DNA of 64,000 nt from Ginglymostoma cirratum (Eukaryota), in NCBI GenBank assembly GCA_024137785.1, contig JAHRHZ010000012.1, positions 50,131,201 to 50,195,200 of the forward strand, given 5' to 3'. The position numbers were made by a program, and so were the translations under genes. Under the pieces are notes generated by a model. It was not told the DNA's origin, ran no database searches, and saw only the letters and a program-made list of their open reading frames with translations. Below, piece after piece: positions 1-64,000 of this stretch (within the stretch, counting starts at the first letter, position 1; each line of letters opens with the position of its first letter).

Positions 1-279
1 TCTGTGCTCTTATCTGTCTGCTGCAAGACAGGCTGAAACCTGACACCTTTACAATGACCATTTTTTAATTTCTGTCAGTTTTTTAAGCTTTTTATCCTCA
101 AACCACACGAGCCAAATTTGGGATTAAAATGCCTGCTAGGATGTCCATTCAGGCCACTTTCAGAAAACCTATCAGTTTCACTTTGGAGCTAAAGAGGATT
201 TTATATTAAAAGCAAACACAGGTTTCCCCCACTAAGCACATGGATTATTATAATTTTAAACTAAAACACTATGTCTGTC

Positions 280-645
280 TTAGCCCAGTGGTAAATAAAA
301 GCATAGGCATTATGTAGAGTGTCATGAGTGAAAAGACTGCTCCAGAGACTTGAAAACATAATCCAGTCTGATACTCCAGTGCTGTGTATTCTTTTGGAAG
401 TGTCTTCAAGTTGAGGTATTGAACCAGCGTTATCTTCCTGGCCAGCTGTATGTAAAAGATCCTAAATGGCAACATGTATTCCTTTACCAACATCTGCAAA
501 TCAGATTATTCCTAATTGGGGGAACATGCAATGTACAAACTGGCTGCACCATTTGCCTGGATTACAGCAGTAACTTTGCTAGCTGTGAACTGCCTTGGAA
601 TGACCTGAAGTTATGACAGCCACTCAAAATGTGAACACATTCGAT
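280..645 (+). mobile_element. Old DeuSINE-like SINE fragment
   Basis: ctccagagacttgaaaacataatccagtctgatactccagtgc...gtaaaagatcc resembles the Deu core; related piece at about 18905-19065. Confidence 0.5.
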
Positions 646-1177
646 GAGCTGTTTAGCCAAACTGCTGAGATCAATCTGTCTGACTCTTGAAGAAACTGAT
701 GAGATGTGATCAGAGAATGAGTGGGAGTAATTTTCCTAATCAGCTACACTTATTCTCAAAAACACAAAACTTCGGAAATGAGTTTATTCAAAACAAGACT
801 AGCAGGGGGGTGATTGGGATGGATGTGACATGATATTCTAGGTTTGTACGTTCAGTTTGCTCTCTAATTTAGCAGCTCATTTGCTTTAATCCTGTCTGCA
901 CCAGATGTTTCAAGATTGTGTGATGCACTAGGGTACAACAATGAATTATGCTTGAATGCATGTGAATATAGCTAATCTGAGGGTGTCATGCAGTATTTCT
1001 GAAGTACTCTGTAGATTATACTTTCATATCAACAATCACATTTACTCCATTATTGATACTTCCACCTCTCAAAATTATTTAAACCTTGATCTAATCTTGC
1101 CTATCTTCACAAATTGCCCAGATTTTGAGCTAACTGCTTTACACTTGATACTCAAATTATCTGAGTCATCGTTATAC

Positions 1178-1366
1178 GTAGACAAACAGGGGGCTGGAGG
1201 AGCACAGCAAACCAGGCAGCATCTGGAGGAAAGGAGCAGTCAACGTTCCGTGAATTACCCTTCTTCAGGACTCCTTTCCTCCAGGTGCTGCCTGGCTTCC
1301 TGTGTTCTTCCAGCCTCCTGTTTGTCTACCTTGGATTCCAGTGTTTGCATTTTTTTTTTTGTCTCC
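1178..1366. mobile_element. Penelope pLTR-derived hairpin mini-element
   Basis: 59-bp inverted arms 1178-1236 / 1271-1329; degenerate hammerhead core on the minus strand in the loop. Confidence 0.65.
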
Positions 1367-1739
1367 AATGTTCTATGTGCCTGTATAGTGGAGAGATAGT
1401 GTAACTTCTGCTGAGTTAGCTGCTAGTCCTTATGCTCTCCATATCATTCACACGTTGAAAGACACACAAATCTAACATTACAACAGAGGTAGTGAAGAGG
1501 GAAAATAAACACAATGAAAAATTACCAGGCTTGTTGGAACCGGGACAAGAATCCTCTCAATTGAGGCCAAAGCTGTTGAAAAGCTTCGTCAAAAATTGTG
1601 CAAATTTGAAGTTGAAATATTTGAAGGATGCAAAGTTAACATACTTTCTGAATCAGGAAAGCTGAAGGGGGGTGGGGTGCAAATAATAACTGCCAAGGGT
1701 ATCACCTCACCTCAACTGAGGGTCAGTAGGGCAAAGGCG

Positions 1740-3750
1740 ATTAATCAGGGGTAATCAACATGATTTTCTTTGAAGTAAAGCCATATTTTATTGAGTTAAT
1801 TGTTGTTTTTTGAGGAAGTAACAAGGAGGATTGATAAAGATGTTGTAGTGGATGTTGTCTATCTTGATTTTAGTGAAGTATTTGACAAGATCCCACATGA
1901 CAGACTGTTAAGAAAAAATAAAGCCCATTGGACACAGGGAATTGTGCAAGTACAATTCAAAATTAGCTCAGCGATAGGAAGCAAAGAGTAATAGTCGGCA
2001 AATGTTTTTGTGAATAGTGCCAGAGGTGTTCTGCATGGCTCAATGTTCTATCATTTGGTGTTTGTAGTATATGTTAATGATTTAGACTTAATTGTGGGAA
2101 TTTTATTGGGAAATTTGGAGATGACACAAAAATCAGTCCGATGATTGATAGTGAAGAGAATAGCTGTTGACCGCGGAATAATCTCAATGATTTGGTTGAG
2201 TGGATGGGAAAGTAGCAAATTGACTTCAATCTGGAGATTGTGCAAGATTATGTCCTTGGGGTGGCAAACAAGTTAATGAAATACACAACAAACCAAAGGG
2301 TATGGAGAGGGGTAGAGGAAATGAGAGGCCTTGGAGTGCATATCCTAATGTCACTGAGAGTGGCAGGGCGAGTAGATAAAATGGTAAAAGAGGTAAATGG
2401 GATGCTCTCCTTCATTGCATGAGGTATTCAATACAAAATCAGGGATGCAATGTAGGAAATATATAAGGTACTAGTTAATTCACACCTGGAGTTTGCGTGT
2501 ACAGTCTGATCACCATAATACAGGAAGGACGCTATTGTCACAAGGAGAAGAAAAACTAGATTCAAAAGAATGTTGGCAGGTGTTGGGAATTGCAGGCATG
2601 AGGAAAGGTTGGATAGACTTGTGTTGCTTTTCTTATAAGAAAGGCAGCCAAAGGGTGACTTAGAGGACATGTATAAAATAATGAGGAGCTTTAATGGGAG
2701 TGGACAGGGAAGACCTGTTTCTCATAGCTGAAAGATTAATTACCAAGAGCATAAATTTAATATGGTTGCTAGAAGGATTAGAGGAGACATAAAGGAAGTC
2801 TCCCAGAGGGATGTCAACATCAGGAATTCACTGCCCAGTTTAATGGTTGAGTCAGAAGCCTTCAACTCATTTACAAAGAATCTGGATCTGTACCTGGAGT
2901 GGTGTAACAAGCAAAGCTATGGACCAGGTACTGGATAGAGGGATTAGAACTGGCAGCTAGTCTAGTCAGCTGGTGCCAACACGATGGGCTGAATGCCTTC
3001 TTTCTGTGCTGCAACCAACTCTGGTTTCTACTGCCTAAATTGTGAGAGATTGCATACCTCCATGATGCAGAGGGATAAGGTGTCCTGGTGCATTAACCAC
3101 AAAAGGTTAATATGTAGGTACAGCAATTAATTGGCTCAGCAAATGGATTGTTATCATTTATAGTGAAGAGAATTGAATAGAAAATTAAGGAGGTTATGTT
3201 TCAGTTATAAAGCACACTGGTGAGATCATATCTGGAGTACTGCATTGGTTCTCTTATTGAAGACAGGTTGTAAATGCAAGGGAAGCAGGTCAACAAAGGA
3301 TTATTACACTGATACCTGGAATGGAGAGTTGTCTTATGAGGAAAGGTTGAACAAACTAGGCTTGTATTCACCAGAGTTCAGAAGAGTGAGCGTTGACTTG
3401 TTTGAAACTAATTGGTCCTGAGGGTTCTTGACAGACTGAAGGTAGAAATGATGTTTCCTCATGGGAGAATCTAGAACTAGAGGCTTCTGCAAAAACAAGG
3501 AATCACTCCTTTAAGATTGAAATAAAGATAAATTTTGCCTCACAGAAGGCTCTGAGATTTTGGAACCCTCTTCTTCAGCAGACGATGAAAACAGAGTTTT
3601 GAATATTTTAAAGGCAGAAGTAAAAAGATGCTTGACAAGGTTATCAGGAATAGGAGGAATGTGAAATAATTTGATCAGCCATGATCTGCTTTAATTGTAG
3701 AACAATCTCAGATGACTGAGAGACCTACTTCTGCTCAGAATTTATATGTT
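1740..3750 (+). mobile_element. Two tandem CR1-clade LINE 3' fragments (about 1740-3030 and 3030-3750)
   Basis: VDVVYLDFSEVFDKIPHDRLL RT motif, later PHLE...WSP-like motif and CR1 3' UTRs. Confidence 0.9.
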
Positions 3751-4063
3751 CATCAAAACCAGGACTACTTAACTACCTTAAGCAATGCAAGTGTGGGGTG
3801 AGCCTCACCCTAAAATAGGGGATCATATTGCATGTGATTGAGGGTACAGATGTCAAATAGGTGAGGGTACAAGTGTTAGGTAAGCGAGCAATTAGTGTGC
3901 TAGCTTCCACATGAGGAGGGGTGGCTCAAATGGCAGCAAGTGGGAGGATAGGGGTTTTCTCAGAACGGGTGGAGATGGCTTTTTAAATGTGTGGATAGGA
4001 CAAGCATAATGCTCTTGCAGACAACTGCAGTTTTAAAAACATAGCTTTGTTTCTAAGTTCCAG

Positions 4064-4448
4064 TTTCAGTCAGCTCATCTGACATTGACAGAGGATATGA
4101 AATGTCCATTAAGTCCCTTATTTACCAATGCAAAAGTCCTAAAGATTGTTTTTGGACATGACCCTTTGTGATATGGGTTTACAACTAAGTGAATTTTAAA
4201 ACTTTGGACTGAAATTTCAATATTTGAAAGTATTGATTTTGGAGATTTTGATGGAAGGTTTCTCTCTATGAGGTCTGGTGCGTTTTCTTGTGACTTATCT
4301 CATTAAGTATACACCATTCGTCCAAATCACTGTTTCACTGGTATTTCACACTCACCAGCACCAGGAGTACTCACTGATTGTGGGACCTTCTGAGTTTCCC
4401 TCTGTTCAAGCCATGTTTAATTCCCAATTATGCACCAGCTCGAATGCT
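4064..4448 (+). pseudogene. Exon remnant with a complete RGS-like domain
   Basis: ttccag acceptor, gct|gtaagt donor. VLKIVFGHDPL*YGFTTK*ILKLWTEISIFESI, frameshift, FLVTYLIKYTPFVQITVS...GPSEFPSVQAMFNSQL. Confidence 0.65.
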
Positions 4449-4479
4449 GTAAGTCAGGAAGAGCCTTTCACAGTTGCTA

Positions 4480-6160
4480 TGTTTGATAAATTGCCAAAGA
4501 GATGTCCGATAGAGGCTAGTTTGGCACCTTACATTGCTGATGAGGACCGAGAGGTCCTGGTGGATAAGGTGCTGGACAGGAGGGCTGCCCTATTACCTCA
4601 AGAATACCTAAGGAGACCATAACTCCAAACTCTGCCACCTGGGTCAGTGAGATGGCCAACGTCTGGTGGAACACCCTGCTATGCAGGAAGATGGTTAGTT
4701 ATCCTCTTACCTCTGCGATGGTATGTGTCACCATCTTCTCTCTGCTACCTCACATTCACACTCTCTTTCTGCTTTTGCACCTACCTCCACACAAGACTCA
4801 CATCCAACCATTCCCTCAATCACTCTCACCTCCCAATCTAATAACCATTCCAGACTTCTGCACTTCCTATTCACTCACTCGGGACACCTCACCAACATTC
4901 CTCCACCAATATTAACAGCTGTGTAAAACACTTTCATCTCAGTCAATCCCTGCCCTGTCTTAATCCAGGGAAGATTTGCCCACAATAGCTCAGAGAGGGC
5001 CATGACAGGTGATGGGAAGTCCAACATTCATCTACTAACCCCCTATAAGGGAAGAATGCTTTCCTTATCAGGAGAGGACCGTGACAGCTTATGTGGTAAT
5101 GCCAAGAACTCTGTAACTCAGCAGCTAAGTCAGGACCATTGCTTAGTCCCACTACCAACACTGTGAATGCCTTCTTAAACTGTCTAAACCTCGATCTTAT
5201 TATGCAACTCATTCCCTTCTTTGTATTCTGCAGGTATGACTGCATCCACACAACCTCCACCATGAATAGACCAGTCCCTCCGAACATCAGCTCCTCCTCC
5301 AACTCTGACAAAAAAGATGCAGACCCCTCTGAGGATGCATTGGAAAGGTTGTCTCCTGCACCCCCACCAACTCAGACACGACATCTCAGTGGATATGTTA
5401 GTTAGATTAGACTCGGGGTGCACTTTCTGGAGAATACATCACTGCCATGTCTCTACAGTTGGTGAGGAAGAGATGTCCCATTTTCTGACACTCAGAAGGA
5501 CTGCCAGACATAAGATATCTGCTCAGCCTCAGGCAGAGAGGATTCCATGGTGTTAGCCATTAATAAGTTCATTAAAATAAACAGACACATAGCAGCAGGC
5601 AGGTATTTTTGACACACTCTGGAAACTTGATCAATGGTTAGAGAAGGTCACCAACGACATTTGTAGTGCTTCTGGCATGTGGCATGCAGTTGTCCCATGA
5701 ACATTTTGCTGGGTGCCATGGTGAGCCTGCACATGCGTGCAGGCCTGAATGCTATCACTTTAGCCAACAGTGCTCAAAACCCATGGTGAGCTGACAGGGG
5801 TTGAGGAACGTTCCTGTCACACCAGGGGTTTCTTTCTCATGAGAAAACAGAGTGGTGCCAGTCGGAGAAAAATCTGTGTACATGACCCTGAGAAACCTCC
5901 TCTCAGGACTCTCCAGAGGGGCCCAACCCCTCTGCCAGCCACACACAAACCTGTGCATGTTCAAAGCAAGGAGGGTAGGCCCGCATCTGTCCAGGACACT
6001 CTCAGCATATCTGGGCTATCGAGTTACAGGTTCACCTAGGGTCATCCACCCAAAACTCTAAGGTCAACAGGCTCCACTACAGCACAACTCCCCCTCTTCC
6101 CCAGCTGAGGCCCCTGGGACTGAACCAAAACAAAGTGAGAGGGAAAGGAAAAATAAAACA
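4480..6160 (+). mobile_element. PIF/Harbinger Myb/SANT-like ORF relic with introns
   Basis: LAPYIADEDREVLVDKVLDRRAALLP...CRKMVS, donor at 4721, acceptor at 4968, then AHNSSERAMTGDG...LLTP. Confidence 0.75.
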
Positions 6161-6604
6161 TTATCGGGACAAATAGGTGGCATGGGTGATGCTTCATTGT
6201 AAATATAATTCCACGTTGTCAATATATATTCACTTTACAAGATTATGTGAGTGATCGATTGTCATATTAGCTACAGCTGCAAGAATAAAGGTAGAAGGGG
6301 TAGCTATCCATAGTGTCACACAATATTATAATCTTGTCTGAATGATAGTAGAATCATAGTGATGATTTGACATTCTATAATGCCATGGTAGCATAAAACT
6401 GAATCATTATTGAATCGTGGAGCATCAGATATTGTGAAGGCTTCCACATATTTGTGACATTAACATGAGGAAAGGCAAGGAAAACAAACTAGAAAACTGC
6501 ATTTGCATTTGGGATTAAACAGGGAATGCTTATCTCTGCAGTATCAATATTTTTGCAGTCAATGAATGATGATGTCACCCAACTTGATTTCACTGAAAGC
6601 AGTT

Positions 6605-9215
6605 CAAAACATAAGAACTGGAGTAGGCTATTCAGCCTCCTCCGCTATTTAATATGATCATGCCTGATCAATCACTCCAAAGCTTTCCAAATACATTATC
6701 CCCGTAATAGTTTACACCACTGAAGTCAAAAATTTATCAACCTCTCCTTAAATGTGGCAGTGTCTGCTAACATTCTCACCTGCCAGCAGCTATGCAAGTA
6801 TACTAATTGGAAACATGCATATATACAATTCTACACCCAATACATCATATAAAATTTCTGTATGACATCATATGCAAAGCCCACACTGTACCTATACGGA
6901 GAATAAGCACGATTGTGAAACAGGGTTCAGTGTTGGAGAGCGAGTACACAGGATGGAGGTGTGAGTGAGGACATGAGGGGCGATTGAAGACCCGGTACCC
7001 AGGAAACTCTCCCCTCCCCCATCTCTATCCTTCTCCCTTCCCTCCCCTTCCAGGGACCTGGGCCGCATTCCTCCAGAAGTAGTTTACATGTGCATTGCAT
7101 AACATAGCACGCATGCAACAGTGTTAGCAAACACAGCCTTAAATGTACTCAAAGGCTGAATTTCCAAAGTCCTCTAGGGTAAAGAATTCCAAAGATTCAT
7201 AACACCCCTCAATCTTAAATGGCACCCACCTCACTTTTAAATTGTGCTCCCTTGGTTCAAGAATCTCCAAGCAGGGGAAACATCTTGCTCACATTTACTT
7301 TGTATATCCCTTTAAGTATTCCATAGGTTTCAATGAGATAATTTCTCATTCTTCAAATCATGGGAAAATACAGGTCCAGTTTGCCCAATCTCCCTCCACA
7401 GGACAGACCTGCCATCCTGGGAACAAATCTGGTGAACCTTTGTTGCATTGCCTCTCTGACAATAATACCTTAGAGTGATAGGGTTCGAGGGTTATACAGC
7501 ACAGAAACAGACTCTTCGATCGAATTTGTCCATGCTAACCAGTTATCCTCAACTGATCTTGTCCCATTTGACAACATTGGGCCCTTATCCCTCTAAACCC
7601 TTCCTATCCATGTACTCATCCAGACGCCTTTTAAATTAGCCCATAACTGCGCACAGTACTGCAGGTGCAGTCTAATAAAGTTCCTACACAATTAAAGCAA
7701 TTGTACACTACTCCGTACTCAAATCCTCTGGTGATAAAGGCTAACGTTCTATTAACCTTCCTGATAGCTTGCATCCACATGCTGGCCTTCAGTGATTTAT
7801 CGACAAGGACACCCAAGTCCCTTGCACATCTGTATTTTTCAATCTCTCACCAGACAAGAAATGCTCTGCCCATCTGTTCTTCCTATCAACGTGGATAACA
7901 ACACATTTTTTTCACATTTTATTCCATCTGCTATGTTGTTTCTCAATCACCAAGCCTGTCCAAATCCTCCTGAAAATATTTTGTATCTTCCTCCCAACAT
8001 GCAATATGCTTAATTTTGCATCATCTGCAAATGTAGTAATGGTTCATTGGGCCACTGCATCCCAATCATCGATGAATATTATGAACAGCTGAGGCCCATG
8101 TACTGATCTTATTATTAATTACAGCTTGCCAAAGTGAAAATGACCCATTTATTCCTACTCTCTGTTTTTTGCCTGTTAGCCAATCGTTATTCCATGCCAG
8201 AACATTAACTCATATACCATTTGTTTTAATTTTGCTAATCAACCCTCTGTGAGAGATGTAAGGATTGTAACAAGGTCAGCTGGACCTCATAGAATATGAG
8301 TTCCTTGATTGGAGCAGTTGATCTGGTCCAGTTAGGGAGCTCTGGCTGACATAAGAGGATGCATGTCAGGGATATTGAGCTCCTGGCATATCTGACTCAG
8401 TGAGAGGCAGTGCTATTGTCAGAGCCTATACTTTTGTAAATAAAGGGTGACTGGTGTTGGAACAATGGCCTCTGAAGTGTTATCTCGGGTGGCATTATCA
8501 TAGCCTTCTGAAAATCCAAATATACTGCATCTATCAACTCCTATTTATCAATTTTGATGGTAACATTCTCAAATGACTCGAACAAGTTTGACAAACATGA
8601 TTTTCCATTCACAATCCATGTTGATTATTCCAAATCAAATCATTTTCATCTAAGTGCCCATTTGTCAGTTCTTTATGATAGATTCTAGCATTTTCTCTTG
8701 TTGATATAAGGCTCATATAGTTCTCTGATTTTTCACTTGCTCTTCTCTTAAATGTGGAGTGACTTTTACAAGCTTCAAATCTGCAAAACTCATTCCATAT
8801 TCTATGGAATTTTAGAAGATGATCACCAATGCATTGATTATCTCTATAGCCACCTATCTGGGTACCGAATCCAACACTCTAGGATGTAATCTATCAGGTC
8901 CTGGATACTGCAACTTTCATTCACATCAATTTCTCCAGTACAATCTTCTTATTAACATTTAATTCCTCCAGCTATGCATTCTGTCATCACGTTGATCTCT
9001 AATTCTGGTATATTTCTTGTATTTTCCCCAGTGAAAACACACACAAGGTAATGATTTAGCTCCTCTGCCACTTCTCTATTCTCTGTTGTAAATTCTTCTG
9101 ACTCTACTTTTAATGAACTCATGCTCATCTAAACTAAACATTTCCATCCAGACTACATTGGTATTCTATTTTTCCTTTCCCCACCAGTTTCTTGGTCCTC
9201 CTTTATCTGTATTCT
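6605..9215 (-). mobile_element. CR1 LINE ORF2 relic with nested insertions
   Basis: LGVLVDKSLK...KVNRTLAFITRGFEY; DFQKA motif near 8500-8530; nested CR1/HER1 tail at about 7483-7632. Confidence 0.85.
8257..8487 (+). mobile_element. Gypsy-type LTR inserted in CR1
   Basis: Starts TGTAAG, AATAAA near 8439, followed by PBS-like gtggca; cleanly interrupts the CR1. Confidence 0.55.
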
Positions 9216-9289
9216 AAAAACTTGAAAACAAAGTTGTGACAGATATTGCTAAAGAATTCCAATATGGGTTGCAGTTGGCTGATGATGTT

Positions 9290-9500
9290 GCAATGAAGGA
9301 TCATCAAGGTTAGTTTCTTCTGACGAATGTCCTCCACTTCCTACTTGATTCAAAGTCGTGGCTCTCTAAGATCCTCATCACTTATTACACACTCTTGTTG
9401 CATCTTCCAGAGCAAAGTATGCAAGGATTATGCAGCACACTCTATTGTATTGCAATGAGCCTCCAGCCCAATGCAAGCATGGGAACCTCATGATGAGATG
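9290..9500 (-). mobile_element. Harbinger (HARBI1-like) DDE transposase C-terminal relic
   Basis: LIMRFPCLHWAGGSLQYNRVCCIILAYFAL fits LK.RFRCLD.SGG.LQY.P.....II.ACC.LHN. Confidence 0.75.
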
Positions 9501-9707
9501 ATAATTAATAACCCTTGCTGGCCTGTGTGGAAGAGGGTGTTGCATTGCAAATATGCTAAGCCTCATGACCACCTCTGAACAGACTATAAAGCTCTGCACC
9601 TCAACCGTTGCAGCAGATGACAGATGTGTCCTGGGATGTACTCATTCAGTGACACCACTGCCTGTTTGTCTTCTGGAGGATATTCCATCAAAGAAGAATG
9701 AAAGTCT

Positions 9708-10038
9708 CATAGAAGCATAAAATCCCTACAGTGTGGAAACAGGCCCTTTGGCCCAACAAGTCCACACCAACTCACAGATTATCCCACCCAGACCCATCCC
9801 CCACTATAAACCCACCTAATCTACACATCCCTGAACACTACGGGCAATTTAGCATGGCCAATCCACCTAGCCTGCACATCTTTGGACTGTGGGAGGAGAC
9901 CAGAGCCTCCAGAGGAAACCCCCATAGGCAAGGTGAGAATGCGCAAACTCCACACAGGCAGTTGCCTGAGGGTGGAATCGAACCCGGGTCCCTGGCACTG
10001 TGAGGCAACAGTACTAACCACTGAGCCACCATGCCGCC
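9708..10038 (-). mobile_element. HE1-type V-SINE, full length
   Basis: tRNA-like head with A box TGGCTCAGTGG and B box GGTTCGATTCC, V core, CR1/HER1-type tail ctgtagggatt. Confidence 0.9.
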
Positions 10039-10404
10039 CTGATCTCTTGAACTTTCTGCGCAACATGTGGGCAATGATTGCTGGAAACTGCATTAAGACA
10101 TCTGCTGGAAGTTGCTGCTGGGCCTAGACTTCCAGACTCATGTTTCTTATTCATTTCTATAGATGCACATAGTGCAGCAGACACAGAAACAACAAGAGGT
10201 TCTGTGCCTGGATTCACTGGGGACAATTCCAATGGGCTTATGGGAGGAATATGAGAAACAAAGCAAATCCTCTGTAATGGGATCATTCAGCAGTTCCATC
10301 ATACACAAATAACATTTAATAATCATGCTCCAAATGCTGGGGCATGGAGGCATCCAGCAAGGAGAGCAATGGGATGTCTCCACATCGATAGTTTACATAT
10401 TTAG

Positions 10405-10880
10405 ATTAAGATGCAAGCAGAAGTTGGCCATTCAGTGAGATCATGACTGATCTGATAATCCTCAATTCCACTTTCCTGCCTTTTCCCCCATAACTCTTGA
10501 TTCCCTCACTGGTTAGAAATATCTATATCTCAGCTTTGAATATACGAAATGACCCAGCCTGAACAGCCCTCCCTGGTAAAGAACTCCACAGACTCACTCC
10601 CCTCTGAGAGAAGAAATATTTTCTCATCTCTGTCTTAAATGTGCAACTCCTTACTCTGAGATTTTGCCCTCTGGTGCTAAACTCTCCCACAAGGGAAAGC
10701 AACATTTACGCATTAACCCTGTAACATCTCCTAAAAATCTTGTGTGTTTCAATAAGGTCATCTCTCATCCTTCTATATACCATGTACAGGCCCAACTTAC
10801 TCAACTCTCCTCATAAGAGAATCTGTCCATCCCTGGGATCAGTCTAGTGAACCTTCCCCGGACTGCCTTCAATGCCAGTA
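10405..10880 (-). mobile_element. CR1 LINE 3' end
   Basis: TRGQNLRVRSCTFKTEMRKYFFSQRGVSLWSSLP. Confidence 0.9.
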
Positions 10881-11004
10881 TGTCAAGCCACGTAGCATGC
10901 ACACATTAGGAGATTGCTCATGTGGGTAGGAAGAATGAGACCTTTTCCCCCAGACCCATCCCCACATTACTCAAGAAAGAAAGCATGAATATAAGATAAA
11001 ATAA

Positions 11005-11132
11005 AAGCAAAATACTGCAGATGCTGGAAATCTGAAATAAAAGCGGAAATACTGGGGAAACTCAGCAGGTCTAGCAGCAGTTGTGGAGAGAAACAAAGTT
11101 AATGTTTCAAGTCTGGCATGGCTCTTCTTCAG
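11005..11132 (-). mobile_element. Penelope pLTR fragment
   Basis: ctgcagatgctggaaatctgaaa...ctcagcagg family; same family at 42270-42400 (-), 49895-49983 (-), 55064-55160 (+). Confidence 0.7.
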
Positions 11133-11509
11133 TTTTTAAACATTCTCCAGCACTTTCTGTATCAAATGTAAAGTAATGATGTGGAAAGGTATGAGGTAAG
11201 CAGCTCCTGACTTTGTGCAGGATTTGTGTTTACGAATTGTAAAACAACAGAGAAACTTTATTGCTCCCCTAACATTACATCTGCTTTGCAGCCACTATTA
11301 GGAGTAATTTATAATGATCACTGACACGGTCAAAATCACTTATGGACAGGGTTTTTATTCAACATAGCTGGTAAATGCTTGAGGTTCTCATAAAACAGAT
11401 ATTTTCTAATCAAACTGTCCAAAAATGTTATGACACACCTCTGGAGCAAATGAGACTTGAACCCAGGCCTCCTAGCTCCAAGACTGGGGACAACATTGCA
11501 CTACAAGAG

Positions 11510-12390
11510 ATAAATCATTACTGGCAAACATGGCAGGCTGCCTGGTTTTGTGTCTGCATTAAAATGGAAGATAAGACAGAAGTACAGTGAGCCTTAAGTT
11601 CGGAATGAGGCACAAAAAGCAAGTCAAGGCCATGCAGAGATGCTGTGAGCATCCAAGTAGGTACAAAGAGAATGAGTGCTAAGAAAGAGCACTAAGAGCC
11701 ATGAGATGCATCCTATTCTGATACATGAAATGGTACCTGTCCCCACACACAATTTGGACGGGCAGCAGATTGCAATGAAATGTGTCAGTCAGCTCCAAAG
11801 CACAGAATTGAAGTGGTGATCTGCATTATAGGTGAATTGAAGATTTGACCTGATGATGTAATGAGACTGGTGCTTGACTGAGGCCAGCCTCTTCTATGTG
11901 CCCTGAGATGTTAGGGACTGCTGGCTAAGATGAAGACCTAGAGGAGAAAGCAGTGAACTGGAGTCACTGTCTAGTTTCTCGCTGCTGCCTTAGTAAATTA
12001 GAAAACTGCCACTTGCTAATGTGATTCTCATCTAACTGGTAACACTATCGGATTTTATTTTCTTGACATTGGGAATTTAGTTTTTCAATTCCGTATTTTC
12101 CAAATTTTCCAACTATTGTACATGCCAATGACCTTTTATTGCACATCGTAAGCTGCAGTTTCATTGAGCTTGGTTGACATTGACAGAGAAGATGAAATGC
12201 CTATAAGGCCCCTTATTTGCAAATGCTTTGGGCGGAATGGTTGTTTCAGGCTTGAGCCTAGCAATATGGCAGGTGGTACACTTCCAGCCAGAAATGAAAA
12301 TGTGCTTCCTTTCTTGCATATTGGAGGTTTAATAGACCAATTAGCAGTTGAATTTCAAGCATTGTGCAGCTCAGTTGATAAGCCATAAAC
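11510..12390 (+). pseudogene. Two heavily decayed RGS-like exon remnants (about 11510-11990 and 12140-12390)
   Basis: AAWFCVCIKMED / QVKAMQRCCEH / NLDGQQIAMKCVSQL, and KLQF (frameshift) SLVDIDREDEMPIRPLICKCFGRNGCFRL...LIDQLAVEFQAL. Confidence 0.4.
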
Positions 12391-12747
12391 TCTATTCAGT
12401 ATTCTGATAATTGAAAGAGTTATTTTTATAGAAAATGCAAATCTTATGAAAAAAATTAGTTAATATGAAATCAGAACATATGAAAGCTAAATCCTTCCGG
12501 TAATGTATGTTAATGGTAGTGGAGTGAGTAAGGAAAGATAAGACAAGCAGTACACAGATTTTCATTTTGTCAATGAGGAATAGCTTCCTGGAATTCATAG
12601 AAATTGAAACACACTGGAGATAATCAGTCATACTAATAAGGCAGGGATTTATGAAGCTGCCACTATCACTACCAATGTTTCATTTCAAAAAATAGGCATG
12701 CTGTGGCTGTGCACGAGAAATTAGATCTCTTTATGTCTATTTTCCAG

Positions 12748-13262
12748 GTTTTAAACTAGCACAACAGAGGCCATTTTGACACAAATACCCTGCAGCAGAA
12801 GTATATCTGAAAGACAACCGTATTGATATTGGAACCAAATCATTTTTCGAATACCTACAAATGGAACACACAGAGCTATTCTGAGGTCTCATTTTGAAAA
12901 CTGAATGCCGATCAGTGTAGCTCGAGTCATCTCCATGCAGGACGACACCAGGGTCATCAAACTGCAATCACTGGACATGGTTTTCTGTGTCGTAAGACAA
13001 TGGTTTGTGTGGTGGTGGTCATATCAGTGTTGAGCATTGCTTGTTGTAATGAAGTGTCAGCCTTGCCACCTACGTGCTGTAAGTGGCTTGTGGCTGCTGT
13101 GCTGCTGTATTGATGGTAAAAGGAAACTCTGGGCTGCCAGCGCTTACCTGGGTCGATGGCTGGGATCAAAAGTGGTGGCAGCACCAGGGATCCTGGGATA
13201 GGCCAGCCTAAAATAACTCGGAGAATGGGCCAGCAAATGATGAGAAGGGTCCATGGGGTGCG
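12748..13262 (+). pseudogene. RGS-like exon remnant
   Basis: Acceptor tctattttccag; DIGTKSFFEYLQMEHTELF*GLILKTE (GTKS...TELF at 12831-12881) fits RGS helices 3-4 (G...F..FL..E.SEE); locally CpG-enriched. Confidence 0.65.
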
Positions 13263-13361
13263 GTACCTGTGTGTTACTAAGACATGTTTCTAGTGATTGC
13301 ATGTGAAAACTCACTAGGCCTTACAGAGATAAACCTTAGTTGAAAACTGATGGGCAGAACA

Positions 13362-13755
13362 TGGAGGTGATGGCCTAGTGGGTGCTATCACAAGACTATT
13401 GCTCCAAAAACTTGGATATTGTTCTGAGGACCCAGGTTCGGATCCCACCATGGCAGAAGGTGGAATGTGAATTCAACAAAAAAAAAACACTGGAATTAAA
13501 AATCTACTGATTACCACTAAACCATTGTCGAATGTCAGAAAAAGCCAACTGGCTAGCTAATGTCCTTCAGGGAAGAAAATCTGCCATCTTCACCTTGTCT
13601 GGCCTACATTTGTCAATAGACCCACGACAATGTGGTTGACTCTCAACTGCCCTCTGGCATGGCCTAACAAGCCATTCAGCTCAAGGATAGCTAGAGACAG
13701 ATAATAAATGCTTGCCAGCCAGCGGCACCCATATTTTCACAAGTGAATAAAAATA
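13362..13755 (+). mobile_element. tRNA-derived SINE with LINE-shared 3' tail
   Basis: A box tggcctagtgg, B box ggttcggatcc; tail (aataaatgct.gcc.gccagcg) shared with LINE ends at 21295-21555, 25560-25955, 45060-45310, 53170-53255. Confidence 0.7.
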
Positions 13756-14039
13756 AACTTACAGAAACCTGAGCAAAGTGAGCTATGGCAAAATATGTGG
13801 CAGAATCTGGGAACAAATATGGCAAGTATATTATTGATCAACAGAAACTCACTCCTTGTTTAATGCTTTTCATAAACTGCATAATAAGATTCTCAGTAGA
13901 TAGCAAAGAGATGCCAATTGACAGGCATTGTTAAATACCTCGTCAACGGCACAACTCACTCATCAATATTCAGTCTCCCACCTTATCAACCTCACTGAAT
14001 AAGCTCGATGTTGGGTAAGATTCACCCCATAATTGTATT

Positions 14040-15470
14040 CTCAGGAATTTTTAAGGTTAAGGAATAATTTCATCAAAGTTTTTATGCTTTGAAAGGAACT
14101 GACAAGGTAAATGGCAAGAAAGAATTCCCCTGGTTAAGGAGTTTAGGACCAGGACAGTGATTAAATGTTACAGTCAGGCCTTGGCAAAGTGCACTGAGGA
14201 AACACTCTGAATACAAAGGACTGAAGAAGCTGGGAACTTTCTTCTGTAAATTTCTGTTAATGCAAAGTCAATTGTTAATTTTAAATCTTTGACAGAGATG
14301 TTTTCGTTAGTCAAAGGTAACGGAGATGCCAGAAATTGTTTTATTACTTTGGTTGTGTGATTGAGCAACACTGGCTAGTCCAGCAATTATTGCCATGTGC
14401 CTGATGACCCTGCAGAAAATGGGCTTCCCTCTTGACTGCTGCAGTGGTGAAGAGACAGTCACCATGCTGCTAGAAAGGCAATTCCAATTTCTGACTCAAC
14501 GATTGTAAGGGAACAGTAATGGAGTTCCAAATCTGGATGGCAAGTGCCTCTGAAGGGATCCTTCAGATAATTGTGTTCCCTTGTATCCTCAGCCTTTGTC
14601 CATCTCAGTGGGAAAGATCTCAGCTGAGGTAGGTACAGCTGAAGAAAGTTTAGTGAGTTCCTACCGTGTACCTTATAGATGGGGAAATCTGAGGACTCTG
14701 GGACTATATTCATTGGAGTTTAGAAGGATGAGGGGGGATCTAATTGAAACTTACAGAATACTGAATGACCTGGACAGCGTAGATGTTGGGAAGATGTTTC
14801 CATTGGAAGGAGAGACTAGGACCCGAGGGCACAGCCTTAGAGTAAATGGATGACCTTTTAGAACGGAGATAAGGAGAAACTTCTTCAGCCAGAGAGTGGT
14901 GAATCTATGGAATTCACTGCCACAGAAAGCTGTGGAGGCCAGGTCATTGAGTACATTTAAGACTGAGAAAGATAAATTCTTGATTATCAAGGGGATCAAA
15001 GGAGAAAATGGGAGAATGAGGTTGAGGGACTTATCAGCCATGATTGAATGGCAGAGCAGACTCAATGGGCCGAATGGCCTAATTTCTTCTCCTATGTTTT
15101 ATAGTCTTATGGTCTTATGTATGTCAGTGTGGGAGAGATTGAATGTTGAAGGTTGTGTTTGGGGTGTCAGTCATGCTAGCTGCTTTGTCCTGGATGGTGT
15201 GAAGTTTCCTGATTTTTGCTGGAGTTGCACTCATTCAGGTACGTGAAGAACATTTCGTCACATTCCTGATTTGTGCATTGTAGATGTTGGATAGTTTTTG
15301 GAGAGACAGGAAGTGAATTGCTTGCCACCGAATTTCTAGCCTTTGACTTGGTATTGTAGCCGTAGTATTTATATAGTTTGTCCAGTTCAGTTTCTGATTG
15401 ATAGCAAAGAAGGTGAAAATGAAGGAGAATGGCACTATTGTTCCAGACGCTGCTCTTTCATTACTGAAAT
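14040..15470. mobile_element. Nested LINE cluster: CR1 (+) 14040-14330; LINE 3' end (-) 14340-15470 split by a young CR1 (+) 14680-15120
   Basis: LGLYSLEFRRMRGDLIETYRIL...TRGHSLRV; the flanking minus-strand LINE continues on both sides. Confidence 0.8.
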
Positions 15471-15474
15471 ATGT

Positions 15475-15880
15475 AACGCATGTACAAATTTCTTTTGCCT
15501 TCTCCGGCTGGGCTTGCAGTGTGATGCATCTATGTGTGCCAGAAGCTGCATATATGAATGCACAGGACATTTTTTTCATGTAGACAGAACAAATTTGTAC
15601 ATACATTGCACCATTTACATTTAAAAAACGCGTCACGGAGACTGCTCCCTCCCCATGGCAACACTCTGACCAATCAGAATCTAGCTGCTGGGCCTGAGAG
15701 TTAAGATTGACAATTAACAGTTCTTGCTGCATCTTTGTGCCAATAACGGCCCAATCAATCTGCACCCTCTTTGCATGCTATATAAAAATTGTATCTATTC
15801 TTCTAAGTTTGTTTCTTGAGTCCTATTTCTGACGAGAACAAGATGTAAAGCCTTAACTTCTGCACTCCTTTCGCATCTTT
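15475..15880 (+). mobile_element. Penelope-like element 3' end (GIY-YIG C-terminus and UTR)
   Basis: EAAYMNAQ...RQNKFVHTL resembles LEA.YI....P.LCRQKEFV..L; degenerate ctgacgag hammerhead-like motif near 15829. Confidence 0.55.
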
Positions 15881-16077
15881 AATCTCTGGACAACAAAGCA
15901 AATAAAACTAATCACTAGATAGGCTCAAGACAAAGCAATGGCAAAAGAAAATCGATGGCAGTGAACTACCTCAAACACTTTGTATCCAGTAACACATCCT
16001 GGCAGATTACAGGAGTAGTCAGCTGAGGAAATACCACATTTAACTTTGTTGATAGCCTATTTTTAACTGACACAGAC

Positions 16078-16093
16078 GCACATACACACACAT

Positions 16094-16136
<43 letters not shown>

Positions 16137-16254
16137 CTCACTTTCTCCNNNNNNNNNNCACACACACGCTCTCACTTTCTCCCACAAATGTGGCCACACA
16201 CACACTCACTTTCTCCCACATATGTGGCCACACACACACACACACACACACACA
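16078..16254. repeat. (CA)n microsatellite with assembly gap (N at 16149-16158)
   Basis: Directly visible; cacacgctctcactttctcc repeated on both sides of the gap. Confidence 0.97.
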
Positions 16255-17706
16255 TTTTAAGAAAACTGTTGTAGCGCAGAGATCAGTGGCAGGATCCCTG
16301 GCTGATTTTCCCCTCCTTAATAGAAGGGAACTAGATCACAATCGTAGCACTTGAACTGTTGATCTAGTTGAGATTAACTAACCCTGAACAGGCCAGACAT
16401 CTAACCTGACATCTTTTTAATCTGTATCATTTATTAATTTACTGGACAAACCCATGAATCAATGAGGGAATGACAAGGCTTTACTTGTGTTAATTAATAT
16501 ATACACACCTTTGAAAGACAAAATAAATTTGTCAGAAATGTAAATTGACAGTGTATATTGTACCAGGCTTGTTGAGAACATCCAGATTCAATGAGCAATA
16601 TATTTTTTTCTTATTCTAAACTATCTAATACGAAGAAAAGAAACAATCTCAATACCAAAATGAACCTGTCCCTCAGAATGACATGAATACAATTCCTATC
16701 TCCCTGTGTTGCCTCCCTGCAAGTAATGATGACGCTTGAGCACTTTGTCATCTGTGCTGTTAAAGAAAGCATTTTTTAAAAAAAAGTCCTCCCTTTCAAT
16801 TTATACAAATTGTGTGGTTACACAGATGCTGAGTGTTTGTTCTGCTCTGCTTTGGGGTCATATTCTTTTTAACAGCTGTATGTATGAAAAATTCAAAGAG
16901 TGTGGTCTTCAAATATCAATCCCATTTATATTTCACACTAATTAAACACTGCACCAATGTTGCTATTGAAAAGATTACAGCAGACTCCCAGTCAACAGCA
17001 ATCATAGATAGAAGTTGACATGTTTTGTATAAAATCAAGACTGGGGCAGAGTGATGGGGGCAGATGATTTTTAACTACCAGCTGCTCCTTTCTTGTCTGA
17101 GAAGCAGTCAGCAAATAAAAGTCTGGAGTGGGTTAGCTGGGGGCCAGTAGGGGAGGAAGGTGTGAGGTGTTGAGGGAAGGTTTAGGGAATGAGGTGGGCT
17201 GATGTTGTGGAATGGTTTGAAAATTTGTTGGAGTGGTATCTCAGCCATCATACTAATGCCCAAGGTTTGCTTTATGCAATTTTCTTTAAATGAAGTGACC
17301 AGGTCCCCGAAAGAGGATTGTTAAATAGGAAAATCCATGCAGTACTTAGTCTATACTGGGTGTAGGATCTTGATTGCAATTTTCAGCTTCAAATGGACAG
17401 TTGATCTATTCAAAGCAATTGTTGAGTAACCAGCTATACTTAAAGGGACTGCTCAAGGCCACTCAAAAATGTCCACTTGGGCTGATCAATTTCCTTATGT
17501 TCCCAGAACAAGTGAGCTGCAGGCAGACATCCATTTGGTGTCCACAACTCTCTGAAGGTAACACTATTGGTCTGCATTTGAAAATGGGGTGGAATTCAAA
17601 CCACTACCCCTGGTGTGGCAGTGTGACCACTCCGCTTCTTCCCATGTTCTAGGCACATCTGATAATTTTCCATGATTTTCTTTTTTTTTCCCAAATGACA
17701 TTGCAG

Positions 17707-18050
17707 ATTTTAAGGTGCTGCTTTGAACCATATGATTGGAAAACTTCCAAAGTCAGAATGGTGTCTGAAAGGAGTAAAAGGAGCACTTCATTCCCAGCCT
17801 CTCAGTTGATACTGAGTGTCTGTGTCCTAAAGCAAAGCCAGACGTATCAGCTTCAATCAATTGTGTAAGGTCTTCAAGAAGCTTAGTTTAACTGTTTTCC
17901 TTAAGTTTTTTGTACTATTACCTTTGCAGGGAATAAGGTAATCTCTGAAGACATTGCAGTAGGCACGGCATATGTGAAAGTAAAGTGTTTAATCTGCTTC
18001 GAAGAAGTAGGTTATGACCTCAGGGGCTTGACTCTCACAGAACCTTTAAT
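17707..18050 (+). pseudogene. Two exon remnants (17707-17864, 17930-18050)
   Basis: ttgcag acceptors, gtaagg and gtaaca donors; stop-free frames ILRCCFEPYDWKTSK...ASQLILSV and NKVISEDIAVGTAYVKVKCLICFEEVGYDL. Confidence 0.5.
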
Positions 18051-19064
18051 GTAACAGACAAATTTTAATCACACAACATCGCTCATATGATGTTCCTGAC
18101 ACTGTAAAACATCAAAGGCAAATCATAACCTAAAACATTCAATGTATGAATTCCCCCATCACCAACTATTAACTATTATATTGATTATAACTTCAGTGAA
18201 AATGCTAAATTGCAGTTTGTCATATGTTTCTTTATATCAGAAATCTTAAAAAGAATCCCACTTTAAATAAATGCTTGTTATTTTATTAGTTTGGATCACT
18301 ATGTTAATTTCTCAAAATAATTCTGGAAAGGAAGAGGGCACCTCATTCAAAAGGTGCCTCTGCACACATTGAAAACACACCAGACAAGATATCATGCCCC
18401 AACTTTCTTTCTGCGTCACCTGCCCTACAAACCTACCCTCCTGCACCCCATCCCTCTTTCCTGAGCACTGGAATCCTTCCCTGCCCTAAGACCATGGTCC
18501 TTATCGGCAGAGCTTTCATTGTCTGTGCTTCTTCCTGTGGTTCTGGCAGCAACCACCATTGGGTCTGCCACTAGTTGCTGGGATTAAGTGGTTGGTAGAT
18601 CCCAAGGATGGGACTTGTTCCCACCAAGGATGGGAAGTCTCAGAGCTCAGCAATTTAATCCACCCTCTGTGTGTTATGGCTGTGAGATAGGCATACTCAG
18701 AAAGTGTCAGTTTCCAGTGGACTTTTGTTTCAGGATACTAGGGGAAGGTGAGCAGTCCACCCTGCCACCCTTTCCTCCCCTTTAAAATGGAGAACTATCT
18801 CTCTGTAAATTGTGCTAGAAGTCAAAAAAAATTACTAATTTGCATTAACATGGTTTGCAGCCCTCATCTGTCAAAATCAGCCAGAGCCTTCTTGAGATAT
18901 ATATACAGGACTCTTGTCTCTGAATGAGATTGTTCTGGTACAAGTCTCACTCCGAAGACATGAGCACAACTTGTAGGCTAAGACTTCAGTGCAGTAATGA
19001 TGGAACACCGACAAGGCATCTTTCAGGTGAATTATTTAACTGGAACTCTAGCTGTCCTCTCAGA

Positions 19065-19500
19065 GACAGGAACTCTCGCCTTCTGGGTGTTAGGTGGAGC
19101 AGGAAGGACATGCCACTGATGAGAAAAAGCATGGTACTGCTTGGAGGAAACATCATCGTAGCGAGGTGAAGTAAGAAGGGAATGACAGTGAACAATGGAT
19201 GCACCCATTTAATTCACTTATAATTATCTTGATCTTTGTAAAGGAGATGCATGGAAGATACAGACTACTTCTTTGGCCTATCCGTGGAAGGACTGTTTTA
19301 TTCCTTTATTTTTCTAATTTATTCCTATGATCTGTCATGCTGGACTTGTTATTTCTTTATTTTTCTATTTTCTTCCCCTAAGAATTTGTAAGAATTTAAG
19401 AATCTGTACCTCGGTACATTTGTACCTAAGATGGCAGTGTAAGTGGTGACTTATAAATTTTTTATTTGAGTACATGTGACAATAAAGCTAATTCTAATCC
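19065..19500 (+). mobile_element. Non-autonomous retroelement with Rex1/Babar-like tail
   Basis: Ends tacatgtgacaataaagctaattcta; interrupts a DeuSINE-like fragment. Confidence 0.4.
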
Positions 19501-19849
19501 TACCTGCCCCTCATGTGGAACACTTTTGTGTCCTCTACAGAAACAAGCAGCCCATTAGTCTCAGCAAATTGTCTTCCAATACTAGGTTCAAATTGAGTTC
19601 AGAGAAATGTAGAGCATATATTGGAGACAAAGCCTCTAACACCTAATGGGTCCACTAGAAATGCCCATTTAAAGCTAGGTCCAGGCATATATTTTGGCAT
19701 GAGCAGAATTTCTGGCTCCTTTGCTGATGTTACCATAAAATGACCTGGAACAACTAACAAGTTCAGTCCCAATTATATTTCAGCAAATTATTGCATTGAG
19801 TTGGAGAAACAGTTCATTATTGATGCTCCTTTAAAATAAGTGACCATCG

Positions 19850-20806
19850 GTTCAGGGATCATGAATTATGCAACTTCCAGCAGTAGAATTCGCTGGCTGC
19901 GATGGCAATTTGATGGTGATAAGGTTTTTGGTTCTCTCTCTGGCTGTGGTCAAGACAAATAACAAAGTAAACTTTAAAAAAAGAAGCATCTTTAACGCAG
20001 AAAACATTACTTTTCAGAGGGCCTCCTTTGATTATCTGTCATAACTTTGATGGATGATCGGTAAAACTCTTGGGATCAAAACAGAGCTGGCATATATACT
20101 ATTTCTTGACACTATTCTGTGAATCTTTCAGTGAAGTCACACCAAATCAGTGGGATTATCTCTGCAGATATTCAAACTTAAGATCACTACAGTCAGAAAA
20201 TTATTTAAAATTATGACTTTATTCAAAATGAATCCCACCTGGTATAATGACAGCATTAACATGTCCCACAAAATCTTGCCGCTCTGAACTCTCAATTCAA
20301 CTGACGGATATCTCTGAAAACTTGAGGCAGATTTCAATATGTGTGAAGGTAATATCTCTACAATGCAATATTTCTGTCCTCCCAGGGTTCAATATGACTC
20401 CTTAGAATCCACATTGTGAATCAAAGAAATAAAACTCTGATTTATATGTTCTCATTTGTTGATGGGAGGGAATAACTCAACAAATGGCTCAGCTTTATTC
20501 GCGACTAAGATATTCCTAATGGTCAGTAAATTGTTCAAAGTTATGGACTGGTTTAAAAAGAAGGTTAAATAAAATTCTGTGGCTGAGAAATTTTCCTCGT
20601 TGACAACTATAGTTTGGGTGCTACATGTTCTCTTGATGCTCCAAAACAGCATTCCCGATGCAAACACACATGGTGCTGGTGCATATTGTGCTAGACACTA
20701 TGGTTCACGTTTTCCATGGATTGGCCATCAGAGTAACAGTTATGGTTACAGTCATAACATGTGCAGGAGACCACTGAGAGGTGGCCACCAACACAGGAAC
20801 CAGTGA
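19850..20806 (+). pseudogene. RGS-like exon remnants (about 19850-20060 and 20460-20800)
   Basis: RDHELCNFQQ* (frameshift) CDGNLMVIRFLVLSLAVVKTNNK; SALFATKIFLMVSKLFKVMDWFKK. Confidence 0.45.
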
Positions 20807-21767
20807 AGAGTTTCCAGGCAGTGAATTGATGCTGCTTGTCAGCTCCACATAAGTAGGGTTATGAGAGACCTTGGGAGAGCAGAGAAGGAGCTGGAGATTA
20901 TTCAGGGATTTGGAATTAGAATGCCCATCTGGAAGACAAGATTGAACCTGTGGGAGATGAACAAGTGTTCAGGCACTCCAAGTTGGAGCGAGATTAGAAG
21001 GAGTTAAGAAGTGAAGCTTTTAACAGTGATAAGTGAAATCCCTCTGGAGGAACATCTGTGTATTAATGAAACTTTGTAACTCACACTAATTACTAACATC
21101 AGGGTGGATTACTATCAAATTCATGGGATTTGTCTTGGTTGCATCTGCCATTTAATGTTCAGTGTTTTGCGCGTTACCACAGTTTGCTGATTAATTTTTC
21201 TGTGGTCCATGTTGATTTATTTTTGATATTCAAGTGTATGATATTGTAAAGTAGTTTACCTTTCTGATTTGGTATAGTAAAATGTAGTAAAGGTAAGGAC
21301 AACAGATACATGGGACTACAACCATCTTCCCTCAAAGACACTCACCATCCTGATTGGAAAATATATTGCAATTCCTTCAGTGTTTCTAAGTCAAAATCCT
21401 GGAACTCCCTCCCTATCAGCATTACGGCTGCTTTACCAAATGGTCTGCTGCGGTTCAGTAAGGCAGCACAGCATCACCATCTGAAAGGCAACTAGGGATA
21501 GGGAGTAAAGTCTGACACATCCAGTGATGCCTGCATCCTATGAATAAATTAATAGAAAATGTTTATGTTTGCTTGTTCAAACCCATGGAATCTTGTGGTT
21601 TCATTCAATTAGCAAAGACATGTTATTCCAAACTTCACCTATTATTAATCCCTGTTATTAATCCCAAACCATAACCAAACTTAGAGACAAATAGTCCAAG
21701 ATTGTAACAGATTGCTAATAGGTGACTGAGGCAAGAATGATAAATTAAGGAATACAGAGGGCTAGCT

Positions 21768-22690
21768 GTGCAGTTGGTAGAATTGGAAGGTGCATTTACT
21801 TTCATTGACCAAGTGAAACCATTGAACATCTTGCAGCACAGTTTCATTTTCATGGAAATTAGCTCCCAATGCCTTTTGTGTTTGCGTGTTTTTCTTGATA
21901 GTGTCTCAGATTTATGTGCATGCAGGAAATCAAGCCTACTTTCCAAGTTCTCTGCTGAGGATTCCTGCACAGCTTCTGCAATTCTTAGAGCTATTTCTTT
22001 CTCATGCTATCCTATTATTCATTCATTCCCAGATCACAGTTATCTTCTGTATGATTTCCTGCACTTGCAACAAACAATAAATCTCCCCTTTAAAAGGTGC
22101 AGGTTAGCTTTAAGAAGGGTGAGGAAATTGCAACTTTGGCTCCTGATGATGTTAAGACTAGTTACACGCAGACACAAATTACTGAGTAAGCTGCATGAAA
22201 ATGTCACTCTACATGCATTTCTGTTAAAGGCATCATTTAATCATGGATCGCAATCCCTATGTCCCTCATAGAAATACATTCAATTTTGCTCCCAGTGTCC
22301 CTCAACTTTGATATATTGATCAATATTTAAGCTTTAATCTTGATTGCGTTAATTGGAGTGAAAGTATTGTAATGAAAACGGAAGATGATGCGCAGTTTTT
22401 CTCAATTTTGTGTTTCCTAAAGCAATTTTCAATTGGAAAAGATCTCCATTTGCTAAATGATGACCACTTTTTTCTATAATGCATTAAGGATTTAAGGAAT
22501 AATAATTCAGGACTACAAAGAGAGATTTGAACATTGGTCTGAGAGGATATTGATTCTATACCCTTGTCAGAGGATGAAGTATAGAAATCAGTTCTGGCAT
22601 AATTATAAACTAGAGATTGCTGTTCCAGGATTAGGTCCTCAAGTCTTAGATGGAGATGTCAGAATCTCACCGTCAAGCTGCTGATTTTTA
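21768..22690 (+). pseudogene. RGS22-like exon remnants
   Basis: 167-codon open frame with SQCLLCLRVFLDSV and ISFSCYPIIHSFPDHSYLLYDFL; then DDAQFFSILCFLKQFSIGKDLHLLNDDHFFL*CIKDL (L.NDL.FW.E-like). Confidence 0.5.
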
Positions 22691-23899
22691 ACTGTTTGCA
22701 TCTCATTAAAGCCCAATTCTTCATTTTATTATCATACTTCCAACCTTCCTCTTCTCATGATCAAGAAAACCAACGGTGCAAAATCACAATCAGTAAAACA
22801 GAAGGGGTATCTGACGATCTGACAAATCAGCACTCATCGCAGCTGGCAGACAGAGTGTACTAGCAATCAAGCTTCTCTTTACATAGAACCATTTCTTTTG
22901 CACAAAATGCCCCTATGCTCAATGGCCACACTCTTCCTGAACCTTCATCTACAGAATGCATGATCAGCAAAGCACCAGCCTCATATCAATTTGCTTACTC
23001 TCAAATCAACCTGAGATCAACTTTAGTACATTGGAAGTGAGGGATAGCCAAGATTGGTAGTGACCAATAATCCCTCTATTTTGTTTTCAGGTGTGTGGAC
23101 TTCTTAAACTGGAAGCTAATGTGTTGGCATGCTGATCAACCTGAGTGGAAAATCGGAAGAATCTTGAGTGGCTATGCAGCTTAGATGGACTATTGCTTGT
23201 GACAGTCAGTTGCACTGAGGAGTGTCTTAAGCATCTAATGTATCTTTAGATGATTTTGAGCACTAATATGGAACCTAGTTAGTTCAATTCCAGTGCAAGC
23301 AGTTTGGCAACAGTCAGTCTAGCACATAGTCCTGGGTGAGACTAGGGACACATGATATTTCAGTCTGAAAATTAAACTGCAATAAGTCCTTAAGGCCAAG
23401 TGCAAGCAGTCTGGGGATTACGTGTAGGTCAGTTGAGGTGCTGTTCTGCCCAATTAAACCTGGTCTTTTCGGACTGTCATGCTAATTCAGTCTGGGAATT
23501 GGGCCAAGATCAGTTAGGGGTATAAGGTTATTAGTAATTCAGGGGTTTGTCAGGGGGGTGGTCCATGGAGTCCTGGAGAAAGTGGGAAATTCGAGAATGG
23601 GGATGGGCTTTGTTGGACCGACTCACAAACGGAATAGCAACAGTGATAGTGGAGCACTTCTAGATAGAAGGGATGGAACTGAAATTGAATTACAGGGGAC
23701 TGAGGACTCTTGATGGACTGTATTCAAACAAGTCAATTCCTCTGACCTTTACATAGGGAGGATGTAGGGCCAGCAAGAGCACAGAAAACCCCAAAGTCAT
23801 GGGGGCTGGGTGTAAAGCAGACACATTAACTGCCAAGCAAAGGTGCTGATCACTCAGTGGAACCACAGGGAAAGCAGCAAAGGACAATGCATCAGTGAA

Positions 23900-24900
23900 G
23901 AATTGATGGTAATTCATCAGTCACAGGTAGAGTCTACAAGTCACCTATGTGAACACCAAGTTGGAATATCTTTCAAAAATCAACCAAACGATAGAATTTG
24001 AGAATGGCAAGGACTGCATGCAATGCGGGAGGAGCAAATTAATGTTTTTCTTCCAGTGGCAGGGTTTGCAACATTTTTTGAGGTTATGCAAATTGCAATT
24101 GCGGTAATCACATCTTCATAAATCAAGTGATATTATCCATCTGCCTTCAATCCTCACTTCATCAGGAGGTCAGTAATTACCAAACCATGCAGGTAACTGT
24201 TTATGAGGAATCATGAATATTCTAATGTGCCTGCTGATTACTCAGTGTTCTTTATCAGGCAGTGACTGCTTGAGAAGTTTCCGTTGCCACCTTTAGTGAG
24301 GGCAAAATCTGCAGCTTGCTTGTTAAGAATGTGAGAGCTCAGGCATCCCTTCAATAACACTTCATGGTCTGTCTGACTTGCCCCACAGATTCTCATCTGA
24401 AGGAGCTGAAGACACCAGATGTCAATGGATGGAGGTCTGGACCAGATATCCTGGATCTTCCATTCTCATTCCTTGCAAGAGACAAGGGCACTCAAAGGGG
24501 CCTTTTTCGAAAGTGCTCTTTCCAAGTCCTAGTTGCTTGATGAAAAGGATGCCTGCTCCAAACCTGACTCATAAGACCTGTTGTAAATACATAGATGGAT
24601 GTGAAGTTAAGGTACACCAATGCTCACTCTCACACCAGAGCCATAATAGAACAAACCATAGGCTCCTGAACATAAGGTTTCAATTCCCTACCACTTTGAT
24701 GTGGCTTTGCAGCATATACCAGAATGTCCTGCATCATTATAGCATTTGAACTGACAAAGGAGGGAATGACCTGGATAAGAATGAAATGGGGAGTGAAAAA
24801 AGAGGCTGAAGACCAGGAGAATGTTCAGGCTGGTTGACCACGACAGGAAGACTTGATAATCTTTCAGAGAGGCTGAGAGGCCAGCAATAGCCTTATTGCC
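23900..24900 (+). mobile_element. Harbinger (HARBI1-like) transposase relic
   Basis: EVWTRYPGSS; RYTNAHSHTRAIIEQTIG (fs) LNIRFQ...ALQHIPE. Confidence 0.8.
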
Positions 24901-25961
24901 AGGACTATTGAGCGGTGTTCAGACTTGGTTTGAGTGTCTCTGCATCTAAGTTCATCTTCCTGTTCAGTGTAAAGGAAAGGTCCAACTTGTTGGTTTACAG
25001 TTCTTTGCTCTTTGTCTTGTAGATTAGATCTTAAATGATCCATACTCTTGTATGAATAATATCTTCAACAGAACTGTTGTTAAAATAGCTACACATATTC
25101 TATCCTACATCAACATTGGAGGGCATTGCTATGACAGAAATAGAGTGCAGGCTGGAGATTGGCACTGGGCAATAGAGACAGTGCAGGCATAATAAGCTGA
25201 ATAGCCTTCTTCTGCACTATAACAACTCCGTGATTCTAATTATTAGGAGAAAAGCAGCAGTGAGACAGTGCACTTACATTGCAAGGTGCTAAAGTTACAT
25301 AGCTCTGACACCATCTGTGAGAATATAACTCATGGGTCATGTATAGCCCAGTTCACCACAAGAGCTACCAGGTTGAAATGAATCCTGAGGAAGCTCCTTT
25401 TGACCCTTCATTCATTGTTAACCCTTCAACGTTTCAATATGCAGAGACTGATCATTGCTTTGATATGACTCAACATAGTTTCTAATTGCAATTAACCTGT
25501 GGGAGGTAGCACCGTGCAGCTTTTCTCTCCAGGCCAATGTGCTATAAGGGACAGTGGAAATGTGAACTATCAGAGAATATCTCCCAACCTTGAAAGTCAT
25601 TGCAGTATCTCGAAAAGATCATACATGGGAACAATGTTTCCTACAGCACCTTCCAAACTCCATGACCACTACCATCTAGAAGTACAAGAAAGCAAATACG
25701 TGGGAACACCACCATCCGCTTGTTTTTCTCAAAGCCACTCACCATCCTGACTTAGAAATATATTACTGTTCCATTCATGTCACTGGGTCAAAATCGTAGA
25801 ACACCCTCCCTAAAGGCATTGTGGGTCTATCCACACCAAATGAACTACTGTGGTTCAAGAAGGCAGTTCACGCCCAACTACAAGGGCAACTAGAGATGGA
25901 CTATAAATGCAGGCGCAGCTAGCTGTGTCCACAATCTCAGAATGATTGCTTTTAAAAACCT

Positions 25962-26560
25962 CAAATCTGCCACCCTCTGCCAGTCTTTGACCTTTTGGCC
26001 TGATCTGTGCCTGATTTTCCTGAAATGAGAGAAAGAGAATTGAATATGATGGAAGTGCATGCGAGAGTAGTTAATGGCCATGCGTGAGCTGGAGATGGGA
26101 TGAAATATTCCCAGTGAACGAGTAGGAAGCATAGAGGGCAAGTAGGCTGAGTAGTTGTTGGGCATGAGGTGTTTGAGAGCCCTTGAATAAATACAATGCT
26201 TGTGATGCTGAAGGTCCACCACACTTGGTGAGATGTGTGTGCTGTCGTGCAATTGTGGAGAGTGAAGCCCTTATAAGTGTGGGGTACAGACAGAAGATGT
26301 TGCCACCCAACTTTATGGATAATAGAAGGACATTGACATTCTTATGGCACTCTTGGGCTGTCCAATTTGATGATAGAGGCAGCATCGGCCCATGCTGCCA
26401 CCTGTGCCCAGGTTGACTGGGTTTGATAGGTGAATTCTTTTTGCAGTCAGCCAACAAAATCAATAGACTGACTTTCTCTCCATTACACCATCCACCAGTG
26501 ACTCAAGATCCATCCCTGTGAAGCAGGAAATGAACTTAGTTCCCTTTTGTTGCAGGGAGG
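25962..26560 (-). mobile_element. Harbinger Myb/SANT-like ORF relic, convergent with the transposase
   Basis: CFTGMDLESLVDGVMERK...WTAQECHKNVNVLL; intron; AKRSKTGRG. Confidence 0.75.
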
Positions 26561-27096
26561 AACAATAACATGTGAAGGTCAGGTCCTTCCTTGTAGCATC
26601 TGAAATGGTGTATGGCATGGAGTTTAAAGCAGTGCCAGAAATTTGGAGGCTGAAAGGTTACAGTATTGGTGAGCATTTCCAGCTGATTTGCCACAGAGTA
26701 GCATGCCCAATATCTCACTGGCATAAATAATGAGCTGAAAAGCACATCATTGAGTGAGATAACTCTTCCTAGATCATGGTGGAAATGAAGCCATAAAAGT
26801 TGCTCAGCACCACTTGAAAAGGGTCATACAATCTTAAACTTACTGTCTTGTGTTTGAGTTGGCCAAAATGTGGGACATATTTCCCACACCAGAAGGCAAT
26901 GACAAGAGAAAAGCATTAATCCTGTTAATCAGCTGTAACCTACTTAGTTGGCACTTAAAACAGCTAAACGACTCATGGAGCATGAGCATAGCTGTCAACT
27001 GAGTAAACTAGCTGTAGAATTGGACATTACACCATCAAATGAAGGAAGGTCAGTTACTGCTGCTGCAAGGGAACAAGGCAAGCCTTTTTTTTACTA

Positions 27097-27272
27097 GAGA
27101 TAACAAGGTGTAGAGCTGGATGAACACGGCAGGCCAAGCAGCATCAGAGGAGAAGAAGAAGGGTCCAGACCCGAAACGTCAGCTTTCCTGCTCCTCCTGC
27201 TTGGCCTGCTGTGTTCATCCAGCTCTATACCTTGTTGTCTCAGATTCTCCAGCATCTGCAGTTCCTGCTACC
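27097..27272. mobile_element. Penelope pLTR-derived hairpin mini-element
   Basis: 45-bp inverted arms 27097-27141 / 27197-27241; loop gaagaa-gggtc-ca-gaccc-gaaacgtc. Confidence 0.75.
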
Positions 27273-30200
27273 TTTGTTTTGCTAGATGCCTTTGTAGCCT
27301 GCTCCACCAAGGACGTGGGAAAGAAACATTGAATCTGTGGCTGTGGCTGTCTCGCATATAATACCATCTGCATTTAAACGACAGGTAGATCTTAAAGATT
27401 CAAAATCTTACTGGATGTCATTGAATCCCCAAAAGCAAATAATATTCTTATTCATTTCACAAGGAAATCAGGTTTTCATAAAATGATAGATTAATTGTAA
27501 CATGTTTAAACAAAGCATGACACCAGGTAAAGCTGCTGACTTTCACACGTGCACAACAGAAGAAATCAATACACTACAATTGATTAGAACAATGTGATGA
27601 GTATTTATTTGCCATAACAGCAGGGAGACAATAGATGTTAGGGAAATAATAAAGGAAATGCAGTGAGAAAGTCACAAGAATTAGTAATCTAGAAACACAT
27701 CTCAGGCATATAAAAGAGCCTATATGGTGGGATTCTGGCAAAATGTGATAAGCGATATTTATTAACACTCTCCTGAGATCCCTGACCCAGTGGGTTGGTA
27801 CCTCTTGTGGTCCCATATCTAAGTCATGGTATCTGTTTGAGGGTGAACATGAACTCTACCAGATGACCATGCCTATTGAGAACAGGTGTCAGTTTTATGG
27901 GAACACATTGCAACCTAAAATTCAAATGGAAAATGGCAATTGGTCCCAAATGGGGTGACTACCATTGCTACAAGGGCTAGTAAAATGTTATCACCCACTT
28001 CTTCGCCAGCCATTAGCATTTCCTCTAAATTGCCAATTCAGAGGAACAAACTGTTGTTTCATGTCTTGATTGCTCTTTTGGGTGGTAGAATTCCTTTGCT
28101 GCTGCTATAAGCACACGTGTCACGTTCGATATTTAAATGACCCTGTCCCCAGGAACTGAGATGGAATTATGGTGTAAGCTTAGCCACAGGTGGATATTCC
28201 ATCCCAGTGCAAGTCTAGTCATAGAAATGTGCTGCTGTGTTTCTCTGGAGTTGTCACTAAAGCCTGTGCCTTTACGTTCATGAGAATAATAATTTCAGAT
28301 TGCAAAGTGATTAATCAAAGAAATACAGTCTGTTCCTGACAACATAGCAAAGTAGGAAGCTATTGCTAAAAACAATTGCCACTTATGATCATTCAATCAG
28401 CAGAAATCATTAAACTTTAAGCAAAATCTTTTAGCCTATAATTTGTGATTGGTAGCGAAGCATTGCCACTGACCTCAAAAGCAACGAAGCTGGGAGATCT
28501 AGCAGCATCTGAGGTGAAACCCTTACCTCACTCAATTTGCAGTTCCCAGCGTCATGCTGCAGCAATGTCATCAAGCTATCCGAGTCACTAACCATATTAA
28601 GGAATTCTCACGGACAGCCACCTATGAAACAAAAAGCACTAATAATTAGCCCACCTCCAAAAGGTTTACAGAGAGCAAAATAAAGATTGGGGCACAAGAC
28701 TTAAGGGAAAAGCTGAAAAATCTCAAACAAAGTTTTGAAAGATATATTTTTAATTATTTAAAACATGTAATTTAAAATCTCTAGTAATTAATCTTAATTA
28801 AGAAATTTAACAACATCCCATTTTGATTTTAGGGTCAGACCTGTTGTTTGATTATAGCTGCAACTCAGATGACTATTAAAAAGTCAAACTTCATTCAAAA
28901 AAGACTTAATCTTTTTTTTAGAATTGCAGGCAGTGAATGGAAAGGTGGAATGATCTTGCTGAATCACTTGATTTCAGCTTGATGAGAGTTGCAAGTGAGA
29001 TGATTGGCAATACAGCCTGGGGCAGAGTAGTGGACGACAGACTGACAAATCATCACTTCTCTATTAATCTGCCATTGTGTTAAATCCTGGAGTCATAGTC
29101 AGATTTAGAAGGGTAGTGGTAGTGAAGGTTGACACGTCACTGTCAAAATACTAGCAAGTCCCAGCTCATTGTGTTTTTTGGCTGCTGGTCTGATCACCCA
29201 AAAGAATGTGCGTTCCATTATTTTACAAGAAAATGACCTAGAAATGTTATACATAAAATTGAACTTTCTCCCCCTTGAGTATCGTAAATGAGTATAATAG
29301 GCAATGAGCCATAGTTAAAATGTTGTAACCAGAAACAACCAACCTGCATTATATTCAAATACCCTTGAGATGCATCTGGATATTTTATTACCTTTGTTGA
29401 TCCAGCTTCACACCGAATGGATATTTTCAGTGAATGGGTGATACTCATGCCTAATTCTGTTTCCGTTTCTACTGTTGCTAATGGACATCTATTCAGTTTG
29501 TACATATGTTTCATGTTTCCTGTTCCAGTGTGAATTACCATATATTTATCCACATTAAAGCCCATCTGTTCCTCCTTAGCCCTTCTGCTTAATTTCTCCA
29601 GATCTTCCTGAATGTTATCAATCTCCTTTACACTGGCCACCTGATTATATAGTTTTTTGTCTTCTGCTGGTTTTATAATATCACTGGAAATACTATTCTC
29701 TATCTTGCTATAAATGCAATGAATAACAGGGAGCTAGACCAGGCTTTGGTAGAACTTCTGTTTTTATTGCCTCATATCCATAAATCCTGTTTTTACATCA
29801 TTGCTTTCTTCTTCCCACTGTCAAGTCAGTTTTCAAAAACAAAATAACTAAATTGCCATTAATTCTACACCATTAATTTTCTTGAAAAGCTTATTTGGAC
29901 AACTTTGGTCAAATTCTCTCCGAAAATCAAGTAAATTATACTCATCTATTGTTTCTATCACCAGGGAGCAATAGCCATGCTCATTTGCACGGGTCAAGTA
30001 ATCAATTTCCAGTTGCTGGGGCAGTAAATTTGAACTACCCTATTTTTCTTTCCCTCGGCAGTACATATCCCTTTACTCTTTATTGAAGAAAGAATCACTC
30101 CATTTCTTTTTTGAATAGCTAGTAATCATATTTGAGCACAAGGTGGCATTCTATTCCATAAAGTGAAAGACTTTTTGCTATTTAATTTCAATATGCCTTT

Positions 30201-30280
30201 ATTCGTCTTTTGTATGCACTAACCATATCTATCTCACTAATTACTTCCATGGTTTGTATAAATGTGGATTTTTTTTTCAG

Positions 30281-30580
30281 TCAGGTCATCCCCTGTAACT
30301 CATCATGGTGCCTTCATAGATTCAATCTATGACTTAATAATGTCATCACCACCTCTGAGGAATAAAGGGATCAATTTACATGTAGGTAGCTCTAGTGACT
30401 GGAGACTAGAATATGTTCACTAAATACTGTGTTGGAAGAACCTGGACAGAGTCATCGCTGGATCCAATGATAGTACTTCCTCCTGAATATGAAGACTTGA
30501 GCATGGAACCCACTAACAACGTTGATGAGTGGAGACTGGAATTGGATTGACATCCAATGGGATACTAGTACCGAATAGAT
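30281..30580 (+). pseudogene. RGS-like exon remnant
   Basis: tttttttcag acceptor, gttagt donor; GAFIDSIYDLI, frameshift, NMFTKYCVG...PMIVLPPEYEDL. Confidence 0.45.
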
Positions 30581-31757
30581 GTTAGTACCAGGACAGCCAC
30601 AGTGGTCTCAAAATCATCATGACCTTTAATTCTTATACTTTTTGCTTCTTTCCAGGCAAACGTTAGGGTAATTGCAGTTTACTTCTTCTAGATAAAACTC
30701 TAGAATGCTATCCAACAAAATGGGGACAGTAGATTCATTCTGCCAATGACAACTCTAAAGAAGCTATCTAATTAGGTCCCACTGCTCTTTTTTCACAGCC
30801 TTGCAACCCCTGCCACTTTCAAATATTTTTCAATTTCCCTTTGAAAGTTATTACCAAATTCACTTCCACCACCTTTTCGGGTAGTTCATATTAAATGATA
30901 ACAAATATGTTTTTTTTCTCTCAACTTCCCTCTGGTTCTTTTGCAACTTAACATAAATCTGAATCCTCTGTTTACTGAACTTTTTGCTATTAGAGACAGC
31001 TTCTACTTATTTCAAACAGTTCTATCAAAGCTCCCCCAACCTTCTCTCCTGTATGGAGAACTAGCCAATTTTCTTTTGTTTCTGTACATAACCAGAAAGC
31101 TTTCAACCCCACTACTGTTCCTCTGCAACATGGTAAATTGCCTCTGCACCATGGTATCATTTCAAAAAACGTTGTGATAAAACTTGATTGCAATACTCCA
31201 GTTTGTATAAAGTTTTAACACAACTTGCTCCTTTTTGTATGTTATGTCTCCGGTTATAAAGCCCTTTTAACAGGTATCTCAATTTGTCCTGCCACCTTCA
31301 AAGGCATGCATTGCTACACTCTTGGTCTCTCTGTTTCTGCACTTGCTTTAGAATTGATTCATTAATTATATTGCCTGTTCCCATTCTGCCTGCCACAATA
31401 AATCATTTCACCCTTATCTCCATTAAATTTTAACTGCTGATTTTTCTGCCCAATTCACCGTGCTGGTCTATATCCTTCAGAAGTCAGTTACTATCATTCT
31501 CATTATTGTTATAGCCACACTGTTCAGCAGAACCATTGGCCCAAAATTTCCTTAGAGCTGCCCCTGCACTGCTGTGATAACTTTAAAAGTGCTGTAGAAG
31601 CTCAACTTCACTTCACTGACTAAAAGTCTAATTTGAATTGTTAGTATTACCAAAATCAAAATTGTTACTGATTGCACCCATGTTGCCTTTAGACATTTAT
31701 GTACAAAGCAGCACATAGAATAAAAATTATTCTCTCAAACTGCAAACAAAATACTGG

Positions 31758-32065
31758 AATAGAATCCCTACAGTGTGGAAACAGGCCCTTTGGCCCAACA
31801 AGTCTGCACTGACCCTCAGAGCATCCCGTACTCCTATAACCCACCTAATCTACACATCCCTGAACACTACAGGCAACTTAGCATGGCCAAGCCACCTAGT
31901 GTGCACGTCTTTGGACTGTGGGAGGAAACCAGAGCACCAGGAGAAAACCCACGCAGACACAGGGAGTTTGTGCAAATTCCACACAGACAGTCACCAAGGT
32001 GGGTATTGAACCAGGTCCCTAGCAATGTGAGGCAGTAGTGCTAACCACTGAGCCACCATGCCACC
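31758..32065 (-). mobile_element. HE1-type V-SINE
   Basis: Same head, core and tail as 9708-10038. Confidence 0.9.
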
Positions 32066-33330
32066 CTTTTGACAAATGTAATCTTATTGATATATATAAA
32101 ATTATTGGCGGATTTGACAGTGTGATAACTGTATCACCTAGGTAAGGCATCCAGGCATAGCAATCACAGTCTTGGGTTAAGTGTTCAGCCTTATAGGGCT
32201 GAGACAAGGAAAACATTTTTTTTCACTCAAAGCATTGTGATTCCTAGAAACTCTCAGTCCCAAAGAGCTGTGAATACTCAGTTACTAAGTATGCATGAGA
32301 TTGAAATTGACATGCATTTAAGCAGTAAGGCAACCAAGGGCTATAGGATAAGAATGTTGACATGGATGATGTTGAAGGTCAGTCAAGGGTAGAAACTTGT
32401 AATAGTAGTGATGTTTCTTATAATGAAATATGTAAACTTATAAATTAGGAACAAGTGTAGGCCACTCAGCCCTTCTCTCCTTCTCTGCCATTCAATAAGA
32501 TCACATTTGATCTGATTATTCCACATGGCTGTCTACCCCCAATAACTTTTTATCCCTTTTCTTGTTAAGAATTCACCCATCTCTGCCTTACATATATTCA
32601 AAGACCTTGCCTTTTGACAAAGAAAGTTCCAAAGTTCGCAACCCACTGTGAGTAATAAAAAATCTCCTTATCTCTATCGTAAATGGGTCATGCCTCACTT
32701 TTATACAATGACCCCTAGCTCTAGATTCTCCCACAAGAAGAAACTTAATTTCCATATCCACCCTCCTCAGAATCTTGTACATTTCAATTGTCACCTTTTA
32801 CTCTTCTGAACTCCAATGGATACAAGTCTTGCCTGTTCAACCTTACTCACAACACAACCTTCCAACTACTAGACTGTAAACCTAGTCTGAACTGCTTCCA
32901 ATGTATTTTAATCGGTCCTTAAATAAGGTGACCAATATAGTACCCCAAGTGTTATCTCGCCAGTGCCAGCATAACTGAAGTACGTCTCCCTACAACTGAA
33001 GTGAAAATTAACAAAATTGTAAGGTTTAGAAGGCAGCACCTCAGAAGGATTAAAGAATTACACTTTGCCTCTTAGAAGATCTTCTCTGCCATCATTCATT
33101 TGTAACTAGAATCTTGTATCCTGAACAAAGAAATATTATCTTACTTCTACATTTACTGCAGGTGCATAGAGTTCTTGTAAGATTAAATCCATTCGCTGCT
33201 ATATCTGTTCCTTTATTGAAAAAGACACAGTGAAAATTAGGTACTGTACTAGGTTTAGGACACTGTCACCTTGCCTCATGAACTCATCTTCAAATGCAGT
33301 CAACACAGATGAGCTTTAGTTCTTTTTCAG

Positions 33331-33990
33331 ATGGAAGCTCAATCTCTATTTCTCTCTTTCAATGTTCTGAATGCTCTGAAGTGCATTCAGTTTGAGGCAG
33401 CCCTAATGCTGCTTTGAGAGCCTTCAATTTCAACAAAACTGGCAATTTTTCAATAAAGTCCATCCATAAGCAATGAGAGTTCAGGAATTGAAAAAAAAAT
33501 GCTAAAAGGCTGAAAATTCTAATGGCTAATTTCCACTGATGGAATTGTAGCAAATTTCAGTCTAAATCCACCCACTTGACAAGATGTGTCCTGCACCCAG
33601 GTTTGAGACAGGTTTATGGCATCGTTGGCTCAGGTCATTTGGACTTCCAAAAATATATTGGTCACTTTCACCCAAATGAAAGCCTAGAATGTTGCACTAG
33701 CGTTATAAAGATATGGGAAGGGTCTCACAGAAACAGAGCATTAGAACTCTTCAAATTCATTTTTGCAGCATAATTGACCCCTTCACTTTCTCTAAAGCAT
33801 TCCGGGCCTCTTATTAGAGCTCTATTAGAACTTGCTCTCAACCCTACTGCGTCTATCAGGTAGCGTATTGGAGAGATATTCCCAGGAAGACTCAATCCTA
33901 CCAGATCAACTGCCTTGTGAAAGAAACATGGGATGCATAAAAGGCAAATGATGTAGAAATGCAAAGTTTTCGAATGGCTCTAGGACTGTG
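33331..33990 (+). pseudogene. Large exon remnant containing a near single-frame RGS-like domain
   Basis: LRQVYGIVGSGHLDFQKYIGHFHPNESLECCTSVIKIWEGSHRNRALELFKFIFAA*LTPSLSLKHSGPLIRALLE, frameshift, TQSYQINCLVKETWDA*KAND; ends tgtg|gtatgt. Confidence 0.65.
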
Positions 33991-34977
33991 GTATGTTTGC
34001 TGCAGGAACGGTAGGTTCTATGGAAAGATATGAACGTGAAATTAAAATTTTAACTTTGGATTATTGACGGACTGAAAACCAACAGAGGTCAGTGAAAACA
34101 AGGGTCTTAAATATATTGAATTTAGTGATGATTAGAATACTAGTCGTAGAGATTTGGGTGAGGTTCAATTTATCAATATTGAAATGGGGAGATTGGCAAG
34201 TAGAATATTGGAGTAGTTTAGCCTAGGAGTTGCAAGAGAATAGTTTAGGTTATAGGATTTCAATTTAGGCAGGACGAAGATCAACAAAACTTGCTGGCAA
34301 AGCATCATCAGAACTTATGTAACACAAACTTTATAAAAAAATGTCAATTGTTGTATTTTGCTATTATGCACTGAACAATATGAACAATTATCCAAATAAG
34401 TTGATCTCCACATTTTTCACATCCAGCTTCCCATCTGAAACATGAAAGTTGGCCACAACTGCATGCATAGAACTAGGCTATTTCTGTTTTTGTTAATTGG
34501 AGCCTGTCCACCTCCTTCTGCCTAAGACCTTGAGGTTAATGGAAACTACCTTCTCATTTCATTGCAGGCTAAACATGCCATTGTAGTCTGCAAAGTATAT
34601 TGCCAAGAGTTGACATTAATAGTTTATTTTACATGTGTGCAAGTGAAAGGGCTTATTATTATAGTGGTTGCAATGTGAATCAGCCACTCTGTTAGCTTAA
34701 AAATCATGCTTTAAATTGCTTTATTTCCACTGGTGATACAGGACGTAAAACAACATACATTTTGAATAGCTGCCACTGTTAACAAAAAGTAATTTGAATC
34801 TGGGATACTTGCAAAATATAAACATCATGTAGATCTCTGCTCCCACTGAGCATGGCAGAGTAATATTAGTCCAGTATAAACATCTAACTTCCCGCCCTGA
34901 AAAAGTAAATTAAAAATCAGAAAATACTAGGGAAAAAAAAACATGCAGGAATGAATTGATTAGCACCAGTTTTTCAG

Positions 34978-35194
34978 AGAACAACTCCTGCACGAGAATG
35001 AATAGGGTCAAGTTGTATTCAGTACTGGTTTCAGGCCTCATTTAACTTAAGAGTGATGAACTGTGGAGGTCCACTGCAATTTCTTAAGCAACTCATGACA
35101 AAGCGAAATGAACTGCAGCCAATGTGCAGATCCTCTTGGAAGGTCTCTTTCAGTTGGCAGTGGGGAGGCAATTTTAAAGATCAAATATGATTTG
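34978..35194 (+). pseudogene. RGS-like exon remnant
   Basis: tttttcag acceptor, tttg|gtaatg donor; EQLLHENE*GQVVFSTGFRPHLT, frameshift, NCGGPLQFLKQLMTK. Confidence 0.55.
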
Positions 35195-35355
35195 GTAATG
35201 GTCTTTGCGACTATTAGTGGAGATAGACAGCAAACACTTCTTTAAAATTCATCCATAGGATGTATTTGCTGCTGGCTAGGCCAACATTTATTGCCTATCC
35301 CTACTTGTCCTGGATACAGTGAGCTGCCCTCCCCCTTGCGGTGTGTCCTTGGGGT

Positions 35356-35548
35356 TTTCAGAATAACAAAGCCTTTTGTGATCTAACCAACAAGGACACA
35401 CTGGAGGCTGTAACAATAACTGTTAAGTTTTTTACAACTTACCTCAGTGTAGAACAAGGAGGTAAGTTGTAAAAAACCTAACAGTTATTGTTACAGCCTC
35501 CAGTGTGTCCTTGTTGGTTAGATCACAAAAGGCTTTGTCATTCTGAAA
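35356..35548. repeat. 90-bp inverted repeat with 13-nt loop
   Basis: Arms 35356-35445 and 35459-35548, two mismatches. Confidence 0.97.
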
Positions 35549-35729
35549 GTAGCCAGCATAGAAAAAATGGGGTTAACATCAGGAACACACTTGATGATTA
35601 TGTCACAACGAGAAGGTGGTGACCTGGAAGGGAGCAGTTGCTCCAACTCCAAATGATGCAAATATATATAAAGAGCTATCTGTAAATGTAGAAGTTTTTT
35701 GCATACTAATGAACAGAAACTATGATAGC

Positions 35730-37140
35730 AGCAGAAAAAGAAATGAAAAAGCAAAAAAAAACCTGCTGTTGAAATGAAGCTCAAGCTGAAGAAGCAATAA
35801 ATTTTGAAAAATTGAAGACTCATGGACATCAGGAACATCACAAAAATTGCAGTAGCAAATTAGATCACATATCAAATCCATTGATATCAATGAGGAAAAA
35901 CCTGAAATCACAAGCAACAGCACAAACATGACAGCAGATGCAGGAAAAGTTTCAGGGGTCAGGAGAACTTTAGAATCCAAATTACCATTCCAGAACGATT
36001 GCAGGCCATTGCAGGATCACACCAAGCCTGGGACTGGGGAAAAATGGAATGAAAGGATCACTAGGTGGAGAACTGCTTCAGACTTGGGTAAGAAAGGCCA
36101 GAAGGACTAGGTCAGTTCAAAAAAACATGCAGGAATGAATTGATTAGCACCAGTTTTTCAGAGAACAACTCCTGCACGAGAATGAATAGGGTCAAGATGT
36201 ATTCAGTACTGGTTTCAGGCATCATTTAACTTAAGAGTGACTTACGTCATGTTGCGGTCACCATCACTACAATCTGTTAGCAAGTCAGAGCATTGATGAG
36301 AATGGAATATCATTTGAAGAAATATTACAGGCATTTGACTCACATTTAAGCATTTGTTGGATTTTACTCATTGAATTGGCAAAGGTTAATAGATGGAAAC
36401 AAAAGTCAGGCAAAAGCATGGATATATTTGTTAATGATCTTTAAAGACTGATAGAGAACTAGGCTCAGGGAAATTTAAAAGCAGAGTTAATTCACAATGA
36501 GATTGTTGTCCGGGTTGCAGATGAGGCGCTATTGGAAATTTTGCAAGGTTGATTTAAAACAGGTGAAAATGATTCAAACCTTGATACAAACAGACCTAGG
36601 AAACAGAATTAGGTATTTGTTCAAGGGGAAAGTGAAGGCCCATGGGATAGAACGATTGAGTAAGGCAATTCTGTTTGAGGACTGCAAAGAAGAAAGTGTA
36701 TGGAAAGCTTGGCCTACCAAAATAGGGAAAAACACACCAAGCACAATTTTTATATGTCTGTGATGTGGCAGGAACAAGCCACACAAATGTGAGTGATACC
36801 ATTAGGAAGAGCAAAGTGCCGCAACGGTGGAAAATATACAACTGTAAAGAAGCATGCTGCTTCGAAAACTTTCAAACACAGGGAGAAATATTAAAGTGAT
36901 GTCACATACAAGAGATTGAAAAGCTAAAAAAGAACACCCTAAAATATTTCATGTCAGGACAAAATAAATAATGCAGAAACCATTGGACTGTCAAGCTAGA
37001 AATGGATGGATATCCCACAAGCATTTGAATTAGATAAGGGCCCCATTCTTCAGTACTATCATATCAAGCTAAATGGCTCAAACAAATTACTTTGCAATGA
37101 TCTTTGATAAATTTCATTAAATGATAAAGACAACTCATGG
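35730..37140 (+). mobile_element. Gypsy (Mag-like) gag-protease relic
   Basis: WNERITRWRTASDLGKK; LAKVNRWKQKSGKSMDIFVNDL; LKAELIHNEIVV; decayed double Zn knuckle about 36756-36860; WTVKLEMDG...FELDKG protease motif. Confidence 0.8.
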
Positions 37141-37154
37141 CAATACTTAAACAT

Positions 37155-37750
37155 TAAGAACAGGTGATATTTGAAACAAAAACAGAAAATGCTGGAGAAA
37201 CTCAACAGGTCTGGTAGCCCGAGTAGAAAGACAACAGAGTCGATGTTTAAGATCTAGTGACCTTTGTTCAGAGTTTATTGTAGCTATGAAAAGATGGTAT
37301 ATATACTGAAGACAGGGAAGTTGGGAAGGGGGGAGGAGCAAATGATAGGTGGTGATAGAGCCCAAAGAGACAGAGAGTGGCAATTAGGCAGACAAAAGCA
37401 TAGATATGGTGAACTGGGAGAAGGAAAAACTGATAGGGTAGAAAAAGAGGGTCCATTAGTAGATGAAAATGGGTTGAACGTGATGAAAGCATCCCAAGTA
37501 ATAACAGAGCCTGGGATGGAAGTGGAAATGAGTAAAGGAAATGGAAAGTTGTGTTCAGGCCTTAAAATTATTGAACTCAATGTTGAGTCCTCGAGATTGC
37601 AGAATCCTAAGGGAGAAATGAGTTTCTGTTCTTCAAGCTTGCTCTGATCCTCACTGGAGCACTGCAATATGCCCAAGACAGGGATGTTAGCCAGAGAACA
37701 CAGTGGTGTGTTGAAGTGGAAGGCGAGCAGAAGATCAGAGTCATTCTTCC
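37155..37750 (-). mobile_element. Penelope 3' end (EN C-terminus, UTR, pLTR)
   Basis: GILQCSSEDQSKLEEQKLISPLG; homologous to 40150-40748 in inverted orientation. Confidence 0.8.
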
Positions 37751-37943
37751 CAAGATCGACAAACAGGATTGCCTGGGCGGACCCATTTTTTCTACCTGCT
37801 CCTGTCTATTTCTACCTCATCTCTTCCTACATTGACTTGATTTTTTTCCTCCCCTTGCCCAGTCCCTTCCCACTTACATGTGCATTTCTTCTGAAGCCTT
37901 TTTTTATGGAACAGACCAAACACCCTCAAAACAGGATTTACTG

Positions 37944-38397
37944 GGATGTTGCTGAGAATGGGGGTTTTGAATTATAAGGAGAGGCTGGATAGGCTGGGAC
38001 CTATTTCACTGGAATGTAAGAGGTTGATGGGTGACCTTATAGCTGTTTACAAAATCTTGAAGGGAATCAATAAGGTGAATGGCAGTGCCTTTCCCTAGGG
38101 TGGGGGCTTTCATGACTAGGGGTCATATTTTTAAGGCGAGAGGAGAAATATTTAAAAAGGATATGGGGACAACTTTTTTTATAGGGAGAGTGGTTCGTAT
38201 GTGGAATGAACTTCCAGACAAAGTGATGGATGTGGGTACAGTTAGAATGTGTAAAAGACATTGGGATAAGTGCATGAAGAGGAAAGGTTTGGAGGAATAT
38301 GGGCCAAGCACAGGCAGGTGGGATGAGTTTACTTTGGGATTATGGCCAGCAGGTATTGGTTGGACCTAAGGGTCTGTTTGAATGCTGTATGACCCTA
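37944..38397 (+). mobile_element. CR1/HER1 LINE 3' end
   Basis: TRGHIFKARGEIFKKD...RVVRMWNELP. Confidence 0.9.
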
Positions 38398-38985
38398 TGT
38401 CAAGGAGATAGCGTGGATCCTAACTTTTATCTTATTTAAAGGCAAGTGTAAGGCACCATGTTCCAAAGGTACTAGGCTTTAAGCAAAATGCACTTTATGC
38501 TTACACCAGAGTTAAAATACAAAAAGAAGAATTGGCATAACCTTAACTTTATTGAAATACTTAACCAAAATAATATATTATTTATTACTACTCATCAACA
38601 ATTCCATTTTGCAGCATCCCATAAACATACCTATGACAAAGGAAAATGTAGCAAAACAGATTTGCTTACTTGCCATCTTCTCCAGCCCAGGAGAAGGAAC
38701 ACAGACAGAATGAATCTAGCAGCTAAGAGAGAACGCAAGCTTTTGCAACAGCAGGGAAAGATCTGTATCTTGCAGCTTCAACAGCAAAAACCCTAACTTC
38801 AACAACTGAAAGCAAAAAACTAAAACACTGGGTCTGTCTAAATCCACACACTTCTTTTGTCTAAAAAACCTGTAGCTACTTACTCTGCTTTCCATGGAGC
38901 AGATGCCTTGCCGCCAGATTTACAACACCTGTCTTCAAGAAAAACAGGATAGAATAAATCCCTTGTAAAGGCACATCGTGTTACA
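38398..38985 (-). mobile_element. Possible solo LTR
   Basis: TGT...ACA termini between two other TEs, AATAAA on the minus strand; no TSD found. Confidence 0.4.
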
Positions 38986-38989
38986 CTTT

Positions 38990-40748
38990 GCATCAACATC
39001 CTCTTCCTCACGGATGTGCAATCCCTTTACATACCATCCCCCATCAGGATTGCCTCAGGGCTCTTCACTTCTTTCTGGAAAACAGGCCTCAACTCTCCTA
39101 ATCCACAACCGCCCTCCTCTGAGCTCATCCTCACTTTGAACAACTTCTCCTCTGATGCGTCTCACTTTCCTTGGGTCAGATGAGTGGCCGGGGGCAGCCA
39201 CAGTGGCCCCATTATGCCTGTCTATTTGTGGGGTATGTGGAAAATCCTTTTTCCAATCCCATTCGTACCCCCATCCGCAACTCTTTCTCCGGTGCATTGA
39301 TGACATCATCAGTGTTGTTTCCCTTTCTCGTCCGGAATTGGAAATGTTTATCAATTTTGCTTCCATTTTCCACCTCACTCTCACCTTCACCTGGTCCATC
39401 TCTGACTCCTCCCTTCCCTTCCTCGAGATCTCTATTTCCATTTCTGGGGATAGGCTGGCCACTAACATCCACTACAAACCTACTGACTCCCACAGTTACC
39501 CTGCCTATACATCCCAACACAATGCTTCCAATATGACTCCGTCCCATTCTCCCACTTTTTCTGTATCTGTCGCATCTCTTTTGATGATACCAATTTTCAC
39601 TGGGGGGGGGCCTCAGAAATGTCCATCGTTATCCTCAACCAAGGATTCCCCATCACTGTGGTTGTCAGGGCCCTCAGCCATGTCTGACCCATTACCTGCA
39701 CTTCTGGCCTCATGCCTTCCTTTCCCTCCCAAAACAGGGTCCTCCTGGTCCTCAATTTCTACCCCACCAGCATCCACATCCAAAAGATCATTAGCTGCCA
39801 TATCTGCCAACTCCAGTGGATGCCAACTCCAGATGTTCAATCACAGCCCTTCCCTTGTTAGCCTTCCACAGGGATTTGTTCCCTCTGAAACTCTCTGGCA
39901 TACATGTCCTCCACTCCCTGCACCTCCTCACACCTCCAAGGCACCTTCCCATGCAACCGCAGAAGCTGTAACGCCTGCCTGTTTACTTTCAACCTTCTTG
40001 CTAACCAAGGCCCCAGAAATGCCTTCCGAGTGAAGCATAAATTTATCTGCACTTCAGCCAATCTGGTCTACTGTATTCACTGCTCACATTGTGGTCTCCT
40101 CTAAAATGAGGAGATGAAACATAGATTGGGTGACTGCTTTGCAGAATACCTACGTTCTGTCTGCAAAATGACCCCGAGCTTCCTAATGCCTGCCACTGCA
40201 AAACATCACTGTGTTCCCTGGCCAACATCTCTGTCTCAGGCTTGCTATAGTTCTCTAGTGCTAGCTGGAAGAATGGTATCTCATCTTCTGGTTGGGAACC
40301 CTGAAGCCTTCAGGACTCAATATTGAGTTAAATAATTTTAGGGCCTGAGCACCTTTCTCCACATCCTTTACCCACCCTCACACACCAGGCCCTGTCACCA
40401 CATGGGTTGCTTTCATCAAAGCCAACCCATTTGCACCAACTAATGGTTCCTATTAACGGGTTTTCTTTCTCCCCAGCTCACCATTATCTATCCTTTTGTC
40501 TTCCCAACTATCATTCTTTCTCTCTAGGCTCCATCTCCACCTACGGCTCATCCTTTTACCTTCTCCTCTTCACCTCTATCTTCAGCATATGTACTAATCT
40601 TTCCTGGCCACAATCAATTCTGAAGGAAGTTTACTGAACACAAAACATTAACTCTGCTTTCCCTCCACAAATGCTGCCAGATGTGCTGAGTTTCTCCAGC
40701 AATTTCTGTTTTTGTTTCAGATCGCCAGCACCTGCAGTTCTTTGCTCT
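38990..40748 (+). mobile_element. Penelope-like element (Neptune-type), 5'-truncated: RT + GIY-YIG + pLTR
   Basis: DVQSLY..IPH; FLRCIDDI; LPFLEISI...HYKPTDSHSY; Cys linker GTFPCNRRSCNAC; CTSANLVYCIHCSHCGLL; frameshifted. Confidence 0.92.
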
Positions 40749-41162
40749 TTAAGAAGATCTTTGAACGTTTCTTTCTGCCATTCAAAATCAGGAATGTTCA
40801 CTACTAAGTAGAAAGGCATCCCTAAAGGTGAGATATATCTGTAAGATTGATGACATTACAGATGCTGAATTATACCTGAATTTCTAAGTAAGTTCTTAAA
40901 ATTGTTTTTACAATTTGAAAAATTAAAAATTGAATATCACATCACCTCATTAGGTGGTAAAGAAATTTGTTTTTTCATTCAAAGGAGAGTCAGTCTTTCA
41001 CCTTTTGACAAAGTTAAAGTTGAAATAGAAAAGGTACATCAACAAACCTCATGCCTGAAATTTGATGTTAGCGTGTGGTTATGGTCCTAAAGCTCAACAA
41101 GACTTGGCATGGATATAACTCAGTTAACCAAAGCAATGCATTATGAGAATCACTTAATGTCT

Positions 41163-41463
41163 ATAGAATCCCTACAGTGTGGAAGCAGGCCATTCGGCCC
41201 ATTGAGTCCACACCAACCCTCTGAAGCATAACCCTCCCAGACCCGCCCCCTACCTTATCGCATCCCTGCATTTCCCAACCGAGACACTATGGGCAATTTA
41301 GCGTGGCCAATCCACCTAAGCTGCACATCTTTCGACTGTGGGAGGAAACTGGAGTGCCTAGAGGAAACCCACATAGACATGGGGAGAATGTGCAAATTCC
41401 ATGCAGACAGTCGCCCGAGGGTGCAATTGAACCTGGGTCCCTGGCGCTGTGAGGCAGCAGTGC
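41163..41463 (-). mobile_element. HE1-type V-SINE lacking its 5' A box
   Basis: Tail and core present; breaks off after gaggcagcagtgc. Confidence 0.9.
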
Positions 41464-41505
41464 CGCTCAGTGGACAAAAACTGAGAAAAACTAAAAAAAA
41501 CCCAT

Positions 41506-41947
41506 ATGCCAAACATAATGCTAATAATGGATTCTGATCATAATCCCTCGATGAAGAATCCAGATTTCTGACTACTTTATATTTATAATGCCTTCCCGTC
41601 ATGATTATTTTAACAGTTTACCTTTTTGTCACAATTATCTTAACATATTGCTGTTTGAAATTATGTCTGCTCAAGAAGTGCTCCTAAACAGGCTTTAATA
41701 TCTGGTGGTAGTAATTTGGATAACTGACTGATGATAGCCTGGGCAACAGTTTTGAAAAATGTAAAAATGTAGAACAAGCAGTTGGCTGACCACACCCAAA
41801 CCCTTGGGCTAATATTGGAGGCTACTCTTAGCTTATTGTGATGGGATAATCATGACGGGAAGGCATTATAAATATAACGTATCAGAAATCTGGATTCTTC
41901 ATCGAGGGGTTATGATCAGAATCCATTATTAGCATTATGTTTGGCAT
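41506..41947. repeat. Inverted duplication, about 103-bp arms, 237-bp spacer
   Basis: Arms 41506-41608 and 41846-41947; two substitutions and one indel. Confidence 0.95.
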
Positions 41948-44136
41948 GACTTGACTGAGGACTACTCCCCTCAGACTTTGGCAGGCATATGGTGATTGGT
42001 GTAGCACACTGTCATTCAGTAACATGCCCACCCTTTAAATGATGTCTGCTTAGAACTATGATAAACAGCATTGCTTTGTGACTGCCCTAAAAGGTCATTC
42101 AGGACAGACGTAATGTGAAAGTTTAAGATCTGGCTGAGGGCAAAAAGCACAGAATGGTAAGGCGTGGCAAGTCAAGCCATTAATCCTGTGGACATCCAAG
42201 CAAGCAGAAAGTAAGTGAGCCCATCGCCATAAGATACACCCTAGTCAAATCCATAAGATGGGTGCCTGTAGAAACCGAAAGAACTGCAGATACTGTAAAT
42301 CTGGAACAAAAACAAGTTTCTAGAAAATCTCAGCAGGTGTAGCAACATCTGTGAAGAAAAATCAGAGTTAATGTTTCAGGTCTGATGACCCTTCCTCAGA
42401 CGGGTGTCTGTGCTGCTTGCAAAGTGTTCTGGCACTAGGATTGCAATGATAGTTAATGGTGCACTCCAAAGCTTAGCATTGATGTCACGAATTGTACTGT
42501 AAGTGGATTAGAAGTCAACCATGATGACGTGGTGAGGCTGGTACATGTCGGATGCTAATGTCCATGGATGATGCTGTGTAGTCATCGCACATGGGGCGTG
42601 ACAGTCGGTGACTGGTGCCCAAATGGATATCTGGAAGAACAAGGGGCAAGGTGGAGCCAACTGGAACACTCACTAACTTTAGTGCTGGTAATTGTCACCA
42701 CTTAGTTTCTATCTGATGAATGGACATTGGGACACTGCATATTAATGTGGTGAAATTAAGTACCAGTGAAATGTATGATTTTTGGCACTCATTAGTGAAA
42801 ATTCCATCTCACCATTCAAGACTTGGTTGGAAAATAGGACCTCTTGTTATTGACATCCAGAATCTCCTCACAGGTCAACTCACATGATTCTGCTAACTTT
42901 CTCATGGTAGCCCATGAAATTCAGGGGCTGAGAACATCCTGCCCACGGTCACATGGGCCAACAGTTTCTTTAACAAGTGAATAAATGTTTAATACACAAA
43001 TGAAGAAAACAAAAGAAAAACAAACGAAGTTATTTAGATACAGAATACAGTTAGGAAAATCTTAAAACACTCTCATAAAGTTCAATTAATTCCCCAACTC
43101 TATCATTCTATAATGAGTCAAACCCAGAGTAATTGCATATCTATATCAAGTATGTAACTTTGACTTAACTGATTCTTCCACAATTTGAATCCTGTAAACT
43201 GTGGAATCTTCGATGCGAACACTCAAAAATCTAAGATCATCAACTTTCTCAGCTTCTAATATCTTTCAGATTTCCAGCCAAACACTCCTGGTTTGAGATA
43301 ACTTATATTATATATTACCCTGAAAAATATCTACTTTCTAGGAGAAACATTATATTCTCTTTGAACTCCAGCCAGGACTCTTTCAAACTGACCTCAAAAA
43401 TCTCAATGTTCAAAATTCTTTGTTTTCTAAACTGAAATCAATCCTAGATTATTCTAAACTGAGAACTAGCTAATAACCTTCAATGTTTACCCCACCCACC
43501 GTAAACCAGCTCTGCATAAATAAAACAATATGTTGCCATCCAGGGGTCCCCTGCTCTCTGATGTATACTGGATTATCTCACAGATCTGGAAAGACTGTCT
43601 AACCTTGCTTTTTTTTTGAAGCAACAACTTTTCTTAAAATAGGGATGTGGGCTTCTCAATGAGGTCAGGATAGTGCTGTCCAATCCTGGGAGTTGCCCAA
43701 AGAGGTACGATGGATCCAGCAGTACATGCCATCCATGTCGCAGAACCCAAAAATGCTGCTACTCCATCAGACATATTTTTGCAATTCAGATCATCTGCCC
43801 TCGGAAAGTCAAGAAACATTTGCTGCATTTGATACAATAAAAACCCACTAAAAATTGCCCTTCTCACCAGATTATTTCAGTATGCAGTCCTGGATAAGAC
43901 ACTGTTGAAGTAGTAAACAGAGAAAAAAAATAGTACTTTGGCTAAAACTACTCCAAATAAATATGCAGAGTGCCAACTAACTTCTAAAGGACTACACTTA
44001 GCTGCTTTCATGTTACAGAAATTAGCTCACATGCAAACCCATTAAAGATACTTGTATGTTAATTGCTCGCATAAACTCATTCTCATGTTAATTAAATGTC
44101 AGAAGTCCAGTGGTGAGTCACTTGTTTTTACCCTAG

Positions 44137-47000
44137 GACATAACATAAAACAACTATAGAACAGTCTGAGTGTAGTAACTTCAGGAGAGGTCATCAGCAA
44201 GACAATTCATTACTGGGATAAAGCTCTGCCTTTAGGACAATATGTTATCTATGATGGAGCAATTCTGATTGAAATATGCCAATGTCAGTGACATTATTTT
44301 ACTCAGTGGACAAGACCATTTTCGAATTCAATAATATTATGTGAGTGGGACGATCAAATAAAATGTTTTGGATAGGCTGCGTGATTTCTCATTTGAAATA
44401 TTCTTAGACAAAACAAAATGTTCTTAATGTTTGTATTTTTATTTCCTGTAGCCTGGTAAAGTTGCCAAAGTCCTCAAAAACATGAGATCTTTCTTGATAA
44501 GATAATTACTTAACAAACAATATGTTAACCATTTAAAGGAATATTACATTTTAAATTATTATTTACAGCTGTATAGAAATGATCTTAAAAAGATTGAAAA
44601 TGAAAAACTATGGCTGTTATACAACCTAGATTTCTGGTGTCCAAGGTGAAGGGTGTTAACATTGCAATTGGAATTGTTGTTATTTAATTCCCTTTATGCG
44701 ATAGACAATTTGATTTAAGTACATATGTAGTGGATCACCAGCCCGCCCTCCCGCTCTCCGCTCCCCCAACCCCTGCACCAGAGGCACAGTGGGAATCAAA
44801 CAAACATGCAGTTCCAATTTTCTGGAAGCCAAAAAGTTCAACAAATAGCATCGGTCTAGGCCCAAAACATCAAGCTTTCCTGCTCCTATGATGCTGCTTG
44901 GCCTGCTGTGTTCATCCAGCTCCACACCTTGTTATCCCGGATTCTCCAGCATCTGCAGTTCCTATTATCTCTGAACAAATAGCATCTGACTTGTTTAGCA
45001 CCACATCCACCATTTTGAACATCCACTGCCATTGTCACTAGTGTGACATGGCTGCAGTGCATGATGTCTAACGGAGCTATTGCAGCACAGCAAACAACAC
45101 ATGGAAACTTCCAAACTGAGACCACAACCACCTAGAAGCATAAGGCAGCATGTACATAGTAACAGAATCACCATTTTAAGTGCCTTTTGGAAAACTTTCA
45201 CTGCACAAACTGCATTGGTTCAAAAAGGTTCACCAACATGTTCTCAAGGACAGTTGGGAAAGGACTTAAATCTTGCCCCTAAAATTCAGAGAATGGAAAG
45301 GAAAAAGATTTAGCAACTCAGTTTTGTTCAATGCAACTTTCATTCAATGCATCCACATTGAGTTTCTGAGTTACCTAGATCTCTTGCGACACCTCATTTT
45401 ATTTTTGCTGTAGGTGTATGCCCACTAGAATCTAAATTGGGTTGAACTCCTTTCACATGAACTCCCCAAGCTAGAGGAACCCTACATTTAGAAGTTCTGA
45501 AATCGATACCCAGTCACCCTGATCACAAACTTTGTAAATCTATGATATTTTGTAAGCCCCTCCACTGTTTCATAAAAATACATTTAAGGGTATGATAGAA
45601 CAAATCTACAACCTGACACTGATGTGGACAATTTACCATTTTCTTGCAAGGTCACTGTAAGATACCAAAATTAACACAATGCTGAATCGTCAATCATGCA
45701 GCAGCAAACAGGTGAATAAGTAACTCATTCTTATTTCCTGATGAAGGAAAGAGGAAACAGAAACAGTTATACCAATAGACTGTTATTTGTGGTGACAAGT
45801 ACAAATTGATTAGAAGATGTGCTCTGAGAAGTCAGCAACATGATTACCATAATTTCATTTCTTTTGCTCATTTGAAATTCAGTTCCCTGGAAGTTTCTGC
45901 TAGTGATTCACAGTTTGTCTGCTAATGATTTTGACTTTCATTAATTGAGATAATCTAAGCCCTATTCAGAGCAATTTTCTAAAGACACCAACTTAATATA
46001 TTTCTGTTTTATTCTCAGACAAAAGTGGATCCAACGGTCAAGAGGTTACTACATTTAGCAAACCATCATACCAATTATCCAGACATGTGGCAATTCATCA
46101 TTCATAAATAAATTATTTCAGGTCATATATAGGTTGGATATTAATTTTCATCATCATATTTATTTTTGCAATATTATATAGTGTCAGAATTAACCTATTC
46201 TGAGCCTCTAACTAACTTCCATACGGTTGATCATGATCAAATATCACAGTAAACAGCCATGTAACAGAAAAAAATGTAATTCAAAAATGCAAATATTATT
46301 AATATATTTTTGAACATACTTTTCACTACATTTTTGAAATCATCTATTGTGATGTTTTCATAGCTACCTGACATAAATGCTGTTTCTTGCATTGTACTCC
46401 CAAGTCCTGCAAACATCTATTTTACATTCCAATATAGCAAAAAAAAAATGATACTTGCAGACAGCTTAGTTGTGCTGCATTGACATATCTGGATTACCAG
46501 AAATAAGACGAGAAATCAGGTAAAGCCTAAGAATTCTTAAGAAGATATGTTAGCCAGTAGTTTTAGTGTGCCACTTGGTCAGGTTTTATCCAGTTTCTGA
46601 GATGTAAGCTAAAAAAAATTAAGAAAATTATTCTTCTTGTATCCTATGTGAAAATACATACATGCTTTTACAAATAATACATCAAATTCAGGAATGTTGA
46701 AAAAACGATGCAGAATTGTTAGCATCTGAAAGTGAAAATTGGTTAATGTTTCCTTTGCAAATGCTCACAGACTTAATTTAGAAATCTAGCATTTATGCTC
46801 ATTATTTTTATCGTCGGATTTGTTAAGAGTTGGAATTCTATTTATTGCCAGAATGTTGGGAATAGTTAAATAGCATTTCTTTCATGAAGTTAAATTCAGA
46901 TCTGGTCCAATCTCACAAAATACACTGCAAAGCTGTAAAGAAACGTTTCCTGTGGGCACTTTACTAGAATTGCAATGAGTGAAATATACAGTCTAGGAAG
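44137..47000 (+). pseudogene. Exon remnant cluster (44137-44340, 44452-44645, 45414-45533, 46019-46121, 46405-46519, 46900 onward)
   Basis: AG/GT-bounded; LLNKQYVNHLKEY...LLYNLDFW; VKRLLHLANHHTNYPDMWQFII; YLQTA*LCCIDISGLPEIRREI; SGPISQNTLQSCKE...LLELQ*VKY. Confidence 0.65.
44853..44973 (+). mobile_element. Penelope pLTR insertion with 13-bp TSD
   Basis: AACAAATAGCATC at 44840-44852 and 44974-44986. Confidence 0.85.
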
Positions 47001-47279
47001 TTATAATGTTACTGAATTGCAAGCTCTACATGCTCCAGTCATTGACCGTGATTAAAACTTTCCCAGTCAACAGAAATCCTAAGACAGAAACCCGATATCT
47101 ATGCTTTCATAAACATGACATTTCCTCCAACATGCCAATTATTGCATCTTGTTTTTGTGCCTTCCCTCACCGGCATTCCTGAAGCTAATTACCCTGTCCT
47201 GGATTACAGTTTCATAAGTATGTCCGACAACCTGTTCAAGTAACATCTATACATCTTAACAATGAATATTGTCAGCTAT

Positions 47280-48720
47280 TCAGCAATAACAAACTTACAT
47301 GTATGTACACTCTAGAAGGCCTGAGGGGCACCTCAGGAGCGTAAATAGAAATTGTTATTAAGCCAAAGAAGGCGATATTAGGAGGGTGACAAAGAACTTG
47401 GTCAAATCAGATATTTTAAGGATAAGCTTACAGAAAACGAGAGTGAGAGGCCAAGGATGAACTAAGAAGGAATTTCAAGAACCCAGGGCTGTGATGACTG
47501 AAGGGATGGCTGTTAGAAATGGTGCAAAGGGAATTCATGAGATGCAGAGATTTAGAAGGCCAAAATTGGAGAAATATAGAGTTCTTTAAAAATTTAAGAT
47601 ATTGAGATTGGAGTAGCCTGCAGGGATAAGGAGGAGTGAGGCCTTTGAAAGACTGAAGATAAGGAAGATAATTTAAAATGCATGGTCCTGGTGGATCAGA
47701 ATACAAATGAGGACAATGAACACTGTGGTGATGGGTAATCAAGACTTGACTCAGGATAGGTTATGGGAAGTCCAGCTTTGGATGAGCATAAGGTCAAGCA
47801 AGATGGAAGAAAGGGGACCAGCCAGGTGAGCAGGGTACTAGTCAAATCTGGAGGTAACAGTGGAAAATGACATTTCAGTGGTTAATGCACTGACACATGA
47901 ATGGGATTGACTGATATTACAGAGATATAAGTCAGTGGACTGGAGTAATGAAGAGGATATAAATTTAGAAGCTCAGATTAGGGAAAATAGGATGCTGAGG
48001 CTGCAAACACTCTGGTTCAGACTGAGACAGCGGTCAGGGAGGAGAATGTCATTGAAGGAAGGACCGAGCTCGTAGCAGAAGCTGGTGTCACTATATTTAG
48101 TCTTCCCAATGTGTAGCTGGAGGAAATTGTGGCTCGTCTGTGAAGAATGATAGGCAGCAATGTGAAAGAACAGAGATAGTGTTGGGGTGAAGAAAGATAG
48201 GAATCAGGTGGTCATCAGAGTAGGTGTTAACCCTAGTGACATTCTTAGATGATGTAGCCTAGAAGGAGGAAAGTTAAGATGGCCACACAAGAGGTAATTG
48301 TGTGGTGGCAGCACCAGAGGTAATTGAAAGAAATACTCTTTTTGTGAATGAGTAGATAAGAAGGGAATCTGGAAAAAGTAATCCCACCCAGCTAGGTGAA
48401 AGATTAAGTTGAAGGAAGGAGGTGTAGTAGACCATTCAATAGATTGCAGACAGATTGAGAAGGAGGTGGAGGGATCGTGCATCACGGCACATTGACCAAG
48501 AATACCATTCATGATTTTTATTTAGGTTTTTGCTGAGGTGGAACTTATTTTGGAGAGGTAAGATGGGAGCTGAAAGCTGGTTCAAGGCATTTGGAGAGTG
48601 GTTAAGAAATGGAATGAGGCTTTATCAGAACAATGGGGAGCAAGGGTGTTTATTTTTCTACCAAAAGTGGGCAATGATGGCTTGAGAAGAAAAGATACAG
48701 TATCTTAGGAAAGTGGAATA
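47280..48720 (-). mobile_element. L2-clade LINE 3' relic
   Basis: Purine-rich + strand; minus strand reads LQSFKGLTPPYPCRLL (K.L.GL.P.YL..LL); related bit at 34020-34280. Confidence 0.7.
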
Positions 48721-48884
48721 TTAATTACGTTCATTGAACATTTACAGCGTCACAGACATTCTGCCATTGCTCAGCAGCATTGTTTGAATAAAATGAATAA
48801 GAATCAAGGCTAATTTACCCTTCTCTTATCAAGAGATAATTAAAACAATTGTAGTGCTCCTTTCTACCTCAAATTATGAGCAAA

Positions 48885-49145
48885 GAACAAAGAACAATAC
48901 ATCATAGAAACAGGGCCTTTGGCCCTCCAAGCCTGTGCCGACACATCTTGCCCTTCCATACAAAAACTGTCTTTCACTTACAGGATCCTTATCCCTATAT
49001 TCCCTTCCTATTCATGTATTTGTCCAGGTGTTTCGTGAATGTTGCTATTGTGCCTGCTTCCTCTATCTCCTCTGGCAGCATGTTCCAGGCACTCACCACA
49101 CTTTGTGTGAAAAACGTGCCTCGCTCATCTCTTTTAAATGTCTCT
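48885..49145 (-). mobile_element. CR1/HER1 3' tail
   Basis: (aaagaac)n tail and FFTQSVVSAWNMLP on the minus strand; similar tail at 56925-57150. Confidence 0.85.
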
Positions 49146-51509
49146 TAACTTCTGCCATTTTTCTGCTCATGCCTCCAACTGATCTATATCCTGTTGTATC
49201 CTCTGACAATTAACTTAGCTAACTCAGCAAGCTCTAGTATAGGAAGACAATGTATTCATTTGTATTGATCAGCTGCTTGAGGTACTGATAATAAACGAGA
49301 TAATGAAGGAGTTGGTATATACATTTCAGAAAGAACTTCTCATGATGGCTTTCACTGACTCTTTGAGAAAGTAAATCTATGAAGACCTTGACAGTAGTCC
49401 TTGTCTTATTACTGTGAAAGTTATGATCAAAAAATGCCAATGGTTTGATAATGTTGCAAAGGAAAACAATGCAAAAAATAGTAGTCTTCTGTGATTTTTA
49501 GTTATTCAAGTGTCTCGAAACGTGTTCAGGTGTCTATTAAATTAGATGTTTAAGCTCTGCTTTCTTTTGTGAGCAATATTAATCTTTTTGACAGCAGTAC
49601 AATAATTAAAATGAACAGTAATTTGTTAAGTCATGACCTTTAATTGAATCAGCAATTACCATATTTCCTCATATACAACATACCCTGCGTAATGGAAGTT
49701 TATGATTGAATATGGCACTATTCATAGAGATTAAAATAAATAGCTTTCATTTTTGTATTGTCATACCATATTTTAGAATGCCCCAACTAATTATTACTGA
49801 ATTGTAGTCAACTATTAGCGAACTGGAAAGATAACGGCAAAAGTATGTCATGGATATATAATTGTACATTTCTTCCCAAGCTACAAACAAACACAGTAAT
49901 TGCAGGTGAAACTCAGCAGGTCTGTCAACATCTTTGGAGGGAAAGCAGAGTCAACATTTTGGGTCCAGTGACCCTTCTTCAGATTTCCCGCAATTACAGT
50001 TATTTTTTGTCTGTTTAGTAGATAGGATGGATAGCCTTCTTAGCCCAAATCTACTACGTATTTGTAGCCTGACTCCATTCTTAGACCTAGATGTGCATTG
50101 AACAATTGCACACACATTTGGTTTACTTTTGGGTGTGTTTCGCTTGTTGACTTGAAGGGAGGTGAGATATTATGTTTGATTCCCTGAATTATGTCCACAT
50201 AAAATCAGTTCAAATTATTTTTAAAAAATTTAAAAAAGCTCACACAAAAGAAGAGTTAAGATTTTACATTGGGACATATTGACCACATCCCTTCCTGACA
50301 GAAAACTCGCTTCGGAGACCATAGACTGGGAAACCAGCAGCCCTTTACCAATATGACGCTGACAGCAGTCTTCATTCTTTAAGAGTGAGATTTCTGATTC
50401 ACCCAGGAAAAGGTGCACCTTAGAGACCTGCCACCCAATCTGATCTAATCTAATCTAATCTAATCCACTGTCAGTTCCATATCACAGCAATGCCAGGATC
50501 GAACAGCAGCTGCTGCTGGGACCACAGTCAGTTGCCACCCAAGAAGTCTCATGGAACTCAGTCTCACAAATAAATCTTGTATTTTGGATGCCCATGGCTT
50601 GTGGTCTCAATGAATGAGGGAAGAGTGGGGTGGAATCTTGGTTGGCAAGGCTGAGAGATGGTGGTGGGAGATTAAGTGGGGTGGGAGATGTGTGTGATTT
50701 GGGGAGTAATGTGTCTCTAGCGTGTCTAAATGAGATTCGACCCTCCTGTTTTTGCTCAACAGTAACCCAGTCAGTGAAGAGTTATCTTCTGCTTCACCAC
50801 CATGTGGAAATTGCACTGGAGATAGAATGAGACCCTTTTAAGTCAACTAATTGGGCACTTAATGACCTCATTAGGCAGAAAGGCAGGCAGAGTGCCTGAT
50901 ACCTTCCCAGTCAGCAGCAGCATCATCCTGTTCACTAGCAGAAGATTCATCCCTTTGTCTCTCTGTATTATTTTCAGACCATCTTCCATCTGAACTAAGC
51001 AACTGCCTAACAAGTGCCCTTACCTGATGAAGAATGTCCACTAATATACTGTGATTCTAGGAGGTGGAAGATTAATCTCTGTCAATCACTAATTTGAACC
51101 TTTCTAAGATAAGGCAGGTATTTAAGACGTGAGGATGTCTACATTCTTCCTCGTGCTTTTAGCTCGCGTCCTGTTCAGGGTCATTCCCTGGTTCTCTGTA
51201 AACACTTGCCTAAGTCAATGGGTACTCAAGGTGCCACACTGACTTAGGAATAATCTCAACATGGAAGCTTGAACTGAGTGACCTTGATGTTTCCAGGGAT
51301 GGTTAGAATTATTTACATATTTGCAGGGAGCAAGATATCATCTAATTACATAAATTCTATACCATACAGAAAATATGAGAAAATATTAGCTTATTAAGCG
51401 TCCATTACTTCTTACATGCCTCAATATAGATGACATCTTGGCGGTGGGCTGGAAGGCAGTGGGAGGTCCACCCACCTTATTTTATGAACACACTTACCCC
51501 TGCCTTCAG

Positions 51510-51732
51510 AGATAATAGGTACTGCAGATGCTGGAGAATCAGAGATAACAAGGTGTGGAGCTGGATGAACACAGCAGACCAAGCAGCATCATAGGAGCAG
51601 GAAAGCTTGACGTTTCGGGCCTAGACCCTTCATCAGAAATGGGGGAGGGGAAGAGGGTTCTGGCTTTCCTGGTCTTATGATGCTGCTTGGCCTGCTGTGT
51701 TCATCCAGCTCCATACCTTGTTATCTCGGATT
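51510..51732. mobile_element. Penelope pLTR hairpin mini-element with 13-bp TSD
   Basis: 71-bp arms 51536-51606 / 51663-51733; TSD CCCCTGCCTTCAG at 51497-51509 and 51733-51745. Confidence 0.85.
51609..51636 (-). ncRNA. Minimal type I hammerhead ribozyme core (Penelope-associated)
   Basis: Minus strand CUGAUGA-A-GGGUC-UA-GGCCC-GAAACGUC: both core boxes, stem II, palindromic ACGU, GUC triplet. Confidence 0.7.
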
Positions 51733-54299
51733 CCCCTGCCTTCAGTTATGTGAGTGAGTGGCTGTAGAACCTATCCATATGTGTGTTTTTAAATATTAAT
51801 CACTAAATGACTTATACAAATTGCGTATCAAAATAACAATTGCAGAATGCTTTACGTAACCAAAGATTGCATTAACAAGCTTAAATCAGATTTGTCTTTA
51901 TCTTCAATTAAAGTATTTATATAACGTGGTCTAACTCTTCCTATAGACTGGTCTGAAATTTTTGATAAAGGAACAATTTTGCAGAAATACGCCTCCAGCT
52001 CTGTAAGTTATAATTAGAGGTCATTTAGGATTTCATAATTTATGTTAAATTTGTGGAGTGAACTAACAGACAACTTAGGGATTTATTAAAATTTAATTTT
52101 AAAGTATGAAAATGATCTGAATGTACATGTAGGATTTAAAATTTTTAAAAAGTGGTTTTTAATTAAACTGCCCAAGAATTATATTATAAAGCAGCACAAA
52201 AGATTGTAAATTGGCCCTAGATTTTTGTTTCTAGATAGCAAATTAATCCCATTTCTCTGTCATTCCCCTGCCTTCACCTGTACCCTTGAAAGTTTTTCTT
52301 TATTTCAGACTCCATTTTGAATGTCGCTATTGAATCTGGTTCCACCACCTGTTCAAGGAGTACATTCCAGATTATAATAATGCACTTGTAAAATCATTCT
52401 CCTCATCTTCACCTGACATTTTAACCATTCACCTTTAATTGATTTCCGTGGGTAGCTGATTTTTACTTATCACCTCCACACCTTCTCCAAGGTCTTGCCT
52501 TCCTTTCTAAAGTGTGGTGCCCTAGCTGAGGTCTAACCAATGATTTATGAAGGATTGGAGAATGAAGATGTATTAATACTGGGATTACGTGTGTAGTGAA
52601 GCTGGGCCAAGGCTGGCTCTCTTTGGGCTGAGGCATATGTACGTGCATAATAATGCTCAGATTGTGGTGATATTTCACAGCAGGACCTGACTTTTAATCA
52701 TGTTGGATCCCTCTTAACATTAAATCAAGCTCTTCCCCTAATTGAGACTGTGCGGTGATCAAACTAGCATCTTCCACTTTTCAATATGTGGTTTGGTACC
52801 TAGAGCATTAGAAACACAATAAACCATAGGGTAAGTACATAATTTTCAATCCTGAGAGACTGCTGAAGAGGACGTCAGTAATATTGCAATGCAAAACAGA
52901 ATGGGCCATTCAGCTCCTTCGGCCAGAATCATCTTTCAACCAGAACATGGCTGACATGAATCTTAGTTTCATTTTATTCAGTATCTCATAATATTTCTGC
53001 CCCCCAAAAATATATCATTGATAGTTCTGAATTTTTGAATTGGTCTTTGTTCAATGGCCAGATTGTGGACTTTCATTTTCTTTTGTGTGAGGAAGTCAGT
53101 TCTCAAATCACCTGTCAATTTATATAGCTTTAATTTTTAAGTTAAATTCCCATCTAACAGGTAGCTCTCCATCACCTTCTCAAGGGCAACTAAAGACAAG
53201 CAATAAATGCTAGCCCAGCCAGAGATGCCCACATCCCGTAAGTGAATTTTAAAAAATTCTACTCATTTCAGCAGATGACATAGCATCTCTGTATCCACTC
53301 CATCAAACCCTTTAATCATCTTAAACACCATAGTTACTGTGAATGCCAGTATATATGTTGTCCTTTGAAGCCTTAATAAATCTCTCCAAATATCAGGTTT
53401 GATGTTTATGCTGCATTTAAGTGAACATCCAGTGACGGTGTTAGTGGTTGCCATCTTGAAATGACATCTGCTTCCAAAGATACAGACGGAATGTCAAAAA
53501 CTCCCACACACCTTCACAACACAGCCATTATTGCCTGCTTAATCACTTCTGTGCAGGTGAAAGGTATCAGGGTGTAAAACATGTATTTGTGCAAAGAAAA
53601 ACTGAGGCACGTATACCATGCTATGGCTGAAACATGCCAAGTTTATGCAAAAGCATGATTTTAGAACTTATACACCATAATTTATGGTATATTCAGATGA
53701 TAGAAAGATTGACAATACCGGAAAAAGCCTCCTTGATTCAGGTTCACATCACTTGAGTAATTTCTTTACAGCACCTGATCGACTTCATTGCAGTTTTTGC
53801 ATTGTTGCAGCGCAAATATCAACTTATATTGGCAGTAAGGTTATAATATGTTGGCCATTATAATATTTTGGTATTGGAAGCAAACGTCAAATGTCTTCAC
53901 ATATGATTATTGTTTCTGTGAATACTGCTCCATTCAAAAGCAAGAATTAGCAATATCACTGCACTGTTCTTCTGACTTCTATCAGCAGATCTTCCACTCT
54001 TATAAACAATAGTAATGGGACCTTTGCTCCTGTGAATTGTCAACACAGTATTCAATAAGTTTGAATTTCAACCAATGTGTGTTCCCAACTTGCACTGTGA
54101 CCTGAAGTAAGTATGCAGAATGGCAGATATGTTCATTATTTTCATGTTAAGCTTTGTGATATTTCGTATTTATTTTTGTGCCATTTATTCTGATACCTTT
54201 ATGAGGCACTGAGCATTTGTGTTTGGGGCATGTTTCCATTCAATATGTGTGAACCATTACTTTGGCGCAGTATTTATTGTAGAGGAAGAGGGTTGCATG

Positions 54300-56420
54300 G
54301 CTGACATCCCAAGGAAATGAATATTGAATCAGGGTCTATGATTCATCCAAATGATCCTAAGTAAATTTTCAGTAATTAAGAAAGTAATGGCATTAATGCG
54401 TCACAAACTCCCAGAACAAGATGATTTCCAACGTAAAGGTTTAAAAGGAAGTAAGTGAAATGCCAAATGATAATTTTATCATTATCTTTATATTTATAGA
54501 TGGAAAATTATTGGAGTCTATAATTAAGGATAGGATTTCTGAATACCTTGAAATGTTTCAGCTGAACAGAGAGAACCAGCAAAAATTTGTAAAGAGTACA
54601 TCATGAATAGCAGACCTGAACAAATTTTTGAAAAGATGACAAAATTGCTGGTCAGGGAAACATTAATGAATGCTATATATTTAAAGGCAATTGGTAAAAC
54701 CTTTACAAAATTAATTAATATTGATTTTTATGGAGTTGAAGACAAATCATTGACTTGGTTAGGAAATTGTATGATTGACAGAAGACAGATAAAAGAGATG
54801 ATGGGTAGATACTGTAATTTGCAGAAGGAACAAGTGACATTTCACAAAAATTTGTGATTTTGCCATCTCAAACATTCATTGTAATTATTGATGATTTAGA
54901 GGATGGGATAGAATGTCGCCCTCCAAGTTTTCTGATGCCCCAAACATGGGGAACACTGTAAGTAGTGTAAATAGAAGCATGAAATTACAAACAGATCACA
55001 AAGTGAATGATGAAAACTGTGACCAACATATGTCAATGAAAGCAAATGTAAAGTTACCAACTTTCTGAAGAATAGCCATGCCAGACTTGAAACATTAACT
55101 CAGTTACTGTCTCTACAGATGCTACCAAATCTGCTAGGTTTCTCCAGCATTCTCTGGATTGTTAAGGGAAGGGCTTGTTAGTCAAATTTAATCAAATCTT
55201 TTGAGAAGCTAACCAGGAATGATGATGAAGGTAACACATTTGATGCGATCTACATGGATTTTGCAAAGCTTTTCACAAGGTTCCTCACAGCAGACTGATT
55301 AAGAAAGTAAGAGTCCATGGGATCAAAGCAAGACAGCATGCCGGACCCAAAACTGGCTGAGTGGACAAAACCTATAGGGTGATGGTATAGTGATGTTTCT
55401 GTAATTGGAAGTCTGTTTTCATTAAGGGTCAGCAGGGCTCAGTACTGGGACCATTTTTTGTTTGTGGTATACATTAATAACTCGGACATGAATGAGGAAG
55501 CATGATTAAGAAGTTTGTGAATGGCATGAAAATTTATTGGGTATAGGATGCAGGATTTATAGGATAGCTGTAAACTGTAGGAGGATAACAGGTTGGTTGT
55601 TAGGTTGACAGATTGGTAGAGCAGTGACAAATGGAATTCAATCCAGAAAAGTATGAGCTAATGTGCTTGGGGAGGGCTAACAAAGGTGAGGATTACACCA
55701 TTAATCCTGGAAAGGACTGGTGTCATATCCACAGAATCCTGAAGGCAGCAAAATGATTACATAAGGTTTTTACAAAGGCATATGGCTTATTTTTTATTCT
55801 GTGTCTCAACTATTAAAGGCAACAACAGTGAGGTTATGTTGCAATGGTACAAAAGACTGGCTGGACCATAACAGGAGTAATTTGGGAACATCTGTTTGCC
55901 AAACTATAGGAAGGATGTGCTTGTATTAGAGAAGGTTGAGAGGAGATTTACCAGGAGGTTGGCTGGGCTGGCAGGTCTGAGCTACGAGGCAAGGTTGGAT
56001 AGACTGGGGTTGCTTGTTTTGCAGCAATTTAGGTTGAGAAGTGACCTGATAGGGATGTATAAGGTTGTGAGAAGCATAGATAGGATGAATAAGAAGACTT
56101 TTTTTTTCAATAGTAGAGCAATAACTTTAGATTATTAGATTTATTATTATTAGAGGCATAGATTTAAGGTAAGAGATAAAAGGCTAAGATGAGAATTGAG
56201 GAGAAATATTTTCACCCAGAGGGTGGTGGGAGACTTATTGTCATGAAAGAGTGGTTGAGTCAATAACTTGTACACTTAAGCAATATTTAGATATAATGGC
56301 CTCTAGAGCTATGGACCAAGACCTGGAAAATGGGTCAAGTGTCATCAGAACTTTGTTAACCAGTATAGACACAGTGGGCCAAATGGTCTTCTTCTGAACT
56401 ATAAACATCTAGTGAGTGTG
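54300..56420 (+). mobile_element. Two CR1 RT relics (54300-55060, 55165-56420)
   Basis: DAIYMDFAKAF.KVPH.RL; PNYRKDVLVLEKVERRFTR...RLRSDLIGMYK. Confidence 0.85.
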
Positions 56421-56492
56421 TAAATCACGTTCCAAAATCACTTAGTACTGCAAGGAAGCATTGGGGTTTTGTCTGTTACGGTGAATGGATAG

Positions 56493-57416
56493 GCATTAAG
56501 ATGACATCATCACCCTTCTGACTGCCTGCAAAATTGCCAAAAGAGCAATTAAAGTCATCAACCCAAATAGACTGCACAGACTCTCAACAGAATTACAATT
56601 GCAGCAAATTGCCTTTGGGGGAACGGTCAGGTGTCACTTTAAAAAGGCATCAGAAGACCTTCATCACCTCAAAAAACAAGAAAACATTCTGCAAAAGCAA
56701 ATTTCTGAAGAAATGACTATCATGCAAAGAAGGAAAAATTCAAGAAGTTAAAGGTACACAAGAAAAGGTGAAGAGAATGTTTCCGGTTGGGGATAAGTGA
56801 CAGTTGTAACAGATTCTAGGCCATTAACTTGAACTTACAAGGGTTTGAAATGGAATTTAAACTCACCACAAAAGCAGTGTTTCAATACTGATAGACTCCT
56901 TCCCATGGTTGAGGTCTGTAACAGTCATAGAGTCATAGAGCTATAAAGCAGAGAAACAGACCCTTTAGTCCGACTCATCCATGCCAGCCAGATATCTTAT
57001 GTAAATCTAGTCCCATTTGCCAGCATTTGGCCCACGTCCTCTAAACCCTTCTTATTCATGTACCCATCCAGATGCCTTTTAAATGTTGTAATCGTACCAG
57101 CCTCCACACTTCCTCTCGCAGCTCATTCCATACACACACCACCATCTGCATGTGCACAGTCTTACTGCCCAAAAAACACTGCTCCAGGAAAACTCAGTAC
57201 CTATGTTTTATATTTTTAAAGTTTAATCAAGAGACAGATCTCAATGAAAGCATATAATCGAAAAGAACCCACTCTACTCACTATTGCACATTTACTAAAA
57301 AAAAAGTAAACTTGGCTGTTCCCCTTCTGTGAGCTCCCCGCACAACCTTCTCCAAGGTCAGCTATTAATTTTGCTGTTGTATAAAATTCCAAGGTCTTGG
57401 AGGCACAGATCTTTAG
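56493..57416 (+). pseudogene. Two exon remnants (56493-56753, 57222-57416)
   Basis: H*DDIITLLTAC...KASEDLHHLKKQENILQKQISEE (83 stop-free codons); LTIAHLLKKK*TWLFPFCE...RSAINFAVV; both phase 2-2. Confidence 0.6.
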
Positions 57417-57483
57417 GTATGTAGGGATATCACCACACATTTGAGTGATGAGGAAAGTTATGGTCTGGGAGACCCTCGGACTA

Positions 57484-60008
57484 AGATTCAAGATTGTTGA
57501 CTGTATTTATTCCACCATTTGAGTATCATTGTTTCAATTATATCCCATTTGAGATCTCCTCTGTACCAGAGATTTTCCAAAGAAAATGTCTAGAATCCTG
57601 GATTGGAAACGGTGAGCCATTTGCCATATGGATGATATTCTAATGCATTGTGAAACAAAGAAGGAACACGAAAAGAGGACCAGAGACATATTAATGACAT
57701 TATAGAATACAGATGTCACACTAAATGAGAAATGTCAATTTCATAAGCCATCGATTACATTTCAGGACATATTATTCAAGAACAAGGCATCACAGTGCAT
57801 CCAAGGAAGGCCAGAGTTATCAGTGAATTTCCGGAATGGAAGTACAGAAATAATCTACAATGTTACTTAGACACAGTATATTAAGTGGGAAGATTTATCC
57901 CAAATTTACTCAGTCTAAGAAATCCATACAGCACTTTTGCAAAAATGGCATAAAATGAAATTGGAAGCCAGAACAGACTGCGGCTTTTGAAAGGATGAAA
58001 GAGAAGTTACTTTGAAGAAAAAAATCCATGGGAAAGGTTAGCAATAGAACTGTTTGATTTTAGAGAGAAGGTATTTTTCATTCTTGTTGCCTAATTCAAG
58101 TTGGATTGAAGTGGCAAAACTTCATTCAGACACAGGGGGAGTCCACGACCAGAGAACTGAAAAGGACATTTGTGATACACGATTTCCTAGGAGAAGTAGT
58201 ATTGAACAGTGGATCTCAATCCATGAACAAGGATTTCAAGGAGTTTACTTTGGAGATAAATATTAAGAATGTAACAGGTTCTCCACTCCATCCCCAGTCA
58301 AAGGGAGAGGCAGGAAAAGCAATCAACACCATGAAGTCATTGATGCTTAAGAATCCAGACAGTGAATTAGTTCTGCCCATTTGCAAAGCAACACTATCAA
58401 ATAGTGGGTAATTGAGAGAAGAATTGTTAATGAGGAGGAGGTTAGAAATGTATGTATCAGTTTTAGAAAATAACCTCAGGCCAAACATAACAAGGACATT
58501 TCAAGGTCATGAGAAGATCAAATAATTACAGAAAAACCACCGTAGAAAGCAGCAGAGGCATTACAACTCTAGACATATAACATAGAACATAGAACAGTAC
58601 AGCACAGTATGGGCTCTTCGGCCCACAGTGTTGTGCTGACCTATTATCCTACTCTAAGATCAAACCACCCTGCATACCCTATGTTTTACCATCATCCATG
58701 TGTCTATCTAAGAGTTGCTTAAACGTTCCTAATGTACCTGACTCCACTACCACCACTGGCAGTGCATTCCACATACCCACCACTCTCTGTGTAAAGAACC
58801 TGCCTCTGACATCTCCCCTACATCTTCCTCCAATCACCTTAAAATTATTCCCCCTCATAATAGTCATTTCCACCCTGGGGAAAAAAGTCTCTGGCTATCC
58901 ATTCTATCTATGCCTCTCATCATCTTGTACACCTCTACCAAGTTACCTCTCATCCTTCTTCACTCCAATGAGAAAAGCCCTAGCTCCCTCAACCTTTCCT
59001 CATAAGACCTGCCCTCCAATCCAGGCAGCATCCTGGTTAATCTCCTCTGCATCCTCTCTAAAATTTCCACATCTTTCCCATAATGAGGTGACCAGAATTG
59101 AACACTAGTATGGCCTAACCAGGGTGCAATAGAGTTGCAGCATAACCTCACGGGTCTTAAACTCATTTCCCCTGCCAATGAAAGCCAACACACCATATGC
59201 CTCTTAACACCCCTATCAACTTGGATGGCAACTTTGAGGGATCTATGGATGTGGACCCCAAGCTCCCTCTGCTCCTCCACACTGCCAAGAATCCTGTGAT
59301 CACCCTGTATTCTGCATTCAAATTCAACCTTCCAAAATGAATCACTTCACACTTTTCCGGGTTGAGTTCCATCTGCTACTTCTTTGCCCAGCTCTGCATC
59401 CTGCCAATGTCCCATTGCAACCTACAACATCCCTCCACACTATCCACAACTCCAGCAACCTTTCTGTCATCAGCAAACTTACTAACCCACCCCTCCACTT
59501 CCTCATCCAAGTCATTTATAAAGATCATAAAGAGCAGAGATTTCGCAAAGAGCAAAGAACAGATTTCACATAGGGTGAAAAATCTACTAGCGTTAAAGAC
59601 AGGACAGAAAGACTGACTAAAAATTAGGATGTCAAAAGCCAAAGTCATCAAAAAAATAGATTAGTTGAGATTTTATTATGGCAGAATGCCTAAGGGGACA
59701 GTCAGGACAAACAGAAAGACACTTAACTCAAGAAGTGACACAAAGTACGATTATCAGAAAATAATGGAAAGCCATATTTGCACTAGAGTGTACTTATTGG
59801 CATAATCATTCCAGACACACCATCACCCAAGAGTTGAACTCAAGTGAATTAGTTTGGAATGTCCAGTCAGAGTTTAAGACCTGTGAGATCTAAAGTGTGG
59901 AAGTGGGATGGTGGATGATAATGATAATGGTCATAACAGTGACAATGGTAATAATTGTATTAATGATGAAATTGCTGATTTCCAGTACAGAGTAGCTTGG
60001 GGGAGATT
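57484..60008 (+). mobile_element. Gypsy pol relic (RT, integrase, PPT); RNase H deleted
   Basis: LLTVFIPPFEYHCFNYIPFEISSVPEIFQ; CHMDDIL; PWERLAIELFDF; GSPLHPQSKGEA; TVRTNRK; PPT-like ttgggggagat about 59998-60008. Confidence 0.88.
58580..59545 (-). mobile_element. Young CR1 LINE, 5'-truncated, inserted in the Gypsy integrase
   Basis: IFINDLDEEVEGWVSKFADD; [20 protein letters not shown]; (aacatag)n tail. Confidence 0.93.
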
Positions 60009-60038
60009 TATGAGATTCATATAAGTAATGAAGATGTG

Positions 60039-60356
60039 GGTGGCACAGTGCCTAAGTGGTTAGCAATGCTGCCTCTCAGAATGACGGGTTCAATTTCAGC
60101 TGTGGTAGACTGTCCGTATGAGTTTCTGCCGTGTGATCCAGTTTCCTCCTTGAATCTAAAGCTGTGCAGGTTAGGTGGATTGACCATGCTAAATTGTCCA
60201 TAGTATCCAGGGATATGTAGGCTAGGTGGATTGGCCATATAAGTGTGGGATTATTGGGATAGGAGAAGGTGGTGGGTTTGGTTGGGATGCTGTTCAGAGA
60301 ATCAGTGCAGACTTGAAGAGCCAGGTGACCTCTTTCCACACTGTAGGGATTCTGTG
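60039..60356 (+). mobile_element. Degenerate HE1-type V-SINE
   Basis: Head ggtggcacagtg...gggttcaatttc; tail ctgtagggattc. Confidence 0.8.
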
Positions 60357-60731
60357 TCATAGATGACATGATTTCAACATCAGGGAGAGTTAACACTTCT
60401 ATGTGAAGTAAGTCTGTGAAAAGGGAGTTTGTGGATGTTCCACTAGACCATTGAATTTGAGGCCCTAGTCTCAAACTTGTTCTCAGATCAGGCACAGTGG
60501 GGCAGAAGAAATCCAGTCTCCAAAAACCCAGGCCTATAAAATTAACCATCAATTTTATGTCTGGGGAAGGGAGCTGAATTGGGAATCATGCTGGGCAATT
60601 TGGGAAGAGCCTCAAAGGCTGCCCTTTCTTGAGATGGAATAGATGGAGATTATTCAAGCCTCTAGCCAAAGGTCAGAGTGTAAAAATAAGGATAAAAACA
60701 TCAATCATCTCTTCTGTCACTCCCCACACAG

Positions 60732-61098
60732 ACCCCATGCCCCATCCAAGCCAACCAATGCCCTTTGGCACATCTACATGATTCTTCATATCTCCTTCAT
60801 ATCGTTTGCTGCTAGTCACAAGTAAGGGCCTTTTCTCGTCCCTGGACCAATTTGAAAACCATATATACTACATTAAATGGATGCAGAAAGTCCAGGAGAT
60901 CCATATGGAATAACCAAAACACTCTACATTGGAACTACCATTGTATCCGAGACCATTGAATCAGGCAACTGAATCAGCGTCATGAAACCTTAGTCGTTGT
61001 ATATGCTTAACACCTATGGTTGCAATTGCTGTAATTGGAGGATGATGCTTTTGTGAAATATTTAAAAGTGTATTCTACAACCTTGTGTTTGAATAAAG
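60732..61098 (+). pseudogene. Exon remnant with a complete RGS-like domain
   Basis: cccacacag acceptor, aaag|gtactg donor; SFISFAASHK (fs) GLFSSLDQFEN...KVQEIHME*PKHSTLELPL (fs) IRQLNQRHETLVVVYA*HLWLQLL*LEDDAFVKYL. Confidence 0.7.
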
Positions 61099-61329
61099 GT
61101 ACTGTCTTTGGGTGTTAATTTAAAAAAAAGGAGCAAGCAACCTCAGGGACCAGTATGTGCTGACACCCACAGTCCAGAGATACTCCACATAGTATCGCAA
61201 AGTGCAGGAAGCAGTATTAGTTCAAAGTGCAAGATAAAGTAGCCACAAGCTACAAACAGTGGAAATTAACCAGGCTTTGGCATGGGGAGGGGGTGATTCC
61301 AGGTGCTTAAATCAGTAAATGTCCATGCA

Positions 61330-61950
61330 AGAAACACAGGAAACAACAAAATAATAATAAAAAATATTGGCCTTTATATCTAGAAGAATAGAATACAAGG
61401 AGACAGGAGTCATACTTCTATATACAAAGCTCTGGTCGGTCTACTTCTTAGAGTACCATCAGCAGCTTCTGGGAGCCACAACTTAGAAAGGAGAAAATGG
61501 TCTAAAAGAGATATGGGGTTAATATACCAGAAAGCTACCTGAACTCCAATGGTTAATTCAAAAAGAGACACTACACAGACTAGCATTGCAATCTCTGTAT
61601 TTAGAAAACTAAAAGCGGAATATGGTTTAATTTTCTAAGATACTAAGGAAATAAGATCAAGTAAATGAAAGTCAACTGTATCTGTTCTTTGAGAGGCTAA
61701 GACCACAGGACAAAAAATTAAAGCCAGACCCTTCAAGAATAAAAATATACATGCAAACGATGGTAGAAAGTTGGAATTCTCGTTTGCAAAAAGCAGTTAA
61801 CGCTGGATATTTATATGTATATTACTTATAATTTTTTGTTATTCAAAGGTATTGAATGATATGGAAAAACGAAATATAGAGTTAGGTTTTGAGTCAGGTA
61901 TCATCCCAATGAATGGCAGAGTAGACTGAGGAGGATAATGTTATTTCTCA
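61330..61950 (+). mobile_element. Old CR1 3' relic
   Basis: LAFISRRIEYK...YKALV..LLEY; WNS near 61770. Confidence 0.75.
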
Positions 61951-62713
61951 TTTTCAAAGCTGTTGCCTAGGATTAAAGTTTCATTTCTGATATATATATA
62001 TCAGATATCCATTTTCAGTGACTGATTAATCAATGAGGAGGTCCAAATGTTATTCATGACTGATCTTGATTTAAATACAGAAGACAAGCTTCATTTTTAG
62101 AAGCTTGACATTTGGAAAGTTAAGAGAACTGGTGTGCAGAGACAGAAGTGGATCTCAGAAATACTTTAAATGGGAAGGCTGGGAAGCTTGGGTTCCTGGG
62201 TCACAGTGGGAAATCTTAACAATGCAACAACAGATTAAATTTATGGGGAAATACAATGCAAAAATGACTATATCTTGACAGGTCGTTATTGTAGGTAATG
62301 TCTTTTGGCATAACCCAAGGATATGAAATGCATAATATAAATGTAAAGAGTACACAAACAACAGTTGATCTTAACTCAGAATATGAAGCTTAAAAGTCTA
62401 ATCAAGTAAAATACATTATTAAACCATTTCCACTTTAATCTCAATCCCATTGATGTTCCCTTTAAATATTCACTTTAAGAAGAATTAGAAATGCCTGCTT
62501 CCAGGCATGTAGGTTTGTGGCGTGAGCGTCGTGGAAGCAGATAGTGTACCATAATTGAAGAAACACTATCTACAACCTACAGGAGTGTAACTACATGGTC
62601 CATGAGGCATAATACTTCAGATTAAAGGTGTGCTGCAAGAAAATTTGCAACATGAGGGGTGTCAGATCTTGATCATGAAAGCATGTTTGACCTGAATTTT
62701 CTCTAAATTGCAG

Positions 62714-63595
62714 GAGTCAAGTTAGTTAATGTCAAGAAATCTTTGTTCAAGGAACAATTTGCCAAACAAATTTTGATTACTGAGGAATATTCAAGAAACA
62801 ACCTGTAGAAGATTTCATAGGGCTTCCTAGACACCTGATGAAACCTGTGAAGAAAACTGAACACAGTGAAAACAGTTATGATGGATAAAATAAATTCATT
62901 TCATACTAACCAAATGGAAACCTGTGACTGTACAGGATTTGCAATAATGTCTTCGATTCCTATCAGCACAAGAGAGTTCAGATTGCAAGAATCAGCAATG
63001 TTTGCAGGGAAATGCAAACGATAAGACAACAAATGAGCAGTGTAACGTACTTGAGTTCACTGATGAATTGTCAACAAATGTAATTACGATGTTATTGTCA
63101 TGCAGTTAGCTGAACCAACTGTGACTACTGATTCAAGCCTGATGTCACATCCTGTCAAGCAGAACAGTATTATTCTGTATCTTCTCAGGAGGATCAGTGA
63201 CAAAGATCATGCCACGCAAGAGTGATCTTTCAAGTAGTATGAATGAGGATGTCAATTCACTAATAAAGCAATTATTGTGGATGAATGAAAACATCCAATC
63301 AAAAGAATAAATTGAAGTAAGGAGTCTATACACTTCAACACAGATTTGTCAACATACTGAGAATGAAACTCTGCTTACACAATTTAAGGAAGAAAGCATC
63401 AATGAGATAGGACAACCAATGTCCACTGATTCTGTCAAGAAGAAATTGCCTAGTTTAAAGGTCCAGGATATTGCCAAAAAGAAAACAAAACTGCCTGGTC
63501 TAGAACTTTGAAGCCAGGGCCTTGTGGAGGGATGGGGTACTGATATAAGTAATTGTATACGCAAATATGTAAAGTTAATGAGAAAAAAATCTGAG
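62714..63595 (+). pseudogene. Large low-complexity (S/K/E-rich) exon remnant
   Basis: ttgcag acceptor phase-matched to the previous exon, gag|gtgaga donor; frame 63143-63631 has only two internal stops in 163 codons. Confidence 0.55.
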
Positions 63596-64000
63596 GTGAG
63601 ATTTTATATAATTTGGGGGGATCAATGCTGAAGAATGCATTAAGAACCAATGATGTCATGGCTAATAATTTAGGGGAAAGCTTAGTGTCTCAAAAAGTAA
63701 AATCTAACATCGAAGACCCTTTCCTCCTCTTAATAACAATGCCTATCGTATCAACATAACTTGTAGTTAGTTGCTATTATGCAATAATTGTTTAAGGCAA
63801 GAACATCTGCTCATTAGACCACTAGGTGGTTTTGCCCTTCCATATACACCGAGCAGATACTATAGATCCCTACCAGGAAAGAGATTGGAGCCGCAAATCT
63901 ACCAGATGGATTTTATAACACAATGAGCTGTGGTGAGAATATATTTTACAACATTCAGGATTCTGAAGTATAATAAAGTTACTGTGATAGTCTAATTCTT

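Follow-up and report, generated by a model that had tools for sequence, protein, structure and literature searches.

The described genes with which the locus analyzed here is best compared are RGS22 and RGSL1. RGS22 is described as a radial-spoke component that is needed for coordinated ciliary beating; its RGS domains have no G-alpha-binding residues and belong to none of the canonical subfamilies, and domain 1 of the mouse protein spans residues 408–530 (PMC13443885). The protein has also been modelled in bovine axonemes (PMC11779644). For RGSL1, a table lists knockout mice without a reproductive phenotype (PMC11949450), and PMC8491582 offers only tumour-marker correlations. Among the matches listed for the literature on RGSL1 and RGS22, there is no report of a pseudogene such as the one proposed below.

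We analyzed a stretch of 64,000 nucleotides of the Ginglymostoma cirratum genome (contig JAHRHZ010000012.1, positions 50,131,201 to 50,195,200), hereafter the window, which has a G+C content of 40% and, as in vertebrate DNA, about one fifth of the expected CpG. With a probability of roughly 0.6, an RGSL1-type multi-RGS gene has left an old unprocessed pseudogene on the plus strand of the last third of the window, a reading that rests on the apparent likeness of short motifs. That the locus is a pseudogene of some member of the RGSL1/RGS22 family, unconfirmed by tools as the family is, appears probable.

With RGSL1, the locus would share an RGS-like box straight after the N-terminal segment, three more boxes, and the order of short motifs, but it differs in being dead and in linkers of units 1–2 and 3–4 that appear far longer. 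With RGS22, it would share four RGS-like units. As in unprocessed (unitary or duplicated) vertebrate pseudogenes, the exon-intron layout is kept, the frame is destroyed and repeats lie in introns only, but this locus is unusually decayed, close to the limit of recognition.

Candidate exons and splice sites

The original prediction consisted of 15 plus-strand exons in two phase-compatible chains that were thought to form a real spliced gene beginning at 45414. This start is probably too far downstream: just before it, and also on the plus strand, there are three candidate exons (43871–44645) that have strong splice sites and are separated by short introns, and the gene probably begins there, about 1.5 kb upstream of 45414. 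Exon triplets of this kind number 7 over both strands, so that coincidence is roughly a 1-in-10 matter, under thresholds that were set post hoc. At the other end, the gene probably continues beyond the end of the window. The exon remnants between 43871 and 63595, about 18 in number with a total of 3666 nt or about 1220 codons, are the following.

43871..44112, plus strand, 242 nt: candidate exon, unused by the original prediction; 3 stops in its best frame; acceptor 10.0 bits, donor 10.0 bits
44236..44340, plus strand, 105 nt: candidate exon, first half of the first RGS-like unit; one internal frameshift needed; acceptor 7.7 bits, donor 6.9 bits
44452..44645, plus strand, 194 nt, phase 0 to 2: candidate exon, second half of the first RGS-like unit; the best frame has a single stop in 64 codons, the remaining two have 6 and 8 stops
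45414..45533, plus strand: originally predicted exon; the acceptor is strong and the donor weak; stops at 45426, 45489 and 45498
46019..46121, plus strand: originally predicted exon; 1 stop in each of the three frames, frame ambiguous
46405..46519, plus strand: originally predicted exon; stops at 46449 and 46467, frame ambiguous
46900..46951, plus strand: exon originally left open; weak acceptor, doubtful
49273..49442, plus strand: originally predicted exon in which one frame stands out most clearly, with 1 stop against 9 and 5 in the others
50239..50384, plus strand: originally predicted exon; doubtful boundary, the acceptor ranking at the 3rd percentile; stops at 50354 and 50360
50978..51301, plus strand: originally predicted exon; 7–9 stops per frame, though no frameshift had been claimed
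51947..52002, plus strand: originally predicted exon; two frames without stops
52681..52830, plus strand: originally predicted exon, opening the second RGS-like unit; stops at 52756, 52765 and 52801; alternative GT at 52796
53772..53834, plus strand: originally predicted exon, middle of the second RGS-like unit; no stop in its frame
53986..54106, plus strand: originally predicted exon; best-looking pieces fall in each of the three frames in turn
56493..56753, plus strand: originally predicted exon, end of the second unit and linker; weak acceptor; contains the longest stop-free run among the exons (83 codons, 56500–56748)
57222..57416, plus strand: originally predicted exon; stops at 57307 and 57382; presumably linker and start of the third RGS-like unit
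60732..61098, plus strand: originally predicted exon; 4–8 stops per frame, several frameshifts; presumably the body of the third RGS-like unit
62714..63595, plus strand, 882 nt: long exon; 13 or more stops in every frame; ends at a strong donor at 63596 (99.7th percentile); presumably linker, then start of the fourth unit

The segment 50978..51301 either contains internal frameshifts or is not an exon, and 53986..54106 probably contains two frameshifts. All 13 exons with two defined ends are preceded by AG and followed by GT, and AG also precedes the open exons at 46900 and 62714, so the boundaries themselves stand. Ranked among all AG and GT dinucleotides in the window with an approximate splice-site matrix, 9 of the 15 acceptors and 11 of the 14 donors rank in the 85th percentile or higher; these 20 strong sites of 29 were picked by eye, and the count is biased accordingly. 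The sites at 50239 and 56493 had been flagged as weak, and the scoring bears this out (3rd and 51st percentile, respectively); the acceptor at 46900 is also poor (34th percentile). A donor after 46951 (4.7 bits) would make a stop-free exon of 52 nt, phase 2 to 0, that links the two original chains.

The phases originally assigned agree with the exon lengths, except at 53986 (121 nt, phase 0 to 1) and 60732 (367 nt, phase 2 to 0), where the frameshifts that the prediction had allowed are needed. Splicing of 44645 to 45414 would create a phase clash (2 versus 0) and require a further frameshift. Under the RGSL1-type reading, 45414 would be entered in phase 2, which calls for a frameshift soon afterwards, and the exon at 52681 may originally have used a donor near 52796 rather than the one at 52831.

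Phase-compatible exon chains

The original prediction held that a long chain of phase-compatible exons supports a real gene. Equally long chains are, however, obtained from the minus strand and from shuffled sequence, the very comparison by which the prediction had proposed to be judged. In a dynamic programming search with site thresholds stricter than the original ones and stops tolerated up to 6%, the longest chain on the plus strand at 44–64 kb comprises 46 exons, compared with 44 on the minus strand, 45–50 in four other 20-kb segments and 42–51 in 10 shuffles. Scored chains fare no better on the plus strand (223 versus 194–244 in 12 shuffles). Phases follow from exon lengths unless frames are fixed independently, which is not the case here, so the chain is uninformative; in several exons, another frame holds as few stops as the chosen one or fewer. 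Thus, the phase chain carries no weight as gene evidence. The practical lesson is that a chain of phase-compatible exons does not argue for a gene if it is allowed to contain stop codons.

That the minus strand and shuffles match the plus strand in both chain length and gene-finder score favors the reading that there is no gene here, only intergenic or intronic DNA, rich in repeats, from which AG/GT pairs and frames were selected by eye, with RGS motifs being read into noise. We consider this unlikely, although the corrected coding tests described in the next section, the lack of motif enrichment and the blank homology searches all point the same way. A counterweight is that the apparent resemblances to RGSL1 follow the family order across 20 kb and reach into exons that the original prediction did not use.

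Coding capacity and decay

Stop codons occur in all three frames in 12 of the 14 exons; in the frames originally chosen, there are 25 among 561 codons over the 11 exons claimed to be free of frameshifts. No open reading frame runs across the spliced exons, every long exon being blocked. The locus makes no protein and does not function as a gene. The original proposal of a real gene, spliced and with an RGS-type unit, is plausible for the remains of such a gene, on grounds other than the phase chain.

The many splice sites that are still strong would be accounted for if assembly errors had damaged the sequence of a coding gene, or if a gene that has ceased to code were still spliced as a non-coding RNA. 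Read errors typically give indels, whereas here most of the breaks are in-frame stop codons, which affect nearly all exons, and 20 strong sites of 29 is about what would remain after neutral decay of 0.2 substitutions per site; we regard a live locus of either kind as very improbable. Under the preferred reading, the locus has the hallmark of an unprocessed pseudogene, namely, disabling lesions combined with retained introns, provided that the exons are real.

The signals of former coding are weak as far as the nucleotide sequence goes. Before correction and without the 50978 exon, there are 16 stops in 454 codons, fewer than the background of 6.1% would give (P=0.009; P=0.052 if that exon is included), but the depletion is not significant when each chain may take its best frame (P=0.16 and 0.37). 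For codon likelihood, P is 0.02 if the frames are fixed, and there is no signal with the best of three frames (P=0.65–0.67). A-richness exceeds that of the flanks in 10 of 14 exons (P=0.046); neither the G+C contrast between exons and flanks (P=0.15) nor a coding score that tolerates frameshifts (P=0.29) reaches significance, and the exon translations show no helical periodicity (P=0.69). The loss of significance after correction favors the absence of a gene; against it, several weak signals agree, namely, stop depletion, codon likelihood, A-richness and the upstream exon triplet.

From the stop rate of 3.5%, we estimate a decay of about 0.4 substitutions per site, with 0.2 as the approximate lower bound. 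This would leave 46–66% identity to the ancestor, and less to any living relative. Dating from the epaulette shark mutation rate of 7e-10 per generation (PMC10587355) was rejected, the implied age being implausibly great. Such an age implies that hidden frameshifts inflate the decay estimate, or that some of the exons are false.

Homology searches

The original prediction read one RGS unit across four exons. The quoted peptide pieces are present, but QIFHSY and PNLHCDL lie in different frames. In 19 single-exon read-throughs compared with Pfam at E<=1, there is no RGS match, in a test weakened by the splitting of domains over exons and frames; the only match, below threshold, is TnpB_IS66 (E 0.057). 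Three generic RGS motifs are not enriched in the exons (0–3 of the top 200 versus 4.4–4.7 expected); RGS22-type boxes themselves diverge from the canonical RGS motifs, so that weak matches are expected for such units. The supposed repeat units show no similarity to each other, the best internal tblastn match (E 0.026, 48 queries) falling outside the exons.

Word-index searches, in which candidates must first share several exact 5-residue words with the query, yielded no match for the 56500–56748 exon among proteins of 147–2000 aa (0 of 22 candidates), for the 44452 exon among proteins of 770–2450 aa (0 of 13), or for a profile of 8 stacked exons among proteins of 150–2000 aa (0 of 4442). A phmmer search with one frame of 62714–63592, an exon that is mostly linker, found 0 matches among 1.84 billion representatives. 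Four queries against PDB sequences, with short and decayed fragments, returned 0, 0, 3 (VTA1, E 0.07–0.42) and 1 (E 0.71) matches, all at chance level and none to RGS22; 60732..61098 in one frame had no match there, and the 44452 exon found no relative. An Atlas search with 56500–56748 gave only unrelated bacterial clusters with low recognition and is uninformative.

The detection power of a pooled profile (A1) puts these results into perspective: a relative with 55% identity would be detected, with 20–90 bits, and one with 45% identity only barely, with at most 31. The decayed pieces are thus near or below the detection limit, and blank searches, which are expected at 45–55% identity, are weak evidence of absence, whether of a homolog or, under the reading without a gene, of the gene itself.

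Apparent likeness to RGSL1 and proposed origin of the locus

The exon translations appear to resemble human RGSL1 at about nine points that follow the same order. We take these to be the end of the N-terminal segment near 44090 (exon 43871–44112); the first RGS-like box at 44236–44645 (near 44250 and in 44452–44645), with its exit at 45414; the second box at 52780–56520, which is the four-exon unit of the original prediction; a glycine pair at 56617 in the linker after that box; the start of the third box at 57385 and its end at 61035; and the start of the fourth box at 63530. Each of these resemblances is insignificant by itself and none is the result of a tool; the assignment to RGSL1 derives from their order and spacing over 20 kb.

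The pseudogene could instead derive from RGS22, or from a distinct multi-RGS paralogue that is longer than RGSL1, perhaps over 2000 aa. Some pieces seem to resemble RGS22 about equally, and the linkers look much longer than those of human RGSL1 or RGS22, but the putative matches near 56617, 57385, 61035 and 63530 appear to fit RGSL1 better. Two of the word-index searches (56500–56748 and the 8-exon profile) covered proteins only up to 2000 aa, which leaves room for a longer paralogue. Mouse RGS22 has four RGS domains (PMC13443885), the number inferred here, but its first domain begins only at residue 408, whereas the first RGS-like unit of this locus appears to follow the N-terminal segment directly; moreover, RGS22 is reported to be broadly retained among animals that have motile cilia (PMC13443885), so that its loss is unlikely. 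On balance, this origin seems quite improbable.

Under the preferred RGSL1-type reading, the ancestral protein would have had an N-terminal segment, then four degenerate RGS boxes joined by long linkers. By analogy with RGS22, this protein is more likely to have been a structural component of cilia or the sperm flagellum than a G-protein GAP. The multi-RGS gene would have lost its function and then decayed neutrally through substitutions, small indels and retroelement insertions in its introns. Such a loss fits the dispensability suggested by the knockout mice listed without a reproductive phenotype (PMC11949450). If real, the pseudogene documents the old loss of a little-studied multi-RGS gene. 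It would be a minor addition to catalogues of gene loss and to what is known of how the RGS22/RGSL1 family evolved, an ordinary one that involves no new mechanism.

A bolder and rather doubtful version is that the locus is a relic, still readable exon by exon, either of RGSL1 or of a longer RGSL1-like paralogue that has so far gone unrecognised, the gene having been lost very early in a shark lineage. If true, this would be an ancient loss of a flagellar or ciliary structural gene in cartilaginous fishes and would help to define an unnamed branch of the RGS22/RGSL1 family.

Repeats and other features of the window

No neighbouring gene was detected in the window: among the 148 of 177 stop-free stretches of 68 or more codons that were compared with Pfam, none reached the cut-off and two gave sub-threshold matches, the 29 omitted stretches being mostly overlapping frames within repeats. 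Therefore, no synteny is usable. Rfam and tRNA scans of the window gave 0 matches.

Repeats within the locus are restricted to the DNA between exons, and repeats internal to the window overlap none of the 15 originally predicted exons. The window is rich in repeats, which we take to be remains of shark-type SINEs and CR1-like LINEs. Three regions in putative introns (54500–56350, 57600–58560 and 58590–59520) have no Pfam match; judging from their translations, these are presumably decayed LINE and Gypsy-integrase-like remains. For sharks and rays, the HE1 SINE and the HER1 LINE are listed (PMC3747384).

The longest ORF of the window (39140–40030, plus strand, 297 codons) has no Pfam match and, to our eye, resembles a decayed retroelement reverse transcriptase. 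A direct duplication of 122 nt (34935–35056 and 36119–36240) lies beside what we take to be the remains of an LTR retrotransposon at about 35.6–37.1 kb. A near-perfect palindrome of 193 nt at 35356–35548 is 94% self-complementary and possibly represents a MITE or a collapsed hairpin element, and the inverted repeats of about 100 nt at 41506–41608 and 41846–41947, 240 nt apart, are MITE-like.

An isolated exon-like stretch at 12749–12890 (plus strand), 31 kb upstream of the locus, has a fair acceptor and looks RGS-like by eye, probably by chance. Strong donor-like sites are scarce on the minus strand at 60001–64000 (5 versus 14–31 in other 4-kb bins), perhaps for compositional reasons. A 10-base assembly gap lies within a CA repeat at 16149–16158.
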